From the NCBI GenBank assembly GCA_017960565.1, contig JAGCYY010000019.1:1-63954 (forward strand): a stretch of DNA of 63,954 nucleotides, given 5' to 3'. Below, in pieces: positions 1 to 63,954 of the stretch. The notes beneath the pieces are model-generated. The model was not told the origin of the DNA, made no database searches, and was given only the letters and a program-made list of their open reading frames with translations. Numbering within the stretch: position 1 is the first letter of the stretch; each line of letters starts with the position of its first letter. Both the position numbers and the translations under genes were made by a program. Source of the stretch: a bacterium (GTDB lineage Bacteria > Bacillota_I > Bacilli_A > Izemoplasmatales > UBA1188).

Positions 1-152
1 ATAGACTAGTCCATCACTGCGAACTAATAAAAATAACTGGGATGTCATATAGAATCAAAGATAAGAATATATTTGATGATGACATTTAAAAACAACATTT
101 TGAGTTGAGCGAAAAAATACAATTTGAGGTTGACTTTTACAATAAAATCTCC

Positions 153-490
153 TTAGTCCCTCTTTCCATACATCTTATCATAATATTTTTAAATATTCTC
201 CAGATGTACATTCATCTAATCAGTCTTTATGTTCTTGATATAATTTAATTGTTTGTTTAATACCATCTTTAAACATAATTGTTGGTTGCCATCCTAGTTC
301 AGCCATTGCTTTGGATGGATCAATTGCATATCTTTGGTCATGACCTTTTCAATCAGTCACATATGCAATTAAAGATTCAGGTTTACACAATTCTTTTAAT
401 ATTATCTTAACTATTTCTATATTTGCTTTTTCGTTATGTCCGCCTAGATTATATACTTCTCCTACTTTTCCTTTTTCAAGTACAGCAAGT
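153..490 (-). pseudogene. rfbB: 3' fragment of a dTDP-glucose 4,6-dehydratase (RfbB-type) gene, copy 1, decayed
   Basis: The minus-strand translation reads [97 protein letters not shown]. This is only the C-terminal ~110 aa of an RfbB-like SDR. It carries two in-frame TGA codons and a +1 shift in an A-run before the final YYDKMYGKRD*. It is clearly alignable by eye to 12978..13310. Confidence 0.8.
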
Positions 491-503
491 ATTTCTTCAA
501 ATA

Positions 504-932
504 TTAGTTTTTCTTGTAATATCTATTAGTGGTACCCTTCCAGTCTATTCTTTTGCCTAAATTGTTAGTAATACCATATCCTTTAATACCATATCTTGAA
601 CAAATATCACATTTAACAACTTTATATTGTTTTTCATTAATAGAAAAATTCGGATAATTATCTGCTTTACTCCTATTATTATCCCAGTGCATAGGTTCAT
701 AGTTATTCATAAAATCTGCATCAGATTCGTTTTCAAAATTAGACCTAGGTCTAATATGATCAACCTCCCATCCATATGAATAACTTTCACCAGTTCCTCC
801 AGGTCTATCATTTCTCTTTGTGGATGTATCGCCATAATCATCTCGATACATCCATATTCCGAAACAATCAGTAGCCCATTTTCTATTTCCGAAAATGTCA
901 TCCCACATTTTTAATGCTTTTTCTTTTTCCAT
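504..932 (-). CDS. Small stand-alone HNH-family endonuclease-like protein (142 aa)
   Basis: HNH-like core [11 protein letters not shown]...[35 protein letters not shown] at 936..942 sits directly upstream of the ATG at 932. The GTG start in the ORF track lies inside that RBS, so I prefer 932. Confidence 0.7.
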
Positions 933-1005
933 AAACACCTCCACTAATCAATTCGTTTGAATAATACTATTGTTAATAAGACTTATTTTCAAAACCACCG
1001 CTATA

Positions 1006-1065
1006 TTAATCTCTTCTAAATAAATCTCTTGTATATACTTTATCTGCTACATCAACTATGTGTTC
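1006..1065 (-). pseudogene. ugd: About 60-nt remnant of a UDP-glucose 6-dehydrogenase 3' end (third ugd copy)
   Basis: The minus-strand reading ..[18 protein letters not shown] matches the C-terminus of the full ugd (..[17 protein letters not shown]). The nucleotide string ttaatctcttctaaataaatctcttgtatatacttta is shared with 13336 onward. An in-frame stop lies just upstream. Confidence 0.7.
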
Positions 1066-1395
1066 CTAATACAAATGGTCCCTCTTGGAGTGAATTTGCG
1101 AAGTTTGCCATATTCATTTGCGTAATTTGTTGTTTTTACCCATTAATCAGATAAAATAGGGTTGAAAATAGGCATTTTCGGGTCCAACACTACTCATCTA
1201 AATTTTAGCATGAAAATAAAAAACGATTCTGGATTTTACCTAAAACTACAGTACTTTTATTTGTGTTCATCAACTCAAAGGACTTCCAATTGGGTAGATG
1301 CCATCTACCTACTATCTACCTTTCATTGGAAAGAGCCTTTACTTAACCAAATACACTTCCATTTATTATTCTAGCCTATTTACTTGCCTATATAA

Positions 1396-2022
1396 CTAAC
1401 ATATTTTATTGTTGCAACAATATCCCAGTTCCATGCACAACAGACTCAACTGACAACATATTTTTGATAAAATAATATCCATATTTAAAGCATCAACCAA
1501 TCCTTCAGCTTTTGTTCCTTTTGAATAGATTTTATTCCCATCTTTATACATTTGTTTAAGCAAATCTAAACTCTCCTTTTGTGGAATTTTATACTTTTTG
1601 CCTAATTTTAAAAGTTTGATAATGCCTTGAATATCTATCAAAAAGAAATCTTCAATCATATCATCAGCCACAATCTCAATTATTTTTGAAGCACCACAAT
1701 CATAAAAATCTTTTTTCATTTTGTCTCTGTTAATTGGAGGGTTTGTATTAGTTTTTTTAAAAACATCTTTATCATAACAAAAACAAACTATTTTCTCATA
1801 TTTTGAGTACTCAGAATTGTTACATATTTCGATTTTGAATTTAGCTAGCATTTTTCTGTGCAAATTTCCTATGCCATCAGCACACATATATTTTATTTCA
1901 TTAAAATTAAATTTCTTGCACTTATTTTTGGCTTTTGTGTAGTTAATTACTCGTTTATAGAATTCTTCATCCGTTGGGCCTTCGGTAACTACAATTAGAA
2001 TTCTTTTATTATCACTAATCAT
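1396..2022 (-). CDS. TOPRIM/RloB-like (AbiLii / AriB-like) putative nuclease partner of the upstream ATPase
   Basis: N-terminal RILIVVTEGPTDEEFYKRV (EGxTE/D TOPRIM glutamate motif of RloB/DUF4435 proteins). A later VCFCYDKDVF acidic motif is also present. The start overlaps the ATPase stop by 8 nt. Confidence 0.6.
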   Translation of the reverse strand: MISDNKRILIVVTEGPTDEEFYKRVINYTKAKNKCKKFNFNEIKYMCADGIGNLHRKMLAKFKIEICNNSEYSKYEKIVCFCYDKDVFKKTNTNPPINRDKMKKDFYDCGASKIIEIVADDMIEDFFLIDIQGIIKLLKLGKKYKIPQKESLDLLKQMYKDGNKIYSKGTKAEGLVDALNMDIILSKICCQLSLLCMELGYCCNNKIC

Positions 2023-3307
2023 TCTCTAAATATTTTTTTACAAGATCTAAATCAAATTCATCATATCCGCTTACTACAGAGAATAAATATTCGCCCGTTT
2101 GAACTCCCATTTCTTCAGCGTAATCAATAATTTTGTTAATTCCTTTATTGGAAATGCTTTTAAAAATCGCTCTTCCATCACTAGTTGGCTCGCCAATATA
2201 TAAATTCTTTAAGTCGATATAATTGATTAAATATGGTGAATGACTTGTAATAATCACTTTAGAATATTCCATAAACCCATCAATTACATCAATATACTTT
2301 TTTAATAAACCAGGATGAACAGAATTTTCTGGTTCCTCAATTCCAATTAAAGGAACTCCCTTAATATCAGCTAATGTCATATAAGTTAATAATGATAGTA
2401 TTCTCTTTACACCATCAGACATATAATTAAATGGAATTGTTTTGGCCATATACTTGTCATTAACATACAAAGTATAAATGTAATCAGCAAGTTCAAATGG
2501 AGAATTTTCATCAATATTAACTTTTAGGTTTTTTTCTGCTAAATTAATCTCCTTTATTTTAACATCATTAATATATGGAAAGAAATCCATTAATGTATTA
2601 ATAATCAGTTCATACTTATTCTTGTGTTCTTTTTTTAAATAGTATAAAGTGCGAGCAATATTGTTATCAGAATAAAGTGAAAGATTATCATTATTTTTTT
2701 GGATAATAGGAACTGCATCAAATAACTCCCTTGCATCAAAGTGTCTATCCACGAAAATATTCAATTCATTTATGCTGCTTACAACATCAAGATAGAATAA
2801 ATCATCGAAAGCACTAATTTTATTAATAATTAATTCACTATCATTTATAATAATATCTTTATCGCATCTTCCTTTTGGGGCGGATTGATATTTTGCAGAT
2901 TCAGTTGTTCTATCTATAAAAGTTGCAAATTTTTGGCTATCATTTTGTTTTACTTTCAAGTATTCAGCAACAATAACTCCTGGTTGCTTAGAATTTTTTG
3001 CCCAGGCAAATTCATATCCATATTTAACTATCTTAGTTTCATCTGAAAAACATTCAAAAACAATTTCAAATCTAAAATTTTTTCCAAAATCAGTTATATT
3101 CAGTGGAAGTCCAGGCTTCCAACTCATCATATTTTTCTTATCGTTTGATGAAGCAGATATAAAATCAAAACCAAAATTAATAGAAGTCAAAACATTTGAT
3201 TTGCCATAGTTATTTGAAGACAAAAAAGTATTAATTTTATTCAAATTAATAGTTAATTCATGAATATTTTTAAAACCATCGACACATAAATTCTTAATAT
3301 TAATCAT
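2015..3307 (-). CDS. ABC/SMC-like AAA_15/AAA_21 ATPase (OLD/AriA/AbiLi-like), 430 aa
   Basis: N-terminal P-loop NNYGKSNVL. C-terminal MSDGVKRILSLL (signature-like), LIGIEEPENSVHP (Walker B/D-loop) and VIITSHSPYLI (H-loop). A GAGAGGAG RBS precedes the start. Confidence 0.75.
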   Translation of the reverse strand: MINIKNLCVDGFKNIHELTINLNKINTFLSSNNYGKSNVLTSINFGFDFISASSNDKKNMMSWKPGLPLNITDFGKNFRFEIVFECFSDETKIVKYGYEFAWAKNSKQPGVIVAEYLKVKQNDSQKFATFIDRTTESAKYQSAPKGRCDKDIIINDSELIINKISAFDDLFYLDVVSSINELNIFVDRHFDARELFDAVPIIQKNNDNLSLYSDNNIARTLYYLKKEHKNKYELIINTLMDFFPYINDVKIKEINLAEKNLKVNIDENSPFELADYIYTLYVNDKYMAKTIPFNYMSDGVKRILSLLTYMTLADIKGVPLIGIEEPENSVHPGLLKKYIDVIDGFMEYSKVIITSHSPYLINYIDLKNLYIGEPTSDGRAIFKSISNKGINKIIDYAEEMGVQTGEYLFSVVSGYDEFDLDLVKKYLEND

Positions 3308-3341
3308 TTTCCATTACTCCTCTCATGATTAAGATGTTTAT

Positions 3342-3370
3342 ATAATAGCATTTTTTAAAATAAAACGCAA
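3342..3370 (-). promoter_or_regulatory. Candidate sigma-A promoter for the 2015..3307 ATPase pair
   Basis: On the minus strand: TTGCGT (3365..3370), a 17-nt spacer, then TGcTATTAT extended -10 (3342..3350). This is about 35 nt upstream of the ATG. The -35 lies in the terminator stem of the upstream operon. Confidence 0.35.
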
Positions 3371-3389
3371 GATGTTTTTGCGTTTTTTT
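3362..3389 (-). terminator. Hairpin terminator downstream of the fnl operon (roughly bidirectional)
   Basis: AAACGCAA-gatgttt-TTGCGTTT stem-loop flanked by T/A runs on both strands, in the 360-nt gap after fnlB. Confidence 0.45.
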
Positions 3390-3665
3390 AAACTTCATAT
3401 ATTTTTTATATTTGTTTTCTAATAAATACGCACATTATTTATGCGTTTAAAATTTTACTTTAATACCAAATATCTTTTCAAATTGTGTTAATAAAAGTCG
3501 TTAAATGATTGGTTATAACTTTTTATAGTATATCAACATTATCTTGTTTTGTTTGTATACTATTATACATTTCTTAACAATATTCGAAATAACAATCGTC
3601 AATGCATTCTTTTATCCATTCAGTACTGCTTTCAATCTCTTCTTTATCTATTTTGTATATTATTA

Positions 3666-4859
3666 TTAAACTATTTCAAAGAATGTATCAGGTTTATCTT
3701 TATTAAATATCTCGTTAGAAGTCATTACTGTAACTAGGTTTTCAGTATTAGATAAATTAATGATATTATGAGTCCATCCTGGGATCATATATACAGCCTC
3801 AATTTTATCTCCTGATACTTCAAACTCTACAAATTCATTAGTATTGATATTTCTTTCTTGAATTAATCCATGACCAGATACTACTATGAATTGTTCCCAT
3901 TTAGAATTATGCCAGTGATTACCTTTAGTTATTCCTGGTTTAGATATATTTATAGATACTTGTCCACAATCTAATGTGTGGACAAGTTCAGTGAAGCTTC
4001 CTCTCTCATCAACATTCATTTTTAATGAATATTTAAATTTATCTTTTGGTAAATAAGATAAATATAATGAGAATAACTTCTTCGCAAAACTACCATTAGG
4101 CATTTTAGGCATAAGTAGTGTTATTGGTTGAGTTTTAAATTCTTCTAATAAATCAACTATTTCACCAAGTGTTACTTTATGTGTTACTGGTATAGTACAG
4201 TATTTACCAGTATCAGTTAAAACTGTTTCTATTCCATTAAATTCACAGTGTTTTTCTTTTCCTTCTAAAAGATCAAACATTCCTTCTACTAAATCATCTA
4301 TATATAATAGTTCTAATTCAGTATTTCTATCATTAACTGTGAATTCTTCATCATTAGCAATTGCATAACAAAATGTAGATACAGCACTATTATATCTTGG
4401 TTTGCTATGGCCCATTAAATTTGGAAATCTATATACATATACATTAACATTATTATTCTTTCCATATTCAAAGAATAATTCTTCACCAGCAAGTTTACTC
4501 CTTCCATATAAGCTTTCCCCAAATCTACCGGAAAGAGTTGCTTGAATGGATGATGAAAGCATAATAGGAGCTTTATTATTATGCTTTTTAAGTGTATCTA
4601 ATAGGATAGATGCAAAACCAAAATTACCTTTCATAAAATCTTCTTTATTATCTGGTCTATTGACCCCAGCAAGGTTAAAGACGAAATCTGCCTTAGAGCA
4701 GAATTCGTCTAGTTTATTTTCATCTCCCAAATCATATTCCATTATTTCATCTATATGAATGTTTGGTCTAGTTTTGTTTTTGCCATTTCTTATGTTTTTA
4801 AGATTATTAACTAAAGCTGTACCAACCATTCCTTTTGAACCAGTTACTAGAATGTTCAT
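3666..4859 (-). CDS. fnlB: CapF/FnlB-type bifunctional reductase/epimerase (N-terminal SDR + C-terminal cupin) of the UDP-L-FucNAc pathway
   Basis: MNILVTGSKGMVGTAL Rossmann start. The C-terminal part ..DERGSFTEL..GNHWHNSKWEQFIVVSG.. is cupin-like. It is adjacent to fnlC and fnlA homologues. Confidence 0.8.
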   Translation of the reverse strand: MNILVTGSKGMVGTALVNNLKNIRNGKNKTRPNIHIDEIMEYDLGDENKLDEFCSKADFVFNLAGVNRPDNKEDFMKGNFGFASILLDTLKKHNNKAPIMLSSSIQATLSGRFGESLYGRSKLAGEELFFEYGKNNNVNVYVYRFPNLMGHSKPRYNSAVSTFCYAIANDEEFTVNDRNTELELLYIDDLVEGMFDLLEGKEKHCEFNGIETVLTDTGKYCTIPVTHKVTLGEIVDLLEEFKTQPITLLMPKMPNGSFAKKLFSLYLSYLPKDKFKYSLKMNVDERGSFTELVHTLDCGQVSINISKPGITKGNHWHNSKWEQFIVVSGHGLIQERNINTNEFVEFEVSGDKIEAVYMIPGWTHNIINLSNTENLVTVMTSNEIFNKDKPDTFFEIV

Positions 4860-4863
4860 AATA

Positions 4864-6018
4864 TTATTCTTTTCTCCAAACCATTCTATTAACTATATTA
4901 GTATATGATTGAATAATCCTTACTACTTTCATTGATACGTTAGTATCAGTGTAATCTGGACAAGGTTTACCAAGCACATTATTTCTCTTCATTTCTATTG
5001 CCATTTCAGTTGCTTGAAGAAGTTCTTTTTCTGTTATTCCAGCAATTATGAAATCTCCTGCTTCTATTGCTTCGGGACGTTCAGTTGAAGTTCTAATACA
5101 TACTGCAGCAATAGGATGATTAATAGATAGATAGAAACTACTTTCTTCTGGAAGTGTTCCAGAATCACTTACTACTGCAAGAGCGTTCATTTGAAGGTTA
5201 TTATAATCATTGAATCCTAGAGGTTCATTAACTCTTACTCTAGGATCTAATTTAAATCCTGTTTCTTCTAATTTCTTTTTACTTCTTGGATGACATGAAT
5301 ATAGAATTGGCACATTATACTTTTCAGCAAGAGAATTAATAGAATTAAAAAGATTATTAAAATTCTTTATAGTATCTAGATTTTCTTCTCTATGTGCTGA
5401 AAGAAGGATGTATCCATCTTTCTTTAATCCTAATCTTTTTAACACATCACTATTTTTAATTTTATCTAAATTCATTGAAAGAACTTCTGCCATAGGCGAA
5501 CCTGTGACATAAGTTCTTTCTTTTGGCATACCACATTCTATTAGATAACGCCTTGCAGCTTCACTATATGGAAGATTAACATCTGATATAATATCTACTA
5601 TTCTTCTATTAGTTTCTTCTGGAAGGCATTCATCTTTGCATCTATTACCAGCTTCCATATGAAATACTGGGATATGAAGACGTTTTGCATTAATTGCAGA
5701 TAGGCAGGAATTAGTATCACCTAAAACTAATACTGCTTCTGGTTTTAGGTCTACCATTAAATCATATGTTTGGCTTATGATATTAGCACATGTTTCACCT
5801 AAGTTTTTACCAGCAACATTTAATAATACGTCCGGTCCACCTAAATCAAAATCTTCCCAGAAAACAGTAGATAATTGTTTATCATAATTTTGATTTGTAT
5901 AACAAATGATTGTATCTAAATATTCTTTAGATCTTTTCATTACAGCAGCAAGTCTTATTATTTCAGGTCTAGTACCACATATTATTAATAATTTAGTTTT
6001 ACCATTTTCTTTCCACAT
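4864..6018 (-). CDS. fnlC: Non-hydrolysing UDP-N-acetylglucosamine 2-epimerase (CapG/FnlC-type)
   Basis: LLIICGTRPEIIRLA.., VLVLGDTNS.., HMEAGNR.., VSDSGTLPEES are typical WecB/CapG family motifs. Confidence 0.85.
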   Translation of the reverse strand: MWKENGKTKLLIICGTRPEIIRLAAVMKRSKEYLDTIICYTNQNYDKQLSTVFWEDFDLGGPDVLLNVAGKNLGETCANIISQTYDLMVDLKPEAVLVLGDTNSCLSAINAKRLHIPVFHMEAGNRCKDECLPEETNRRIVDIISDVNLPYSEAARRYLIECGMPKERTYVTGSPMAEVLSMNLDKIKNSDVLKRLGLKKDGYILLSAHREENLDTIKNFNNLFNSINSLAEKYNVPILYSCHPRSKKKLEETGFKLDPRVRVNEPLGFNDYNNLQMNALAVVSDSGTLPEESSFYLSINHPIAAVCIRTSTERPEAIEAGDFIIAGITEKELLQATEMAIEMKRNNVLGKPCPDYTDTNVSMKVVRIIQSYTNIVNRMVWRKE

Positions 6019-6019
6019 A

Positions 6020-6463
6020 TTATTTGTCCTCCTTTTTATTAAGCAATTCTATAAAATACTCTTTTGATATCCATTTTTTGCGATATATTTCCTCATTTAT
6101 AGTAATTGTTTTTAAACTACCATTTAGATACATATCAAGTCTATACTTTAAACACTCGTCATCGAGTTGCATTATTTTCATTCCATATTGTCCTCGATGC
6201 TGATTATAATGTTTAATGGTTTCAAACATTGCCCAATATTTTTCAATAATTTCTTCATTTAAACGAGTGTTATGTTTTTTGCACTGTGAAATAAAATAAT
6301 CCTTATTAAACCATTTTTTACCGCTAGTTTTTTTGTATAAAAGCACATCATCAACAAAAATATAAAACCTTTTCATATCCAAAGGATGGCAACTTTCTGG
6401 ACTGCTTTTTATCCAAGACATAAAGTCTATTTCAATTGGATTAATTCTTCTTACCAAAATCAT
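6020..6463 (-). CDS. Hypothetical 147-aa protein wedged between fnlA and fnlC
   Basis: The ORF is packed with 4-nt and 1-nt gaps to its neighbours. I recognise no motif. The sequence is basic and Lys/Tyr-rich. Confidence 0.55.
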   Translation of the reverse strand: MILVRRINPIEIDFMSWIKSSPESCHPLDMKRFYIFVDDVLLYKKTSGKKWFNKDYFISQCKKHNTRLNEEIIEKYWAMFETIKHYNQHRGQYGMKIMQLDDECLKYRLDMYLNGSLKTITINEEIYRKKWISKEYFIELLNKKEDK

Positions 6464-6467
6464 AAAA

Positions 6468-7670
6468 CTATTCCATAATTCTTTCCTTAATATATGATAA
6501 TTCCATTATCTTTTCTTTAGTTTCTTTTAAATTAAGTATTCTAGTATTATTTGAATTGAATTCTTCAATAGTAGCTCTCTTTGTATCACCTTCTATGAAA
6601 TACTTATCATAGTTTAAGCCTCTATTATCAGCTGGTACTCTATAGAAATTACCCATATCAATAGCTTTAGCACATTCTTCTTTAGTGAGGAGTGTTTCAT
6701 ACATCTTTTCACCATGTCTAATACCTATCACTTTAATATCTGATTTTTTGCCACCAAAGAGTTCACATACTGCTTCAGCTTGTGTTCTAATAGTACAAGC
6801 TGGAGCTTTTTGAATTAATAGATCTCCATTTTGCCCATTTCTAAAGGCAAATAAAACAAGATCAACTGCTTCATCTAATGACATGATGAATCTTGTCATA
6901 GATGGTTCAGTTAATGTAATAGGATTGCCTTGTTTTATTTGATCTATCCATAGAGGTATTACAGATCCTCTAGAACACATTACATTTCCATATCTAGTAC
7001 AGCATATTCTTGTGTTGCCACTATTCCTACTCTTAGCAATAGCTACTTTTTCTTCTAATGCTTTAGAAATTCCCATGGCATTTATTGGATAAGCTGCCTT
7101 ATCTGTAGATAGACAGATAACGCATTTAACATTAGCATCTATGGCAGCAGTTAATACATTGTCAGTACCAATTACATTGGTTCTGACTGCTTCCATTGGG
7201 AAGAATTCACACGATGGAACTTGTTTAAGTGCAGCAGCATGGAAGATATAGTCTACTCCAGGCATTACACCTCTACAAGATTCAAGGCTTCTTACGTCTC
7301 CTATATAGAATTTTACTTTAGAAGCATGTTCTGGATATTTTACTTGTAGTTCATGACGAAGATCATCTTGTTTCTTTTCGTCACGAGAGAATATTCTTAT
7401 CTCAGCAAGTTCACTATCAATAAATCTTTTTAATACTGCACCACCAAATGAGCCAGTACCACCAGTTATTAGTAATACTTTATCTTTCAAGATATTAACA
7501 TCTTTATCAGCATATTCTTCTAATATTTCTTTTATTCTTTGTAGTTTTAATTGATCAGCTGAATCTTCATCTTTTTCATAAGCACAATAAGTTCTTAGTG
7601 ATGTATGAGAGATATTCGCAGCATCTTTTTGGGTTAAACTACATTTATTTCTTAATTCTTTTAATGTCAT
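6468..7670 (-). CDS. fnlA: UDP-GlcNAc 4,6-dehydratase/5-epimerase (CapE/FnlA-type) with an N-terminal XRE-type HTH extension
   Basis: The core LLITGGTGSFGG..RIFSRDEKKQDD..FHAAALKQVPSCEFFP..CLSTDKAAYPINAMGISKA..TRYGNVMCSRGSVIP is near-canonical CapE. About 60 extra N-terminal residues read MTLKELRNKCSLTQKDAANISHTSLRTYCAYEKDE (HTH_3-like). The start is set at the ATG at 7670, which has a GGAGG RBS. The longer track ORF is an upstream read-through. Confidence 0.85.
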   Translation of the reverse strand: MTLKELRNKCSLTQKDAANISHTSLRTYCAYEKDEDSADQLKLQRIKEILEEYADKDVNILKDKVLLITGGTGSFGGAVLKRFIDSELAEIRIFSRDEKKQDDLRHELQVKYPEHASKVKFYIGDVRSLESCRGVMPGVDYIFHAAALKQVPSCEFFPMEAVRTNVIGTDNVLTAAIDANVKCVICLSTDKAAYPINAMGISKALEEKVAIAKSRNSGNTRICCTRYGNVMCSRGSVIPLWIDQIKQGNPITLTEPSMTRFIMSLDEAVDLVLFAFRNGQNGDLLIQKAPACTIRTQAEAVCELFGGKKSDIKVIGIRHGEKMYETLLTKEECAKAIDMGNFYRVPADNRGLNYDKYFIEGDTKRATIEEFNSNNTRILNLKETKEKIMELSYIKERIME

Positions 7671-7678
7671 AATAAAAA

Positions 7679-7700
7679 CCTCCGAAACGTATTCCGGAGG
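7679..7700 (-). promoter_or_regulatory. Hairpin that pairs the fnlA RBS (GGAGG) with an upstream CCUCC
   Basis: The minus strand reads CCTCCG-gaatacgttt-CGGAGG followed by TTTTTATT and the ATG. The 3' stem arm is the only Shine-Dalgarno for fnlA. Confidence 0.5.
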
Positions 7701-7851
7701 TATTATAATATAAATATGCAATAATTGCAAGTTATATTTTATATAAACAACAATATTATGAATTTATAGTGATAATTATAAGCAATTTTAGCAATTATTT
7801 TTTGATATTAATAAAATATAGTCTTTTGAAGCTGAATAAATATAATTGATA

Positions 7852-8424
7852 TTATACCAACGATAAACAATACTCTACAAATTCATCCATATTTGTACTA
7901 TTAACAAGTTCAAGTTTCTTTTTAAATAATTCAATTTCATTGTATGAATTCATTGACAATATACCTTTATTGATTGGAAACGCTTTAAAATAATATGTCC
8001 CTTTAATATTATCTTTAATCATTGTTGTCATTATTTTTGCCTTATGTAAGACATTTTCAAGTTTTGGAGAATTATAGATGGGATAAATATAGTCATACAA
8101 TGGGTGTGCTTTAAACATTGATTTATCCAAAAAACTATTTTTTTCTTTCTCTGTGCAATCATCAGTATCCATTATAATAAATAATTTAAAATTTACTAGT
8201 TTCTTGTTTTTATATTCAATACCACATCTATCAGCAAACGTTTTTAGTGATTTAAATTGTTTAATAAAATTTAATACACTTGTTATTTGTATCGAGCTTT
8301 GCCCTTTATTATTCGAAAAAATTTCTAATTTCAAATGAAGATTTGATTTTATATATGATACTATACGACGTTCAGAAAGCCCATGGCATATAACGGCACA
8401 CCTGCAATATTTTAGATCTCTCAT
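7852..8424 (-). CDS. Divergent TOPRIM/RloB-like small partner protein (190 aa)
   Basis: N-terminal CAVICHGLSERRIVSYIK sits where RloB/OLD TOPRIMs have EGxTE. FIIMDTDDC is a DxD-type acidic motif. The start lies 1 nt after the ATPase stop. Confidence 0.5.
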   Translation of the reverse strand: MRDLKYCRCAVICHGLSERRIVSYIKSNLHLKLEIFSNNKGQSSIQITSVLNFIKQFKSLKTFADRCGIEYKNKKLVNFKLFIIMDTDDCTEKEKNSFLDKSMFKAHPLYDYIYPIYNSPKLENVLHKAKIMTTMIKDNIKGTYYFKAFPINKGILSMNSYNEIELFKKKLELVNSTNMDEFVEYCLSLV

Positions 8425-8425
8425 A

Positions 8426-9760
8426 TTATGTGTCTATGTTTACCTTTTTTAAGTTTTCGATAATTTCATTATAATCAACATATTGCACAAAAGGAATTCC
8501 GCCAAACAAACCTTTCATATATCTTAATCGAGCGCTATTAGAATCTTGCAACTTATATTCAGATAAACAAACAATCTCTTTAAATCCATCATAATTTCCA
8601 TTTATAATGTAAACATATTTAGCATCCAACGATTCCAATAGGCTAGTATTATGTGTTGTAAAAATCAACTGACCAGTAATATAATCTTTCATTGAATCTA
8701 TAACAACCTTTAATAGCAAATCATGTATTCCATTATCAACTTCATCAATTATAATAGTACAGCCACAAAAGGCGCCAAACAAATATCTTAATATTTCTAA
8801 TATTTTTCTAGTTCCTGTAGATTCATTCTCAACAGGTATTTTTCTAATTTTGCCATTGATATACTTGTTAAATAAGAGTTTATACTTTATTCTCTTATCA
8901 TCTATTTTTTCTGCAAATTCAACTTTTTTTATATCCGAATAAGTTTGTATGAAAAAATCATTTAATATTTTCTCTGTGTTTAAAAGCAACCATTTGTTTT
9001 CTTTATCTATTGATCCGGATTCTAAGTCAAAAAGGAAATTGATTTTCTTGCATGAATCGACTCTAGAAATACCATCACCACTCTTAATCATAATAGATGT
9101 TTCGCTTATCATGTTATGAAAATCATATAGATAGTTAGATATATTTTCCTGTATATAATCATTGTTCAAATTATTAAGCATATCATAAACAATAGAAATG
9201 AGTGAATGTTTTCCCCAATACTTCAATATTCTATCAATAACCTCTGATATAATCTTATTACTCTTAAAAACCTGAGTTGATAATTTAGGATTCTTTATAT
9301 CTTCGCTTGATATTTCGAAAACAGTGCCACTTTGTTTACCGGTAAAATAATATAATTTTTCATATACTATAACATCATTATATTCAATTATATAGCTACC
9401 TTCATGACCATTAACTTCAAAACCATATTCGAGTCTAGAATTATCCTCACATTGAATTGTTCTTGAACTCTTGAACAAATTAGAAAGTGTTTGTTCATTC
9501 ATGTATCTAATCAAAATTGGTGGCACTTCTCTATTTTCTTGTTCTTCTAAAAATCTAAGAAATCTAACCTCTCTTTTTTCTAAATCAAATGTATGTATTA
9601 GATTCTGCAAAAAATAAAAAGAACGAATTAAAGTTGATTTACCACATCCGTTTTCGCCATAAATTACAGCTATTTTTTTTATTTTGTCCCTGGTTTCCTT
9701 TAAATCAAATGTAACATTATTTAATGAAAGGAAATTGTTCAATTTTACATATGTAAACAT
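8426..9760 (-). CDS. AAA_21-type ABC ATPase (AbiLi/RloA-like), 444 aa
   Basis: Walker A YGENGCGKSTLI. ESTGTRKILEIL signature-like motif. TIIIDEVDNGIHD Walker B. LIFTTHNTSLL H-loop. C-terminal RYMKGLFGGIP is typical of this family. Confidence 0.8.
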   Translation of the reverse strand: MFTYVKLNNFLSLNNVTFDLKETRDKIKKIAVIYGENGCGKSTLIRSFYFLQNLIHTFDLEKREVRFLRFLEEQENREVPPILIRYMNEQTLSNLFKSSRTIQCEDNSRLEYGFEVNGHEGSYIIEYNDVIVYEKLYYFTGKQSGTVFEISSEDIKNPKLSTQVFKSNKIISEVIDRILKYWGKHSLISIVYDMLNNLNNDYIQENISNYLYDFHNMISETSIMIKSGDGISRVDSCKKINFLFDLESGSIDKENKWLLLNTEKILNDFFIQTYSDIKKVEFAEKIDDKRIKYKLLFNKYINGKIRKIPVENESTGTRKILEILRYLFGAFCGCTIIIDEVDNGIHDLLLKVVIDSMKDYITGQLIFTTHNTSLLESLDAKYVYIINGNYDGFKEIVCLSEYKLQDSNSARLRYMKGLFGGIPFVQYVDYNEIIENLKKVNIDT

Positions 9761-9786
9761 TTCATAGCCCTCCTAATCTCACATAT

Positions 9787-9815
9787 ATTTTAATATTTTT
9801 ATACACTTTAGTCAA
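9787..9815 (-). promoter_or_regulatory. Sigma-A-type promoter of the 8426..9760 ATPase pair
   Basis: Minus strand: TTGACT (9810..9815), a 17-nt spacer, TAAAAT (9787..9792), then an AGGAGGG RBS before the ATG at 9760. Confidence 0.55.
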
Positions 9816-9971
9816 TAACTTTGTTGTTTTTAATATATTTTATAGATATTTTGTGAATCTTTTGCTTTAATATCACTATATCTTTACAAAGTGTTAATAA
9901 AGTGATTATATTATTAATTGTTTTATATTTTCTAAAAACGCTTTCATTATATGATTATTATAACCACTACA

Positions 9972-10000
9972 ACAAAAAAAGGAGAACTTATGAGTTCTCC
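9972..10000 (-). terminator. Rho-independent terminator after the ugd fragment
   Basis: GGAGAACT-tatg-AGTTCTCC perfect 8-bp stem (9981..10000), followed on the minus strand by a T7 run (9974..9980). Confidence 0.7.
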
Positions 10001-10022
10001 ACATTTTATATGTTTTTAACAT

Positions 10023-10403
10023 TTAGTCTCTTCTAAATAAATCTCTTGTGTATGTTTTATTTTCTACATCATCTAATGAACTATCATATCTATTAGCTAT
10101 AATAGCATTTGATAGTTTTTTAAATTCATCTAGGTTATTTATTACTTTACTACCAAAGAATTCGCTACCATCTTCTAATGTTGGTTCATATATAATAACA
10201 TTTACACCTTTAGCTTTAATTCTCTTCATTATTCCTTGAATAGATGATTGTCTAAAGTTATCACTATTAGATTTCATTGTGAGTCTATAGATTCCAACTG
10301 TAATTCTATTAGCTTTAGTTTCATTAAAGCCAGCTATTTCTAATACTCTATAAGAAATAAAGTCTTTTCTTGTTCTATTGGATTCAATAGTAGTAGATAA
10401 CAC
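10023..10403 (-). pseudogene. ugd: C-terminal 126-codon fragment of a second, diverged UDP-glucose 6-dehydrogenase allele
   Basis: ..[72 protein letters not shown] aligns with the last ~125 aa of 13336..14538, with roughly 70 % identity by eye. The N-terminal two-thirds of the gene are absent. Confidence 0.85.
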
Positions 10404-10452
10404 ATTATTTATTTCTTTGTTGATTGTTTATACTATCAATAAACGATGAAAA

Positions 10453-12870
10453 TCATTTATTTATATTGCTCATAATTCCAATTAACTCTTTTGCTGCATC
10501 ATCACTTATTTCTGAAAAAATTCCCTTTTTGACATTTTTTAGTTGTCTTTCAGAAATATGTTCCGGATCAATTTTTTTATAAATTATACCTCTAAGTGCG
10601 GAAAGTTTATCATCGTTTGGAGAACATAATAATCCGTAATTGCAAACTTCTAATGCTTCATCATACTTGCCTAATTCCATTAAATACTTAGCATGTGCGT
10701 CAGATGTACGTCCGTTTTTGTAAAGATTATTTTTATCGTTTTGCTGATAATATGCTTTTTTAAAATGAAAAATAATCTCATCGCTTAGTGAAACAATCTC
10801 ATTTTTGTTATGATAAAAACGAGTAAGTGCAACCGCCAATCCAAAGTGATAATTTTGAAAATCACGAATGGAAAGAGCTCTTTTAAAATAGTCTATAGCT
10901 ACATCATTTTTCTTAATGTATGACAAGTAAAATGCATATTCAGCAATATAATAATCATTATCTTGATCGAGCTTTATTGCGCTTTCATAATCATTTCTTA
11001 TCTCGGTGACGTTGTCATCAGCTTTATTTTCTAATTCCGCTTTAAAAAAATATAAGTATGCAAAATTTGGAATTTCATTTATTAATTTTATTATTTCTTC
11101 TTTGATGTCTACATAATTGAACTCAGCATCAAATTTCCTTCTTAATTCTCTTGTTGCCAAATAAGCTTTTTTTCGTTCAAAATCAAATGCTTTGACTCTA
11201 TTAAATAAACTGATTTCATAAGAACTAATTTGTGTTTTTGTTTTAGACCATTCATAATAATTATTACTGATGTTTTCCTTGCCTTTTAAATCAATGTCTT
11301 TCATTTGTTTATTTACAAAAACTTTAACGAGAGGCTGACATGTATAGTTTTGATTTACTTGTGAACAAAAAGAACAAGTAAATAAATTTATCATTGCATT
11401 ATTTATATCGCTGTCATCAACTTTCAAAATATAACGTAAATCAGCAATAGAAAATTCTTCTCCACTAATGTCAGAAATAGACATAACAAACAAAATCTTT
11501 TTTTCTAGAATGCTTAAATTATCAAAAGTACTTTTGAAACAAAACTTCATAACAGAATCGTAATATGAGTTATTCTTTTTCATATTACGAAGAGTATTTA
11601 CAATTGCTTCTACGTTTCCACCATTAGATATTTTATATACTATAAGATTTATCAATATTGGAGAACCATGAACCAGTTCAATTAAATCATTCAAATACTT
11701 GTTTATATGAGATAGCAATTCTTTCTTTCTAGATAATGCATATTCATCAAGACAATTACTAACATACTGAAAGAATTGTGTCTTATCAAAGCCAACTAAA
11801 TCAATTCTTTTATAAGTATCTGTCATACTTGTTCTAGTAGTAAAAATAATTCTACAATTTAATGGTATTTCTCTAGTAAATTTTAAAATATCTTCGTTAG
11901 TAATTGTTTCCATATTGTCCATAACAATTATAGAATTATATTTTAACAATTTATCTAAAATATCATTTTTTAAATCGTTTTCATCCTTCCCAAAAGTATC
12001 TATTGATAATACATCTGTAAATGTTTCAATCATTTCGCTAAAAGATAGTTCAGATTCTCTTAAGGGTGCTATGTATCCTGTCGATGAAAAAGTATCAAGT
12101 TTTCCAGTTATCCAAATAACGTACTTTATTTGAATATTTAGTTTTATTTCACCACTACATATCCTATCACAAAAATTTCTAACGAAGGATGTTTTCCCGA
12201 TGCCACCCAAACCATTGATTTGAGCGCATCTTATTCTATCGTTGTTTAACGAATCTAAAAGGATTTCTAAATCATTTTTTCTATCTATATATGTTTTATA
12301 TGGAGGAGCAATTTTATTAAGATTTGTAATTATTGACATATTTGAAGCTCTTAAAGAAAAGAAACTTTTGTCATCATTTACACGACATGAACTAGATTTA
12401 ATACGACCATATATATCGTCTTTAGAAAAAACATGTTTTAGTTCTTTCGTCCCATTTGCTTTTGTTCGATAGTATTCTCCATCTTTTGTGAAGACAATCG
12501 GATTGTCTTCTTTTTTATCAATTGTTAGGAGAACAAAAATATCATTATCTAGTTCATATTTACCTATTTGAAAATTAGGAACACAATCGACATATTTTTT
12601 AATGAATGGAACAATGTAGCTATCATCGGCATTTTCTATAGTTGATCTACTATCCAGGCCAATCCAATCACAATCCCTATCGGTTACTCCAAAAATAATG
12701 TATCCTCCTTCGGTGTTTGCAAAAGAAACAATATCCTTTGTTAATTCTAATTTTTCTCTTGTTTCATCAAACTTAAAACATTCTTTGTAATCAATATTTT
12801 CGCTTTCCGCATTTACTTGTTGGTTCTTTATTCTTTGTAATACTTCCTTTGAGTTTTTAAAGTCAGGCAT
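10453..12870 (-). CDS. STAND NTPase with N-terminal AlbA_2/Schlafen-like domain and C-terminal TPR-like repeats (Avs/bNACHT-like antiviral candidate), about 805 aa
   Basis: N-terminal ESENIDYKECF..IVSFANTEGGYIIFGVTD (AlbA_2 signature). P-loop INGLGGIGKTSF. Walker B IIVMDNMETI. The C-terminal ~250 aa contain repeated Y/A/L helical pairs (AIKLDQDNDYYIAEYAFYLSYIKKNDVAIDYFKRAL.., AHAKYLMELGKYDEALEVCNYGLL). The start is set at the ATG at 12870, which has an AGAGGA RBS. The stop is TGA. Confidence 0.75.
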   Translation of the reverse strand: MPDFKNSKEVLQRIKNQQVNAESENIDYKECFKFDETREKLELTKDIVSFANTEGGYIIFGVTDRDCDWIGLDSRSTIENADDSYIVPFIKKYVDCVPNFQIGKYELDNDIFVLLTIDKKEDNPIVFTKDGEYYRTKANGTKELKHVFSKDDIYGRIKSSSCRVNDDKSFFSLRASNMSIITNLNKIAPPYKTYIDRKNDLEILLDSLNNDRIRCAQINGLGGIGKTSFVRNFCDRICSGEIKLNIQIKYVIWITGKLDTFSSTGYIAPLRESELSFSEMIETFTDVLSIDTFGKDENDLKNDILDKLLKYNSIIVMDNMETITNEDILKFTREIPLNCRIIFTTRTSMTDTYKRIDLVGFDKTQFFQYVSNCLDEYALSRKKELLSHINKYLNDLIELVHGSPILINLIVYKISNGGNVEAIVNTLRNMKKNNSYYDSVMKFCFKSTFDNLSILEKKILFVMSISDISGEEFSIADLRYILKVDDSDINNAMINLFTCSFCSQVNQNYTCQPLVKVFVNKQMKDIDLKGKENISNNYYEWSKTKTQISSYEISLFNRVKAFDFERKKAYLATRELRRKFDAEFNYVDIKEEIIKLINEIPNFAYLYFFKAELENKADDNVTEIRNDYESAIKLDQDNDYYIAEYAFYLSYIKKNDVAIDYFKRALSIRDFQNYHFGLAVALTRFYHNKNEIVSLSDEIIFHFKKAYYQQNDKNNLYKNGRTSDAHAKYLMELGKYDEALEVCNYGLLCSPNDDKLSALRGIIYKKIDPEHISERQLKNVKKGIFSEISDDAAKELIGIMSNINK

Positions 12871-12892
12871 ATTTTTCCTCTTTTTATGTAAA

Positions 12893-12900
12893 ATTATACA
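12893..12900 (-). promoter_or_regulatory. Extended -10 element (TGTATAAT) upstream of the STAND gene
   Basis: The minus strand reads gcTGTATAATttta about 22 nt upstream of the ATG at 12870. I found no good -35. Confidence 0.35.
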
Positions 12901-12977
12901 GCTTTTTAAAATGAGATTTTTACGCATAATTATTTGTAATAACGTTTTTATATAGATCAAACAAGAAATTAGATTTT

Positions 12978-13310
12978 TCATCTATTTCCATACATCTTTT
13001 CGTAGTATTCTTTATAATTACCACTAGTACATTCTTTCATCCAATCCATATGGTTTTTATACCATTTTATTGTTAGTTTAATGTCATCTTTAAACATTGT
13101 AGTTGGTTTCCATCCAAGTTCTTTCATTGCTTTGGATGGATCGATAGCGTATCTTAAATTGTGTCCTTTTCTATCAGTTACATATATTATCAAACTTTCT
13201 GGTTTATTTAATTCTTTTAATATTATTTTAACTATTTCTATATAGCTTTTTCGTTATGACCACCTAGATTATATACTTCTCCTACTTTTCCTTTTTCTAG
13301 TACAGCAAGT
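12978..13310 (-). pseudogene. rfbB: 3' fragment of a dTDP-glucose 4,6-dehydratase gene, copy 2 (frameshifted)
   Basis: Reads [23 protein letters not shown] and then, after a 1-nt shift, ..IIYVTDRKGHNLRYAIDPSKAMKELGWKPTTMFKDDIKLTIKWYKNHMDWMKECTSGNYKEYYEKMYGNR*. It is truncated at the same ..gtacagcaagt breakpoint as copy 1. Confidence 0.85.
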
Positions 13311-13335
13311 CGAGTAATCAGAAACTATGTTTTAG

Positions 13336-14538
13336 TTAATCTCTTCTAAATAAATCTCTTGTATATACTTTAGTTTCTACATCATCTAAGTTGTTATCAT
13401 ATCTATTAGCTATAATACAACTACAATGCTTCTTAAAGCTATTTAAATCATTAACCACTAATGAACCAAAGAATTCACTACCATCTTCTAATGTTGGTTC
13501 ATATATTATAACTTTAACACCTTTAGCTTTAATTCTTTTCATTACACCTTGTATAGAAGATGCTCTAAAGTTATCACTATTGGATTTCATAGTTAATCTA
13601 TATAATCCAATAGTTATCTTATTAGCATTCTTCTCAGTATAATTAGCTTTTGATAATACTGCTTCAGCTATATGATCTTTTCTTGTTCTATTAGATTCTA
13701 CTATTGCTGATATCAAATTTTCAGGAACATCCTGAAAATTTGCTTTTAATTGCTTAGTATCTTTTGGAAGACAATAACCACCATAACCAAAAGATGGGTT
13801 ATTGTAATGTGTTCCAATTCTTGGATCTAAACATACACCATTAATAATATCTTTTGTATTTAATCCTTTTATCTCAGCATAAGTATCTAATTCATTAAAA
13901 TAAGATACTCTAAGTGCTAAATATGTATTAGCGAATAGTTTAACAGCTTCAGCTTCTGTTAAACCCATATATAGAATTGGAACATCTTCTTTTAATGCTC
14001 CTTCTTTTAATAGATTCGCAAATACTATAGCTTCCTTTTTATTCTCTTCTTCACATCCAACAATTATTCTTGATGGATATAGATTATCTTCAAGAGCTTT
14101 TGATTCTCTTAAGAATTCAGGAGAGAATAAAATACTATTAGAATTATATTTTTTTCTAATATATTCAGTATATCCTACTGGAATAGTTGATTTGATAACC
14201 ATAATAGCATTAGGATTAATTTTTAATACTAATTCTATTACACTTTCAACTGCTGAAGTATCAAAGAAATTTTTGATTGGATCATAATTAGTTGGAGCTG
14301 CAATAATCACAAATTCAGCATCTTTATATGCCTTATCGGCATCTAAAGTAGCAACTAAATTAAGTTTCTTTTCTTTTAAATACTTTTCAATATATTCATC
14401 TTGAATAGGTGATATCTTATTATTAATTTTATCTACCTTTTCCTTAATAATATCTACGGCATATACTTCATTGTTTTGAGCAAGCAAAACTGCCAGAGAT
14501 AGTCCTAAGTATCCTGTTCCTGCAACAGCTATTTTCAT
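13336..14538 (-). CDS. ugd: UDP-glucose 6-dehydrogenase
   Basis: [14 protein letters not shown] Rossmann start. Catalytic region [14 protein letters not shown]. Full length is ~400 aa. The start is set at the MKIAVAG ATG. Confidence 0.9.
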
Positions 14539-14569
14539 AAAAAATCGTTTCCCCTTAATAAACAAATTT

Positions 14570-15304
14570 TTATTCTATTCCGTTATATATTTTTTGTACT
14601 TTTTCGTAACTTTCTAAATTTCCTATATCATATCTATTTCCTGGCATTTCCATCGCATGAATAGTTCTATTCTTGCATAACCAACTTATGAAACTTCCAG
14701 GAGCGTCTGTATTGCATCCATCCTTAATTGCTTCATTAATCAGTTTTATATCTTCTTTAAGATAGTAATAGAATGGAGGTGTACACCAATGTGTTTCTGG
14801 TGTTAATGATTTTTCTGTCATTCTTAATACTCTATCAGAATCATCTATTGTTACAACACCACATTTAATGAGCTTATCAATATCTTTCTCATAATATCTC
14901 ATAACACAAGATGTAGCTTTATTAATTGAATAATCAATAAAACTATTGAGTGAAAAATCAAGTAGGTTGTCTCCAGCAATTATTAATAGATCATCATCAA
15001 GGTTTAGTTTATCTATTGCATATTTTATATCTAATACAGCACCAAGTCTTTCTTCATTAGTCATTGTCATATCATCAATGACACAAACATTTATATTCTT
15101 TGTTTTCGACCAATCATAAAAATGATTGTAATATTTATGATTTGATATGACGATATATTCATCTACTTTTTTAGATGTTTCTATGTCATCTATTAGCCAA
15201 TCTATGATTGTTTTATTTTTAACTTTAAGAAGTGGCTTTGGAAAGTTCTCTGTAAGTGGATATAGTCTTGTTGCATATCCAGCAGCTAATATTAAACACT
15301 TCAT
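14570..15304 (-). CDS. Sugar-1-phosphate nucleotidylyltransferase (NTP_transferase family)
   Basis: [26 protein letters not shown] is the canonical G-rich nucleotidyltransferase N-terminus. The start overlaps the upstream kinase stop by 4 nt. Confidence 0.8.
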
Positions 15305-16491
15305 AATTTTACTCCATCATGAGGATGACAGATATGAGCACTATATTTTCCTTTAAGGTTTGGAAAGGCTTTTAGATACTCTTCTTCTACATTTTTTAGT
15401 ATTTCATCTTCAAACTTTGGATCTGCAAGAGCCATTACACATCCTTTAAAGCCAGCACCTGAGAATCTACCACCATAGATTCCTTTTGTTTTAGTCATTA
15501 TTTCATATAGTTTTATTAGTTCAGGAGATCCCGTTTCCCAGTTTTCTATAGACGATTTTCCACTAGCAAATGATAATCTTCCAAATTCTTCTATATCACC
15601 ATTTCTCCAAGCAAGAGCACCTTTTTCTACTCTCATAAATTCTGTATACCAGTGCTCGGCTCTTTTTCTGAAGTTATCTGGTAGGTTATCTTTATATTTA
15701 AGATATATTTCATATGAAACATCTCGTAAATTTGTTTCTTCAAATTTACCATAATCCATATTTGCGTATGCTTTAAGTGCATACGCTGCACTTCTACATT
15801 CATCTACTCTCATATTGAATTTAGAAGATGATAGTGATCTTTCTATTCCAGAGAAAAATATTATTATCTCAAATGGTTTCATATTCTTTGGTGTAGTTAT
15901 TATTTCATAACTATCATCTTTTAAATCCATATAAAGTAGTCCATCTTTTTTTGCATATATTTCACATGATTGGTCTAGTTTACCACAAGATACACCAACA
16001 TAGTTATTTTCAGCTTCTTTGGCTATTTCAATCATTTTAGATGGTTCTAACTTTATATTATTAAGTTTACATAATGCATTTAAGAATGTGATAATTACAG
16101 CAGCTGATGATGAGAGACCTCCTATTGGTAGTTCTCCATCAATAATAGCACATAAACCTATTCTAAGAGGATAATAAGAAGCAAGTGTTATGGTTGCACC
16201 TCTTAAGTAGTCAGCCCAATCGTTTTGCTTTTTAACTGGAGTTGAGAGGATGTGCCACTGTGCTCTTTTTGGAAACTGCATACTCCTTATTTCTATTACA
16301 CCATTTTGTTTTGCAGAATATGCAATATAGATGCCTTTATCTAAAGCAAAACCAGTTATTTTCCCTAACTGGTGATCAGAGTGAGCTCCAAGAGGGCAAA
16401 TTCTATAAGGAGTAAATTCGATGTTTTCTGGATTTCTCTTATATGTCTTTAAAAATGCTTCTTCTGCAGAGGTTTTAGTAATATTATTCAT
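15301..16491 (-). CDS. GHMP-family sugar 1-kinase (galactokinase/galacturonokinase-like)
   Basis: PYRICPLGAHSDHQLG replaces the GalK signature GRVNLIGEHTDY. GHMP motif II is PIGGLSSSAAV. C-terminal GGRFSGAGFKGC is also present. Confidence 0.75.
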   Translation of the reverse strand: MNNITKTSAEEAFLKTYKRNPENIEFTPYRICPLGAHSDHQLGKITGFALDKGIYIAYSAKQNGVIEIRSMQFPKRAQWHILSTPVKKQNDWADYLRGATITLASYYPLRIGLCAIIDGELPIGGLSSSAAVIITFLNALCKLNNIKLEPSKMIEIAKEAENNYVGVSCGKLDQSCEIYAKKDGLLYMDLKDDSYEIITTPKNMKPFEIIIFFSGIERSLSSSKFNMRVDECRSAAYALKAYANMDYGKFEETNLRDVSYEIYLKYKDNLPDNFRKRAEHWYTEFMRVEKGALAWRNGDIEEFGRLSFASGKSSIENWETGSPELIKLYEIMTKTKGIYGGRFSGAGFKGCVMALADPKFEDEILKNVEEEYLKAFPNLKGKYSAHICHPHDGVKL

Positions 16492-17548
16492 TGTTTTTAT
16501 TTCCTAAAATATAATAGTCATAATACCATTCTGAAAATTTCCTAAGACCTTGTCTTAGAGAAGTTGAAGGTTTAAATTCAAAATCTTTTTCTAGTTCAGA
16601 TGTATCAGCATATGTTGCTGGTACGTCACCAGGTTGCATTGGTACTAGTTTTTTATGTGCTTCAAAATCAAAATCTTTTGGTAATACTTTGGCTCTTATT
16701 AATTCTTCTGATAGAATCTGAACAAAATCTAATAGATTCTCTGGGTTATTGTTACCTATATTATAAATTTTATATGGAGGTAATGGTAATCCATCTTCTC
16801 CTGTTTTTTTAATAGGAGGCTTTTCCATTACTCTTACTATTCCTTCTACTATATCATCTATATAGGTAAAATCTCTTTTACAATTGCCATAGTTAAATAT
16901 TTCTATGGTTTCACCTTTTATTAGTTTATTGGTGAAACCAAAGTAAGCCATATCAGGCCTACCCATTGGTCCGTATACAGTAAAGAATCTTAGTCCTGTA
17001 GATGGTATATTATATAGTTTACTATATGCATGAGCTAGAAGCTCATTAGACTTCTTTGTCGCAGCATATAAACTTACTGGATTATCTACTTTATCATCTG
17101 TAGAAAATGGTATTTTCTTATTGCCACCATATACGGATGAACTTGATGCATATACTAGGTGTTCTACAGGGTGATTACGACAAGCTTCTAGTATATTATA
17201 GAATCCTATTATATTAGAATTAATATAAGCATCGGGATTAGTAATAGAATATCTAACGCCAGCTTGAGCAGCCAAATTCACTACGATGTCGAAATGGTAT
17301 TGTCGGAACAAGGATTCCAATAATGGCTTATCTGCCAAGTCGCCTTTTATGAATTTGTATGTGTTTTTGGTTTTTATTTGGCTCAGTTGATCAAGGCGGT
17401 ACTCTTTCAAAGAGACATCATAGTAATCGTTATTGTTATCGAACCCAATCAAGGTGCAATTCTCCGCCTCAATCAGAAGTCTTTTCATAAGATTGCTGCC
17501 TATGAATCCACTCGAGCCAGTTATTAATATTGTTTTGTTTTGGAACAT
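16484..17548 (-). CDS. UDP-glucuronate 4-epimerase-type NAD-dependent epimerase
   Basis: ILITGSSGFIGSNL, ASSSSVYG and YAATKKSNELLAHAY (YxxxK) motifs. It lies in context with ugd. The start is set at the MFQNK ATG at 17548. Confidence 0.8.
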   Translation of the reverse strand: MFQNKTILITGSSGFIGSNLMKRLLIEAENCTLIGFDNNNDYYDVSLKEYRLDQLSQIKTKNTYKFIKGDLADKPLLESLFRQYHFDIVVNLAAQAGVRYSITNPDAYINSNIIGFYNILEACRNHPVEHLVYASSSSVYGGNKKIPFSTDDKVDNPVSLYAATKKSNELLAHAYSKLYNIPSTGLRFFTVYGPMGRPDMAYFGFTNKLIKGETIEIFNYGNCKRDFTYIDDIVEGIVRVMEKPPIKKTGEDGLPLPPYKIYNIGNNNPENLLDFVQILSEELIRAKVLPKDFDFEAHKKLVPMQPGDVPATYADTSELEKDFEFKPSTSLRQGLRKFSEWYYDYYILGNKNNE

Positions 17549-17549
17549 T

Positions 17550-18716
17550 TTATTTCCTGCCCTCTGCTTTTTCCTTTTCTTCAAGTTCACGAAGTTTCAT
17601 TTCTTCATAATAATCATCGTCAAAATCATCTGGATATGATTCCTCTTCTCTTACATAATCACTATCCGTAAGTGAAATTTCATTATTCGTTATTCTAGGA
17701 TTATTAATTTCTAACTTTCCGCTTTTATATTCATATTCTGCTTCAACAATCAAAAGGCCGTTTGTTTTATAGTGAATAGTACTATAAACGCTTGGGACAA
17801 AAACATATTCCTTTTCTTCGGAATCCCAGCATCCGTTATCATAATCTCTATAATTCACATCCTGACACGATTCGATATGGTAAAGAATGGCAACCACAAT
17901 TGACTTGGCGTCCTTATCCTTTCTAATTATCAATGCTTTATCCAATTCCATTGATAAAATATTAGAATTGGTAACTTCGATATCATAATAAGAATACCTA
18001 AAAGAAGAGAGTTGCTCGCTAAAGTCTTTTTCAATATCGTTGTCGAACATTGAATTGAAATTGGCTTTAAAATAGCTTTCGCACTCTTCATTATCTTTCC
18101 CTGTAATAGAAGCCAACATGGACAATATGTGCTCATGAGATTTTGAAAAAACAATATTGCTGTTTTTGACAACTTCTTCATCATCTGTGATAATCACGCC
18201 TCCTCTTAACATCGTATGAGAAAGCCAATCGTTGTCATTTGAAAGAATAAAAAGTTTGTTATCTTTTGAATAATTAATTATGGAATCAATCGCAAAGGCA
18301 TCAGGAAATTCATTTTTCTTGTCTTTCGATTCAAATGCGCCAACCCCACTAAAATAATCACTGAAAACAGAATCTGCATTAACGCCGTTTAAATCGATAG
18401 CGATTATCCCAAATTTCTCCTTAAAACCATCAAATTTGTTCAAGGCTATTCTCGACAAAAAATTCAAGTCAAGCTTATTGGAGAATGTTCCGTCATTCGC
18501 CAGGCACCTAACACGAGAAGCACATTTATTAATAGTGCTGGCAGAATCTCTTGTCTGTTCCAATAAATGTCTTTCTATTTCTTTATCAACAATGCTGCTA
18601 ATAACAATTTTCACAGTTCCATTTAAAATATATTCTTCGAGATATTTAAAAAAATTGTTATCAAAATTAAAGCAAGTACTAACTATGTACGATGTGTCAA
18701 ATGTTAAATATATCAA
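17550..18716 (-). CDS. PIN-like (DUF4935-type) domain protein with uncharacterised C-terminal domain and acidic tail, 388 aa
   Basis: N-terminal IYLTFDTSYIV..GTVKIVISSIVDKEIERH.. and ..EFPDAFAIDSIINYSKDNKLFILSNDNDW resemble the acidic-residue pattern of PIN-like DUF4935. TTG start with a strong GGAAGGTGA RBS. The stop lies 1 nt from the epimerase ATG. Confidence 0.6.
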   Translation of the reverse strand: MIYLTFDTSYIVSTCFNFDNNFFKYLEEYILNGTVKIVISSIVDKEIERHLLEQTRDSASTINKCASRVRCLANDGTFSNKLDLNFLSRIALNKFDGFKEKFGIIAIDLNGVNADSVFSDYFSGVGAFESKDKKNEFPDAFAIDSIINYSKDNKLFILSNDNDWLSHTMLRGGVIITDDEEVVKNSNIVFSKSHEHILSMLASITGKDNEECESYFKANFNSMFDNDIEKDFSEQLSSFRYSYYDIEVTNSNILSMELDKALIIRKDKDAKSIVVAILYHIESCQDVNYRDYDNGCWDSEEKEYVFVPSVYSTIHYKTNGLLIVEAEYEYKSGKLEINNPRITNNEISLTDSDYVREEESYPDDFDDDYYEEMKLRELEEKEKAEGRK

Positions 18717-18747
18717 AGTTAATCACCTTCCTTTTATCATCTAATAA

Positions 18748-19494
18748 TCAATTCTTAAATACGCTATCTTTTCCCGCTGCACTAGCGATAAACGCATGGT
18801 TATTGTCAACAATTGCAGGCCATGTAGGAAACTTCCTGCCCCAATCATTCAGCATAAATTTTAATTGAGAAGGAATCCTTAAGGTTTCAAATAAGTCGTT
18901 TCCAAAAGGCAATTTCTGTTTATCGCAAAGAATAAAAGCGAACGGGAAAAAGTAAAAGCTGGACAGCATCCCTTCTGGCATAGGATCATTTATCCCAAAA
19001 ACCATAGGAACATAATTCTTCAATATGAAAATACTATTTTGATAAGGATAGAAACAAACCAAAAGACTGTATTTATCGAGCAGTTTCTCATTCTTATCAA
19101 AGTAATAATCTCTCATCGCCCTTGCCGGCAGCGATGAATCAAATTCAGACGCGGCAAGCAGATGACCTACCACCGCCTTGATAACATTGTTCAAGTCAAA
19201 TCCTTTTTCAGGTTTGCGACCATTAATAGCGTCTATAACAAACTGCCTAAATGCACCTAAGTCCTCGTCATACTTTCCACCAAGTCCATTGTTGCATTCA
19301 CTACAAATTGTTTGAAACTTGATTCCGTTCTGTGAGTGCTTGCGTTTAGTCATCCTCAAACCGTTGCCAAGATATTCTGGAGTGAAAGAGATATAATAGG
19401 ATTCACCGTTATTTCCGCAACACTTAGGTGGGATATGGTCATAACTTAATTGCTTTCTTTGACCACAAATTGCACATTTCCCTGTTTTTGGCAT
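18748..19494 (-). CDS. HNH/Zn-ribbon nuclease-like protein, 248 aa
   Basis: GKCAICGQRKQLSYDHIPPKCCGN ... TICSECNNGLGG (CxxC..DH..CxxCN arrangement of beta-beta-alpha-Me nucleases). The ATG at 19494 lies 1 nt after the upstream stop. Confidence 0.6.
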   Translation of the reverse strand: MPKTGKCAICGQRKQLSYDHIPPKCCGNNGESYYISFTPEYLGNGLRMTKRKHSQNGIKFQTICSECNNGLGGKYDEDLGAFRQFVIDAINGRKPEKGFDLNNVIKAVVGHLLAASEFDSSLPARAMRDYYFDKNEKLLDKYSLLVCFYPYQNSIFILKNYVPMVFGINDPMPEGMLSSFYFFPFAFILCDKQKLPFGNDLFETLRIPSQLKFMLNDWGRKFPTWPAIVDNNHAFIASAAGKDSVFKN

Positions 19495-19495
19495 A

Positions 19496-19993
19496 TTACT
19501 CGCCCTCGAAATCACCGATAAGCCTTGCTGTATTAGGATTTAATTTAAGAATGAATCTAATTAGTACGCCTGCGAACGTCTCGCAAAAATCAAACTCCAA
19601 CTGCTTATTAGTCCACTCATCGATACCATAATATCTCCACTCAACGAATGTGTTAGAAATGGCATCGATCTTTTTTGAAATATTATCCTTATCAATTTCC
19701 AAGATTTTACTTAATGCGGTTTCTAAAAATAGTTTTATCTCTTCTGGTAAAGAATCATATAATGTCTTGATATTGTGGGTCTTCTCAAAATCTATGCTGT
19801 TCTGACTAAGCAGTTCCTTTAGGGACAATTCTATTGAAAGACAAGAATTCACGGAACTAGGTATTGACTGAAACATGAAATGATCAACAAGGTTTTCGGA
19901 TAATTGTTGGTCATTCCTAATAATCAATCCACTTTTGTAAAAGGAATAACTACTAATAATTGTGAGTGATAGTCTTTCGGGCGGTATCTTCAT
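19496..19993 (-). CDS. HEPN-like domain ORF (165 aa), possibly the C-terminal remainder of a disrupted larger gene
   Basis: SIELSLKELLSQNSIDFEKTHNIKTLYDSLPEE ... ISNTFVEWRYYG resembles the classic HEPN pattern (helix-LK, tHdL..L, ..RY). It is in the same frame as 20015..20122 upstream, separated only by TAG-CCA-TAG plus 4 codons. Confidence 0.5.
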   Translation of the reverse strand: MKIPPERLSLTIISSYSFYKSGLIIRNDQQLSENLVDHFMFQSIPSSVNSCLSIELSLKELLSQNSIDFEKTHNIKTLYDSLPEEIKLFLETALSKILEIDKDNISKKIDAISNTFVEWRYYGIDEWTNKQLEFDFCETFAGVLIRFILKLNPNTARLIGDFEGE

Positions 19994-20014
19994 TATTAAC
20001 CTTCGCTATGGCTA

Positions 20015-20122
20015 ATCATTTTCTTTCTTTGTTTTTAATATCGCTTTGAAATCCTCGGCCCTGGTACGGAGTATGAAATGCAAATCAAAACCATTGCCAA
20101 TTACATAAAGTTTTCTGTTCAA
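20015..20122 (-). pseudogene. 36-codon N-terminal piece with AbiH-like motif, in frame with the HEPN-like ORF
   Basis: An AGGTG RBS sits 7 nt from a TTG start. The reading (M)NRKLYVIGNGFDLHFILRTRAEDFKAILKTKKEND then meets TAG CCA TAG. LYxIGNGFDL..L.T.Y.DF is, as I remember it, the N-terminal signature of AbiH-family proteins. Confidence 0.45.
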
Positions 20123-20334
20123 TGTTAAACACCTACATTTTAAAAATATCTAAATTATCAAACATCCAAACTCCACCACCATTCGACCATCAGCTTGTCA
20201 TAACAAAAAGCATTTAGTATTATCTGCTATTGACTTGCTAACTTTTCCGTTTATAGCTAATGAATATGTGCCAAGGCAAAAACAATTAGTCAAAAATGAA
20301 AGACTAGTCCCATCTTGACGCGATGATGGCTTTT

Positions 20335-21437
20335 TTATTTTATTGAAGAGATAAATTCCAACGCCTTTTCGATAACTTTATCCATATCGTTATACTTATA
20401 TTGGCCAAGCCTTCCACCGAAATGAACATTTACTAATTTATTGGCTTCTTTCTTATACTTTTCGTAAAGCGAATTATTCTTATCATTGTTCACTGGATAA
20501 TACGGTTCATCTCCTACCATCCAAGTGGAAGAATACTCTCTTGAAATAATGGTCTTAGGAGAAGTTGAATCAAACTCGAAATGCTTATGTTCAATGATAC
20601 GTGTATAAGGAATCTCATATTCGGTATAGTTCACTACTGCATTACCTTGATAATTAGGAATATCTATGGTTTCAATTTCAAATCTGACTGAACGATATTC
20701 AAATGGTCCGTATTTTTAATCGAAGAATTGATCGATTGGACTGGTATAGACAATTTCTTTAGCCTCTTTTAATAACTCTTCTTTATGTTCAAAGAAGTCA
20801 TAATTTAGTTTAACTTCTATACCCTCTCACATCTTTTCAATAATTTTGGTATAACCCCCAATTGGGATACCATGATATCTATCGTTAAAGTAATTGTTAT
20901 CATATATAAATCTTACTGGTAATCTCTTGATAATGAAGGCCGGAAGTTCTGCACATGGTCTACCCCGTTGTTTTGCTGTATAGCCTTTAATGAGTTTTTC
21001 ATAGATTGTTGGACCCACTAAATTAATCGCTTGTTCTTCTAAGTTCTTCGGTTCATCAAAATGATAAGCTTTCTTTTCTTCTTCAATTCTATTTTGGCTT
21101 GTTCTGGGGCGAAGACATCATTCCATAATTTGGAAAATGTATTCATATTGAAAGGAGGATTATAAAGTTCATTTTTATATCTAGCGACTGGGAAGATAAT
21201 GTAGTTATTAAACTCGGCGAATTGATTGATACATTCCCAAACTTGTTTATTGGAGGTATGGAAGATATGGGCTCCATAAACATGGGCATTAATACCATCT
21301 TCATTTTTAGCATAAATGTGACCTGCAATATGATTTCTTTTATCAATCACTAGGCATTTAAAACCTCTTTTATTCAATTCGTATGCGCATATCGCACCAT
21401 AAAGGCCCGATCCAACTATCAGATAATCGTATTTCAC
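20335..21437 (-). pseudogene. glf: UDP-galactopyranose mutase gene, inactivated
   Basis: The N-terminus MKYDYLIVGSGLYGAICAYEL.. is intact. A frameshift in gaagaagaaaagaaagc (~21060-21080) breaks the frame. In-frame TGA follows ..TKIIEKM (20824..20826) and in-frame TAA sits at ..DQFFD*KYGPFEY (~20717). The conserved KQWG reads KQRG. Confidence 0.9.
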
Positions 21438-21454
21438 ATCATTCCAATTCCATC

Positions 21455-22636
21455 TTAATCATTTAAATTACTTAATTTCATCAAACAATCAAATTGTTCA
21501 AATGCCGATTGAAGAGAAAACTTAGTTTCATATATTAAACGCGATTTATTACCCATCGCCTCCAATTCATCCTTGCCTAGCGCCATAATTTTTGAAATTG
21601 CACTAGCAATGTCAACCGGATCGCCTGTTCTTGCCAAGAAGCCATTGCCACCATCAACAATCATATCTGACATTCCATTGTCGATCGTCAATAACAATGG
21701 TTTCCCCAAAGACAAGCTTTCAGTAACAAACATTGACTGGCCTTCATATCTTGACACAAGAATAGTTGCCTTTGCTTGTGAAATATACTCAAAAACCTCA
21801 TCATGAGAAGCGCTTCGAACTAACTGAATATATTTCTCAAGATTTAATTTGTGGATTGTGCTCAAAATCCTAGAATACTCTTCGCCATCACCTATAATAA
21901 TCAAATTGAAATCATCATGTATTTTATTATTCTTTGCCAAATAAAACACTGATTTCAAAAGGTCAGTTATGCCTTTTTGGATGACGCCGCTTTTAGACAT
22001 TTTACCCATAGTGATAAAAATATTATTGGTAATCACACTTTTAGGCAAAATACCATCTACAGAAGTATTATAAATGATCCCATAGGATTTATTTTCCCAC
22101 ATAGTGTAAACATTAGAATCTAGATAAAATCTTTTAATAAAATCCAGATAGTAATTACTGGTGGAAACTATGTTAGCTACCTTTGCCATAAAATCTTTCA
22201 TTTTTTTAAAGGCAATTCTAGCTCCTATTGTACGCTTTTCTCCAAAAATCGGGACTTCTGTATCAGCGGTAGAATGAATTCTCACAAATACCTTTTTACC
22301 ATATCTGTCTAAAACCCAGTTTTCTAAAAAGGGGAAGGTGTTCGTTTCAAAAAATATTATATCAATATTGTTTTTTTCAATATAGCCACAAAGACTTTTG
22401 TAACGTTTTCTTTCATACAAAATCCTAAAAATATGTCTTTTGGGTCCGGTGAATTTATATCGATAAACACTAATGCCGTTTAACTCTTGTTTGCTCCCCA
22501 ATTGTACCTCGGTAAAAACAAATACTTTATAATTATCTTCACCATATTTCAAGATAGAATTTACCAAATTAGTTGAAGCATTGGCAAAACCAGTACTATT
22601 TGGGTAGAAATCCGGTGTAATAAACAAAACATTCAT
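21455..22636 (-). CDS. GT4-family (GT-B) glycosyltransferase
   Basis: MNVLFITPDFYPNSTGFAN start. The C-terminal part ..SRYEGQSMFVTESLSLGKPLL.. is an E-x7-E-type motif. Confidence 0.8.
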   Translation of the reverse strand: MNVLFITPDFYPNSTGFANASTNLVNSILKYGEDNYKVFVFTEVQLGSKQELNGISVYRYKFTGPKRHIFRILYERKRYKSLCGYIEKNNIDIIFFETNTFPFLENWVLDRYGKKVFVRIHSTADTEVPIFGEKRTIGARIAFKKMKDFMAKVANIVSTSNYYLDFIKRFYLDSNVYTMWENKSYGIIYNTSVDGILPKSVITNNIFITMGKMSKSGVIQKGITDLLKSVFYLAKNNKIHDDFNLIIIGDGEEYSRILSTIHKLNLEKYIQLVRSASHDEVFEYISQAKATILVSRYEGQSMFVTESLSLGKPLLLTIDNGMSDMIVDGGNGFLARTGDPVDIASAISKIMALGKDELEAMGNKSRLIYETKFSLQSAFEQFDCLMKLSNLND

Positions 22637-24039
22637 TATTTTTTCCTCCTCAGTGAGCCAACCGTGCCCATTAATTCTTTTCTATATAAAATGAATACTA
22701 GCAAAACACAAACCACAAAAATGCAAGCAGTAATAAATAAACTACTAAATACATTGATGATGATACTCGATAAAACAGATGTGGCAAAAAGAACAATATT
22801 AATTGTCCAATTTATACTAAGTTGCGTTACCTTTTTTGCGTAAATTGCTCGTAAAAGCATCATGACAAAGGGACCTATTATGTTTCCGATAACAACACTC
22901 CAAATCCCCAACACCCCAATGAAGCCCAAAGAAATAGCAAGAGATATAATTGCTCCGACTAAGGTTGTAATAAAGATATATTTTGTTTTATCAGTCACCT
23001 GAAAGGATGAACCATAATTGTTAGCCAAGGCAGTAAATAGTGCGGAAAGTAACAAAGGTAACACAAATACGGACGATTCATAATAAGCTGTTTGTTTGAA
23101 TGCAAATTGATAAAGAATGTTAATCGCAGGTATTGCCAACAAAATCATGGAAAAATAGGCTTTCGAAATCATCGAGATCAATCTACCTATTTTGACTCGA
23201 TATTCGTCAATGCTATTATAAGAGTATGCTTCTTCTATAACAGCCATTGAAACAATCGTACTACAAAAGCTAATCAAAACTGAAAACTTTGCAGCAAAAG
23301 AATAAAGACCATTTTCTGAAGCTCCAATCAAATCTCTAATAATTATTCTATTTCCACCAGAATAAAACCATAATGCAACTGTATTAACAACTAATGGAGC
23401 GGAGAAAAGAAGCATCTGTTTAAGCTTGGTTTTTGAAAAGAGCTGAAAGCGGATTTTAGATAGTAATTTTGTTTTAAATTCAAGAACTACAATCGTAATC
23501 AATAACGATGCAATACGAGAAATAGTTAGGCCTATATAATCCAATCTCAAACAAAAAGCAAAAAACAAATCAAGAAGAATTAAAGCAACACTTCCTGCTA
23601 TTCCTGATATAACATATTGTTTAGTTTCTCCCATAGCTCTTGCGCTATACTGCCACAAAGAAACAAGACCCTGAACAATAATCAGCAGAAATAGTAGTGG
23701 CAAATTAATTTTCAAATTAAATGGAATCAAACAGCCCATCACAGCTGCACAAGCTATGCAACCGAAACCACCAAAAATAAAAGCAGTTGAAAAATAGTTT
23801 GTAAAATTATCCTTATCTTTTCCCAAGCAATATTTGAGAATTGATTCCCAAAGGACAAAAAATACTATCGGCGTAATCATATTGGACACCGAAAGTAAGT
23901 AATCATATTCTCCAAGTTCTTCTGTTGAAACAAAATACGCATACAGAGGCACTAAGAGTATATTTATCAAATAAGTTGAAAAAGTGCCGACAAAATATAT
24001 GGACATTTTTTTGAAGAAATTATTTTTAAAAAGTCTCAT
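22636..24039 (-). CDS. wzx: Wzx-type oligosaccharide flippase (MOP superfamily)
   Basis: 467 aa and about 12-14 hydrophobic segments throughout. It lies within the glycan locus. Confidence 0.75.
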   Translation of the reverse strand: MRLFKNNFFKKMSIYFVGTFSTYLINILLVPLYAYFVSTEELGEYDYLLSVSNMITPIVFFVLWESILKYCLGKDKDNFTNYFSTAFIFGGFGCIACAAVMGCLIPFNLKINLPLLFLLIIVQGLVSLWQYSARAMGETKQYVISGIAGSVALILLDLFFAFCLRLDYIGLTISRIASLLITIVVLEFKTKLLSKIRFQLFSKTKLKQMLLFSAPLVVNTVALWFYSGGNRIIIRDLIGASENGLYSFAAKFSVLISFCSTIVSMAVIEEAYSYNSIDEYRVKIGRLISMISKAYFSMILLAIPAINILYQFAFKQTAYYESSVFVLPLLLSALFTALANNYGSSFQVTDKTKYIFITTLVGAIISLAISLGFIGVLGIWSVVIGNIIGPFVMMLLRAIYAKKVTQLSINWTINIVLFATSVLSSIIINVFSSLFITACIFVVCVLLVFILYRKELMGTVGSLRRKK

Positions 24040-24131
24040 CTGTCCTCCAACCGTGTATTTAGAAATAAAAAACCATTGGCAAAACCTTTTTCAATCAAAA
24101 ACAAGAAATGCGAGAGGGCTTCATACCATAT

Positions 24132-25157
24132 TTATACTCTTTTAACTAAACTTCTAAGTTTGTAGTATATGAGAATTTGCCTAACACTTTTCCTAAATAC
24201 TATTTTTGTAAAAATCCTCATTTTCGTTTCGACTGTTTTCAAAATTAGTTTTTTTGTTAATTCATCGAATTTAACTACATGTTCAAAAAAGACCGAAAAC
24301 TCATTTTTTATCTCTTTTTTTGCTTTTTTCCTTACTTCATTATACAAATCGAGCGAAGCATATTTAATCATAGAGATATATGAAGAGTAGGCTTGAATAT
24401 ACTGCTCTTGTGGCTTTTCTCTGATTCTTAATTGTTGCACAATTCGGTCTAAAATATATCCAAAAGCTATTTCAAGGTGTTTATTCTTTTTACGAACACG
24501 AGATGTTTCAACAATTCGGTAATTATATAACGGTTCATCGACACACGAAATAGATGGGCACGCCAAAACCAATAAATAGTTAAAAAGTAAATCAGTACCA
24601 TTAAACTCTCTCGGCATATCAAAGTGGGCATTAGAATCTTTCAAAAAAGACATCTTGTACATTTTATTCCAAGAATCACTCATTTGATATACTCTGCATA
24701 TCGATGAATAATCACGATTTAACATTTCGTCCGTTACTCTAATGACTTTCGAAGCATTCTTGGGGAGATTTACTATTGCATTATTTTGTTTAAACACAAC
24801 CTTTTTTGCACACAGAGCAATATCTGTATTGTTTGTTTTTAAAGAAACAAGCAATTTTTCTAAATAATCTTTTTCGACAAAATCGTCAGAGTCAATTGTC
24901 ACGAAGAAATTTCCCTTGGATGCCATCAACCCTATTTCCCTTGCTTTAGCAAGCCCTTCATTCTTTTTTGCTATAACAGTAATTCTTTTGTCTATATTCT
25001 CATACAATTTACAAATATCCAAAGAAGAATCAGTAGACCCATCATCAACTAAAAAAAGCTCAAAGTTTGTATATGATTGTGACAAAATACTTTCAATGCA
25101 TTGATTCAAATATAAAGAAGTATTAAAAACTGGGACAACAATACTAACGAGATTCAC
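24132..25157 (-). CDS. GT2-family glycosyltransferase
   Basis: VSIVVPVFNTSLYLNQCIESILSQSYTNFELFLVDDGSTDSS and ..TIDSDDF (DxD) motifs. Confidence 0.85.
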   Translation of the reverse strand: MNLVSIVVPVFNTSLYLNQCIESILSQSYTNFELFLVDDGSTDSSLDICKLYENIDKRITVIAKKNEGLAKAREIGLMASKGNFFVTIDSDDFVEKDYLEKLLVSLKTNNTDIALCAKKVVFKQNNAIVNLPKNASKVIRVTDEMLNRDYSSICRVYQMSDSWNKMYKMSFLKDSNAHFDMPREFNGTDLLFNYLLVLACPSISCVDEPLYNYRIVETSRVRKKNKHLEIAFGYILDRIVQQLRIREKPQEQYIQAYSSYISMIKYASLDLYNEVRKKAKKEIKNEFSVFFEHVVKFDELTKKLILKTVETKMRIFTKIVFRKSVRQILIYYKLRSLVKRV

Positions 25158-26448
25158 TTAATAATCTCCTTTTTTTGTTATTTACATTATTGGACTCAAG
25201 AAAGATAAATATTAAAACAATAAACATAGAGAACTCATTTACACCAAAAATGCTTCCTTTTATATTTGTTACAACAAGAGCGCTAGTTAAGAGAAAAAAG
25301 AGAAAAAAAGCATAAATTTTATTAGTTGAATTAAAAAGATTCCTAGCAATTCTTGTAGTCATCATAAAGAAGGAAAAATAGACTAAAAGGCAGTAAATAA
25401 TACCCCCCTCCCAAAGGTCTCTAATATATCCAATATCAGATCTTACAAGCAATCCCGTGCCAAACCATAATTCACTTCCAGTCGGAGCATAATGTATACC
25501 AATACCAATAGCATCGTTAGTAAACAATGCGTCAAAATATCCTTCTTTTTTGCCCTCTAAGAACGCTGCTATTTCTTCAATTCCATCACTTATCCACTTT
25601 ATATTGTTGGAGTTTTTGCTAATACTCAAGAAGGAATTAAAAAGAAATAGCAAAGCAATAATTACTAGCAACAGTTTAAAACATTTTTTAGGGCTCTTCA
25701 AAAACGTAAAAAAAAGCAATAGAACAAATCCCATAATAATAATGACTAAACTAGTTCTAGCGTTAATAAGACCTGAAAACATGATTATAGCTGCATAAAG
25801 ATAATTAATTCGTTTTTTAGAGAATACCCCTTTAAAAATTGACAACATTCCAATAACGCTCTGAAGAATTGGCATTGCATATGTTAATCCATTAGACCAA
25901 CCAAACAATCTTACGGTTATTAAATTAGGTATCTGCTCTTCAGACATAGAATAAAACAACCTATCCACAAAGAAAGAGTGAATATTAGAATTTATGTAGG
26001 TCAAAATCGATAACAATCCTTGAACAAAAGCTACAAATATCAAAATTGATAGAAATTCATCAAACGAAATCTTCGACTTTTTAGCAAACGTAGCAATAAA
26101 TAGTGCAGACGGGAATCCAAAAATTGTTAAATATGCAAGTCCTCCCATCGAATTAACAAATTCGTTTTGCTTAATAAAACCAACAATCAAAATATATGCA
26201 CAAGAAAAAAGTAATATACTTGCAACAATTGTTACTGGACCTTTTAAGAGATGAACTCTAAATACCAATAATAAAAGCCAGCTAATTAACCCCACTATGA
26301 TAATGGTATTAAACGATAAAAAAGGCGGAAGATATAAATAAAAAAACAAAAAGAACCCAATAAAAATCTTTCTAATGTTCATTTTTGCTATTGAATTTAG
26401 TTTTCCTCTTTCATGTGAAATTGTAACTGTATTAATTACGTTTTGCAT
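25144..26448 (-). CDS. wzy: Wzy-type polymerase / O-antigen-ligase-like polytopic membrane protein
   Basis: About 10-12 TM segments with a larger loop. It sits next to wzx and glycosyltransferases. The start is chosen at the ATG at 26448, which has a GAGAGGTG RBS. The longer track ORF has no RBS. Confidence 0.6.
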   Translation of the reverse strand: MQNVINTVTISHERGKLNSIAKMNIRKIFIGFFLFFYLYLPPFLSFNTIIIVGLISWLLLLVFRVHLLKGPVTIVASILLFSCAYILIVGFIKQNEFVNSMGGLAYLTIFGFPSALFIATFAKKSKISFDEFLSILIFVAFVQGLLSILTYINSNIHSFFVDRLFYSMSEEQIPNLITVRLFGWSNGLTYAMPILQSVIGMLSIFKGVFSKKRINYLYAAIIMFSGLINARTSLVIIIMGFVLLLFFTFLKSPKKCFKLLLVIIALLFLFNSFLSISKNSNNIKWISDGIEEIAAFLEGKKEGYFDALFTNDAIGIGIHYAPTGSELWFGTGLLVRSDIGYIRDLWEGGIIYCLLVYFSFFMMTTRIARNLFNSTNKIYAFFLFFLLTSALVVTNIKGSIFGVNEFSMFIVLIFIFLESNNVNNKKRRLLSESR

Positions 26449-27085
26449 TCCAATTAACACCTCTCTTAACAATTCTTGCAGGTACACCGGCTAAAACAAC
26501 ATTCATTTCGGTAAATTGATTTGTTACTATAGCCCCGTTTCCAACGATACTATTTGAGGAAATTAAGACTCCTTTATTTATCATTGCACGATTTCCGACC
26601 CAAATGTGATCACATATTATAACATCCTTTGCGAAATTAATTCTTTCATCACTGTTGATATTAAAAATAGAATGAGAATCTCCGTTTCTAATTGTGATTT
26701 CGCTAGAAAATAAACAATCTCTACCAATTATTATTTTCGCTCCTTCTGTGCAAGCTATATGAATTTTCCCTGCAAAACTAGTGTCAGAACCTACACGAAT
26801 AATCCCGTTGTCATCTTCTATAAAAAACGCAGCATTTTGTGCAAATACATTATCATCGAACAAAACTTTGCAATTATTACCTAATAGAGTAAAACTACAC
26901 CTTTTAAAAACGCAGTTATTTCCAATGATTATTTCATTACCATTTCCTTTACTCTTAATTTTGCATTTAATTAATAGACCACTCTTGTTCTTGAATTTTA
27001 TCTTTCCTCTAAAAGAGTTTAGTAGTGGCATCTTGGTTAGTGTTTTTCCTAGCTTCATAACTATTCTTTTTATACATTTATTCAT
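26432..27085 (-). CDS. Left-handed beta-helix (hexapeptide-repeat) acetyltransferase
   Basis: Repeated [LIV]-G-x4 hexads, e.g. IIGNNCVF.., IIIGRDCLF.., IWVGNRAMINKGVLISSNSIVGNGAIV. Confidence 0.75.
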   Translation of the reverse strand: MNKCIKRIVMKLGKTLTKMPLLNSFRGKIKFKNKSGLLIKCKIKSKGNGNEIIIGNNCVFKRCSFTLLGNNCKVLFDDNVFAQNAAFFIEDDNGIIRVGSDTSFAGKIHIACTEGAKIIIGRDCLFSSEITIRNGDSHSIFNINSDERINFAKDVIICDHIWVGNRAMINKGVLISSNSIVGNGAIVTNQFTEMNVVLAGVPARIVKRGVNWNAKRN

Positions 27086-27093
27086 ATTTATTC

Positions 27094-28278
27094 CTAATCG
27101 TTAGCATCATATTTTTCCATAAAAGAAAGAATTCTTGTTGCTTGTAATGACCAACTATAATTCAATCGTACGAACTCATAATTGCTTATGCAGATTTGTT
27201 TCATTTCCTCTGGACCAATACTTAATAAATCATCAATAACTTCACCAAGACTTTTATCCTCATCAATCAAAAATAGATGATCAAGCATCTCATTAGAATA
27301 ACCATTTAGCTTAGTTGAAATGACAGGTGTACCACTAACTAGATATTCAAATGTTTTGGAAGGAAAAGTTAATTTAGAAATATTGTTGCCGGGATCTCTC
27401 GGATTAATTAGTGCCCAAGCTTCTCTTTGTTTTCGCATCATCTCAATGTTATCAATTCGTCCAAAATACCGTATATTATTAAAGCGCGATGCATAATCTT
27501 CCACTATACTTTTCAAAGGACCGTCACCATAAATATCTAAGTAAATATCGTTTCTTTCTAAAGATGCAAAAGAACTTAACAAAAAGTTAACTCCGTTATA
27601 ATCAGTTAATGCTCCAGAAAAAACAACATTATGTACTTTCTTTTCAAACTGGGAATAATCTAAGTTATCTAGATTGATGCCTCCTTCTACAACCAAGTAG
27701 GGCTTGTTTATTTTATAAAAAGTCACAACATACTTGTTCAATATAATATAGTTATCCGGGTAAAAAAGATTATTAATCGTTTCTTTTTCAAACAAATAAC
27801 GGAGATATTTTGAGACAAAGTTTCTATTTGGATTATCATCTATCGGTAAATCCGCAAGCAAACAGGTCACTTTAACATTAGGAAACCTCTTTTTTAACTT
27901 TTTAATTGGTGTACCAATTTGAGGAAATGTATTAAAACATAGCACCTTGTCAATTTTTTCCTTAGTAATAATATTCTTAATTGTTCTAAAGGTACTACGA
28001 ATCTGAGACAATTGTTTTAAAATCGGTAAATTTACAAATCCTATTTGGGTAGAAAAAATGTTTTTAAAAAGATTAATTCTTTTAAAGCCACATAAAACAT
28101 GTTTATCTTTTGGAAAAACGGCTATTGGAGGAACAGTAACACATCTCAAGTCCACTCCTTTAAGTGACAATTCTTCTAAAATACTTAATTGCATTTTATT
28201 TCCTGCAAGAGAAATGCCAGAATAAGATGCTATTGAATCGTATGGAACAGCGTATCCTAAAAATAATAGTTTACCCAT
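27094..28278 (-). CDS. GT4-family glycosyltransferase
   Basis: C-terminal PSKTFEYLVSGTPVIST motif. The start is set at MGKLLFLG (28278), directly after the upstream stop. Confidence 0.7.
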   Translation of the reverse strand: MGKLLFLGYAVPYDSIASYSGISLAGNKMQLSILEELSLKGVDLRCVTVPPIAVFPKDKHVLCGFKRINLFKNIFSTQIGFVNLPILKQLSQIRSTFRTIKNIITKEKIDKVLCFNTFPQIGTPIKKLKKRFPNVKVTCLLADLPIDDNPNRNFVSKYLRYLFEKETINNLFYPDNYIILNKYVVTFYKINKPYLVVEGGINLDNLDYSQFEKKVHNVVFSGALTDYNGVNFLLSSFASLERNDIYLDIYGDGPLKSIVEDYASRFNNIRYFGRIDNIEMMRKQREAWALINPRDPGNNISKLTFPSKTFEYLVSGTPVISTKLNGYSNEMLDHLFLIDEDKSLGEVIDDLLSIGPEEMKQICISNYEFVRLNYSWSLQATRILSFMEKYDAND

Positions 28279-28280
28279 AA

Positions 28281-29282
28281 TTAAAACCTGATTCCGACCA
28301 ACATTAGAACTGTTTCGCAAAACTTTAGTTTCTTTGTTTTGGAAACTAATATATCTAACACTTTTATAATGCAAAAGAATAACAATAAAACAAGAAATGG
28401 TCTAAGTAACACAAAATAATTCAGCCATTTTTTTGACAAAAGATTTGCAACGATACCAGCAAAAGGCATATGCCATAAATATATGAAAAAGCTGTGTTTC
28501 CCTAAATATTCAATAAACGAAAGAGAATAGTCAGCAAGAAGAACTGAGTCAAACACAATTAGAAATCCACCAAAAACTGCAGCACAAAAACCAAGTGGTC
28601 CAAAATAAGATCCAGGTATTTGCTTCAAACATGAAATGGCTATGAGCGACGCGCAAATCAAAAACGAACAAATGCTAGCAATTAATGCAAAATTTTTTGA
28701 TATTTTAATTTCTAATTGACGCACAATATTTCCCGTAGCAAAATAACAAAGCCAATTTAAAGGGTTTAAATAAGGAGAAATAATCCCATTAAGTGTAAGA
28801 CAATCACTAAAAAAGACAATATTGATTACCGAGCCAATGACTAATGCTAATTGAAAAAAAATATTTCTAAAAAACGGAATTGCAAAATATAAAAGATGAA
28901 AGATGAAAAGAACTGATAAATAATACAAATAAGAACCATTTCCGGCAATAAAATTAACGTAATCTGAAGCTGAAAACGACGACCGTCTTAAATAAACATA
29001 TAAAAATACCGCGGTTCCACTTATTATCCAAGGAAGAACCAAACTGAATAATCTCTTTTTGAAAAAGGGCAAAAACTTGTTTTCAGGATTGAATAAAAAA
29101 CCAGAAACACCAAAAAAGGCAACCACTCCCCATGTTCCGACAACAGACATAGCTATTGAAGCAATTGTAGAAAATGCCGAATAATCTGTATCTACTTTAT
29201 TGCAGTGAGCACATACAACTGAAAAAATGGCAAAAAATTTAATCAAAAAAATAGTTTTATTATTCTTTCCCATAGAAACCAT
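28281..29282 (-). CDS. Acyltransferase_3-family membrane O-acyltransferase
   Basis: About 10 TM segments. FAIFSVVCAHC is near the N-terminus, typical of OafA/WecH-like proteins. Confidence 0.7.
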   Translation of the reverse strand: MVSMGKNNKTIFLIKFFAIFSVVCAHCNKVDTDYSAFSTIASIAMSVVGTWGVVAFFGVSGFLFNPENKFLPFFKKRLFSLVLPWIISGTAVFLYVYLRRSSFSASDYVNFIAGNGSYLYYLSVLFIFHLLYFAIPFFRNIFFQLALVIGSVINIVFFSDCLTLNGIISPYLNPLNWLCYFATGNIVRQLEIKISKNFALIASICSFLICASLIAISCLKQIPGSYFGPLGFCAAVFGGFLIVFDSVLLADYSLSFIEYLGKHSFFIYLWHMPFAGIVANLLSKKWLNYFVLLRPFLVLLLFFCIIKVLDILVSKTKKLKFCETVLMLVGIRF

Positions 29283-30366
29283 TTAATACCTCTAAATGCT
29301 TTTCAGCCATTCTCTCAATTGTGTAGTTAGAAATAATTTTAAAAATTTCTTCTTTATCAATTCCACCACTTTTAGAAAAGATTTTTGTGATTGCATCAGA
29401 TAATGCGTTTGGGCAGTTGGTTTCAACTATTATTCCGTTCTTCCCATTAATTAATTCCAAGCCCGCTATACATTTATTTGTAGTAATTACAGGCAATCCG
29501 AACGACATAGCTTCGTTAACAACTAATCCCCAAATATCTTCTCTGGTTGGAAGAACAAACAACTCAGCCGCTCGAAAATAATCCACAAGCTCTTCCTTTG
29601 TTTTAAAGTCAACAAAATGGACATTTTTTAAATTTAAACTTTCTACGATTTTGAGATATTCACTTGTTGGTAGTCCACCAACTATGAATAATTCATAATC
29701 AGGTGGTACATCTTTGAATGATTTTAACAAGACGTCAAAGCCTTTCCTATAAATGAATTGCCCAATAGAAAGAATCGTTTTGTTTGCTTGAATTGCACCA
29801 ATCTTTTTTTTGGCGGTAATCTTTTCTTCTTCAGATACGTTAAAGTTCTTTTCAATGTCAGATTTGAATACTGATGAAAATGGATAAATAATTATCCTAT
29901 TTTCTGGGATCCCGAGTGAACACAAATATCTCTTATGTTCATCGCAAGTAGTAAAGTGTACTTTAGCTTTCTTCAGAAGAATCTTTTTTAACCATCGAAG
30001 ATAGAATTTATCTTTTTTATAGAAGGCACCATCATATTCCAAAAAATAATCAATATGATGTTGCTTACAATAAAAGATTGCAGACATAACAGCTGGGGAT
30101 GAATAGCCTGAAATTATAATTGCATCAAAACGATTATTTTTGATGAAAGTCACAATACCATTTCCTTTGCTTTTGTCTATTCCGACAGGAGTAAGCTTTG
30201 GAAACACTTCTTTGAAAGTGGAAGCGTTCTTGCCCTTCCATTTAATATTGCGTTCTGCTGAAGTTTTTCTTTCAAAGCAAACCGTTAAATCGCAATGTTT
30301 TCCCAATTCGTTAAAGAAATCGACCCGATACGGAGATGGGATATTAGTAATAAAAAGAACATTCAT
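29260..30366 (-). CDS. GT4-family glycosyltransferase
   Basis: MNVLFITNIPSPYRVDFFNEL start. C-terminal PTREDIWGLVVNEAMSFGLPVITT (E-x7-E). Contains an A8 run at 29804..29811. Confidence 0.8.
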   Translation of the reverse strand: MNVLFITNIPSPYRVDFFNELGKHCDLTVCFERKTSAERNIKWKGKNASTFKEVFPKLTPVGIDKSKGNGIVTFIKNNRFDAIIISGYSSPAVMSAIFYCKQHHIDYFLEYDGAFYKKDKFYLRWLKKILLKKAKVHFTTCDEHKRYLCSLGIPENRIIIYPFSSVFKSDIEKNFNVSEEEKITAKKKIGAIQANKTILSIGQFIYRKGFDVLLKSFKDVPPDYELFIVGGLPTSEYLKIVESLNLKNVHFVDFKTKEELVDYFRAAELFVLPTREDIWGLVVNEAMSFGLPVITTNKCIAGLELINGKNGIIVETNCPNALSDAITKIFSKSGGIDKEEIFKIISNYTIERMAEKHLEVLNGFYGKE

Positions 30367-30384
30367 ATAGGACTCCGAGTATAA

Positions 30385-31497
30385 TCAAAACAATTCAAGG
30401 ATAGTTCTCTCAACAGCGGAAACATTTTGATCAACTATTATGCCTCCGCCATATAAATTTAAAACTTCTTCGCATGCCGTATCCTTATACACCAACACCT
30501 TTGCTCCGCATTTTTTCGCTTCAACTACGGTTAATCCAAATGTTTCTTCATAGCTCAGATTCAAAAACAAATCCGACATCGAATAAAACTTTGCCAGTTC
30601 AATTTGGTCATTGGTTTTAGGAATACATAAAATCTTGTTGGAAATTTTGAATTTTTCTTTCGTTTTGTCGTCAATGCCAATCAGAACAATTTGAAATTTG
30701 TTTGGCAATACTTTAGATAACTGTATAAAGTCATAAAGACCTTTTTTTTGACTCCATGCTGTTGCAACACCCAACAAAACAATTTTCTCTTCAAGATCCA
30801 GTTTCGTTCTTAGATTGCTTGGGGTAAAATGAAAAAGGGTATCATCAACCGAGTTATAGCGTGTTTCGATAGGGTATATTCCTAAAAATGATTTTTGGGC
30901 CAAATCCTTAAGCCAATTAGATACAACAAATAATCTAAGTCTTTCTACCCCAAGAAAAGCACTCTTTTTCAATTCAAAATTTCTTTTAGATCTATCAAGT
31001 ACCCAACTTGCAGGATACTCGTTTTTGGCTGGGCACTTATGACATAGAGATTGCCATTTATAGCATTTTCTAAAAGAAAAATGAACACAATGCCCTGTGA
31101 AAGCCCAACAATCGTGCAAAGTCCAATTAACAGTCATTTGTGGTCTTGATTTGATCCATTCAAACAATAGTTTTACATTGAGATAATATCCATGAAGATT
31201 GTGCAGCCATAATTCATCGGGATTAATTGTGTCAGCCCATTTCAAAAGCTTTTTTGTTTGAGACTTTGAAGCAAATCCATCATTATCGAACAAACGGCAC
31301 AAAAAAGCATTAACTCTCACAGAAAACTCGCTACCTATTCTATATGAAATGTTCTCGAGTTGCTTAGAAGAATTCTCTCTTCCGTATGCAATAAATACTT
31401 TCCACCCTTTGTTTTTATAGTTTTTTGCTATATCGGCAACAATTTTACCAGTACTTTTTATTCCACATACACCATTTATGATAAGTAATTTTTTCAT
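30385..31497 (-). CDS. GT4-family glycosyltransferase
   Basis: C-terminal LSYEETFGLTVVEAKKCGAKVLV (E-x7-E). Contains an A8 run at 30742..30749. Confidence 0.75.
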   Translation of the reverse strand: MKKLLIINGVCGIKSTGKIVADIAKNYKNKGWKVFIAYGRENSSKQLENISYRIGSEFSVRVNAFLCRLFDNDGFASKSQTKKLLKWADTINPDELWLHNLHGYYLNVKLLFEWIKSRPQMTVNWTLHDCWAFTGHCVHFSFRKCYKWQSLCHKCPAKNEYPASWVLDRSKRNFELKKSAFLGVERLRLFVVSNWLKDLAQKSFLGIYPIETRYNSVDDTLFHFTPSNLRTKLDLEEKIVLLGVATAWSQKKGLYDFIQLSKVLPNKFQIVLIGIDDKTKEKFKISNKILCIPKTNDQIELAKFYSMSDLFLNLSYEETFGLTVVEAKKCGAKVLVYKDTACEEVLNLYGGGIIVDQNVSAVERTILELF

Positions 31498-32693
31498 AAT
31501 ATTTTACGATAATTAATTTTTGTTGAAAAATGGTTTTCTAAATATTGTTTTTCATCTTTAATCATTTTTTCAAACGTTTTTACATTTAATATTTCTTCAA
31601 TAATTTTATTGAAACAATCGACATCATTGCTCTTGCACCACCATCCAAAATTCCCATTAACTATAACTTCGCCAACATCTGTATTATCATCAGTACATGC
31701 CAAAACAGGTACCCCCACCTGCATATAAGAAAGCAATCTAGATGGGAAGTTTGGAATTGTAAATCTGTGATCAAGGAAGATTAGTCCAACATCACAAGCA
31801 CAAAGCAATTTGTCAAATTCTCCAGAAGGTAATCTTCTTAGCAATTTAAAATTTGTTTGTCTAGATTCGTTATAATATTTTTCCAGTTTCCCGTATTCTG
31901 TGCCATCGCCGATAATTAAAAAGAACGCCTTTTCATTATCTTTCTCGGTCCTTAAACACTCGATAATAAACGGAATGCCCTGTGGCTTTCCTAAGTTGCC
32001 TCCATAGACAAAAATCTTCTTATCTAAAGGCAATCCATACTTGTTTCTAAGTTCTACTTTTTCTTCTCCTGTTAGTGAGATATCCTGAGGCTCTATGCAA
32101 TTAGGGAAAACTTCAACCTTTTCTTTTGACACTTCCGGATTATGCTTTAGAACATATTCCACGTTTGCTGGACTCATACATCCTATTCTGTCGGAAATAG
32201 CGCATAGTTTCTTTTCTTGTTTTCTAAAACATTTATATATTAATCCTTTAACGCCTGTTGTCTTCATCATCCCGAGATCCACCGCGTTTTGAGGGAAAAT
32301 ATCTTTTAACATCAAATAGGTCTTTGCATTATCTCTTTTCTTGAAATACTCCACCACTCCACACAAAGTAATTGGAGGAGTTGGGTAGAGAATCATGTCG
32401 AATTGGACGCCCTTATAATATTTTTTAATAGCGCCTATGAATTGCTTTTTAATAGAAAGCATTCCAATACCCTTTTCAACAATATTTGTCTTTTGAATGT
32501 TAAAAGTTTTGACTGTAAGGATTGAGCTCGTTCCAAACCTTTTTATGTTTGTTTTTTCTTTAAGCCTTCTTTCTGAAGGGCAAACAGCAAAAACGTTGTG
32601 TCCATCTCTTATAAGCGCTCTAAGTAAATCGGTATATATATTGTGTTCTTCAAAGGAAGAAAACTTTAGTAAATTTAAGAATAATATATTCAT
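31494..32693 (-). CDS. GT4-family glycosyltransferase (WbuB-like size and layout)
   Basis: 399 aa. MNILFLNLLKFSSFEEHNIYTDLLRAL start. The C-terminal PNFPSRLLSYMQVGVPVLA region fits this family. Confidence 0.7.
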   Translation of the reverse strand: MNILFLNLLKFSSFEEHNIYTDLLRALIRDGHNVFAVCPSERRLKEKTNIKRFGTSSILTVKTFNIQKTNIVEKGIGMLSIKKQFIGAIKKYYKGVQFDMILYPTPPITLCGVVEYFKKRDNAKTYLMLKDIFPQNAVDLGMMKTTGVKGLIYKCFRKQEKKLCAISDRIGCMSPANVEYVLKHNPEVSKEKVEVFPNCIEPQDISLTGEEKVELRNKYGLPLDKKIFVYGGNLGKPQGIPFIIECLRTEKDNEKAFFLIIGDGTEYGKLEKYYNESRQTNFKLLRRLPSGEFDKLLCACDVGLIFLDHRFTIPNFPSRLLSYMQVGVPVLACTDDNTDVGEVIVNGNFGWWCKSNDVDCFNKIIEEILNVKTFEKMIKDEKQYLENHFSTKINYRKIL

Positions 32694-33274
32694 CGCATTA
32701 TCCTACATGGGATTCCAACATACACTCCACTGGCTTCAATGTTTTTAATAACAACCGCACCAGCGCCTATAACAACATTATCACAAATTGAACAATTATT
32801 TTTGATTGTAGATCCAATCCCAATCCAACAATGGTTTCCAATTGAAACAGTTCCACCAAGATTCGCTCCCACAGATATGTGAGAATAATCGCCAATCACA
32901 TTATCGTGTTCAACAATTGCTCCAGTATTGACTATACAATGTTTGCCTATAATAGTTCTTGCATTAATAACGGCATTTGGCATTACTGCAGTGCCTTCAC
33001 CAATTACAGCAAAAGGAGAAACGATGGCAGAAGGATGAATAGCGGTATGCCACTTTAAATTCAACATGGATAGCCCTTCTCTTATATCAGCATCGCCAAT
33101 GCCAATTGCAAATTCAGCATCAGAATATTTTTTATAATCAGATATAGGACCAGAACAATCTGGTTGTTCAATATTATCATCGAGAAAAGCAACAACTTGA
33201 TTTCCTTGGGCTTTCACAATATCTGCGATGACGTGAGCATGACCGCCAGCGCCTAATATAACAATTTTCTTCAT
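32690..33274 (-). CDS. PglD/NeuD-family sugar N-acetyltransferase (Rossmann-like N-terminus + hexapeptide beta-helix)
   Basis: MKKIVILGAGGHAHVIADIV, followed by hexapeptide repeats VIGEGTAVMPNAVINARTIIGKHCIVNTGAIVEHD.. Confidence 0.8.
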   Translation of the reverse strand: MKKIVILGAGGHAHVIADIVKAQGNQVVAFLDDNIEQPDCSGPISDYKKYSDAEFAIGIGDADIREGLSMLNLKWHTAIHPSAIVSPFAVIGEGTAVMPNAVINARTIIGKHCIVNTGAIVEHDNVIGDYSHISVGANLGGTVSIGNHCWIGIGSTIKNNCSICDNVVIGAGAVVIKNIEASGVYVGIPCRIMR

Positions 33275-33967
33275 CTATTCACCATTCCCCATGAATTCTT
33301 CCATTGTTGCACTAGACTCGCTGCTAATGCCTTCTCTTTTAAAAACCGAAAAAACAGTTTCAAAAATAATTTTTATATCGCCAAAAAGAGAAATATGTCT
33401 TGTGTACCATACATCCATTTTAAATTTTTCTTTCCAAGTCAGAGCATTTCGCCCATGGCACTGAGCGTAACCAGTTAAACCCGGCCTAACATCATGACGA
33501 TGCCTCTGCTCTTCGTTATAACGCTCTAAATATTGAACCAACAAAGGTCTTGGCCCAATAATAGACATATTGCCAATAAGAATATTTAATAATTCAGGCA
33601 ACTCGTCCAGACTTGTTGATCTTAAGAACTTTCCATACCTGTTGAGTCTTTGTTCATCTGGAAGCAGGTTTCCTGAGTCATCTTTCTTGTTAGACATTGT
33701 TCTGAACTTTATCAACTTAAATATTCGTTCATTTCCATTTCTATCCTTCTTTCCAGGTCTTTTCTGTGTAAAGAATGGATTGCCGCCCATCGCTATCGCG
33801 CCAACAACCATCAGTATCAAGAGGATTGGCGATAGAACTATCAATGACAAACCAGATAAAACGATATCCCAGAATCTTTTGAAGAACTGCTTGTAGAAGA
33901 CGATTGAAAAAACGAATAGCAACAATAAACTACCAAGTACTATTAATAGAATTTGCCACCATTCCAT
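33275..33967 (-). CDS. Small monotopic phosphoglycosyl transferase (PglC/WbaP-C-type Bacterial sugar transferase)
   Basis: Single N-terminal TM segments, then ..FKLIKFRTM.., LDELPELLNILIGNMSIIGPRPLL and PGLTGYAQ motifs. Confidence 0.85.
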   Translation of the reverse strand: MEWWQILLIVLGSLLLLFVFSIVFYKQFFKRFWDIVLSGLSLIVLSPILLILMVVGAIAMGGNPFFTQKRPGKKDRNGNERIFKLIKFRTMSNKKDDSGNLLPDEQRLNRYGKFLRSTSLDELPELLNILIGNMSIIGPRPLLVQYLERYNEEQRHRHDVRPGLTGYAQCHGRNALTWKEKFKMDVWYTRHISLFGDIKIIFETVFSVFKREGISSESSATMEEFMGNGE

Positions 33968-35244
33968 TATTCAAAACACCTCTTGATTACTTCGATGATT
34001 ATATCTTGTTCTTCTTTGGTCATCTTGTTATCCGATGGAAGACATAGGCCTCTATCAAAGATATCAGCTCCAATATCTTCTACTCCGCCAGAGATATATG
34101 CATTAGTTCTACATCTAATTGTTCCATTTCTTCCGATGCAATCATGCATTCTATACATTGGTTGCATATGCATTGGCTTCCAGATTGGTCTTCCTTCGGC
34201 ATTTATTGATGATATTGCTTCTAGGATTTCTGTTGGACAAGTTTTCCCTTTTTCTTTAATATAAAGTGCTTTTGAATCATCTCTAACTTGTTTGCACATA
34301 GAATCTTTATTGATATTTAAACAAGATAACCAATAATTTGGTGCTGTTCCATCAGTTATAGGATTTAATGTAACTGGTAAATCCTTTAGTTCTATTTTAT
34401 ATCTTTCATATATTTCTTTCTTTGATTCAATGTGCTCATTAAGATGTGGATATTGTCCTCTAATAACTCCAGCAACAACATTGCTCATGCGGTAGTTATA
34501 GCCAACTTCTTCATGTTGATACCATGGAGCATTTTCTCTTGCTTGAGTTGACCACTTACGTGCTTTAGTAGCATCTTCAATACTGTTTGTGAGTAGGCAG
34601 CCACCAGATGAACCAGTGATGATTTTATTCCCGTTATAACTGATTGCGGCATAGTCACCAAATGACCCACACTGCTTTCCATTTAGTGTTGCACCCATTG
34701 CTTCTGCTGCATCTTCTATTAAGAGAGCGTTATGTTTTTCACAGATTTCTTTAATTAAATCAACTCTGCCAGGAAAACCATAAAGTTCAGCATATACAAC
34801 CAGTTTTACATCTGGATATATTTCAAATGCTTTTTCAAGTGCAATAGGATCCATATTCCAAGATTCTTCTTCAGTATCAATAAATATTGGAATACCACCT
34901 TCATAAACAATTGGATTAACTGTTGCATCAAATGTCATATCGCTAGAAAAAACTCTTTTACCTTCAAGTGCTCCATGACCAACACTTGGTTTGCCATATA
35001 GTTTCTCTCCAGCAAGTTTACAACACAAATGAAGTGCTGATGTACAGTTGCACAGTGCAACTGCATATTTGACTCCAGCTTTCTCTGCAGCAATTCTTTC
35101 AACTTCATTTATGTTCTCACCAACTGTACTCATCCAGTTGGTTTTATATGCTTCTTCTATATATTTAAATTCTTCACCATGCATGGTTGGAGATGCTAAG
35201 TATATTTTCTTATTAAATGGTTTAACTTTATTTTTGGTGTACAT
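33967..35244 (-). CDS. DegT/DnrJ/EryC1/StrS-family PLP sugar aminotransferase (PglE-like)
   Basis: LASPTMHGEE.., ALCNCTSALHL and ISYNGNKIITGSSGGCLL (Lys-PLP region) motifs. Confidence 0.8.
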   Translation of the reverse strand: MYTKNKVKPFNKKIYLASPTMHGEEFKYIEEAYKTNWMSTVGENINEVERIAAEKAGVKYAVALCNCTSALHLCCKLAGEKLYGKPSVGHGALEGKRVFSSDMTFDATVNPIVYEGGIPIFIDTEEESWNMDPIALEKAFEIYPDVKLVVYAELYGFPGRVDLIKEICEKHNALLIEDAAEAMGATLNGKQCGSFGDYAAISYNGNKIITGSSGGCLLTNSIEDATKARKWSTQARENAPWYQHEEVGYNYRMSNVVAGVIRGQYPHLNEHIESKKEIYERYKIELKDLPVTLNPITDGTAPNYWLSCLNINKDSMCKQVRDDSKALYIKEKGKTCPTEILEAISSINAEGRPIWKPMHMQPMYRMHDCIGRNGTIRCRTNAYISGGVEDIGADIFDRGLCLPSDNKMTKEEQDIIIEVIKRCFE

Positions 35245-35265
35245 AAGTGTACCTCACTTTTAAAT

Positions 35266-36423
35266 CTAATAATTATTCTTTAGGTAATGCTCTAATCTAA
35301 CTATTGCTTCTTTTAGTTCACTTAAACTATAAGCATAAGAGATTCTTATAAATCCTTCACCTGAATCACCAAATGCTGTTCCAGGGACTACTACTAAGTG
35401 TTCTTCGTTTAGAAGAGATGTTGCAAAGTCTTCGCTGGATTTATTATATTTAGAAATATTAGGGAAGATATAGAATGCTCCTCTTGGAGTAAAAGAAGAA
35501 ATACCTAATCTTGATAGTTCACTTAGAAGATAATTTCTTCTTTGACTATATTCTTCTTTCATATGGATAATATCATTATCTCCATTTTTTAGTGCTTCTA
35601 TTCCAGCATGTTGTGAGATGGTTGAAGCACACATGATGGAGAACTGATGAATCTTTTTTATTTCTTCTATTAAAGGTTGTGGGCCCATAAGATAGCCTAG
35701 TCTCCATCCTGTCATTGAATAAGCTTTAGAAAAGCCGTTTATGGTGATGGTTCTATCTTTCATATGTGGTAGACTTCCAATAGAAGTATGTGGTATATCA
35801 TATGTGAGTTCTGAATAGATCTCATCTGAGATAACTAATAGATCATGATCAATTATGACTTTAGAGATAGATATTAAATCTTCTTTAGTCATAATTGCGC
35901 CTGTTGGATTATTAGGATAGTTCATTAGAACTATCTTAGTGTTCTTTGTGATATGAGATTCTAGTTCTTCTTTTGTGAGTTTAAATTCATTTTCTTGTTT
36001 TAAGCTTATGATAACTGGAATACCACCCGCAAGGCTAACAAGTGGAGCATATGAAACATATGCTGGTTCTAATATAATAACTTCATCATTAGGATTAATT
36101 AGAGCTCTTAAAGCGATATCTATCGCTTCAGATGCTCCTGTTGTGACGACGATTTCATCTTTAGAATAAGAGAGATTGTATTTTCTCTTATTCCACTTAG
36201 ATATCTCTTCTCTAAGTTCTAATAAACCTTGGTTTGATGAATAGAAAGTTTTACCACTTTCTATAGCATAAATACCTTCTTCAGCAATATGCCAAGGCGT
36301 ATCGAAATCTGGTTCACCAACACCTAAAGATATACAATCAGGAATAGATCTTGCGATATCAAAGAATTTTCTTATACCTGATGGTTTGATTGTTTTAAGT
36401 TTATCGGATATAAAGTCTCTCAT
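35266..36423 (-). CDS. Class I/II PLP aminotransferase (AspC/AlaT-like)
   Basis: NYPNNPTGA and FSKAYSMTGWRLGY (PLP lysine) motifs. The start overlaps the AsnC-type gene stop (ATGA). Confidence 0.85.
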   Translation of the reverse strand: MRDFISDKLKTIKPSGIRKFFDIARSIPDCISLGVGEPDFDTPWHIAEEGIYAIESGKTFYSSNQGLLELREEISKWNKRKYNLSYSKDEIVVTTGASEAIDIALRALINPNDEVIILEPAYVSYAPLVSLAGGIPVIISLKQENEFKLTKEELESHITKNTKIVLMNYPNNPTGAIMTKEDLISISKVIIDHDLLVISDEIYSELTYDIPHTSIGSLPHMKDRTITINGFSKAYSMTGWRLGYLMGPQPLIEEIKKIHQFSIMCASTISQHAGIEALKNGDNDIIHMKEEYSQRRNYLLSELSRLGISSFTPRGAFYIFPNISKYNKSSEDFATSLLNEEHLVVVPGTAFGDSGEGFIRISYAYSLSELKEAIVRLEHYLKNNY

Positions 36424-36902
36424 AAAATAATTTTTTCTCTTGGTTCTTTAGAAATAGATTCTAGTGTAACACCGTGATCTTTATATTTCTTTAAAACGAA
36501 ATGAGTGGCAGTAGATTGAACAGAATCTAGGGTTGCAAGCTTATCAAAAACAAACTGTGAAACAGATTTCATGCTTCTACCTTTGATTTGAACTAAAAAA
36601 TCATAACCACCAGAAATTAAATAAACAGAATCAACTTCAGGAAATTTAGAAATTCTATTTGCGATATTATCAAAACCTCTACCTCTTTCTGGAATAACTC
36701 TAACTTCAATTAAAGCTTGGCAAAGTTCTTCTGATACTTTGTCCCAGTTGATGATGGTATTATATCCACAGATGATACCATCTGCCTCCATTTCAGCAAT
36801 AGCGCTTTTGATAGATGATTCATCTGTAGAGAGTAATTTAGAAATATCGCTGATTTCAAGTTTAGCATTGTTTTCGATGAGTTTTAAAATCTTTTCTTTC
36901 AT
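36420..36902 (-). CDS. Lrp/AsnC-family transcriptional regulator
   Basis: 160 aa with an N-terminal HTH (KILKLIENNAKLEISDISKLL) and a C-terminal RAM-like domain. Confidence 0.8.
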   Translation of the reverse strand: MKEKILKLIENNAKLEISDISKLLSTDESSIKSAIAEMEADGIICGYNTIINWDKVSEELCQALIEVRVIPERGRGFDNIANRISKFPEVDSVYLISGGYDFLVQIKGRSMKSVSQFVFDKLATLDSVQSTATHFVLKKYKDHGVTLESISKEPREKIIL

Positions 36903-36917
36903 AAGAGATGTTCTCCT

Positions 36918-37475
36918 TTAGTTAGTGGTATCGATTTTTTCGGCGATAAAATCGATACCTAAATCTGTATCAACTAATCTTCCCATAAACTCTAGCCGTA
37001 CTGTAACTCTACGTTTATGAAGATTGATATCTACGATCTTACCTTCTTGTCCCTTTAATGGTCCATCTACAACAACTATATCTCTTCCTTCTTTTAGATA
37101 GATATGAGATATCTCAATTGTTTTAGATGGATTATCTTTGCCAAGAAGAACATTTAACATTTCTTCTTCAGCTAATGTTAGTGGTGCAATAAAATTTTTA
37201 TGATCTTTATCTATTCCAAGAACCTTGGTTAAGGTTTTAACTTGGTATAGACTCTTTTTTAAATCGATGATGGTTATTTCATCAGTCTTTATAAAAATAT
37301 AACCGGGAAATAAAATATCTATTCTTTCTTTTTTTATGCCTTCTTTTTTGATAATCCTTTTTCTTTTCGGAACAAAAATATCGATTTCATCGACTAGCTT
37401 AACTAAATCTCTTTTGATCCTTTTTGCGGTTTCTTCTTCTTTAGATGAAAAAACTTGAATTACATAATATGGCAT
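36918..37475 (-). CDS. loaP: NusG paralog (LoaP-like specialised antiterminator)
   Basis: MPYYVIQVFSSKEEETAKRI..PGYIFIKTD (NGN domain) and VVVDGPLKGQEGKIVDINLHKRRVTV (KOW). It is embedded in a polysaccharide operon. Confidence 0.7.
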   Translation of the reverse strand: MPYYVIQVFSSKEEETAKRIKRDLVKLVDEIDIFVPKRKRIIKKEGIKKERIDILFPGYIFIKTDEITIIDLKKSLYQVKTLTKVLGIDKDHKNFIAPLTLAEEEMLNVLLGKDNPSKTIEISHIYLKEGRDIVVVDGPLKGQEGKIVDINLHKRRVTVRLEFMGRLVDTDLGIDFIAEKIDTTN

Positions 37476-37599
37476 AAAAACTCCATTTTTGAGTATAAAA
37501 GGTCAAGCACATACATGTGCGTATGAGCAAGACATTTTGAAATATAACACATATCACTTCTTTAGTGTGCCGAGCTTCGCTTAAGATAGTGATAGATAA

Positions 37600-39444
37600 T
37601 TAGAATTTGTAAGTTGGAACGAGTTCCTTTACAATTGGTTTAATTGAATCCGATTCTTTATAGGTTTCAATATATAATTTATCGAGTTCAGCAAAGAATG
37701 TTTCTTCGTTGAATTCGAGTGGATTAGCAATGTTAATTAAGCCATTAGCGGTAGTCTTTAAACCTTCTTCATCCATAAGACGTTCTTCATAAAGTTTTTC
37801 ACCTGGACGAAGACCAGTAATCTTTATTTGGATATCTTCATGAGGTTTAAAGCCTGAGAGTCTAATTAATGTTTCAGCAAGATCATAAATTCTTACAGGT
37901 TCACCCATATCAAGAACATATATCTCACCACTAGATGCATAAGCGCCAGCTTGCAGGACTAGGCTTACTGCCTCTGGTATAGTCATGAAATATCTTGTGA
38001 TATTCTTGTCTGTGACAGTTACTGGACCACCTTCTGCAATCTGTTTTTTAAAGAGTGGGATTACAGAACCATTTGAACCGAGAACGTTTCCGAATCTTAC
38101 GGCAACAAACTCGGTGTTGCATTTGCCTTTTGATAATTGTCTTCTACCGATTGCTTGAATTATCATTTCACAGATTCTCTTTGAAGCACCCATGATGTTT
38201 GTGGGGTTAACCGCTTTATCAGTTGAAATTTGAATAAAACGTTTCACATGATATTTTTCAGAAACTAGAGCTAGGTTTAATGTACCAAAGACATTGTTTT
38301 TGATGGCTTCATTTGGAGATGTTTCCATGAGTGGCACATGTTTATGTGCTGCAGCATTGAAAACAATATCGATGTTATATTTTTTAAATATATCTTCGAG
38401 TTTGCCTTTATCTCTGATAGAGGCTATTAAGACAAGAATGTTACAATAAGGCATTTTCCTTAGTAGTTCTTGTTGGATATCATAAGCATTGTTTTCATAG
38501 ATATCTAGAATAATTAGTTGTTTAGGATAGTGTGAAGCAATCTGACGACAGAGTTCAGATCCAATTGATCCACCACCACCAGTAACTAAAACAACTCTAT
38601 TTTCTATATAACCCATAATTTCATCTAGGTTGACTTTGATTTCACCACGACCGAGAAGATCGGAAATAGAAACGTGTCTTATTGATCTTATTGATACTGT
38701 TCCATCAACTAACTGGTAAAGACCAGGAATGATAGAAACTTTACAGTTTGTTTTTTCACAGATTTTAAGAAGAGCTTGTTGTTCTTTGCGAGAAATAGAT
38801 GGTACAGCAACTATTATTTCTTTTACATGGAATTTTTTAGCATTCTCTTGAATAGTTTCATTAGTGCCTACTACTGGTATACCTAAGATAGTTGTTCCAA
38901 CTTTTTGTGGATTATTATCAATTAAGCAAACAGGGTTTCTTTCAATCTTAGTTGTATTGAGGAGTTCTCTTAAGATTGTGGTACCAGCATCGCCAGCTCC
39001 AATAATCATTACGTTATTTTGATTTTCTTTTTGAGGGAATAATTCATTGTTTCTTATTTGAATGAATAATCTAACTGAGAACCTAATAAATGCAGTTAGA
39101 AGGAGCAGCACTAGAGATAGAATCGATATATATCGCATATTTATATATCTTGAGTTGGTAGCGATTACGAAGATACTCACAAAGATGAAATTTAAAAGAA
39201 TAGCAAATCCTATCTTTAGTAAATCGATTACTGATGTGTATTTAAGTGTGGCTTTATATAGCCCAGCTAATGCGAACATTGTGAGTATTAGCACACATTC
39301 GCTAGTTGAGAAGATAATATAAAAAAGGAGATATTCTTTTTCTAGTGGCTGAGAAAGTAAAAAGAAGCTGGCAAAGATGGATAGCATAATAACAAATATA
39401 TCAAATAGCCCCAATAAAAACTTTCTCCTGATGATACTAGGCAT
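37600..39444 (-). CDS. CapD/PglF-type membrane-anchored UDP-GlcNAc 4,6-dehydratase
   Basis: Four N-terminal TM segments, then VLVTGGGGSIGSEL, ..AAAHKHVPLME.. and ISTDKAVNPTNIMGASKR. Confidence 0.85.
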   Translation of the reverse strand: MPSIIRRKFLLGLFDIFVIMLSIFASFFLLSQPLEKEYLLFYIIFSTSECVLILTMFALAGLYKATLKYTSVIDLLKIGFAILLNFIFVSIFVIATNSRYINMRYISILSLVLLLLTAFIRFSVRLFIQIRNNELFPQKENQNNVMIIGAGDAGTTILRELLNTTKIERNPVCLIDNNPQKVGTTILGIPVVGTNETIQENAKKFHVKEIIVAVPSISRKEQQALLKICEKTNCKVSIIPGLYQLVDGTVSIRSIRHVSISDLLGRGEIKVNLDEIMGYIENRVVLVTGGGGSIGSELCRQIASHYPKQLIILDIYENNAYDIQQELLRKMPYCNILVLIASIRDKGKLEDIFKKYNIDIVFNAAAHKHVPLMETSPNEAIKNNVFGTLNLALVSEKYHVKRFIQISTDKAVNPTNIMGASKRICEMIIQAIGRRQLSKGKCNTEFVAVRFGNVLGSNGSVIPLFKKQIAEGGPVTVTDKNITRYFMTIPEAVSLVLQAGAYASSGEIYVLDMGEPVRIYDLAETLIRLSGFKPHEDIQIKITGLRPGEKLYEERLMDEEGLKTTANGLINIANPLEFNEETFFAELDKLYIETYKESDSIKPIVKELVPTYKF

Positions 39445-39862
39445 TAAGAATTCCTCCGAATTAGTATAAAGATCAAATCTAGAACCTATAAATATTAATA
39501 TTTATTGGCTTGTATTTTATTTTATACTATTTTGGCTAAATAATAAAGATAAATCTTTATATTTTCGATAATTGTAAAAAACTGTCTTTTTACATTTTTA
39601 ATAAAAAATAGGGACATATAGTTATTACTTTTGAATAATAGTATAATGTCCCCATAAAAATATTATTTTGTGTTTTATAAGATTAAAGATAATTTATTTG
39701 TGTTAATATTATGAAAATTATGTACATGTAGTCAGTATTTTTTAGATTTATAGGCTAGTTAATGCAGCAGTTTTATTTATTTTTAAATTATTATTTTCTT
39801 GATATTTATTCGCAATTTCTTGCGAGTTATCTAGATTGATATTATTGTTTAATAGATGATAT

Positions 39863-40420
39863 TTATTTTAAAAATAGTATCATTGATTCACCATTTAGAT
39901 ATCTTCCATCTTTAAGTTTTAATTGATGTGGAATATCTCCTACTTTTACAAATCCTTTTTTAGTGTATAGGTTTTTAGCTCTTTCATTCGTGCTAATAAC
40001 ATCTAGTTCTATTTGTTCAATGCCTTCAGTGTTTTTCGCTATTTTAATCATTTCATCAAAAAGAATTGAACCGATCCCAAGACCCCAGTATTCTTTTTGA
40101 ATCGCAATTCCTACTGATGAGCGATGTCTATCTTTGATATGGTTATGAAAATTGAGGCTTGAATTGCCGATGATTTTACCATTTAAATATACACAAATAA
40201 GATAGTTTTTATTTGTGTTATATGATTCAATAAATGTTTCTTCTTTTTCTATATTTGTAACATATGCATTATAATCTTCTGGTTCACTTAATAGATTATC
40301 TGTAGAAGATGCAACTTTTATTATATTATCAAGAAGAATTCTAGCATCACCCTTTTCAGGTGACTTTAATATTACTTTTGTCCCATCTTTTAAGATGAAT
40401 TCTTTTGGCTTATAGATCAT
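39863..40420 (-). CDS. GNAT-family N-acetyltransferase
   Basis: VGIAIQKEYWGLGIGSILFDEMIKIAK (acetyl-CoA binding Q/RxxGxG/A motif). Confidence 0.8.
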   Translation of the reverse strand: MIYKPKEFILKDGTKVILKSPEKGDARILLDNIIKVASSTDNLLSEPEDYNAYVTNIEKEETFIESYNTNKNYLICVYLNGKIIGNSSLNFHNHIKDRHRSSVGIAIQKEYWGLGIGSILFDEMIKIAKNTEGIEQIELDVISTNERAKNLYTKKGFVKVGDIPHQLKLKDGRYLNGESMILFLK

Positions 40421-40630
40421 AGGATTTACCTCGCTTTATTAAATTATACCATTAATTTGAAAGAGGATGGTGTAATATATTTTTTTGTATAAAGCGATAC
40501 CGCATTAACGCTTAGTATATTTAGATTCACTTTCTAGCATATTGCTTTTTGATTGCCCAAAGTAAAAATCACCAGTAAAAGATTGGAGATAGTAAGCTGT
40601 GGCAGTATATGCAATAACTGATACAATTTG

Positions 40631-40678
40631 CGTACCCCTTCTTAAAAAGTTCGTACCCCTATGACATTTGCGTACCCC
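40631..40678. repeat. Three direct copies of CGTACCCC (TT[G]CGTACCCC) spaced 21 and 19 nt
   Basis: Copies at 40631..40638, 40652..40659 and 40671..40678. They lie in the gap between the P-loop kinase gene and the GNAT gene. Confidence 0.6.
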
Positions 40679-40697
40679 ATATTCTTGAATATATAAT

Positions 40698-41192
40698 TTA
40701 GCTCTTTTTAATTTGAGAAATATATTTTTCTTTTTCTTCTCTATCATTGAAAAATATTATATTTTTATCTTTATATTTTTCTAATAATCCTAATACTTTT
40801 GGTCTTGTTTCAATTTGCCAATTAATTAAAAACCCTTGAAATTCAGGATCAAATTCAGTTTCAATAAAAGGACAATCTGTTCTATAAGTTCCTACCCTAC
40901 TTGAGGCGCCATTAAGTGAATCCTCTAAAGAAAAATTAAAGAAAAAAATAGTATCTGAATTTTTCATTCTAATTTCATAGGTTCTTGAATAATCTCCATC
41001 GATAATAAATGATTCTTCTTTTAATATTTCATTTAATTTTAAATCAAATTCTTCTCTTGAGATGTGTGTTTTATCTTTATTCCAAAATATATTATCTAAA
41101 TGATATACTGGTATATCTAATATTTTACTTAGTTCTTTAGAAAAATATGATTTTCCAGATCCACCTGGACCTATCACAATTATTTTTTTCAC
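40698..41192 (-). CDS. Adenylate-kinase-like P-loop NTPase (topology-modulation/FlaR-like family)
   Basis: MKKIIVIGPGGSGKSYFSKELSKILDIPVYHLDNIFW. Confidence 0.7.
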   Translation of the reverse strand: MKKIIVIGPGGSGKSYFSKELSKILDIPVYHLDNIFWNKDKTHISREEFDLKLNEILKEESFIIDGDYSRTYEIRMKNSDTIFFFNFSLEDSLNGASSRVGTYRTDCPFIETEFDPEFQGFLINWQIETRPKVLGLLEKYKDKNIIFFNDREEKEKYISQIKKS

Positions 41193-41388
41193 TTAGTATT
41201 TTTCCCTCATTTCTTTCATCTTATTATATCAAATAAAGTATAATATGATATAATATATTTATAGAAAGTTGGTAATATTAATGCTTTATTTTAATAAGAT
41301 AATAATACAACTTAACAAAAAAATTTTAAGCCTTATTGTAGAAATACAGTAAGGCTTTTCTTTTTGAGAAAAATAGGAGGAAAATAAT

Positions 41389-42609
41389 ATGAATATTCAC
41401 GAAAAGAAATACGAATTGATAAAATTTGAAGATGGAGATTTTAGTTTAGATGTAAATGTATCACCTGAAGAGGAAACTGTATGGTTAACACAAAAAGATA
41501 TGGCATTATTATTTAATGTTTCAATTGACAATATCAGTCTACATATTAAAAATATAATAAAAGACGGTGAATTAGATCAATCAGTATTCGAGGAATCCTC
41601 GATAACTGCTTCTGATGGAAAGAAATATAAAACAAAAATGTATAATCTAGATATGATAATATCTGTCGGTTATCGTGTCAAATCAAGACGTGGAATAATA
41701 TTTAGGAATTGGGCTAATTCAATTTTAAATAATAATAGAGTAATTGATGATTATAGTATTCAAAATATGGCTAAATTTAGCGGAAAATATGAATTAGTTA
41801 AATTTAAGGACGGGGATTTTAGTTTAGATGTAAGTGTATCTCCTATGGAGGATACTGTATGGTTAACACAAGAACAAATAGCAGAATTATTTCAAAAATC
41901 TAGAAGCACAATAACTGAGCACATAACCAATATATTTTCAACTAATGAATTAAATGAAAATACTTCCGTCGGAATTTCCGACATAAGTGGAAGTCATAGA
42001 CCAAACAAGTTATACAATTTAGATGTAATACTTGCCGTAGGATATAGAGTTAATTCTAAAAGAGGTATTGCTTTTAGGCGCTGGGCAACAGATACATTAA
42101 AACAATATTTATTAAATGGTTATGCAATTAATGCTGAAAGAATTATGGCATATCAGTCTAATATATTACAATTAGAAGCTAATGTAATTAATATAGAAAA
42201 TAGATTAAAGAATTTAGAGATGACTATATATTCTGATAATACTCAAATCATATTTGAAGGCGAAATATTAGAACCATATACTTTCTTAAGAAAATTATTC
42301 TTTTTATCAAGAAATGAAATAACTATAATTGATCAATATGCTGATAAATTCTTATTAACAATGTTATCCGATTTAAAGGTTAAAATAACTATTGTTACTT
42401 CTACTTCATCTTATTTAAACAAAGAAATAATACCTAATAATATAACAATTCTTCATAATGATATTATTCATGATAGATTCATCGTTATTGATGATTTAGT
42501 ATATGCGATAGGTTCTTCTTTTAATGATATTGGTAAGAAGAGATTTTTTATGATGAAATTAGAAAATATAACAAAAGATATGATATTAAAGGGAAGAAAA
42601 AAGGATTGA
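41389..42609 (+). CDS. RhuM-family protein with tandemly duplicated N-terminal module
   Basis: Module 1 is YELIKFEDGDFSLDVNVSPEEETVWLTQKDMALLF..MYNLDMIISVGYRVKSRRGIIFRNWA. Module 2 is YELVKFKDGDFSLDVSVSPMEDTVWLTQEQIAELF..LYNLDVILAVGYRVNSKRGIAFRRWA. The C-terminal IIDQYADKFLL..IHDRFIVIDDLVYAIGSSFNDIGKKRFFMMKL is the usual RhuM tail. Confidence 0.8.
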   Translation: MNIHEKKYELIKFEDGDFSLDVNVSPEEETVWLTQKDMALLFNVSIDNISLHIKNIIKDGELDQSVFEESSITASDGKKYKTKMYNLDMIISVGYRVKSRRGIIFRNWANSILNNNRVIDDYSIQNMAKFSGKYELVKFKDGDFSLDVSVSPMEDTVWLTQEQIAELFQKSRSTITEHITNIFSTNELNENTSVGISDISGSHRPNKLYNLDVILAVGYRVNSKRGIAFRRWATDTLKQYLLNGYAINAERIMAYQSNILQLEANVINIENRLKNLEMTIYSDNTQIIFEGEILEPYTFLRKLFFLSRNEITIIDQYADKFLLTMLSDLKVKITIVTSTSSYLNKEIIPNNITILHNDIIHDRFIVIDDLVYAIGSSFNDIGKKRFFMMKLENITKDMILKGRKKD

Positions 42610-42626
42610 TAACTTGTATCAATCCT
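42602..42626. terminator. Bidirectional hairpin between the RhuM gene and tRNA-Glu
   Basis: AGGATTGATA-acttg-TATCAATCCT, a perfect 10-bp stem overlapping the RhuM stop codon. Confidence 0.6.
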
Positions 42627-42639
42627 GCTTGTTCTTAAA

Positions 42640-42716
42640 TGGTAGCCTGTACCGGATTCGAACCGGCGAATGCCGCCTTGAGAGGGCGGTGAGTTAAGCC
42701 ACTTCTCCAACAGGCC
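42640..42716 (-). tRNA. tRNA-Glu (anticodon CUC)
   Basis: 77-nt cloverleaf. Acceptor GGCCUGU/ACAGGCU (G1:U72). Anticodon stem CCGCC/GGCGG with loop CU-CUC-AA. T arm GCCGG-UUCGAAU-CCGGU. CCA is encoded. The D arm is nearly identical to tRNA-Glu(UUC) at 63315..63390. Confidence 0.8.
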
Positions 42717-42731
42717 ATATATAAGGTGGTT

Positions 42732-44387
42732 TTATTCCACCTTACTAAATCTATTAATTATTTTATCTTTACCTAGAATCTTTTCTACGTAATAGAGGTT
42801 TGGTGAATTCTTTCTTCCGGCAAGAACGATTCTAATCATTTCTGATGCATCACCGATTGTGCCTTTATAGAATTCAGGATCTTCTTTCATTTCTTTCTTG
42901 TTAGCGGCAAAACCTAGAGGTTTCATAACGCTTTTAAGATTATTAAACCATTCTTCTTCAGTTAAATCAAGGCCTAAGTTCATCATATGAGCATTTAGAA
43001 CTTCTTTGATTTCACTAGTAGAATATTTAGGGTTAAATTCAAATGGATTATCTTTTATTATTGAATCATAATAATCATCATAGAAGAATGATATAAATGG
43101 AACAATGTCTTCAAATTTAGTATAGTCTTTTCTTGGATTTTCTTTTTCTCTTTCGATATTGATTATTGATTCAAAATATGGTCTATCTCTTAAGATTAAT
43201 GATTCTAATTCCTTGTTGTAGAGGGAGGCATATTCTAGTGCTAAATCAGTGAATTCTTTTTTAGATAATCTTGATAATCTTTCTTTAGAGATGTTGTTAA
43301 TTTTTTCTATGTCGAAGAGAGCTCCATCAACACTGAATTTATCGAAAGTGAAATCAAAGTCATAGATATCACTATCCATATGTTCAAGTCTCCATTCTTC
43401 GAAATTAGAATTCGCAAGAGTGAATAGATATTCAAGAAGTGCTTTTTTAGGATAACCTGATTCGAGGAAGTATGATACTGCAGCTTCTTTATCAAGTCTC
43501 TTTGAAAGTTTTCTTCTCTTACCATCGTCTAGTTTCATAATAACTGGAAGATGAGCATATTTTGGAAGAGGGAATCCAAGACGTTCAAATAGTTCGATGT
43601 GAATTGGAAGACTAGATAACCATTCTTCACCACGTGTTACATGGGTTGTGTGCATAAAATGGTCATCACATAGATGTGCAAAATGATATGTTGGAAGACC
43701 ATCTGATTTTAAGATTACAATGTGTTGATCGTTTTCTGTGAGTTCAAGATCGCCTTTAATCAAATCATGAACATGAATTTTATTGTTGTGGTTACCGTGG
43801 GAACGGAAACGGATGATGTATTTATCTCCTTTTTCAATTCTTTCTATAGCTTCTTTAGCTGACATAAATGAACATAGGGCATATTTTCCATAATAACCTG
43901 GATTTTCTTTTTTAAGTTCTTGTTCCTTTCGGATTTCATTTAGTTCTTCTTCACTTAAGAAACATGGATAGGCATCACCACGTTTAATCATTTCTTTGAT
44001 AACTGTATTATAGATTAATGATCTATCTGATTGTTTATATGGACCATAGTTTCCTTTTTCATATGAACCATAGTAACCTTCAGTTGGGATAATATCAAAT
44101 AATGCAAGTTCAGAAAGAAGTCTTTCTCCTGAACCTTCAATTTCTCTTTTAGAATCTGTATCTTCAAGCCTTAACATGAATACGCCATTTGTTTGTTTCT
44201 GAAACTTATGGCATATCATTGCGGTAAATAAACTACCTGAATGTAAAAAACCAGTAGGTGATGGGGCAAATCTATCAACTATTGCATTATCAGGTAGATT
44301 TCTTTTTGGATATTTCTTTTCGAGATCTTCTATAGTTGTCTTAATGTTAGGAAATATTAATTCAGCAAGTCTTTCATTATCTGTCAT
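42732..44387 (-). CDS. gltX: Glutamate--tRNA ligase (long, 551 aa)
   Basis: RFAPSPTGFLHSGSL (HIGH region), LRLEDTDSKRE and KLSKR (KMSKS). Confidence 0.9.
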   Translation of the reverse strand: MTDNERLAELIFPNIKTTIEDLEKKYPKRNLPDNAIVDRFAPSPTGFLHSGSLFTAMICHKFQKQTNGVFMLRLEDTDSKREIEGSGERLLSELALFDIIPTEGYYGSYEKGNYGPYKQSDRSLIYNTVIKEMIKRGDAYPCFLSEEELNEIRKEQELKKENPGYYGKYALCSFMSAKEAIERIEKGDKYIIRFRSHGNHNNKIHVHDLIKGDLELTENDQHIVILKSDGLPTYHFAHLCDDHFMHTTHVTRGEEWLSSLPIHIELFERLGFPLPKYAHLPVIMKLDDGKRRKLSKRLDKEAAVSYFLESGYPKKALLEYLFTLANSNFEEWRLEHMDSDIYDFDFTFDKFSVDGALFDIEKINNISKERLSRLSKKEFTDLALEYASLYNKELESLILRDRPYFESIINIEREKENPRKDYTKFEDIVPFISFFYDDYYDSIIKDNPFEFNPKYSTSEIKEVLNAHMMNLGLDLTEEEWFNNLKSVMKPLGFAANKKEMKEDPEFYKGTIGDASEMIRIVLAGRKNSPNLYYVEKILGKDKIINRFSKVE

Positions 44388-44431
44388 ATGAGATAGCTCC
44401 TTAATAATTACTTTTTTATTATATACTCTTT

Positions 44432-45913
44432 TTAATATTTTTTCATAATCTCTTTTAAGAGATCTATTATATCTCTTGGTAGTGTTGCGTATGTCCCATA
44501 TTTAGTTTGAGCTAAATCGCCAGCCTTACCAAGAATATATGCTCCAGCAAGTGCAGCATCAAGAACATCTTTATAGCCCATAATACCGGTAATGATGCCA
44601 GAAAGTATATCTCCAGAACCACCTTTTGATAAACTTGCACAACCAGTGATTACTAGATATATTCTTCCGGATTTAGAAATGATTGTTGAAGGGCCTTTAA
44701 GAACTAAGGTTACATTATAATCTTTTGTGAATTTAGAAGCATATTCGATTGGATTATCTAATATATCTTCTGTTTTTTTATTTATTAACCTTGAAAATTC
44801 TTTGATATGTGGTGTTAGAACTATGTCTGCCTTTGATTCATTTAAGATATTTAAATCTATGAGGGATAGAGCATTTAATCCGTCAGCATCTATCAATAAT
44901 TTTTTGTCGTAGTTCTTAATAAGATATTCTAGAATTTTTATAGTGTCTTCACTTACACCTGTACCCATTCCAAATGCTAGACTAGATAGATTTTCTATGG
45001 CAGCGCTTATTTCATTTTCATCAAATAAAAAACCTCGTCCTTCATTTGATGAAATAGGATAAAGTGTTGATTCAAGAAGATATGGTAGGATTGAATCTGT
45101 GATTGAATCTGGAGCGATTATTCTTGAAACACCAGCACCACTTGATAATGCGATTAAAGCTAGGTTAGATAATTTAACTGATCCACTATATTTGTATGAT
45201 CCACCCATAATACCTACATAGCCATATGTTCCTTTATGGGAATTATATTTTCTTATTCTAAGTGATTTATTTAAATCATCTTGGTTATATAGATAATATG
45301 ATTCAGAAGAGAAAGGAATGCCTATATTGGTGCATGATAGTTCGCCAATATAGTCTTTGGCATCATTTAAGAAATGACCTGGTTTAAGGTATCCTATAGC
45401 TACTGTAAGATCTGATAGGACTGCAAGCTTAGTTCTACCATTATCTGCGTTTAAGCCAGAATTAATATCTATAGATATTGTAAAAGTCATATGGGAATTG
45501 ATTTCTTCAACTACTTCTTTTGCTGGGGTTTCTAAATCACCTTTGAATCCAATTCCAAAGATGGCATCGACAAATGTATCATAGCCTGTGAATTTAAATG
45601 ATTCTGTGTAATTATAGACAGGAATCATCATATCTATACAAGATGATAGAAGATCTAAAAGATGTGGTTTAGTTATTGGATAGAGTTGAAGAATAGAAAC
45701 ATCTTTTTGTTCTTCTTTTAATAGTCTTGCGAGGGCAAGACCATCACCACCGTTGTTTCCTTTTCCGATAATGATTAGGGTTTTACCTTTAAAATTGTGC
45801 GCAGAAAAAATAGCTTTACCAGCTCTAAGTATTAGATTTGTTTCTGACATGACGTTGTTGACTGCATATAAATCTGCATCTTTCATCATTTTTGAAGATA
45901 AAACTTTAAGCAT
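44432..45913 (-). CDS. nnr: Bifunctional NAD(P)H-hydrate repair enzyme (epimerase + ADP-dependent dehydratase)
   Basis: N-terminal YjeF_N GKGNNGGDGLALARLL. C-terminal carbohydrate-kinase part GGSGDILSGIITG. Confidence 0.85.
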   Translation of the reverse strand: MLKVLSSKMMKDADLYAVNNVMSETNLILRAGKAIFSAHNFKGKTLIIIGKGNNGGDGLALARLLKEEQKDVSILQLYPITKPHLLDLLSSCIDMMIPVYNYTESFKFTGYDTFVDAIFGIGFKGDLETPAKEVVEEINSHMTFTISIDINSGLNADNGRTKLAVLSDLTVAIGYLKPGHFLNDAKDYIGELSCTNIGIPFSSESYYLYNQDDLNKSLRIRKYNSHKGTYGYVGIMGGSYKYSGSVKLSNLALIALSSGAGVSRIIAPDSITDSILPYLLESTLYPISSNEGRGFLFDENEISAAIENLSSLAFGMGTGVSEDTIKILEYLIKNYDKKLLIDADGLNALSLIDLNILNESKADIVLTPHIKEFSRLINKKTEDILDNPIEYASKFTKDYNVTLVLKGPSTIISKSGRIYLVITGCASLSKGGSGDILSGIITGIMGYKDVLDAALAGAYILGKAGDLAQTKYGTYATLPRDIIDLLKEIMKKY

Positions 45914-46004
45914 ATAAAATTCCCTTATTTATGATATCATAAATTAAATATAATGTGAACAAAGGGATTAGGAATTACTAGAGAAAAGAAATAGAAAATT
46001 TCAA

Positions 46005-46033
46005 TTGCAATTGGTGTTTTTTTGTGTTATTAT
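46005..46033 (+). promoter_or_regulatory. Sigma-A-type promoter for the tRNA-Gln/tRNA-Leu pair
   Basis: TTGCAA (46005..46010), a 17-nt spacer, then TGtTATTAT extended -10 (46028..46033). This is about 15 nt upstream of the tRNA 5' end. Confidence 0.5.
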
Positions 46034-46048
46034 AATAAAGCAATTGTT

Positions 46049-46123
46049 AGGACCGTAGCCAAGTGGTTAAGGCAATGGACTTTGACTCCATCATCGAAGG
46101 TTCGAATCCTTCCGGCCCTGCCA
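46049..46123 (+). tRNA. tRNA-Gln (anticodon UUG)
   Basis: 75 nt. Anticodon stem AUGGA/UCCAU with loop CU-UUG-AC. T arm GAAGG-UUCGAAU-CCUUC. CCA is encoded. The acceptor AGGACCG/CGGCCCU has an A4:C69 mismatch. Confidence 0.8.
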
Positions 46124-46129
46124 CAAACT

Positions 46130-46214
46130 GCGGATGTGGCGAAACTGGCAGACGCGCAAGATTTAGGTTCTTGTACCGCAAGGCGTGCAGGTTCAAGTCC
46201 TGTCATCCGCACCA
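46130..46214 (+). tRNA. tRNA-Leu (anticodon UAG)
   Basis: 85 nt. Acceptor GCGGAUG/CAUCCGC. Anticodon stem CAAGA/UCUUG with loop UU-UAG-GU. Long variable arm. T loop UUCAAGU. CCA is encoded. Confidence 0.85.
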
Positions 46215-46257
46215 CGATATTTAAAACAGATGGCTTTGCCATTTTTTTATTTGAAAA

Positions 46258-46290
46258 GGGATAGACTTTTTGTGTCTATCCTTTTTCTTT
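46258..46290. terminator. Bidirectional terminator between tRNA-Leu and clpB
   Basis: GGGATAGAC-tttttgt-GTCTATCC stem, followed by TTTTTCTTTTTT. Confidence 0.65.
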
Positions 46291-46291
46291 T

Positions 46292-48397
46292 TTATTTCAT
46301 TATTTTAATTTGATTATCTGATTCATCTAGAGTAGTTTTATCTCCTGGGATAATTTCACCTTTGATGATTGATTCAGCTAGAAGAGTTTCAATATTCTTT
46401 TGGATATATCTTTTTATTGGTCTTGCACCAAAAGTATCAGAATATGAATTATCGATTATGTAATCTTTAAGTTTTTCTGTATATGAAACAGTTATTCTTT
46501 TTTCGAGTAGATGATCTGATAATTCATTTAAGAGTTTATCTACTATTTTCTTACATACATCTTTAGTTAAAGCATTGAATGTGATGATTTCATCGATTCT
46601 ATTTAAGAATTCTGGTTTAAATGTTTGATGAAGTACTTTATCGATTAATTCATCTGTATCATCAGTTTTATTTAATAAATATTCTGAACCTAGATTAGAT
46701 GTCATAAAGATAATTGTGTTCTTAAAATCGACTGTACGTCCTTGCGAGTCTGTGATTCTTCCATCATCAAGAATTTGAAGGAGGAGATTGAAGACATCTG
46801 GATGTGCTTTTTCAATTTCATCAAAAAGAACGATTGAGTATGGATTCCTTCTTACTGCTTCTGTGAGCTGACCACCTTCTTCATAACCAACATAGCCAGG
46901 GGCTGCACCGATAAGACGTGATACTGAATATCTTTCCATATATTCACTCATATCGATTCTTACGATATGAGATTCAGAATCAAAAAGAACATCTGCGAGT
47001 GCTTTAGCGAGTTCTGTCTTACCAACACCAGTTGGACCAAGAGATAAGAATGAACCTATTGGTCTATTGGCATCTTTAATGCCTGCACGTTGTCTTAATA
47101 TTGCATCAGAAACTAAAGAGATAGCATTATCTTGGCCTATTACCCTTTCTTTTAGTTTTTCTTTTAAGTTCAATAGTTTTTCCTTATCTCCCAGTTTAAG
47201 CTTGCTTACGGGAATATTTGTCCATTTAGCGATGATTTCTGCGATCTTATCTTCATTTACTACTTCTGATAAGATTTTGTTTGGGTCATCGTTGATTTTT
47301 TCTAATTCTTTTTGAATAGATGGAATAATCGAGTACTGGAGTTCTGCAGCTTTGTCGTAGTTGCCATCTTGGAGGAAATTATCAAGTCTCATTTTGGCTT
47401 CTTCAAGTCTTTTTTGAAGGTCTTTAGTGTGAGCGATTTCTTGTTTCTCTATTTCCCATTTGGCTTTTAAATCATCGTTTTTCTTTTTAAGTTCTCTTAG
47501 TTCATTTAGAATTTTTTCTAGTCTTTCTAGTGAGATTTTATCTTTTTCTTTGGAAAGAGATACTCTTTCAATCTCAAGTTGCATTATACGTCTGCTTATT
47601 GATTCAATCTCTTCTGGATTAGATTCTAATTGAACTTTGATGGAAGCACAAGCTTCATCGACAAGGTCGATAGCTTTATCAGGAAGATATCTATCTGTGA
47701 TATATCTATTAGACATTGTGGCAGCTTCTACTAAGGCACTATCGGTGATTTTAACACCATGGAAGGCTTCAAAGCGTTCTTTTAAGCCTCTTAAGATTGA
47801 AATAGTGTCTTCAACAGTTGGTTCGTGAACTGTGACTTTTTGGAATCTTCGCTCAAGTGCTGCATCTTTTTCGATGTATATTCTATATTCATTGAGAGTT
47901 GTGGCACCAATGCAGTGGAGCTCACCACGAGCGAGCATTGGTTTGAGCATATTTGAAGCATCTAAGGCACCATCAGTTTTACCAGCTCCAACTATTAGGT
48001 GTAGTTCATCAATAAACATGATGATTTTTCCTTCTGATTCTTTTATTTTGTTTAAGACAGCTTTTAGTCTTTCTTCAAATTCGCCCCTATACATTGCGCC
48101 CGCAACCAAAGAAGCCATATCTAGTTCGAAAATGGTTTTGTCTTTTAGATTGTTTGGGACATCGTTTTTAACGATACGTTGTGCGAGGCCTTCTACTATC
48201 GCTGTTTTACCAACACCAGGTTCGCCGATTAAAACTGGGTTGTTTTTGGTTTTACGAGATAGAATCATAATTAATTGTGAGATTTCTTCATCTCTACCGA
48301 TAACTGGATCCATCTTGCCGTCTTTTGCCAGTTCATTTAGGTTTTTACCGAATTTTTTAAGGATATCTTTATCTTGACTGTAGTTTTGCATTTCCAT
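46292..48397 (-). CDS. clpB: ClpB-type AAA+ disaggregase lacking the N-terminal domain (701 aa)
   Basis: Starts directly before NBD1 (..[46 protein letters not shown]). Has a coiled-coil middle domain and NBD2 ([18 protein letters not shown]). Confidence 0.9.
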
Positions 48398-48413
48398 ATT
48401 ATCACCTCTTTCT

Positions 48414-48440
48414 TTAGCACTCTACACTTTCAAGTGCTAA
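48414..48440. promoter_or_regulatory. CIRCE operator 1 (HrcA box)
   Basis: TTAGCACTC-tacactttc-AAGTGCTAA, versus the consensus TTAGCACTC-N9-GAGTGCTAA (1 mismatch). It lies between the -10 and the clpB RBS. Confidence 0.85.
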
Positions 48441-48443
48441 TAT

Positions 48444-48472
48444 ATTATAATATGAAAAACTAGCACTTGCAA
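48444..48472 (-). promoter_or_regulatory. clpB sigma-A promoter
   Basis: Minus strand: TTGCAA (48467..48472, inside CIRCE 2), a 17-nt spacer, then TATAAT (48444..48449). Confidence 0.65.
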
Positions 48473-48486
48473 GTACTAAGTGCTAA
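48460..48486. promoter_or_regulatory. CIRCE operator 2 (degenerate)
   Basis: On the minus strand TTAGCACTT-agtacttgc-AAGTGCTAG, with 9-nt spacing. It overlaps the -35. Confidence 0.7.
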
Positions 48487-48500
48487 TTTTAATAATTTCA

Positions 48501-49031
48501 TCACAAAAGTTTTTTAGAATAGAGTGGTGTATATGTTAGTACTCCATTTATTCTTTCTGATAAAAAGAGAGTGGTGTGATCAATTTTATCGTTAAAATGA
48601 GTGATTTTATTTTCTATAAGAGAGAGTGGTGTATTTAAAATTGTTTCTCTTGTGAGTGTGATATGAGGTCTAAATGGTTTTGAATCTACCATAAAACCAT
48701 TACTGATGAGAGATTTTACTAGAGCATTTCTTAATAAAATTAGTTCTTTTTCATAAACTACTTTTTGAGAAATAAGGCATTCAGGTCCTCTATTAAAGGA
48801 GATTAGAGATGTGACGCTAATATTATTTATATGAAAATTTAAGTTGTCCATAATAGATTTTAACGATGATATTTTTGCCTCATCTACTTCACCAAGAAAA
48901 GCGAGGGTAATATGAAAATTTTCTTCTCGTGATATTTTTGCTTTAGAAGAATATGTAGAAATTATATCTGCGTTATTTTTAAGAATGTTTTTATTTTCTT
49001 TTGAAAGCTCTAATGCAATAAATAGTCTCAT
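48501..49031 (-). CDS. thpR: RNA 2',3'-cyclic phosphodiesterase (2H phosphoesterase, ThpR/LigT)
   Basis: Two HxT motifs: FHITLAFLGEV and PHITLTRE. Confidence 0.8.
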   Translation of the reverse strand: MRLFIALELSKENKNILKNNADIISTYSSKAKISREENFHITLAFLGEVDEAKISSLKSIMDNLNFHINNISVTSLISFNRGPECLISQKVVYEKELILLRNALVKSLISNGFMVDSKPFRPHITLTRETILNTPLSLIENKITHFNDKIDHTTLFLSERINGVLTYTPLYSKKLL

Positions 49032-49057
49032 GGTGTACCTCCCATGAGACTATTCTA

Positions 49058-50395
49058 TCACGACTTTGATTCTTTCTGTATATTCTTCTTTTTGTTTGCA
49101 AATACGGCAATTAATATTGCAGATATAATAGCAACTACTATACCGGCATAGATGATATAGATATATGTCCTGGATTCTTCTGTCACCACTTCATCTGGAA
49201 CATTGAATTTTATCTCGTCTACAACCTTATCTCCAGCAAGAAGATAAAATGTATAGTTGCCTGGATTTTCTATTTTATAGCCAGAATCTATTGTGTTGCC
49301 ATTTAAAATTCCTGTGCCTGTGAATTTTAAAGTGTCGCCAACATTGAGAGAGTTATTTTCTATATGAGTTAAGAATTCTGGAAGGATGACAAATGATTTT
49401 TGTGTTGTATAACTATCGATACCTTTGATTTTTAAAATATAACTTCCTGGTTTATAAATAGTGCCATTTAGGTTTGCGCTCTCACCATTTATTTCTACAA
49501 GACCACCAGATACTTGGTATGAGACTGATTCCTTATAATATTCACCTTCCATATCTCCAAGAAGTTTTACAGAAGGGGAGAGAGTAATTGTCTTTTTCTC
49601 ATGATAACCATCTTCTAGGACATAAATACCAGGGTTTGAAAATATAGTGCCAATTGGATAGAAAACATCATTTACGATAGTGTCAGTATAAAGTTCAAAA
49701 TATCCTTCTATATCTTCACTTCTTTTGTATGAGTCTATTCTATTGAAATTGATATCAAAATAGGTATGATTATTTCTAGCATCTCTTAAATCAATTACAT
49801 CATAAGCAACTGATAATGTAATTTCTGAGTTAGCTGTTTCAACAGATGAAATGATATTCAAATCTTTATCCATCGAATGAACAACATAAAGGCCATTATA
49901 GGTGATGCCGTTAAATGTTCCATTATATAGTTCTGTCACAATAAGATTATCAGCACCAAACTCCATCATCGATGTATAATATGGAGTATTTCCAATGTCT
50001 TCACGCAAATCAAATCGAATAATAGATTCAGATAAATCTTTATTCATTCTAATGATATATGGTTTATATGCATCTTTACTATAGGTATCGATTTCTCTAT
50101 AGGCTGCACCATAAAGAAAATAATAAGATGTTGATTCAAAGAAATTCACATAGGCGAATGCTTTACCATCAATGTTTAAATAAAGTGCTTTGCCATCATT
50201 TAAAACAACACGATACAATGTCTCTGTAGTCTTTTTCTGAAGTTTTATATTATCTCCATTTCTTGTATCAACATTGATATATTCGCCAGTTGTTTTTTTA
50301 AATAAGATCCAACCTGTGTTATCAATCGCTTTTGCATTTGGCACTGAAAAAGTGAAAATTAATAATAAAAATAGAATTAAAATGTATTTTTTCAT
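49058..50395 (-). CDS. Secreted, C-terminally membrane-anchored protein of unknown function
   Basis: Signal peptide MKKYILILFLLLIFTFSVPNAKA. C-terminal TM YIYIIYAGIVVAIISAILIAVF followed by KKKN. Confidence 0.7.
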   Translation of the reverse strand: MKKYILILFLLLIFTFSVPNAKAIDNTGWILFKKTTGEYINVDTRNGDNIKLQKKTTETLYRVVLNDGKALYLNIDGKAFAYVNFFESTSYYFLYGAAYREIDTYSKDAYKPYIIRMNKDLSESIIRFDLREDIGNTPYYTSMMEFGADNLIVTELYNGTFNGITYNGLYVVHSMDKDLNIISSVETANSEITLSVAYDVIDLRDARNNHTYFDINFNRIDSYKRSEDIEGYFELYTDTIVNDVFYPIGTIFSNPGIYVLEDGYHEKKTITLSPSVKLLGDMEGEYYKESVSYQVSGGLVEINGESANLNGTIYKPGSYILKIKGIDSYTTQKSFVILPEFLTHIENNSLNVGDTLKFTGTGILNGNTIDSGYKIENPGNYTFYLLAGDKVVDEIKFNVPDEVVTEESRTYIYIIYAGIVVAIISAILIAVFANKKKNIQKESKS

Positions 50396-50445
50396 AAAAA
50401 CACCTCCGAAAGTATAAATACTTGGGAGGTGTCTAATTTGTTTAA

Positions 50446-51636
50446 TTATTCACTTATGATTCTTAGTGTATCCCTTGCGATTACTAATTCTTCATTTGTT
50501 GGGATTACCCAAACATCAATTTTAGAGTTCTTAGTAGAAATTCTAAATGGGTGACCACGATCAAGATTTAATTTCTCATCGATTTCCACACCAAGAATTT
50601 TTAACCTAGTGCAAACACGAGAACGCATTGTTTCAGAATTTTCACCAATACCTGCGGTGAAAATTATTGCATCACAGCCTTCAAGATAAACATAATATGA
50701 TGCGATATAGTCAACGATTCTCTTTTCTTGAATGTCGAGAGCGAGTTTAGCTTTCTTGTCTCCATTGAGACAAGCTTTTTCTAGATCTCTAGCATCGTTT
50801 GAAATTTCAGATACACCAAGATATCCACTCTTTTTGTTTAATTCTTGAACAACGGTATAAGCATCTTTGTTTTCTTTTTGTGAAATATAAGAAACAACTG
50901 TTGGGTCGATGTTGCCGGTACGAGTTCCCATTGGAACACCTTCAAGTGGAGTAAGGCCCATTGATGTGTCTTTACATCTACCATATTCAACAGCACAAAG
51001 TGATGCACCGTTACCAATGTGACAGGTAATTATTTTGAGATTCTTAATATCTTTGTTTGTGAGTCTTGCATATTCATTCGCAACAAACTGATGGCTTGTG
51101 CCATGAGCGCCATATTTTCTAATACCATATTCATTGTACCAATAATATGGGATAGAATACATGAAAGCTTCTTCTTTCATTCCTTGATGGAATGCAGTAT
51201 CAAACACAACAACTTGTTTAACATTTGGTAGCGCTTTTTCAAAAGCGTGAATACCAATTAAATGGGCTTTATTGTGAAGAGGTGCAAGGTCAATCAATTC
51301 CTCAATTCTTGCCTTAGACCATTCGTTAACTAAGCAGGATTCGCTGAAGTATTTACCACCTTGGACAATTCTGTGACCAACACCTTTGATTTCATCAAGA
51401 CTAGAAATGATATTTTTATCAATTAAGTCTTTTAATAGATGTTCGGCAGCGACACTATGATCTGGAAGCAATAAAGATGATTCATATTTTTCATCATTTA
51501 CTTTAATCTTATATGTGCCCATTTCTTTAAAACCTATACGTTCAAATTGGCCTTCTGTGATTACGGTTTCTTCAGGCATTTCAAAAAGTTTAAATTTTAA
51601 ACTTGATGAGCCACAGTTGATTGACATTATTTTCAT
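50446..51636 (-). CDS. ackA: Acetate kinase
   Basis: MKIMSINCGSSSLKFKLF, ..GHRIVQGG.. and TCHIGNGASL motifs. Confidence 0.9.
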   Translation of the reverse strand: MKIMSINCGSSSLKFKLFEMPEETVITEGQFERIGFKEMGTYKIKVNDEKYESSLLLPDHSVAAEHLLKDLIDKNIISSLDEIKGVGHRIVQGGKYFSESCLVNEWSKARIEELIDLAPLHNKAHLIGIHAFEKALPNVKQVVVFDTAFHQGMKEEAFMYSIPYYWYNEYGIRKYGAHGTSHQFVANEYARLTNKDIKNLKIITCHIGNGASLCAVEYGRCKDTSMGLTPLEGVPMGTRTGNIDPTVVSYISQKENKDAYTVVQELNKKSGYLGVSEISNDARDLEKACLNGDKKAKLALDIQEKRIVDYIASYYVYLEGCDAIIFTAGIGENSETMRSRVCTRLKILGVEIDEKLNLDRGHPFRISTKNSKIDVWVIPTNEELVIARDTLRIISE

Positions 51637-52560
51637 TTAATTTTCTCCTAAGTACTCATTTATATATTTTTTTAGTTCATCCATTACTTGGAAATTACTT
51701 TCAATGTCTTTGATGCTTGGCATAGAAACATGAAAGAACTCCTTGTTTATTGTATCCTTTTTTTCTAAAATTACAATACTAGATTTAATTAAACCTTCTA
51801 ATATGTCTTCAGGATACTCGATAATTCCAATCAATACTAGAGAATGTTTTTCAAGAGAATCTGAAAATACTCTATCTCTAATGTATTCTGTTGGAAGTGT
51901 GACAATCATAAAACTATGATTGTTTAGATATTCTGTATAGTCTTCGAAAAAGACAAGAATATCTTCTATCTTTCTTAAAAACGGGTCGGAAACGATGATA
52001 TCAGCTCTAAATGAAAGAGATGGAAGAACATCTTGAATAGTATATTTAGAGCGTGATAAAGTTCTTAGACTTTTCGCAAGTCTTAGTTCTTCTGGTTTAA
52101 CCACTGTCACATAAAGATCTTTTGGTTCTATGTGTTCGCTTAAAGCGAGAGCTAGGGCCAGGTTTCCGATATTGCCATTTGCGTTTAAGATATTATTGTG
52201 GTCGTAATTTAGATTAGATGCAATAGCATCTGTGATAGTTCTTAAATACTGAAGTGGCAGTTCTAGAGTAACATTGACTGTGTAGCTTTCTAGGTCTCTT
52301 AGGCTTAGGAGATATGATTCGCTAAAAGCTCTTCTCATCTCATAAGGGTCATAAGAAATAGTTTTAAATTTGTTGAAATAGGTTTCTATTGTTTCATTCG
52401 CTTCACTAGAAAGACTCTGAAAATATGGAAGTGTCTTTAGTGAGAAAATATAGGTTGCAACAATAAAAGCGTTTTGCAGTGTTGTATCGAAGATACCCTG
52501 ACATTCATCTGTAAAATCAGCAAATAGGTTTTTAATGATTAGTGTTGTATCTTTATCCAT
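51637..52560 (-). CDS. Hypothetical protein, possibly YtxK-like methyltransferase-fold protein
   Basis: It sits directly upstream of ackA, as ytxK does in Bacillus. DIIVSDPF resembles MTase motif IV. The functional assignment is weak. Confidence 0.4.
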   Translation of the reverse strand: MDKDTTLIIKNLFADFTDECQGIFDTTLQNAFIVATYIFSLKTLPYFQSLSSEANETIETYFNKFKTISYDPYEMRRAFSESYLLSLRDLESYTVNVTLELPLQYLRTITDAIASNLNYDHNNILNANGNIGNLALALALSEHIEPKDLYVTVVKPEELRLAKSLRTLSRSKYTIQDVLPSLSFRADIIVSDPFLRKIEDILVFFEDYTEYLNNHSFMIVTLPTEYIRDRVFSDSLEKHSLVLIGIIEYPEDILEGLIKSSIVILEKKDTINKEFFHVSMPSIKDIESNFQVMDELKKYINEYLGEN

Positions 52561-52562
52561 TT

Positions 52563-53498
52563 TTATAGATATTTAGCTAAAAAGTCTAGCACAGATCTCT
52601 TGTATTCTTCTTGATGTGTGAATAAACTTCTTGCGTGTTCAGCTCCTTCATATATTTTTATATCTTTTTGAGAACCACAAGCTTCATAATTTTCAAGTCC
52701 CATATATGTTGGAACAAATGAATCTTCTTTTCCATGGATAAATAGGACAGGAACTCTTGATTTTTTTAAGCAAGCTCTAGCATCGATATCTTTAAAACTG
52801 AAATGACAAACCATGATGTTTATAATATTGGCAAAAAACAAGAAGAATTGTGGAATGTGGAACTGTTCCTTCATCATGAATCTAAATTGTTCATAGCAAG
52901 ATGTAAAACCACAGTCATCAATTATGCATTTGACTTGTGTTGGAACCTTATCTGAAACATTTGCGACTGTGTTTCCACCCATAGAAATGCCAAATAAAGC
53001 TATTTCAGAATCTTCTCCATTTCTTTCGATGATATAATCTATCCATTTAAGAAGATCTTTATAATCTTCGATACCATATGTTGTATATTTACCTTCACTC
53101 TTGCCGTAACTTCTAAGATCAATAAATAAAATATTGTAGTTAAAATCGATTAGCCAGTGTGAAAATTCAGGAGCTGTGAAAAAACCATTTCCAAGATATC
53201 CGTGAACACTTATGATTGTTTTTGAAGTCTTTGATGAGGCATGTTTATAGTATGCATGAAGAGTGAGACCATCGTAAGATTTTATTTCTACATCTTCTGA
53301 TGGCATTTCTTCTAGGGTGTTAAGAGCTCTTAGATGATATTGATAGAATTCTGTTTCATCCTTTCTCTCAGCATATCTATTTATATATTTTTCAGGGGCT
53401 GGAGTTGGAACTGCTTTATACCAAAGAACAAAGCCAATAACAAAACAAACGATAATGAATGTTAATAATAAGCCTAATGCTGTCCATAAGATCCACAT
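52563..53498 (-). CDS. Alpha/beta hydrolase with N-terminal TM anchor
   Basis: GISMGG nucleophile elbow and an N-terminal hydrophobic helix. Confidence 0.75.
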   Translation of the reverse strand: MWILWTALGLLLTFIIVCFVIGFVLWYKAVPTPAPEKYINRYAERKDETEFYQYHLRALNTLEEMPSEDVEIKSYDGLTLHAYYKHASSKTSKTIISVHGYLGNGFFTAPEFSHWLIDFNYNILFIDLRSYGKSEGKYTTYGIEDYKDLLKWIDYIIERNGEDSEIALFGISMGGNTVANVSDKVPTQVKCIIDDCGFTSCYEQFRFMMKEQFHIPQFFLFFANIINIMVCHFSFKDIDARACLKKSRVPVLFIHGKEDSFVPTYMGLENYEACGSQKDIKIYEGAEHARSLFTHQEEYKRSVLDFLAKYL

Positions 53499-53542
53499 AT
53501 ATATGTTCCTCCTAAATATTATTTTTGTGCTAAAATAAAAAC

Positions 53543-53776
53543 ATGAATAAGTTAATGATTAAATGGATTAGAAGTTACCAAGAAAGAACTAAATATTCGC
53601 ATAAAACTTGTAAGTATATGCCAACCTGTAGTGAATATGCAGTTGATGCATATATGAACTACAATTTTTTCTATGCTTCTATTCTCGTAGTATGGAGAAT
53701 ACTTAGATGTAATCCATTTAGTAAAGGTGGGTATGATCCAATTCCAAAATATAAAGATAAGAATTGGAAAAAGTGA
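53543..53776 (+). CDS. yidD: Membrane protein insertion efficiency factor YidD
   Basis: [31 protein letters not shown]. The stop is TGA. Confidence 0.85.
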
Positions 53777-53779
53777 TAA

Positions 53780-54928
53780 TTAAAGATATTTTTTAAGATC
53801 TGAGACTTTATTTAGGTTTTCCCATGGGAAACCTTTTTCTTTTCTTCCAAAGTGACCGTAGCAACTTGTTTCTTTATAGATTGGAGATTGAAGATTTAAA
53901 GTTTTGATAATCCCAGAAGGGGTTAAATCAAATTCTTTTTTGATGATATCGACTAGTTTGTCATCAGATAATACTCCAGTGCCAAAAGTATTTGCATAAA
54001 TAGATATAGGTTCAGAAACACCAATTGCATAAGAGATTTGGATTTCAGCTTTTTTAGCAAGACCGCTTGCAACAATGTTTTTAGCAACATATCTTAACAT
54101 ATAGCTAGCGCTTCTATCGACTTTGGTAGGATCCTTTCCTGAGAAAGAACCTCCACCATTTCTTGCATATCCTCCATATGTGTCAGTAATATTCTTTCTT
54201 CCTGTGAGGCCTGTATCTCCTGCAGGACCACCAATTACGAATCTTCCAGTCGGATTGACAAGAATTTTTGTGTTAGAGTCTAAAAGTGATTTTGGGATAG
54301 TTTTTAAAATAACTTCATCTATGATATCTTTTTTGATTAAATCTTCACTTACGTCTTCATTATGTTGACAAGAAACTAGAATAGTATCTATTCTTTGTGG
54401 CTTACCATCATCATATTCAATTGAGACTTGAGTTTTTCCATCAGGTCTAAGATATGAAAGAATATTATGTTTCCTAACATAGGTTAGTCTCATAGCAAGA
54501 TTTTGAGCTAAAACTTCACCAAGAGGCATAAATTCTTCTGTTTCGTTAGATGCGAAGCCGAACATAATGCCTTGATCACCGGCTCCAAGAGTTTTATTTT
54601 CGTTTTCATCAACGCCTTGTGCAATATCTGGCGATTGCTTATCAATTGCGAGTTGAACTTTCATTGTGTCATAGGAGAATTGATATTCTGGCTTAGTATA
54701 ACCAATCTCCTTAACTGTGTCACGAGCAATTTTTTCGTAATCCACTTTTCCGTTTGATGTGATTTGACCGAAAATAAAAACTAAATTTGTTGAGGTAACT
54801 ACCTCACAAGCAACACGTGAATTAGCGTCCTGCTTGATAAGTTCATCAAGGATAGAATCGGCTATTCTATCCGCGATTTTGTCTGGGTGACCTTCCGTCA
54901 CCGCTTCGCTTGTAAAAATATATTTCAT
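53780..54928 (-). CDS. metK: S-adenosylmethionine synthetase
   Basis: [32 protein letters not shown] and [16 protein letters not shown] motifs. Confidence 0.95.
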
Positions 54929-54937
54929 TTTGTCTCC

Positions 54938-56371
54938 TTATGCCCTATCGTGAGCTATTTGTATTTCGTGATTGAATTTTACGAATCTTATAACGAGGTT
55001 ATGTTCGAAAAGACCATTTAAGCCATTTTCTATTATTTCAATAGCACGTTCATGCGTTAAAGATTTTTTGTAGCTTGTATCAGAACGTAAAATACAATAT
55101 ATTTCTGAAAGCAAGATTATGTTTTGGTTGTAGTCCGAAGGATATAATGACATCTTGTCAATAAAACGTCTATCAAGAAGACCTTGAAAATATCTATAGA
55201 CTATATCATCAGCTTTTTTTGAAAGTTGTAGGCGCTTGATGATTACAGTCGCCAATTTGGTTTTTTCAAGAACATAATCAAAGTTGTCTTGATTAATTTC
55301 TGTGATTCCAGAAAGATCAAGTTCAGAAAGTTTTTCAGCATGTACTGTAGCATTGTATCCAATTTCCATGACTGTTGAAACTGAGAAATTCATCGCAAGA
55401 GCGAGTTCTTTAGCGACCGCAGATACTTTAAATGAAGAAAGTCTTAGTGAATATTGATCTTGTGATATATCATATACTTTGACTGCTTCAAATACACTAT
55501 CAACGACATCTTTGAAGTTTGCTTCAACGCCAACTCTTCTTTTGAATTCTTGTTTTCTTTCTTCTGAAATGAAATGAAAGACTGATGCAGAAATGTATAA
55601 TGCAATAAAGAATACTAAAAACACAAAGGTTCTTAAGCCGATATCAAGAAGAATTCGATAATTTCCTGATACAATAAATTGCCATAGTTCAGTTGCGCTA
55701 GATGCATGCGAATAGAGTTCAGGATGCAGTAGCGTTAAATGAATTACAGTTAGGATTATCAAAACCCAGAAAAACATTGCTTTAAGTAATTTAGTGTCTT
55801 GATATAAAGACATAATTACTAGTGTTAGGTAGATTAAAATATATGATGTTTGTGTTATTGAAAATTCTATATTTGTTAATCCTGGGTTGTCAGTATCTAA
55901 GATAGTAAAACCAAGATAAACTCTAATATAGAGAACAATGGATAGAATAAAAACAAATAGAGATTGAAGATACATTATCAACTGTTGATGACTGAAATCA
56001 TCTCTCTTTCTTTTCAACATTTGATAAATTGTCTGCGAAAGAGCGGTCATTATTAGCCAGAAAGCAATTGATATAATAAGATTAGATTTTGAGATACCAA
56101 CTAGTGAAAATAGCAAGAATACGAGGTTTGCGAGAAAAATAATGTTCCTTATAACATAGTTTTTTCTATATAAAACGCTTGTTGGGTTTGTTAGATCGAT
56201 ATCAGCATCAAAACTAAACATTTTAATAAAGAATCGAGATATTTTTGTATCTTTTCTTCTAATATTTTCATAATGCTGATTGGATGGAATTTTTTTGTAG
56301 TTTTTCTTCTTCACTTCATAATCTGAAGAAGATCCCTTAAAAAAATCCTCTAAAGACTTTTCTTCATCCAT
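54938..56371 (-). CDS. Polytopic membrane protein with C-terminal degenerate HD-GYP-like domain
   Basis: About 7 TM segments. The C-terminal ..IILLSEIYCILRSDTSYKKSLTHERAIEIIENGLNGLFEHNLVIRFVK resembles the distal half of HD-GYP domains. I see no clear HD/GYP residues. Confidence 0.4.
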   Translation of the reverse strand: MDEEKSLEDFFKGSSSDYEVKKKNYKKIPSNQHYENIRRKDTKISRFFIKMFSFDADIDLTNPTSVLYRKNYVIRNIIFLANLVFLLFSLVGISKSNLIISIAFWLIMTALSQTIYQMLKRKRDDFSHQQLIMYLQSLFVFILSIVLYIRVYLGFTILDTDNPGLTNIEFSITQTSYILIYLTLVIMSLYQDTKLLKAMFFWVLIILTVIHLTLLHPELYSHASSATELWQFIVSGNYRILLDIGLRTFVFLVFFIALYISASVFHFISEERKQEFKRRVGVEANFKDVVDSVFEAVKVYDISQDQYSLRLSSFKVSAVAKELALAMNFSVSTVMEIGYNATVHAEKLSELDLSGITEINQDNFDYVLEKTKLATVIIKRLQLSKKADDIVYRYFQGLLDRRFIDKMSLYPSDYNQNIILLSEIYCILRSDTSYKKSLTHERAIEIIENGLNGLFEHNLVIRFVKFNHEIQIAHDRA

Positions 56372-56376
56372 CTGGA

Positions 56377-56907
56377 TTATTTGTGTGTCTCCTTTTCTTT
56401 ATAGATTTGAGCAACTCTAGTTGAAGCGCAAGCCGCGATTGCTCCTACTATGTCATCAAGGAAAGTATGGCATTTGTTTGGAAGTTTTCCATCTTCATTC
56501 AAGTCATTTATTTTTTTAGGCTTATTTACATCAATATCACCAAAGTTAGTTTTACCTATGATGCCATAATTACCAGCGAGTTCTAAGCCTAACAATTCAT
56601 CTATACCAAAAAGGCCTAAATCTGATTTAATTACAGCTTGAATTGGGTATGATAGCATTTCTTTTTCAGCAAGTTCATCGATTTCAATGCCTAGTTGAAT
56701 AATATGAAAAGCATCAGCATATGACAAAATCTTTTTTGTGCTTTCAACAACTATATTGTAATCGATGTTTTTGGTAAAACGCGATTGTTGCTTAAAAGCG
56801 ATATCGGCAATATCATTGACAGTAACGCCACGCGATTCCAGCCTTTCTCTGTTCAACTCATACATTTCTTCTCTAGAAAAGATATTCTTTTTCTTGTCAA
56901 TCTCCAT
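56377..56907 (-). CDS. PgpA-family (YutG-like) phosphatidylglycerophosphatase A domain protein
   Basis: ..LELAGNYGIIGKTNFGDID..CHTFLDDIVGAIAAC.. fits the soluble PgpA-like family. Confidence 0.55.
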   Translation of the reverse strand: MEIDKKKNIFSREEMYELNRERLESRGVTVNDIADIAFKQQSRFTKNIDYNIVVESTKKILSYADAFHIIQLGIEIDELAEKEMLSYPIQAVIKSDLGLFGIDELLGLELAGNYGIIGKTNFGDIDVNKPKKINDLNEDGKLPNKCHTFLDDIVGAIAACASTRVAQIYKEKETHK

Positions 56908-57031
56908 ATATTTATCTCCTTTATCTTAAAGTTATTTTAACATAAAATTAGTTAAAATAAATATGCTATATGAGAAATAAAAAAGAAAAAACCAAAAAAG
57001 TGGTTTTTTCACTTTTTTGTTTATATAAAAA

Positions 57032-57961
57032 CTATTTAATTATCGTTCCAATTTTAAATCTATTCCTATAACCATTTAAGAAATCTTTAATATTCATTTT
57101 TTGCTTCCCGGATGGCTGTATCTCTAAAATTTCAAGTGCATTATCATTACATTTTATTATGAGGCTCTTCGTGTTGTCAATGATAGTACCTGGAAGGTTT
57201 AAAGAATTATCAAATAAAACCCTAGAAGAATATACTTTATATAATTGATTATCTAGAGAAAAATGACATAAAGGGTTGGGATTAAATGCTCTAATTTTGT
57301 TATAAACTGAGATAGCACTATTTGAAAAGTCAAGATATTCTTCTTCTTTCTGAATGTTATATGCGAAAGAAACATTTGATATATCTTGTTTGATTGGAAC
57401 TATGTTGTCTATAGAGTTGATGACTTCTATTAAATCATGTGCACCTTGAATTGATAATTTATTAATCATAGAACCATAAGTGTCGTCGGCTTCTAGTTTG
57501 ATTTTTGTTTGTTTATAGATGTTTCCAGCATCCATTTTTAATATAGTTTCCATGATGGTGACTCCTAGATATTCGTCTCCATTTTCAATGGCTCTTTGAA
57601 TAGGAGCTCCTCCTCGATATTTTGGCAATAGCGAGCCATGGACATTGAGAGTTAGTTTTTTTGGAAGGTTAAGAACAACCTTAGGGATAAATTGGCCATA
57701 TGCAGCAGTAACTAAGAAATCAAAATCATATTTTTCCATCATTTTGTAGTCTTCTTTAATATTTGTTGGCTGAAAAATAGGAATATTACATTCCTTTGCT
57801 AATAGTTTAACTGGTTGTTCAATGACAACTCTTCCGCCTTTTGTATAAGAATCAGGTTGAGTAACAACTAAAACAACTGTATATTCTTCAATTAATTTCT
57901 CAAGTACGTTTCTTCCAAAGAGAGGAGAGCCCATAAAACAAATCTTAATATTTTTATTCAT
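57032..57961 (-). CDS. fmt: Methionyl-tRNA formyltransferase
   Basis: IKICFMGSPLF.., NVHGSLLPKYRGGAPIQ motifs. Confidence 0.9.
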   Translation of the reverse strand: MNKNIKICFMGSPLFGRNVLEKLIEEYTVVLVVTQPDSYTKGGRVVIEQPVKLLAKECNIPIFQPTNIKEDYKMMEKYDFDFLVTAAYGQFIPKVVLNLPKKLTLNVHGSLLPKYRGGAPIQRAIENGDEYLGVTIMETILKMDAGNIYKQTKIKLEADDTYGSMINKLSIQGAHDLIEVINSIDNIVPIKQDISNVSFAYNIQKEEEYLDFSNSAISVYNKIRAFNPNPLCHFSLDNQLYKVYSSRVLFDNSLNLPGTIIDNTKSLIIKCNDNALEILEIQPSGKQKMNIKDFLNGYRNRFKIGTIIK

Positions 57962-57969
57962 AATACTTC

Positions 57970-60309
57970 CTAAAATGATGTTGGAAATCTATCGATAGAA
58001 ATCAAAATATCATCCTTTGATGATTTCTCATATATATTTTTTAATATTGTGTCAAGATTTTCAATCTTTTTATATTTTAAAACTATATTCAATATATAGT
58101 TATTGTCTATTCTTGGTATTGTTGGCTGAATTGGACCAAGAACGATTAGTTCGTCAGGCGAATAAGATTCTTGAAGCATGTATTTAATTTTGGTCGCTTC
58201 AGAGAATGCAAGATTTAATTGCTTAGATTTAATCTTAATTTGAGTCATAAAATAAAAAGGAGTAAATCTTGCGATTTTTCTTATTTTCATCTCTTCATTG
58301 AAAAAGCCTAAATATTCTTGTTTCAAGCCATATTTAATTGCGTAATGATTTTTGTTGTAGGTTTGAACTATTACAAGGCCTGGTTTATCTCCTCTTCCAG
58401 CTCTTCCAGATACTTGAGTTAAAAGTTCAAAGGTAGTTTCTTTGCTTCTAAAATCAGGTATTTTGAGTGATTGATCGATGTTTATAACACCAACTAAAGT
58501 AACATTTGGAAAATCAAGACCTTTCGCTATCATTTGTGTGCCAACCAAAATATCACCATTGTTTTCAAAATCAAATAAAACTTTTTCGTGGCCATTTTTC
58601 CCTCTTGTTGTATCATTGTCCATTCTTAGAACTTTAGATTTTGGAAATAGTTTTTTCAATTCTTCTTCTAATTTTTCAGTCCCGTATCCAATTTTTTCGA
58701 TATAACTGCTTCCACATTTTGAGCAGGTGGAAATCATTGGGATTTCATAGCCACAGTAGTGGCACTTAAGAGATTTGTCAAAATCGTGATATGTGAGTGA
58801 CACGTCACAATTTGGACATTGTTCAACATATCCACATGAGCGACACATTAAATAGTTTGAATAGCCTCTTCTATTTAAAAGAAGAATTGTTTGTTCTGAT
58901 TTTTTGAGTCTTAATTCGATTTCTTCTCTAAGTCTATTAGATATATATCCTTTTGTGCCTTTTTTAAATTCCCCATTTAAATCAACAACAACTGTTTTTG
59001 GAAGCCCTAGGTTATTAGCTCTGTTTTTAATTTCAACTAGATGATATACATTTTTAAGACATCTAGCATATGATTCAATAGATGGAGTTGCGCTTCCAAG
59101 GAGTAAGAGGCAATTGTTGTTTTTGCTACGCATTTCTGCAACATCTCTTGCATGATATATTGGTGAAGTATCCTGCTTATATGATTGTTCGTGTTCTTCA
59201 TCTATTACTATTATTCCTAAGTTTTTAAATGGAGCAAATATAGCACTTCGTGCACCAACAACTATTTTAACTTCTCCTCTTAAAATTTTTCTCCATTCAT
59301 CGTATCTTGTATTATTTGATAATTCAGAGTGAAATATTGCAACATTGCTACCGAATCTTGATTTAAATCTATTAACCATCATAGGTGTTAAAGATATTTC
59401 AGGAACAAGCATAATTGCTTCCTTTCCTCGTTTTAGAACTTCTTCAAATAGATTTAAATAGATTTCTGTTTTTCCACTTCCTGTAACACCATGAAGCAAA
59501 AACACATTCGATTTATCAAGATTAGAAGATAAAATATCAAAGGCATGTTGCTGTTCTTGATTAAAAATGACTTTTTTATCGTTCAATGGTTTTAAGGTTT
59601 TAACATCCCTAAAAACTTCTTTGTTCGTTATATCAATGATATTTTGATATTTCATTCTATAGAGAGTATCCAAAGTAATTGAAAGTTTTTCTCTCAAAAC
59701 TGGCCATGATTCTTGGTTGTTGTGGAGAGATAGATATTTTACTATTTCTTCTCTCTTTTTTGTTAACTTAGGGGGGACAGTTTTTAGAGATACAATCTTT
59801 TCGTATTTAATCGATTCTTTTTTTGTATAACTGAAACAAAGTTCTACTTTTTTATTTTTTATTGCTTCTTTTAGAATTAAAAGATCTTGTTTGTCTAGTT
59901 TGTTATAATCTAAAATGTCTTTGCCATCAAATATAAGGTTTAATTGAAAATCGTCTTTGTCCAGTAACCTAACCGTTTTTGAATAATTGACTTTTAATGC
60001 ACTTGGTATCATTGTCTGAAGATAACTAATTAATGGATAACAAGAAGTGCTTGATAGATAAGAGGCAACATCTATTAATTCTTTAGTTAGAACTGGTTCT
60101 ATGTCTATTAAATCTTCAATTGGCTTTAAGTTTTTTTCAGGGATTTCATTTGCTAATTCTATTATGATACCCATTCTTTTAAAACTAGAAAATTCAACAT
60201 AACATCTTTCACCAACTTCAACTATGTCTAAAAACCTTTCTGGGACAATATACGAGAAAGGTTTATCAACAGATTTAGTTTTTAGATCTAGGATTACATT
60301 CGCTATCAT
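57970..60309 (-). CDS. priA: Primosomal replication-restart helicase PriA
   Basis: LLHGVTGSGKTEIY, IVIDEEHE, and the Cys-rich insert CRSCGYVEQCPNCDVSLTYH..LKCHYCGY..CSKCGS. Confidence 0.95.
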   Translation of the reverse strand: MIANVILDLKTKSVDKPFSYIVPERFLDIVEVGERCYVEFSSFKRMGIIIELANEIPEKNLKPIEDLIDIEPVLTKELIDVASYLSSTSCYPLISYLQTMIPSALKVNYSKTVRLLDKDDFQLNLIFDGKDILDYNKLDKQDLLILKEAIKNKKVELCFSYTKKESIKYEKIVSLKTVPPKLTKKREEIVKYLSLHNNQESWPVLREKLSITLDTLYRMKYQNIIDITNKEVFRDVKTLKPLNDKKVIFNQEQQHAFDILSSNLDKSNVFLLHGVTGSGKTEIYLNLFEEVLKRGKEAIMLVPEISLTPMMVNRFKSRFGSNVAIFHSELSNNTRYDEWRKILRGEVKIVVGARSAIFAPFKNLGIIVIDEEHEQSYKQDTSPIYHARDVAEMRSKNNNCLLLLGSATPSIESYARCLKNVYHLVEIKNRANNLGLPKTVVVDLNGEFKKGTKGYISNRLREEIELRLKKSEQTILLLNRRGYSNYLMCRSCGYVEQCPNCDVSLTYHDFDKSLKCHYCGYEIPMISTCSKCGSSYIEKIGYGTEKLEEELKKLFPKSKVLRMDNDTTRGKNGHEKVLFDFENNGDILVGTQMIAKGLDFPNVTLVGVINIDQSLKIPDFRSKETTFELLTQVSGRAGRGDKPGLVIVQTYNKNHYAIKYGLKQEYLGFFNEEMKIRKIARFTPFYFMTQIKIKSKQLNLAFSEATKIKYMLQESYSPDELIVLGPIQPTIPRIDNNYILNIVLKYKKIENLDTILKNIYEKSSKDDILISIDRFPTSF

Positions 60310-60414
60310 ATTAGCTTTTATCTTATTTATGGTGCCTATTCTTTATGTTTTATATTTATAGTTTACCATAAATATCAATTATTTCTTAGTTGTGATATAA
60401 TAAAATGGGTGATA

Positions 60415-60966
60415 ATGATGATATGCAATGACGATATAATAAAAAATGGAAATGAGATTTTAAGAAGAAAAGCTGATAAAATTGAAATGCCTCTTTCAAA
60501 AAAAGATTTAAATACTGGAAAAGCTATGCTTAGATATCTTAAGATGAGCCAAGACGATAAAAAGGCAGAGAAATATAAACTTCGACCTGGTGTTGGACTC
60601 GCCGCTCCTCAAATTAATATATCAAAAAGATTTTTTGCGGTATATATTCAAGAGGAAAAGGAAATTATTCAGTTTGTAGTTTACAATCCAGAAATTATAG
60701 CCGAAAGTGTTCAAATGATATATTTAGGGGGAAATGGAGAGGGCTGCTTATCTATTCCTAATAAATCAGGGAAGGTATTAAGACATAAAAAAATTAAAAT
60801 TAGAGGAACATGGTACAATCCTAATGACGAATCTATTGTTGAAGAAACGAGAACCTTTTCCGAATATCCAGCTATTGTACTGCAACATGAAAACGACCAT
60901 CTTAATGGTATCTTGTTTACAGATAAAATAACTACTAATTTAGGTGATGCTGAAGAAATATGCTAA
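60415..60966 (+). CDS. def: Peptide deformylase
   Basis: GVGLAAPQI, EGCLSIP and QHENDHLNG motifs. The start is ambiguous (GTG 60409, ATG 60415 or 60418). Confidence 0.9.
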   Translation: MMICNDDIIKNGNEILRRKADKIEMPLSKKDLNTGKAMLRYLKMSQDDKKAEKYKLRPGVGLAAPQINISKRFFAVYIQEEKEIIQFVVYNPEIIAESVQMIYLGGNGEGCLSIPNKSGKVLRHKKIKIRGTWYNPNDESIVEETRTFSEYPAIVLQHENDHLNGILFTDKITTNLGDAEEIC

Positions 60967-61802
60967 ATAAACTTAGCATATTTTTTTATTGATTCTTCTA
61001 TTCTATTTTTTCCTTCTTTTATGTCATAAATGATATCATTTTTGCTGGCATCCTGATCTATAATATATTCAACCTTGCCATTATTATAATTGTTTATGGT
61101 TAAACTTATTATTTCATCTACATTTAAAGACCCTTTACCTATCGGAATAGAAAGATCTTTCTTTGAGTTATTTAGTGCATCTTTAAAGTGAATCACACAT
61201 ATTCTATCCATATATTTTGTGATGATATTTTTTGGATCAGCGCCGCCGATTATAGACCAACCAACATCAAATTCTAATTCTAAATCAGGTATGTTATCTA
61301 AAAAATATTCTAGTGTTCCGTTCATTTCTTCACTATGATTATGATATATTGTTTTGCAACCTACTTCTTTTAAGGCTGCAGAAAATTTTCTTATATCATC
61401 AAAATATTTTTCAGCTGTTTTTTTATTTTTCGCTAGCATTGAGATAACATAACCTTTTATATGATATTTTTTTGCAAGTTTAATTGCGGTTGGGATCATT
61501 TTTCCTAATGCCTTTTTATCTGGCATTATAAATGTTAAATGAACATAGTTTACATTAAACCCATATTCTAAAACTATATTCATTTTATCTTCTATTAAAT
61601 GTGCAAACCAGTTGCTTCCAGAAGTGCCATTTATTGTTAAACCAATATAAAATCCAATGCGTTTCAAAAAATTAAAACTATTGCTTAAAACAAAACAGGG
61701 TTCAATTTCTCTAATTCCTATATCTTTTAGTTCATTTAAAGTCTTTTTAAAATCTTTTTTAAATTTTTGGGATAAACCCCATGTATTAATGCCAATGTTC
61801 AT
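60963..61802 (-). CDS. Xylose-isomerase-like TIM-barrel (sugar phosphate isomerase/epimerase family) protein
   Basis: 279 aa. MNIGINTWGL start. The ..VIHFKD.. and ..EYIIDQD.. pattern is typical of AP_endonuc_2-fold proteins. The assignment is moderate. Confidence 0.5.
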   Translation of the reverse strand: MNIGINTWGLSQKFKKDFKKTLNELKDIGIREIEPCFVLSNSFNFLKRIGFYIGLTINGTSGSNWFAHLIEDKMNIVLEYGFNVNYVHLTFIMPDKKALGKMIPTAIKLAKKYHIKGYVISMLAKNKKTAEKYFDDIRKFSAALKEVGCKTIYHNHSEEMNGTLEYFLDNIPDLELEFDVGWSIIGGADPKNIITKYMDRICVIHFKDALNNSKKDLSIPIGKGSLNVDEIISLTINNYNNGKVEYIIDQDASKNDIIYDIKEGKNRIEESIKKYAKFI

Positions 61803-63110
61803 ATGTTTTCCTCTGCTATGTCATATTAGTCTAATATTAACATTAATTGCAATAAAAAACTAGGTTTTATTTGAAACACTTTTGATTTGAGTTGAAATAT
61901 ATTCTTTAACCCCTTTATCTCTTATATTTTTTGCAGCATTAATATCTCTATTATATCTTTTACCACATTTTGGGCAAATAATAATTCTTTTGCTTAACTC
62001 TAATTCTAGTTTGTTGTAATATCCGCATGAATTGCATATTTTGCTTGATGGAAAATATTTATCAATAGCAATAAAAACTTTGCCATATAAGTTGCATTTG
62101 TACTCTAAATACTTAATAAACGTTTGGTAAGATGAATCATATACTTGTTTTCCAAAGTGATATCTGTATCCGGTTTTTATATCAATATTATTGTGATTTG
62201 CTATCTCTTTTGCTGAAAGCGACTCGACTGAAATTATATCATATTTTTTTACAAGCTCTGATGATTCCTTATGTAAAATATCATTTCTTTTGTTTTTTAT
62301 TTTTATGTTATATTTCAAAATCTTTTGATATATTTTATTATAGTTGGATGATCCAGATATTTTGTTTTTTAACTCAATAAATAATTTTTTGATTTTAATA
62401 CGTTCAATAATAAAATCGTTATCACAAAATAAATCTCTGCTTCTACCATTACTATCAATATAAAAATGACTTATAGAATAATCAAGCCCAATGGCGTTAT
62501 CTATATCAATTTTATTTTTATCTTTTTCTTTTATAAAGAAAGAAATACAAAGAAAGTATTTATTTGTTTTTGTTTTTAATATGGTTATTTTCTTAATTGC
62601 TGCATCACTTGGAATTTCTCTTGAATATGAAACTTTTAATATTCCTAATCTTTTGTCAACAATCAAATTATTTGTTATGCTTATTCTATCTGTGTTGTTA
62701 TTAATAAAGAATGTTTGATTATCAAACTCGGTTTTGTATTTTAAAGGGATATTTTTCCTTGTATTTCTTGAAAATAACTCGTTTAATTGAAATAAAGAAT
62801 TAAGGATAGATGAAAAATCATATTCTGATTTACCAAGTGCTTTTTCCTCAATTTTTATATTTTTAATATCATGCATCAAAATTGAGTTATATTTTATGTT
62901 GTGCTCAATTTTTTCTTTTAACAATTTATTCCAATATTTTCTTATAATGAAATAAGTGTTATTAATTATTATCTTTTGTTTTTCATTTGGATAAAACCTA
63001 TATTTATAAGTTATAATCATAAAAGCATTCCTCTCAATCTTAAATAATACAACGAGCTTTATGGTTTTTTCTTGCATTAATAAACACAAGCCACACCATC
63101 CCATCGATGG
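61803..63110 (-). mobile_element. Approximate extent of a TnpB-only IS605-family (IS1341-like) element
   Basis: tnpB plus 57 nt downstream and ~90 nt upstream, including the perfect palindrome CCATCGATGG at 63101..63110. The exact ends cannot be set without a second copy. Confidence 0.45.
61860..63020 (-). CDS. tnpB: TnpB (IS200/IS605-family OrfB, RuvC-like RNA-guided nuclease)
   Basis: MIITYKYRFYPNEKQKIIINN start. RuvC I AIGLDYS. RuvC II IISVESL. Zn finger CNSCGYYN..CPKCGKRY. RuvC III NRDINAAKNI. No tnpA is present in the window. Confidence 0.85.
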   Translation of the reverse strand: MIITYKYRFYPNEKQKIIINNTYFIIRKYWNKLLKEKIEHNIKYNSILMHDIKNIKIEEKALGKSEYDFSSILNSLFQLNELFSRNTRKNIPLKYKTEFDNQTFFINNNTDRISITNNLIVDKRLGILKVSYSREIPSDAAIKKITILKTKTNKYFLCISFFIKEKDKNKIDIDNAIGLDYSISHFYIDSNGRSRDLFCDNDFIIERIKIKKLFIELKNKISGSSNYNKIYQKILKYNIKIKNKRNDILHKESSELVKKYDIISVESLSAKEIANHNNIDIKTGYRYHFGKQVYDSSYQTFIKYLEYKCNLYGKVFIAIDKYFPSSKICNSCGYYNKLELELSKRIIICPKCGKRYNRDINAAKNIRDKGVKEYISTQIKSVSNKT

Positions 63111-63263
63111 AAGGAAGCAATAAGCTTCAATTGATTATAACTTTAAATAAATAAATAATCAAGATATATTTGACATTTTAATATTTTTTAATTATCTATA
63201 TTTAGCGATTATTTATATTTATTTGTCATTTTTATAAATTATTCTTATTTTATTATTATTTGA

Positions 63264-63300
63264 AATAAAAAAAATAGAGTTTTGATAAAAATCAAAACTC
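63264..63300 (-). terminator. Rho-independent terminator of the rrn/tRNA operon
   Basis: GAGTTTTGAT-aaaa-ATCAAAACTC perfect 10-bp stem (63277..63300), followed on the minus strand by a T-run (63266..63274). Confidence 0.8.
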
Positions 63301-63314
63301 ATATATTTTATCAT

Positions 63315-63390
63315 TGGTGGCGAGTATGGGATTCGAACCCATAAATGCAAGCGTGAAAGGCTTGTGAGTTGACCATTTCTCCAACTCGTC
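63315..63390 (-). tRNA. tRNA-Glu (anticodon UUC)
   Basis: 76 nt. Anticodon stem CAAGC/GCUUG with loop CU-UUC-AC. T arm AUGGG-UUCGAAU-CCCAU. CCA is encoded. The acceptor GACGAGU/ACUCGCC has an A2:C71 mismatch. Confidence 0.8.
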
Positions 63391-63398
63391 AACACTAA

Positions 63399-63475
63399 TG
63401 GCGCCCAAAGTAGGACTCGAACCTACGACCCCCTGATTAACAGTCAGGTGCTCTAACCGACTGAGCTATTTAGGC
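63399..63475 (-). tRNA. tRNA-Asn (anticodon GUU)
   Basis: 77 nt: GCCUAAAUAGCUCAGUCGGUUAGAGCA... Anticodon stem CCUGA/UCAGG with loop CU-GUU-AA. CCA is encoded. Confidence 0.85.
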
Positions 63476-63497
63476 ATCTTCACTAAATAAAGAAAGA

Positions 63498-63607
<110 letters not shown>

Positions 63608-63640
63608 ATTCTCTCAAAACTGGATATATTTATATTACAA

Positions 63641-63954
<314 letters not shown>

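Follow-up and report, generated by a model that had tools for sequence, protein, structure and literature searches.

Many defence islands lie in hot spots without an integrase or transposase, and how their genes arrive and spread is an open question. At the distal end of a gene cluster for surface polysaccharide in an uncultured bacterium of low GC content (about 29%), defence-type genes and a sugar operon lie among truncated 3' ends of ugd and rfbB. The locus forms part of the window, by which is meant the whole stretch of 63,954 nt that was analysed, and the source metagenomes appear, going by the assembly names, to be of ruminant gut. The history that we consider probable is one of repeated additive insertion behind ugd by host homologous recombination, with the displaced 3' ends being kept.

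Layout of the locus and its cargo

A sequence-only reading of this DNA had described a full ugd, two extra ugd 3' ends and two rfbB fragments framing a set of cargo genes, and all of these pieces are present, on the minus strand. The features, with the basis of each assignment in brackets, are as follows.

1..141, no strand: contig edge; all assemblies of the strain end here, at window position 1 (k = 141) or 87 (scaffold assemblies)
153..490, minus: rfbB'A, about 110 3' codons of rfbB, of another allele than rfbB'B (alignment)
504..944, minus: short gene for an HNH-type nuclease, with a product of 142 aa if the ATG at 932 is the start (PHROG and homologue)
1006..1064, minus: ugd remnant A, the last ~60 nt of ugd (alignment)
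1396..3307, minus: HEC-01-like ATPase pair, an ATPase and a 208-aa partner (Pfam/PADLOC)
3666..7730, minus: fnl-like operon (Pfam/NCBIfam), made up of the next four genes
3666-4859, minus: WbcJ/FnlB-like reductase (NCBIfam)
4864-6018, minus: WecB/FnlC-like 2-epimerase (NCBIfam)
6020-6463, minus: ORFan of 147 aa (ORF)
6468-7730, minus: FnlA-like gene with an N-terminal HTH_3 extension (NCBIfam)
7852..9760, minus: AbiL-like pair, an ATPase and a 190-aa partner (Pfam/PADLOC)
9981..10000, minus: terminator-like hairpin and T-run directly after fragment C (sequence)
10023..10403, minus: ugd' fragment C, a 126-codon ORF equivalent to ugd nt 826-1203 (alignment)
10453..12981, minus: STAND-type NTPase gene, candidate defence (SLFN_AlbA_2, NB-ARC and TPR domains)
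12978..13310, minus: rfbB'B, the last ~110 codons of a dTDP-glucose 4,6-dehydratase gene (alignment)
13311..13335, minus: 25-nt spacer from the ugd stop codon to the rfbB'B breakpoint (alignment)
13336..14538, minus: intact ugd (UDP-glucose 6-dehydrogenase), 400 aa (NCBIfam models)

The extra ugd and rfbB pieces are all 3' ends in direct orientation and the upstream ugd copy is intact; a tblastn search across the 64-kb window found no further piece of either gene and no full-length rfbB. The product of the full ugd matches PRK15057 (1e-171, 571 bits) under the 757-bit equivalog cut-off of that model and passes the nucleotide-sugar dehydrogenase subfamily model TIGR03026. No integrase or transposase was found among the ORFs of at least 100 aa in 1-14.6 kb, Pfam having been run on all of these and PADLOC also on the defence-type ORFs. 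The gene order of this region is identical in five independent metagenome assemblies, made from different samples with two kinds of assembler, at 99.98-100% identity. This contradicts the possibility, entertained in the sequence-only reading, that the arrangement is an assembly chimera. The stretch 1..141 probably lies at the margin of an element that is repeated or that varies between strains.

The cargo consists mainly of candidate phage-defence genes, assigned by domain and profile matches, together with one sugar operon. AbiLi-like and HEC-01A/AriA-like ATPases, a STAND gene and an HNH gene are clustered here, and a trio of HEPN, HNH_5 and PIN_12 genes lies 3-5 kb further up the locus. The two ATPase genes had been read as members of ATPase/TOPRIM pairs. 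Their ATPase identity is borne out by PADLOC matches, to AbiLi (2e-44) for the gene at 8426-9760 (AAA_21) and to HEC-01A (2e-30) and AriA (3e-24) for that at 2015-3307 (AAA_21/AAA_15). The TOPRIM label is poorly backed: the 208-aa partner gave a weak full-length match to DUF4276 only (E = 0.13), and the 190-aa partner matched no PADLOC, Pfam or PHROG model. That the two pairs are duplicates of one another was rejected because the two ATPases share 29% identity over the C-terminal half only, which indicates different systems. Pfam gives the HNH label weak backing (E = 0.025), to which a PHROG HNH match (7e-4) and a homologue, 56% identical, lying between rmlA and rmlC in the relative L179 add support.

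The STAND gene matched nothing in PADLOC. Its closest homologue, 63% identical, lies inside an rml operon, and another at 40% is labelled Anaeroplasmataceae. The true start is likely to be at 12870, giving a product of 805 aa. Translational coupling of rfbB'B to the STAND gene through an ATGA overlap was considered and dropped, as other gene calls start 37 codons later and homology to the relative L095 crosses the site. The fnl-like genes are related to FnlABC of the UDP-L-FucNAc pathway and are, on profile scores, putative members of it: the 2-epimerase passes its WecB-type model (224 against a cut-off of 210), while the FnlA-like gene falls below the cut-off of TIGR04130 (478 bits against 730) and the WbcJ-type reductase below its equivalog cut-off (302 bits against 500).

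Alleles of ugd and the 3.3-kb segment

The 3' third of ugd (nt 826-1203) is present twice in direct orientation, at 13336-13713 and 10023-10400, the copies being 3313 nt apart. Fragment C (381 nt) is 78.5% identical in nucleotide sequence to the ugd 3' end (300/382), and both copies are composite. In the full gene a core (nt 1-956, window 14538-13583) is 99.3% identical to the ugd of the relative L090, and is followed by an 'F tail' (nt 957-1203, window 13582-13336) that is 97.6% identical to the relative L092 and about 83% to L090. Fragment C begins with a 'G head' (window 10278-10400) that is about 68% identical to L090, with 39 differences over 123 sites, and ends with an 'N tail' (window 10023-10269) that is 95.5% identical to the L090 ugd tail; the interval between them, 10270-10277, is common to both alleles. 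Fragment C ends abruptly on its 5' side, at a junction without homology. Remnant A matches the resident ugd end at 54 of 60 positions (90%), with the last 36 nt identical, and the ugd tail of the relative L097 at 52 of 54 (96%); a decayed extension of it may reach to about 1131. Between them the ugd ends share 23-36 identical nt, which encode the conserved C-terminal peptide YTRDLFRRD; such a stretch could be a putative attachment-site core or could be kept by coding constraint. No terminator was found in the 25-nt spacer that follows the full gene. The extra ugd and rfbB copies are therefore foreign alleles and not local duplicates, close matches of the F tail, N tail and remnant A lying in L092, L090 and L097 respectively. 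This upholds the earlier description of diverged alleles as opposed to recent duplicates. In scans for Ugd in genome and metagenome contigs, in which no relative exceeded 76% identity and many phyla were represented, extra ugd pieces lay near ugd in about 5 of about 165 loci; the cargo at one of these, L130, was not interpretable.

The two window copies form a mirror-image mosaic when set against L090. Of the 40 sites at which they differ over ugd nt 826-948, L090 has the base of the full gene at 38; of the 46 such sites over nt 957-1203, it has that of fragment C at 39 (Fisher p = 7e-15). The L090 gene thus matches the full ugd over nt 1-956 and fragment C over nt 949-1203, and both allele switches lie in the same 8-nt interval, nt 949-956. 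This is the outcome expected of one homologous crossover with circular DNA. Together with the allele matches to relatives, it substantiates the view that homologous recombination at the conserved ugd shaped the locus. The form of recombination that had been proposed, cassette replacement, does not fare as well: replacement by double crossover leaves no duplicate, and the duplicated ugd end argues against it. The evidence fits additive insertion, each event keeping the displaced resident 3' end.

Under additive insertion, foreign DNA without a recombinase of its own would have been added several times, with ugd serving as the homology anchor. An incoming segment would bring its own ugd 3' end and recombine with the resident ugd by means of the host machinery, and the resident 3' end would be displaced downstream to persist as a dead fragment. 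In the best-resolved event the segment would measure 3.3 kb and run from the ugd F tail through the 25-nt spacer, rfbB'B and the STAND gene to the ugd G head. The occupied arrangement in the window and the unoccupied ugd of L090 would then be one reciprocal crossover apart, within nt 949-956, and the event would be either a Campbell-type integration of a circle carrying a ugd 3' fragment or the reverse loop-out. We infer a circular intermediate, and likewise the direction of the event (insertion versus excision) and the order of the insertions. By analogy, remnant A may be what was left by an earlier event of the same kind, which would have brought in the N tail and the terminator along with the AbiL-like pair, the fnl-like operon and the HEC-01-like pair.

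The window, L090 and L092 are nearly identical over ugd nt 401-956, a stretch whose presence in L092 means that the crossover in the full copy can be assigned to it but not to any one point within it. The coincidence of this switch with that in fragment C could reflect a conserved block in which crossovers tend to fall. L090 is not a simple parent of the window allele: just upstream of its ugd, identity to the window reaches only about 70%, and the DNA downstream of the gene is unrelated. Furthermore, in L092 the core and F tail exist as one continuous allele, so the window ugd could have arrived whole. This fits a different history, which we regard as rather unlikely, in which a linear donor bearing an entire ugd together with upstream sugar genes, followed by rfbB'B and the STAND gene, was joined homologously at its left end and illegitimately at its right end, inside the resident ugd at nt 826. 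Fragment C would then be the 3' third of a resident allele with a G core and an N tail. The abrupt junction at the 5' edge of fragment C is in agreement with such an import, as is the region upstream of ugd, a patchwork of recombination tracts of 82-99% identity. Against it, the combination of core and N tail in L090 must have arisen independently, with a switch no more than 9 nt from where fragment C changes from G to N, a coincidence with a chance of roughly 5% unless the site is a hot spot. In addition, no G-core allele was found: among 120 relatives none has a G-type head, the best match being 71% at the amino acid level, and this result also counts against integration of a circle.

Truncated rfbB genes and their common breakpoint

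The rfbB fragments are 62% identical in amino acid sequence to the full-length rfbB of L179, which itself passes TIGR01181 (452 bits against a cut-off of 365), and this homology together with their broken frames identifies them as pseudogenes. rfbB'A contains two in-frame TGA codons and a frameshift near its 3' end, and rfbB'B a frameshift after codon 22. They are 81.1% identical to each other (270/333). Both begin at ACTTGCTGTACT, the breakpoints agreeing within 3 nt, and the sequences upstream of the breakpoint are unrelated between the two. This common 5' breakpoint is left unaccounted for by additive insertion.

The sequence-only reading explained it by one ancient truncation that created a unit of ugd and rfbB', which was then duplicated, with capsule-cassette replacements by double crossover at the ugd and rfbB flanks leaving the scars. 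Besides the shared first base, both fragments follow a ugd end whose last 36 nt are identical, and in L097 variable cargo is flanked by ugd and rfbB. The differences between the fragments nevertheless fall by codon position as 13/10/29, a third-position excess (chi-square p = 0.0024), and dN/dS is 0.16 with a dS of 0.74, indicating mainly purifying selection. Most of the divergence therefore arose while both were working genes. Moreover, L095 carries a B-type rfbB allele, 92% identical in nucleotide sequence, that reaches about 100 nt further 5'. These findings and the unrelated upstream flanks tell against a truncation that predates duplication of the unit, and double-crossover replacement does not create duplicates; we therefore judge this scheme improbable.

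Other readings were rejected. A mosaic origin of the fragments, with the first 66 nt recently shared and the rest swapped, was ruled out as these 66 nt are equally conserved in L095 (65/66 to B). The finding that the best 120 relatives of the rfbB' peptide are all short, which might have indicated a family of truncated genes, is treated as a search artefact, as cluster representatives can be partial. A 114-aa gene between rmlA and rmlC in the relative L094 is not an rfbB fragment.

A site-specific process could also have made the common breakpoint, for example if the HNH nuclease or some other element cut or inserted there and repair truncated different alleles. The agreement within 3 nt of two alleles with unrelated upstream flanks would be explained, the HNH gene ends 13 nt from breakpoint A, HNH genes also adjoin ugd or rml junctions in L093 and L179, and a possible 5-nt imperfect repeat (ACTCG/ACTTG) can be read from the alignment at junction B. 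This too we consider very unlikely: no HNH gene adjoins breakpoint B, other rfbB fragments in metagenomes have different 5' ends (products of 144, 118 and 102 aa), and the specificity of the nuclease is purely hypothetical. Finally, it is scarcely credible that the copies are an assembly artefact, with repeats collapsed, or that they arose by tandem duplication in place and later decayed since, although every contig ends just past rfbB'A, which points to a repeat nearby, the five assemblies agree, copies only 78-81% identical could not collapse in assembly, and each copy matches another lineage better than its own genome.

The same position in relatives and comparable systems

In L090, L092, L094 and L097 homology to the window stops 0-13 nt past the ugd stop codon. 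What follows in L094 is AbiTii, a DNA methylase and a HATPase_c_3 protein, then rmlA and rmlC; in L097 it is five cargo genes and a full-length rfbB, then FRG, a methyltransferase and Abi_2. In L092 and L093 a 356-aa HNH gene comes after ugd and is itself followed by a ugd remnant in decay; the same kind of scar is thus seen there independently. L179 has STAND and HNH homologues inside its rml operon and a 196-nt ugd 3' fragment directly after its full-length rfbB. Each of these relatives (L094, L097, L092/L093 and L179) thus has different defence-type genes adjoining ugd or rml genes, in agreement with the earlier proposal of a variable, defence-rich spot. The accompanying proposal of capsule switching finds no such backing, as no relative was found to carry an alternative complete sugar cassette at this position. 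A tentative extension of these comparisons is that defence cassettes in the clade are recombinase-free circles tagged by a 3' fragment of ugd or rfbB, which may integrate and loop out through host recombination, spread between strains and stack behind the anchor, with the rfbB breakpoint as a fixed cassette end.

The closest parallel to the 3.3-kb event is Campbell-type insertion-duplication by single crossover, used in the laboratory for gene disruption, in which circular DNA carrying a gene fragment integrates. As there, direct repeats flank the insert, only the downstream copy is truncated at its 5' side, the upstream one being whole, and the two form a mirror-image mosaic. In contrast to laboratory integration, the event here is a natural one between alleles about 80% identical, with a 380-nt 3' arm, defence cargo and a circle that is conjectural. 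Defence-island hot spots occur in gaps of the core genome, and the 'minimal mobile elements' of Neisseria are recombinase-free variable islands between conserved flanking genes (PMC3787668, PMC1797815). The locus shares with both its conserved flanks (ugd and rfbB/rml), lineage-specific cargo, lack of mobility genes and richness in defence genes. Such islands are usually described as clean double-crossover exchanges, whereas here there are cumulative additions with displaced anchor fragments, inside a polysaccharide locus.

Displaced orphan 3' ends are also found downstream of the toxin genes rhs and cdiA. The tpsA 3' cassettes are likewise displaced orphan 3' ends downstream of a toxin gene (compare PMC3848433). 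In these systems, as here, older 3' ends of a gene are arrayed behind its full-length copy and separated by cargo, new tips being acquired through recombination in the conserved part. There, however, selection acts on the 3' end, which is itself the variable payload, whereas here the genes behind the ugd tail are the payload and the tail is a passenger with no obvious function; a toxin/immunity module is absent and the locus is not a member of that family. In Enterobacterales, capsule and O-antigen genes are exchanged at the conserved flanking genes galF, gnd and ugd (PMC4453057, PMC7305143, PMC8259999). Common to both are a ugd that anchors recombination on the border of a polysaccharide locus, sugar genes that form part of a mosaic, and pseudogene remnants, but the locus described here differs in its turnover of defence genes, in the lack of an observed alternative complete serotype cassette and in its uncultured low-GC host.

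The locus is a clear worked example of a known process and not a new kind of system. It keeps a base-level footprint of one route by which defence genes arrive, namely homologous recombination through a carried fragment of a conserved neighbour gene, and the displaced ugd end is a datable scar of that route. Phage-defence genes and surface-sugar genes, both of which determine traits under phage pressure, share a single site of turnover. Should the process prove general, the 3' fragments that conserved genes leave would provide markers with which to find and order defence-gene acquisitions in metagenome-assembled genomes.

Copies of ugd and rfbB at the end of the polysaccharide locus

A polysaccharide locus occupies the window from about 39.4 kb to its start, with the region from 1 to 14.6 kb as its distal end; the housekeeping genes gltX, clpB, ackA and priA follow it. 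A repeat search located three copies of the ugd 3' end and two pieces of rfbB where the sequence-only reading had placed them, with no further ugd or rfbB sequence elsewhere in the window.

Repeat copies and other features of the locus
13336-13635, minus strand: 3' end of the full ugd gene (13336-14538)
10023-10322, minus strand: second copy of the ugd 3' end, in fragment C (10023-10403)
1006-1061, minus strand: third copy of the ugd 3' end, remnant A
12978-13310, minus strand: rfbB piece, rfbB'B
153-490, minus strand: rfbB piece, rfbB'A
10000-9981, minus strand: terminator-like hairpin directly after fragment C
17550-21437, minus strand: second defence-like cluster in the sugar locus (HEPN 19496-19993, HNH_5 18748-19515, PIN_12 17550-18716)

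Gapped pairwise alignment confirmed the homology of the copies. Fragment C is identical to the full ugd at 300 of 382 positions (78.5%), remnant A to the end of the full gene at 54 of 60, and rfbB'A to rfbB'B at 270 of 333 (81.1%). These identities, and the closer matches found in other lineages, agree with the earlier view that the copies are diverged alleles and not recent duplicates. Both rfbB pieces are dead, rfbB'A through two in-frame TGA codons and a late frameshift and rfbB'B through a frameshift after codon 22. The premature stops of rfbB'A (153-490, minus strand) are both TGA, and one stands where a conserved Trp codon (TGG) is expected; chance is the probable reason, although a donor with TGA as a Trp codon would give the same.

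The organism is uncultured and its close relatives are all metagenome contigs, with sample prefixes (XIEF21, STEW19, TONG22) that presumably denote ruminant gut studies. GC content is about 29%. Exact-protein look-ups recovered five metagenome assemblies, two MEGAHIT-style k141 contigs and three scaffolds with the name prefix XIEF21-1, that share the same arrangement at 99.98-100% identity to the window over up to 22.5 kb. The arrangement is thus not an assembly artefact. Judging from its coordinates, the window covers the first 63,954 nt of a contig of 107,621 nt. None of the assemblies extends beyond window position 1 (k = 141 contigs) or 87 (scaffolds). K-mer reasoning would place the boundary of a repeated or strain-variable element near 141, about 12 nt past the stop codon of rfbB'A. 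From another sample comes a contig of 916 nt that spans just 87-1002, with the HNH gene and rfbB'A.

Among ORFs of at least 100 aa in the first 14.6 kb there is no integrase or transposase. The STAND gene, an 842-aa ORF whose product is more likely 805 aa long, has SLFN_AlbA_2, NB-ARC and TPR matches and no PADLOC model match. With PADLOC the ATPase at 8426-9760 matches AbiLi (2e-44) and that at 2015-3307 matches HEC-01A (2e-30) and AriA; with just 29% identity over half their length, the two represent different systems. The match of the 208-aa partner protein to DUF4276 is full-length but weak (E = 0.13), the 190-aa partner has no family match, and the HNH label is weakly supported, though the evidence for it agrees. 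By similarity the three sugar genes are of FnlA, WecB and WbcJ type, and two score below the equivalog cut-offs. The FnlA-like dehydratase (6468-7730, minus strand) carries an N-terminal HTH_3 helix-turn-helix extension of about 60 aa, which is unusual for the enzyme; in the metagenome protein P0219 an HTH_3 domain is likewise fused to a C-terminal fragment of RmlB. A 147-aa ORFan (6020-6463, minus strand), with a weak phrog_3439 match (5e-4) and no Pfam family, separates the FnlA-like gene from that of the 2-epimerase. Elsewhere in the window, the HEPN/HNH_5/PIN_12 cluster is adjoined by a broken glf gene called as pieces of 132 and 99 aa, the family-model match of the ClpB ORF (46292-48397, minus strand) begins only at position 147, so that the N-terminal domain seems to be missing or separately encoded, and a gene for TnpB, an IS200/IS605-type RNA-guided nuclease, lies at 61860-63475 beside tRNA-Glu and tRNA-Asn genes.

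A mosaic ugd allele and the proposed entry of the cargo

A Ugd search found relatives at 81-95% amino acid identity, and contigs were retrieved for several of these. Two of them, L090 and L091 (95%), have in common with the window four genes, from a UDP-glucuronate-epimerase-like gene through ugd, at 91.6% nucleotide identity, and this homology ends at the ugd stop codon. Over nt 1-825 the full ugd is 99.3% identical to that of L090 (6 differences), and there are 3 differences in nt 826-948 and 43 in the 247 nt of 957-1203. Fragment C shows the opposite trend, with 39 differences from L090 in nt 826-948 and 11 in nt 957-1203. At sites where the two window copies differ, L090 agrees with the full copy at 38 of 40 before nt 949 and with fragment C at 39 of 46 after nt 956 (Fisher p = 7e-15). 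The L090 gene is in effect the 5' part of the window ugd joined to the 3' part of fragment C, with the junction in the 8-nt interval ATGAAATC. Within 13583-14560 the near-identity of L090 to the window (99-100%) starts sharply at the ugd start codon, the intergenic DNA upstream being only about 70% identical, which argues that this ugd is shared by recombination and not by simple descent. The ugd core (nt 1-956) has recently moved between lineages, and the proposal of recombination at ugd is borne out.

In two further relatives, L092 and L093, the surroundings of ugd are different, and Pribosyltran and PUA_3 genes lie upstream of it. The identity of this ugd to that of the window is 75% over nt 1-400 and 98.4% over nt 401-1203, the 3' tail of the full gene included, and the homology stops 13 nt beyond the stop codon. 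Core and tail of the full gene therefore exist as one continuous allele. Over nt 401-956 the window, L090 and L092 hardly differ, so the crossover in the full copy could lie anywhere in that interval. That it coincides with the switch in fragment C might be due to a conserved block in which crossovers preferentially occur. For the 5' part of fragment C (nt 826-948), no allele above 71% amino acid identity was found among 120 relatives.

A single reciprocal homologous crossover is proposed, between the chromosomal ugd and a circular molecule that would have carried a ugd 3' fragment and, as cargo, a spacer, rfbB'B and the STAND gene, because the mirror-image allele pattern is its expected product. 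The pattern would equally result from a loop-out, the same reaction run backwards. Campbell-type insertion-duplication is the closest known mechanism; its sequence-level features are found at the locus, and the circular intermediate is putative. The main rival is the import of linear DNA, through a homologous crossover on the left and, on the right, an illegitimate join at nt 826 of a resident ugd with the core and tail types seen in fragment C. This would require the L090 allele to have arisen separately with a switch within 9 nt of that in fragment C, a chance put at roughly 5%. The single crossover is judged the somewhat probable course and linear import an unlikely one. Both are additive, in that the imported DNA comes with a ugd end of its own while the resident one is pushed aside and retained. 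Clean replacement of a cassette, as envisaged in the sequence-only reading, is thus not upheld. Capsule switching as such is unsupported.

The shared breakpoint of the rfbB pieces

Both rfbB pieces begin with ACTTGCTGTACT. Upstream of this breakpoint lie the end of the HNH gene and 13 nt in rfbB'A, and the ugd stop codon and 25 nt in rfbB'B, the two flanks being unrelated. In 95 shared in-frame codons there are 52 differences, distributed 13/10/29 by codon position (chi-square p = 0.0024), with dN/dS of 0.16 and dS of 0.74. The third-position excess and low dN/dS indicate that most of the divergence arose under purifying selection, in working genes. In L095 a B-type fragment, located elsewhere between KdsC-like and epimerase-like genes, is 92% identical to rfbB'B and extends about 100 nt further 5' as genuine rfbB sequence. 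The dN/dS value, the unrelated flanks and this longer fragment all speak against the simple form of the suggestion that the truncation predated a duplication of the unit. One old truncation could still account for the breakpoint if working alleles afterwards recombined into the whole homologous tract and replaced it; were the recombination of transformation type, the replacement would be expected to extend to the edge of homology. A site-specific cause, for example a nuclease, could also be responsible. That rfbB'B is a mosaic, with A-like first 66 nt and the rest imported, was rejected, as these 66 nt are equally conserved in L095.

Defence cargo in relatives and related systems

L093 (1532-2900) belongs to another lineage and has an independent scar of the same kind with different cargo: a terminator and a 356-aa HNH gene lie behind ugd, and after them comes a further, decayed piece of ugd. 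This piece, from ugd nt 1029-1136 and beyond, is 79% identical to the tail type of fragment C. L094 (78% nucleotide identity) has an OLD-like ATPase-TOPRIM gene before ugd and AbiTii, DNA methylase and HATPase_c_3 genes after it, then rmlA and rmlC. In L097 (80%) ugd is followed by five cargo genes, a full-length rfbB and FRG, methyltransferase, Abi_2 and DUF2971 genes, and remnant A is 96% identical to its ugd tail. The closest homologue of the STAND gene (63% amino acid identity) sits within an rml operon (L179, 4015-16778, among rumen metagenome contigs) in the order rmlD, rmlA, an HNH gene (56% to that of the window), two small genes, rmlC, the STAND gene and a full-length rfbB that passes TIGR01181. 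Directly 3' of this rfbB is a 196-nt ugd 3' fragment, followed by HATPase_c_3, Abi_2 and AbiH genes. In this clade ugd and rml genes are thus interleaved with defence-type genes that differ from locus to locus, and 3' fragments of the anchor genes mark junctions, in keeping with the defence-rich hot spot that had been suggested. In a comparison with about 170 related loci, nucleotide homologues turned up for the sugar genes of the region and for neither of the two ATPase pairs. Extra ugd pieces lie near ugd in about 5 of about 165 more distant loci. In the metagenome ORF P0171 the RmlA N-terminus is joined to an RmlB C-terminal fragment at the common peptide LPVY, which looks like a deletion via microhomology between neighbouring rml genes.

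Orphan displaced tips are found behind rhs and cdiA genes. They also occur behind tpsA (PMC3848433). The array of displaced 3' ends resembles these in architecture only, as there is no toxin/immunity module at the locus. The locus can be grouped with recombinase-free variable islands between conserved genes, a class that includes the minimal mobile elements of Neisseria (PMC3787668, PMC1797815) and the exchange of polysaccharide loci at flanking anchor genes, ugd among them (PMC4453057, PMC7305143). No account of defence genes accumulated behind ugd as an anchor within a capsule locus came up in a limited literature search. The process is of a known kind and is well preserved here; the locus is of value mainly because it records, at the level of single bases, how a defence cassette lacking mobility genes can get into a chromosome.

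Follow-up and report, generated by a model that had tools for sequence, protein, structure and literature searches.

Three adjacent nuclease-type genes inside a capsule locus raise the question of whether they work together as one defence system. They lie in a 63,954-nucleotide stretch of DNA from a bacterium of the Izemoplasmatales (contig JAGCYY010000019.1, hereafter the window), between a decayed glf gene and the gene for an SDR epimerase. A preliminary description took them for a candidate three-nuclease defence or abortive-infection module with an AbiH-like/HEPN-like, an HNH and a PIN-like component. Our analysis favours a different answer. The block is probably a small islet of nuclease genes with independent mobility within a long capsule operon, not one three-component machine, and its members are best read as independent candidate defence or addiction nucleases.

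The features of the block are listed in Table 1, and the sizes and spacings described earlier for its three ORFs proved exact. The HEPN and HNH genes meet in a TAA-T-ATG junction with a 1-nt gap, 31 nt containing AAGGAAGGTGA lie ahead of the PIN_12 start, and the PIN_12 stop adjoins the epimerase start as TAA-A-ATG (...AAATAAAATG...). A 255-aa version of the HNH protein with a GTG start has no backing from homologues. The block is indeed foreign to glycan synthesis and its genes are tightly coupled. The decay of glf was likewise borne out: the identical break into three ORFs is present in contigs of several samples (eight contigs read, at least four places), with GLF and NAD_binding_8 Pfam matches on the same fragments, and the split is therefore not an assembly error. 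The block had also been thought more GC-rich than its flanks. This is true of the cassette that comprises the AbiH stub, HEPN and HNH genes (36.5%, where the window averages 30.9%, which puts it in the top 1.4% of equal-sized windows; 38.6% in the HNH gene), and does not extend to the whole block (34.4%, top 9%), in which PIN_12 (32.4%) is similar to its neighbours.

Table 1. Positions of the nuclease genes, their associated elements and the flanking sugar genes in the window.
Feature	Positions	Strand	Evidence
SDR epimerase	16484..17548	minus	ATG 1 nt past the PIN_12 stop; Epimerase/GDP_Man_Dehyd Pfam matches
PIN_12 (DUF4935) protein, 388 aa, TTG start	17550..18716	minus	PF16289 E 9e-20
HNH-family nuclease, 248 aa counted from ATG	18748..19494	minus	HNH_5 26.2 bits; phrog_21495
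HEPN, small stand-alone protein without canonical Rx4-6H, 165 aa	19496..19993	minus	PF05168 E 2.5e-5
AbiH N-terminal remnant, 36 codons	20012..20122	minus	Pfam and PADLOC AbiH partial matches
Mobile cassette (AbiH stub, HEPN and HNH), 1,370 bp	18744..20113	minus	96.3% identity to L006-L011
Conserved leader	20174..20240	minus	81% identity to L001:4-71
Decayed glf (UDP-galactopyranose mutase), three ORFs, directly upstream of the block	20335..21437	minus	ORFs; Pfam GLF and NAD_binding_8

The first gene had been described as a HEPN protein whose frame runs upstream into an AbiH N-terminus. Its HEPN identity was confirmed by PF05168 (24.9 bits versus a cut-off of 22, residues 53-133), and a homologue at 56% identity scores under the cut-off (18.9 bits). 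The AbiH N-terminus is not part of it. The LYVIGNGFDLH piece is a separate ORF with a TTG start and a TAG end, a second TAG follows 3 nt on, and both stops stand between it and the HEPN gene in the same frame. Pfam AbiH (PF14253) matches it over positions 1-30 of 260 only (30.4 bits versus a cut-off of 30.9) and the PADLOC AbiH profile over positions 2-32 of 343 only; the stops close the stub, and no full-length AbiH domain lies in an open frame. The remnant is also kept in L006-L011, contigs of a different polysaccharide locus from a host of much higher GC content, where it ends at an earlier TAA. Its divergence from these contigs is 13.3%, compared with 2.3-3.6% for the HEPN and HNH ORFs. 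An AbiH-HEPN fusion gene was ruled out by the two in-frame stops, by the fast divergence of the stub and by the HEPN N-terminus (MKIP..), which is conserved in homologues with no AbiH upstream. The stub shares the hallmark N-terminal motif of AbiH, the single-gene abortive infection protein of Lactococcus, but belongs to the HEPN-HNH cassette and not to PIN_12, and with 36 codons left AbiH function is impossible here. It is a dead remnant at the 5' end of a mobile cassette.

The HNH/Zn-ribbon identity of the 248-aa protein held. Its HNH_5 (PF14279) score is just under the cut-off of 27.5 bits; several homologues have a precomputed PF14279 match. Across 20 sequences, down to 27% identity, residues D19, H20, N56, C64, C67, N68, D76 and R128 are invariant and at least 90% share C7, C10 and H111, so that the CxxC, DH, N and CxxCN elements are invariant or nearly so family-wide. 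The catalytic D-H, the structural Asn, the metal-binding Asn or His and the CCCC zinc site are all present, and the motifs are retained in the E. coli relative too. Inspected for the beta-beta-alpha-metal fold of HNH endonucleases, the AF2 model (pLDDT 90, pTM 0.90) has strands at residues 13-20, 52-55 and 59-64 followed by a helix at 65-90, and combines the N-terminal CCCC-zinc HNH motif with a C-terminal alpha/beta domain that matches no known fold. Foldseek searches of the model against PDB and BFVD returned nothing at E ≤ 0.001 and no HNH structure among the matches.

The PIN-like DUF4935 type of the third protein is likewise clear, with 72.2 bits to PF16289 (PIN_12, formerly DUF4935) against a cut-off of 32 over profile positions 2-172 of 172. 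Residues E46, D139, D161 and D298 do not vary, and at least 90% of sequences have D7. In the protein a VapC-like PIN domain is joined to a C-terminal domain that is beta-rich and bears the motif WDSE.KEY; the tail is acidic. In the structural comparison proposed earlier as a check, AF2 models were made for this protein (pLDDT 82) and for HNH, and for PIN_12 Foldseek returned only weak matches, of which the best PIN-like one is to VapC 4xgr_A (E 0.029, TM 0.57 on target) and others are of BPI/JHBP-like type. Sequence-profile searches of PDB with HEPN, HNH and PIN_12 found no match. As a clear PF16289 member with the PIN acidic residues, the protein resembles VapC-type PIN toxins and the DUF4935 family (Matelska et al. 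2017). It differs in lacking an antitoxin gene, in being embedded in a sugar operon and in having an additional beta-rich domain of 200 aa, for which no structural relative could be named with confidence.

The preliminary description had recognised no named defence system in the block, and database searches agreed. PADLOC-DB v2 gave no families for HEPN and PIN_12 and only a chance-level Cas8b match for HNH, whose relatives had nothing below E 0.001. None of the three proteins has an NCBIfam match; in PHROGs, HNH matches phrog_21495 (function unknown; E 7e-13), and HEPN and PIN_12 have no match. The HNH family is uncharacterised, is absent from PADLOC and NCBIfam and has no solved or predicted viral structural relative. 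Defence-type surroundings were found for relatives of HEPN, HNH and PIN_12, a qualitative observation; the Pfam and PADLOC scans of the HNH neighbours, made without a control set, likewise provide qualitative information only.

Comparison with related loci separates the block into two modules. The cassette recurs in L006-L011 with sharp edges that exclude PIN_12, and is followed there by an HTH_26 gene instead. The flanks in L006-L011 reach 46-52% GC, and the cassette has evidently moved recently between very different hosts (~31% versus 46-52% GC). In L001, a third polysaccharide locus, a PIN_12 gene with 54% identity and the same leader (aligned over 69 nt) occurs with no cassette, beside a different SDR enzyme. 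The leader directly precedes PIN_12 in L001, while in the window the cassette comes between them; it has no Rfam match and no significant fold (z-score -0.94). PIN_12 with its leader is one module, and the cassette, with its dead AbiH stub, HEPN and HNH, a second one now placed between leader and PIN_12. An imperfect 14-nt direct repeat flanks the cassette (20116-20129 and 18695-18708), which is too weak for a target duplication call. By eye, the flank sequences are also alike in their ribosome-binding-site and start regions.

Given this modularity, we consider it very improbable that AbiH/HEPN, HNH and PIN_12 constitute one new three-nuclease defence or abortive-infection system. The tight coupling of all three ORFs, the intact catalytic-type residues in all three proteins and the stability of the HEPN-HNH-PIN_12 arrangement in the source strain across several samples speak for such a system. 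However, the trio is confined to the source strain's own contigs, and co-occurrence or conserved order of the three genes was found in no other lineage in any of the collections searched, an outcome that the preliminary description had itself named as speaking against its reading. Moreover, the cassette and PIN_12 are found apart, the AbiH part is only a stub, and each family occurs mostly alone or with other partners. The three-nuclease system is not upheld, and the block should therefore not be catalogued among new multi-gene defence systems.

It is also quite improbable that the block now lacks any function and is decaying cargo, carried along in a part of the capsule locus that is degenerating. 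The neighbouring glf is a pseudogene in three pieces, the AbiH gene has been cut down to a stub, and the dN/dS of HEPN against L006 is 0.49, a value resting on only 18 substitutions. On the other hand, the three ORFs are full length compared with their homologues and keep the conserved residues, the dN/dS of HNH against L006 is 0.17, and the divergence of the HEPN and HNH ORFs is four- to six-fold below that of the adjacent dead stub. Judged from these substitutions, the HEPN and HNH ORFs are evidently under purifying selection.

As far as can be judged from sequence, the HEPN family comprises small stand-alone proteins with no Rx4-6H motif, which catalytic HEPN RNases have at the start of the last core helix. 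In the window protein YYGIDEW comes after R120, so that His is missing 4-6 residues on; across 26 family members E55, K59, H73, R120 and Y121 are conserved. An exhaustive HMMER search retrieved 305 representatives, the best 150 of which span 103-223 aa; searches of IMG/VR and of the metagenome_contigs collection yielded no relatives. With HEPN-MNT type II/VII toxin-antitoxin systems the protein shares the small PF05168-type HEPN domain and the tight bicistronic layout, but it differs in the absence of Rx4-6H and of a nucleotidyltransferase partner, none of which adjoins HEPN in the window, L006-L011, L012 or L242.

The HEPN and HNH genes are 1 nt apart and have travelled together, so a functional pairing is possible. 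A genuine two-gene system of toxin-antitoxin or sensor-effector type, in which HEPN would gate or neutralise HNH and PIN_12 would be independent, is nevertheless unlikely, although it carries some weight. The Shine-Dalgarno sequence of HNH lies within the 3' end of HEPN, the two genes moved as a unit between hosts of ~31% and 46-52% GC, both stayed constrained after the destruction of AbiH, and the three HEPN relatives examined are each directly downstream of another gene. The pairing, however, is known from a single cassette lineage. At 63-67% identity, HNH relatives have a KAP NTPase as their partner or come after PDC-M42 genes, the E. coli HNH relative stands alone, no HNH gene adjoins the HEPN relatives with 56% and 41% identity, and no fusion ("Rosetta stone") proteins were present among the 150 HEPN representatives listed. 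Within an islet of independent nucleases, the HEPN protein, small and non-canonical, may modulate its neighbour or accompany it, which is the least certain of the roles considered here.

The distribution of the HNH family argues for a gene that acts on its own. Its 63 full-length members come from 36 lineages, and an all-against-all comparison of neighbours at 21 genome loci revealed no recurring partner. At the IMG/VR loci the neighbouring gene is on the opposite strand downstream in 30 of 45 cases and upstream in 23 of 45. Members occur on conjugative plasmids, and one identical E. coli protein (WP_000161640.1) stands alone in four settings: in the P2-like phage pro147, on the opposite strand and flanked by the genes for tail sheath and tail fibre; in a lambdoid prophage; in an integrase-flanked island; and beside IS26 on an IncFIB plasmid. 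Other relatives are the last gene after HsdM-HsdS, HsdR..HsdS, an MmeI-like enzyme, a DdmD-like helicase, a KAP NTPase or PDC-M42. The family thus appears to behave like classic single-gene cargo of prophages and plasmids, which suggests a candidate role in defence.

Known systems offer comparisons for HNH. In phage P2, the exclusion gene Z/fun is located between FI and G, in a region of horizontally acquired genes (PMC3091744). The E. coli HNH relative fills the same slot as Z/fun and the other exclusion "morons" of the P2 Z region, alone and on the opposite strand; this is a likeness of position, and the window copy differs in lying in a capsule operon and not in a prophage. Of 5,426 complete E. 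coli genomes, 141 carry the E. coli gene, as do 72 plasmids, and with a copy in the Z/fun slot the family is therefore easily tested in E. coli. McrA of E. coli is an HNH type IV restriction endonuclease encoded by prophage e14. Like McrA, the HNH protein is a single polypeptide of ~250-280 aa with an HNH and a second domain and no cognate methylase, carried by prophages and other mobile elements near restriction loci. Unlike in McrA, its HNH domain is N-terminal, so that the domain order is reversed, and neither its sequence nor its fold matches the McrA binding domain or any PDB entry. Its occurrence as a lone gene with no cognate methylase, in prophages and by type I and MmeI loci, is circumstantially consistent with a candidate type IV (modification-dependent) restriction role.

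Some relatives follow a 580-aa KAP-like P-loop NTPase matching PDC-S49, a layout of ATPase plus HNH that resembles Septu (PtuA ATPase and PtuB HNH). A Septu-like reading of these relatives was rejected, as their ATPase matches PDC-S49/KAP and does not match PtuA, and PtuB is likewise unmatched; the window block has no ATPase, its proteins have no PtuA or PtuB match in PADLOC, and a single HNH relative matches PtuB weakly (E 0.005).

Mobility across phyla and types of mobile element, insertion right at gene boundaries and identical alleles in unrelated elements might also be expected of a selfish homing-type endonuclease, or of an addiction gene with a stabilising effect on the capsule locus and no anti-phage role. 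We regard this as improbable, because the HNH gene is not tied to any fixed target gene, occupies known slots for accessory or exclusion genes as well as the ends of restriction operons, and lacks any recognisable DNA-binding module of the kinds typically found in homing enzymes. As a member of an islet of independent nucleases, HNH may rather be a lone metal-dependent DNA endonuclease whose C-terminal domain picks or gates the target, similar to single-gene exclusion or type IV-like restriction genes of prophages and plasmids.

PIN_12 also appears to be mostly a lone gene and a module independent of the cassette. Tight same-strand neighbours are present downstream in 26 of 128 cases and upstream in 25 of 132, and no tight same-strand neighbour family other than AbiH recurs in 144 PIN_12 loci. 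These loci agree with the literature, in which DUF4935 genes are reported as usually monocistronic and the family as one of unknown function (Matelska et al. 2017; PMC5499597). PIN_12 genes adjoin integrases or ride mobilisable elements, and the window protein may be a VapC-like nuclease that acts alone. One PIN_12 subclade pairs with AbiH: the operon is found on gammaproteobacterial plasmids, with intact AbiH genes after PIN_12 genes on enterobacterial and Shewanella plasmids. Since PIN_12 and an AbiH stub are both present in the window, and PIN_12 and AbiH genes form a real operon elsewhere, an older link between the two modules is possible. The recurrence of this operon on conjugative plasmids offers an entry point to two mechanistically uncharacterised families, and the PIN_12-AbiH pair and the HNH family are both testable leads.

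A scan of the block for promoters and terminators found no excess over shuffled sequence. With no such signal above chance inside the block, the nuclease genes would most likely be expressed by read-through from the capsule operon, near the head of which a NusG/KOW paralogue is encoded (36918..37475). A more far-reaching reading, which we put forward only tentatively and hold to be doubtful, is that HNH (phrog_21495; WP_000161640.1) represents a new, widespread single-gene family of anti-phage nucleases with a C-terminal target-sensing domain of no known fold, that the small non-canonical HEPN was recruited as its partner in this lineage, and that capsule loci of these gut bacteria are integration hotspots which tie nucleases to capsule-operon transcription. 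Different nuclease-type genes are present in several polysaccharide loci on gut and ruminant-gut metagenome contigs, an observation that suggests polysaccharide loci as hotspots of defence-like cargo.

The 2.8-kb block lies on the minus strand of the polysaccharide (capsule) locus, between the last glf fragment (stop at 20335) and the ATG of an SDR epimerase gene at 17548. Its HEPN and HNH genes meet at a TAA-T-ATG junction, the HNH gene is followed by a 31-nt gap with AAGGAAGGTGA ahead of the PIN_12 start, and the PIN_12 stop and epimerase start form TAA-A-ATG, exactly the spacings of the preliminary description. The domain calls made there are backed by Pfam, with 24.9 bits for HEPN (PF05168, cut-off 22) and 72 bits for PIN_12 (PF16289, formerly DUF4935), whereas HNH_5 scored 26.2 bits, marginally below its cut-off of 27.5. 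As an observation, that description was largely right. The adjacent glf gene is split identically in contigs of several samples (eight contigs read, four places shown), which points to genuine decay rather than a fault of assembly.

Features of the block and of the surrounding locus (window positions)
Feature	Position	Strand	Remarks
HEPN ORF	19993..19496	-	165 aa, intact
HNH ORF	19494..18748	-	248 aa, intact, counted from the ATG used by homologues
PIN_12 ORF	18716..17550	-	388 aa, intact, TTG start
AbiH stub	20122..20012	-	36-codon ORF with LYVIGNGFDLH motif
glf fragments	20335..21437	-	three ORFs of 132, 63 and 99 aa
190-aa ORF	7852..8424	-	after AAA_21 ATPase
AAA_21 ATPase	8426..9760	-	followed by 190-aa ORF
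SLFN_AlbA_2 + NB-ARC STAND NTPase	10453..12981	-	842 aa
NusG/KOW paralogue	36918..37475	-	near locus head, beside CapD-like gene
CapD-like Polysacc_synt_2 gene	37600..39444	-	adjoins NusG/KOW paralogue
RhuM-family gene	41389..42609	+	opposite strand to polysaccharide locus
tRNA-Glu	42640..42716		adjoins RhuM gene

These closely spaced genes had been taken for a single three-nuclease system, a reading that is not supported, since the HEPN-HNH cassette occurs without PIN_12 in six other contigs (L006-L011) and PIN_12 occurs without the cassette in another (L001). The cassette, a 1,370-bp segment at 20113..18744 comprising an AbiH stub and the HEPN and HNH genes, is 96.3% identical to its counterpart in L006-L011, where the surrounding polysaccharide locus is another one, with a cytidylyltransferase gene ahead of the cassette and a small HTH_26 gene behind it. 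The homology extends from the first codons of the stub to 4 nt past the HNH stop. The right flank in that host has 46-52% GC versus 30.9% for the window, and together with the high identity this contrast indicates a recent transfer between distant hosts. The cassette itself (36.5% GC) ranks in the top 1.4% of same-size windows here, and the PIN_12 gene (32.4%) resembles its neighbours. The PIN_12 of L001 is 54% identical to that of the block and precedes a different SDR enzyme (28% identical to the window's epimerase). The leader ahead of it (L001:4-71) matches window 20240..20174 with 81% identity over 69 nt; in the window, the cassette is lodged between this leader and PIN_12. All three genes were found together only in contigs of the same strain, from several samples. 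Thus, one three-gene system is very improbable; the evidence best fits an islet of nuclease-type cargo genes that are independent of one another, in which a recently transferred HEPN-HNH cassette sits beside a separately mobile PIN_12 gene. Taken singly, each of the three genes is a candidate for a role in defence or addiction.

The 69-nt leader (81%) is better conserved than the PIN_12 protein that it precedes (54%), and it has neither an Rfam match nor a significant fold. An imperfect 14-nt direct repeat (12/14) at 20116..20129 and 18695..18708 lies near both cassette ends, 3 nt outside the left boundary and 36 nt past the right one, within the first PIN_12 codons. The ribosome-binding and start regions of the AbiH stub (~20134..20119) and PIN_12 (~18728..18713) also look alike by eye (AGGTGnTTAACnTTGA). 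Both likenesses could be junction microhomology or chance.

The AbiH-like N-terminus previously assigned to the HEPN gene did not survive closer reading: the stub and the HEPN ORF share a frame, but two TAG codons intervene, and of the 260 positions in the AbiH profile the stub matches just 1-30. Between the window and the second cassette copy, the stub is 13.3% divergent compared with 3.6% for HEPN and 2.3% for HNH, indicating drift in the stub and selective constraint on the two ORFs; based on few substitutions, dN/dS is 0.49 for HEPN and 0.17 for HNH. The HEPN N-terminus and length are kept in a 56%-identical homologue located behind a DUF4365 gene and not AbiH, which, together with the fast divergence of the stub, shows that the HEPN gene is complete on its own. 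Judged from its sequence, the AbiH piece is a dead stub. An exhaustive HMMER search retrieved 305 representative HEPN relatives (E<=0.001), the best 150 of which are 103-223 aa long and include no fusions. Residues E55, K59, H73, R120 and Y121 are conserved; the protein lacks the canonical Rx4-6H RNase motif. The upstream neighbours of HEPN vary from the AbiH stub in the window to DUF4365 in L012 and a 276-aa protein plus DUF4145 beside a PycTM gene in L242, with no nucleotidyltransferase partner seen at these three loci. The role of HEPN is the least clear of the three genes.

Across 20 members of the HNH family, down to 27% identity, D19, H20, N56, C64, C67 and N68 never vary and at least 90% of the sequences keep C7 and C10, showing that the HNH active-site and zinc signature is present. 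Close relatives stand downstream of a 580-aa KAP-type P-loop NTPase matching the PADLOC candidate PDC-S49, of PDC-M42A/B genes on an integrative element, or of a DdmD-like helicase and a 567-aa protein. At 21 genome loci from many phyla, the HNH gene follows HsdM-HsdS, HsdR..HsdS, an MmeI-like enzyme, a small nucleotidyltransferase or a GIY-YIG gene, and at one of them it lies upstream of a STAND NTPase. An all-against-all comparison of the neighbours at these 21 loci revealed no recurring partner family except for one pair with a 398-aa protein. A functional pairing of HNH with HEPN, the two genes that lie 1 nt apart and were transferred together, is rather unlikely, and independent cargo remains the preferred reading.

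In the exceptional pair (L025, L026, L028 and L029; ~5880-8030 in 12-kb loci), a 310-315-aa HNH relative precedes the 398-aa protein, for which Pfam, PADLOC and NCBIfam gave no match. Copies of the pair from 'uncultured Bacilli' and Muribaculaceae MAGs share 87-97% identity, which suggests that what may be a two-gene unit was recently transferred across phyla. In an Anaeroplasmataceae MAG (L018/L021:967-6843), the DdmD-like helicase (1,114 aa; PADLOC DdmD E 1e-38) is followed by the 567-aa protein, for which no match was found, and by the HNH relative, which overlaps the 567-aa gene by 17 nt; RNase III-like, NYN, NUDIX and HD genes lie downstream. This cluster may be a DdmDE-like variant.

The HNH family matches phrog_21495, a group of unknown function, and its distant members occur on 46 IMG/VR contigs and 72 plasmids, 46 of them conjugative. 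An E. coli member, 29% identical and carried by 141 of 5,426 complete genomes, keeps the CxxC, DH, NG, CxxCN and GHxL motifs. The identical protein WP_000161640.1, of which no mention was found in the literature searched, is encoded by a lone gene in four contexts: in the P2-like phage pro147, where tail sheath and tail fibre genes flank it; in a lambdoid prophage, between hokD and replication genes; in an integrase-flanked island; and adjoining IS26 on an IncFIB plasmid. In P2, the slot between FI and G carries the phage-exclusion gene Z/fun, and this Z-region is one of three sites for horizontally acquired genes in P2-like phages (PMC3091744). The pro147 HNH gene occupies the same slot. In IMG/VR loci, the neighbour is on the opposite strand downstream in 30 of 45 cases and upstream in 23 of 45. 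The AF2 model of the HNH protein is confident (pLDDT 90, pTM 0.90), and Foldseek searches of PDB and BFVD with it gave no hit at E<=0.001; no PDB sequence relative and no PADLOC or NCBIfam model match were found either. We infer that the protein may cleave DNA on its own, with the novel C-terminal domain selecting or gating the target. It would then resemble McrA or the Z-region exclusion genes.

PIN_12 retains D7, E46, D139 and D161 as well as a C-terminal WDSE.KEY motif. In its AF2 model (pLDDT 82), the PIN part resembles VapC only weakly, and a C-terminal long-stranded sheet gave weak BPI/JHBP-like matches. For 146 PIN_12 ORFs from metagenome and IMG/VR loci, tight same-strand neighbours were present downstream in just 26 of 128 cases and upstream in 25 of 132, in line with a published description of DUF4935 genes as usually monocistronic, with no known function (PMC5499597). 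PIN_12 is therefore mostly a lone gene. Relatives are located on a mobilisable integrative element and directly after a prophage integrase. In one subclade, an intact AbiH gene lies 1 nt downstream of PIN_12 on conjugative plasmids of Shewanella, Salmonella, E. coli and Shigella (L094:4971-6591, L096:3971-6032, L097:3971-6032), and the pair also occurs at 11 of the 146 PIN_12 loci. On pTB-nb3, the annotated AbiH has 172 aa and precedes an IS2 transposase gene; it is probably truncated. In the window, the stub moves as part of the HEPN-HNH cassette and is located upstream of PIN_12, so its co-occurrence with PIN_12 is a lead, not a link. The three proteins are new representatives of nuclease superfamilies already known and occur in defence-type surroundings; the HNH family and the PIN_12-AbiH operon provide concrete, easily testable leads.

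Nuclease-type inserts differ among five polysaccharide-gene neighbourhoods on gut and ruminant-gut metagenome contigs: PIN_12 in L001, KAP NTPase and HNH in L002, HEPN, HNH and HTH in L006-L011, DUF4365 and HEPN in L012, and the trio in the window. Polysaccharide loci may thus be hotspots for defence-like cargo. In the window, the locus occupies ~26 kb of the minus strand, from ~39.4 kb down to 13.3 kb. Between 16.3 and 21.6 kb, no promoter- or terminator-like signal exceeded shuffled expectation, which, with a NusG/KOW paralogue near the locus head, makes expression of the inserted genes by read-through plausible on sequence grounds. The paralogue may be an operon-specific antiterminator, which would account for expression of promoterless inserts. 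Just beyond the 3' end of the locus (7852..12981), the STAND NTPase and the AAA_21 ATPase with its 190-aa ORF look like a defence islet. At the other end, the RhuM-family gene separates the polysaccharide locus from a gene for a class I tRNA synthetase of the Glu/Gln family (tRNA-synt_1c).
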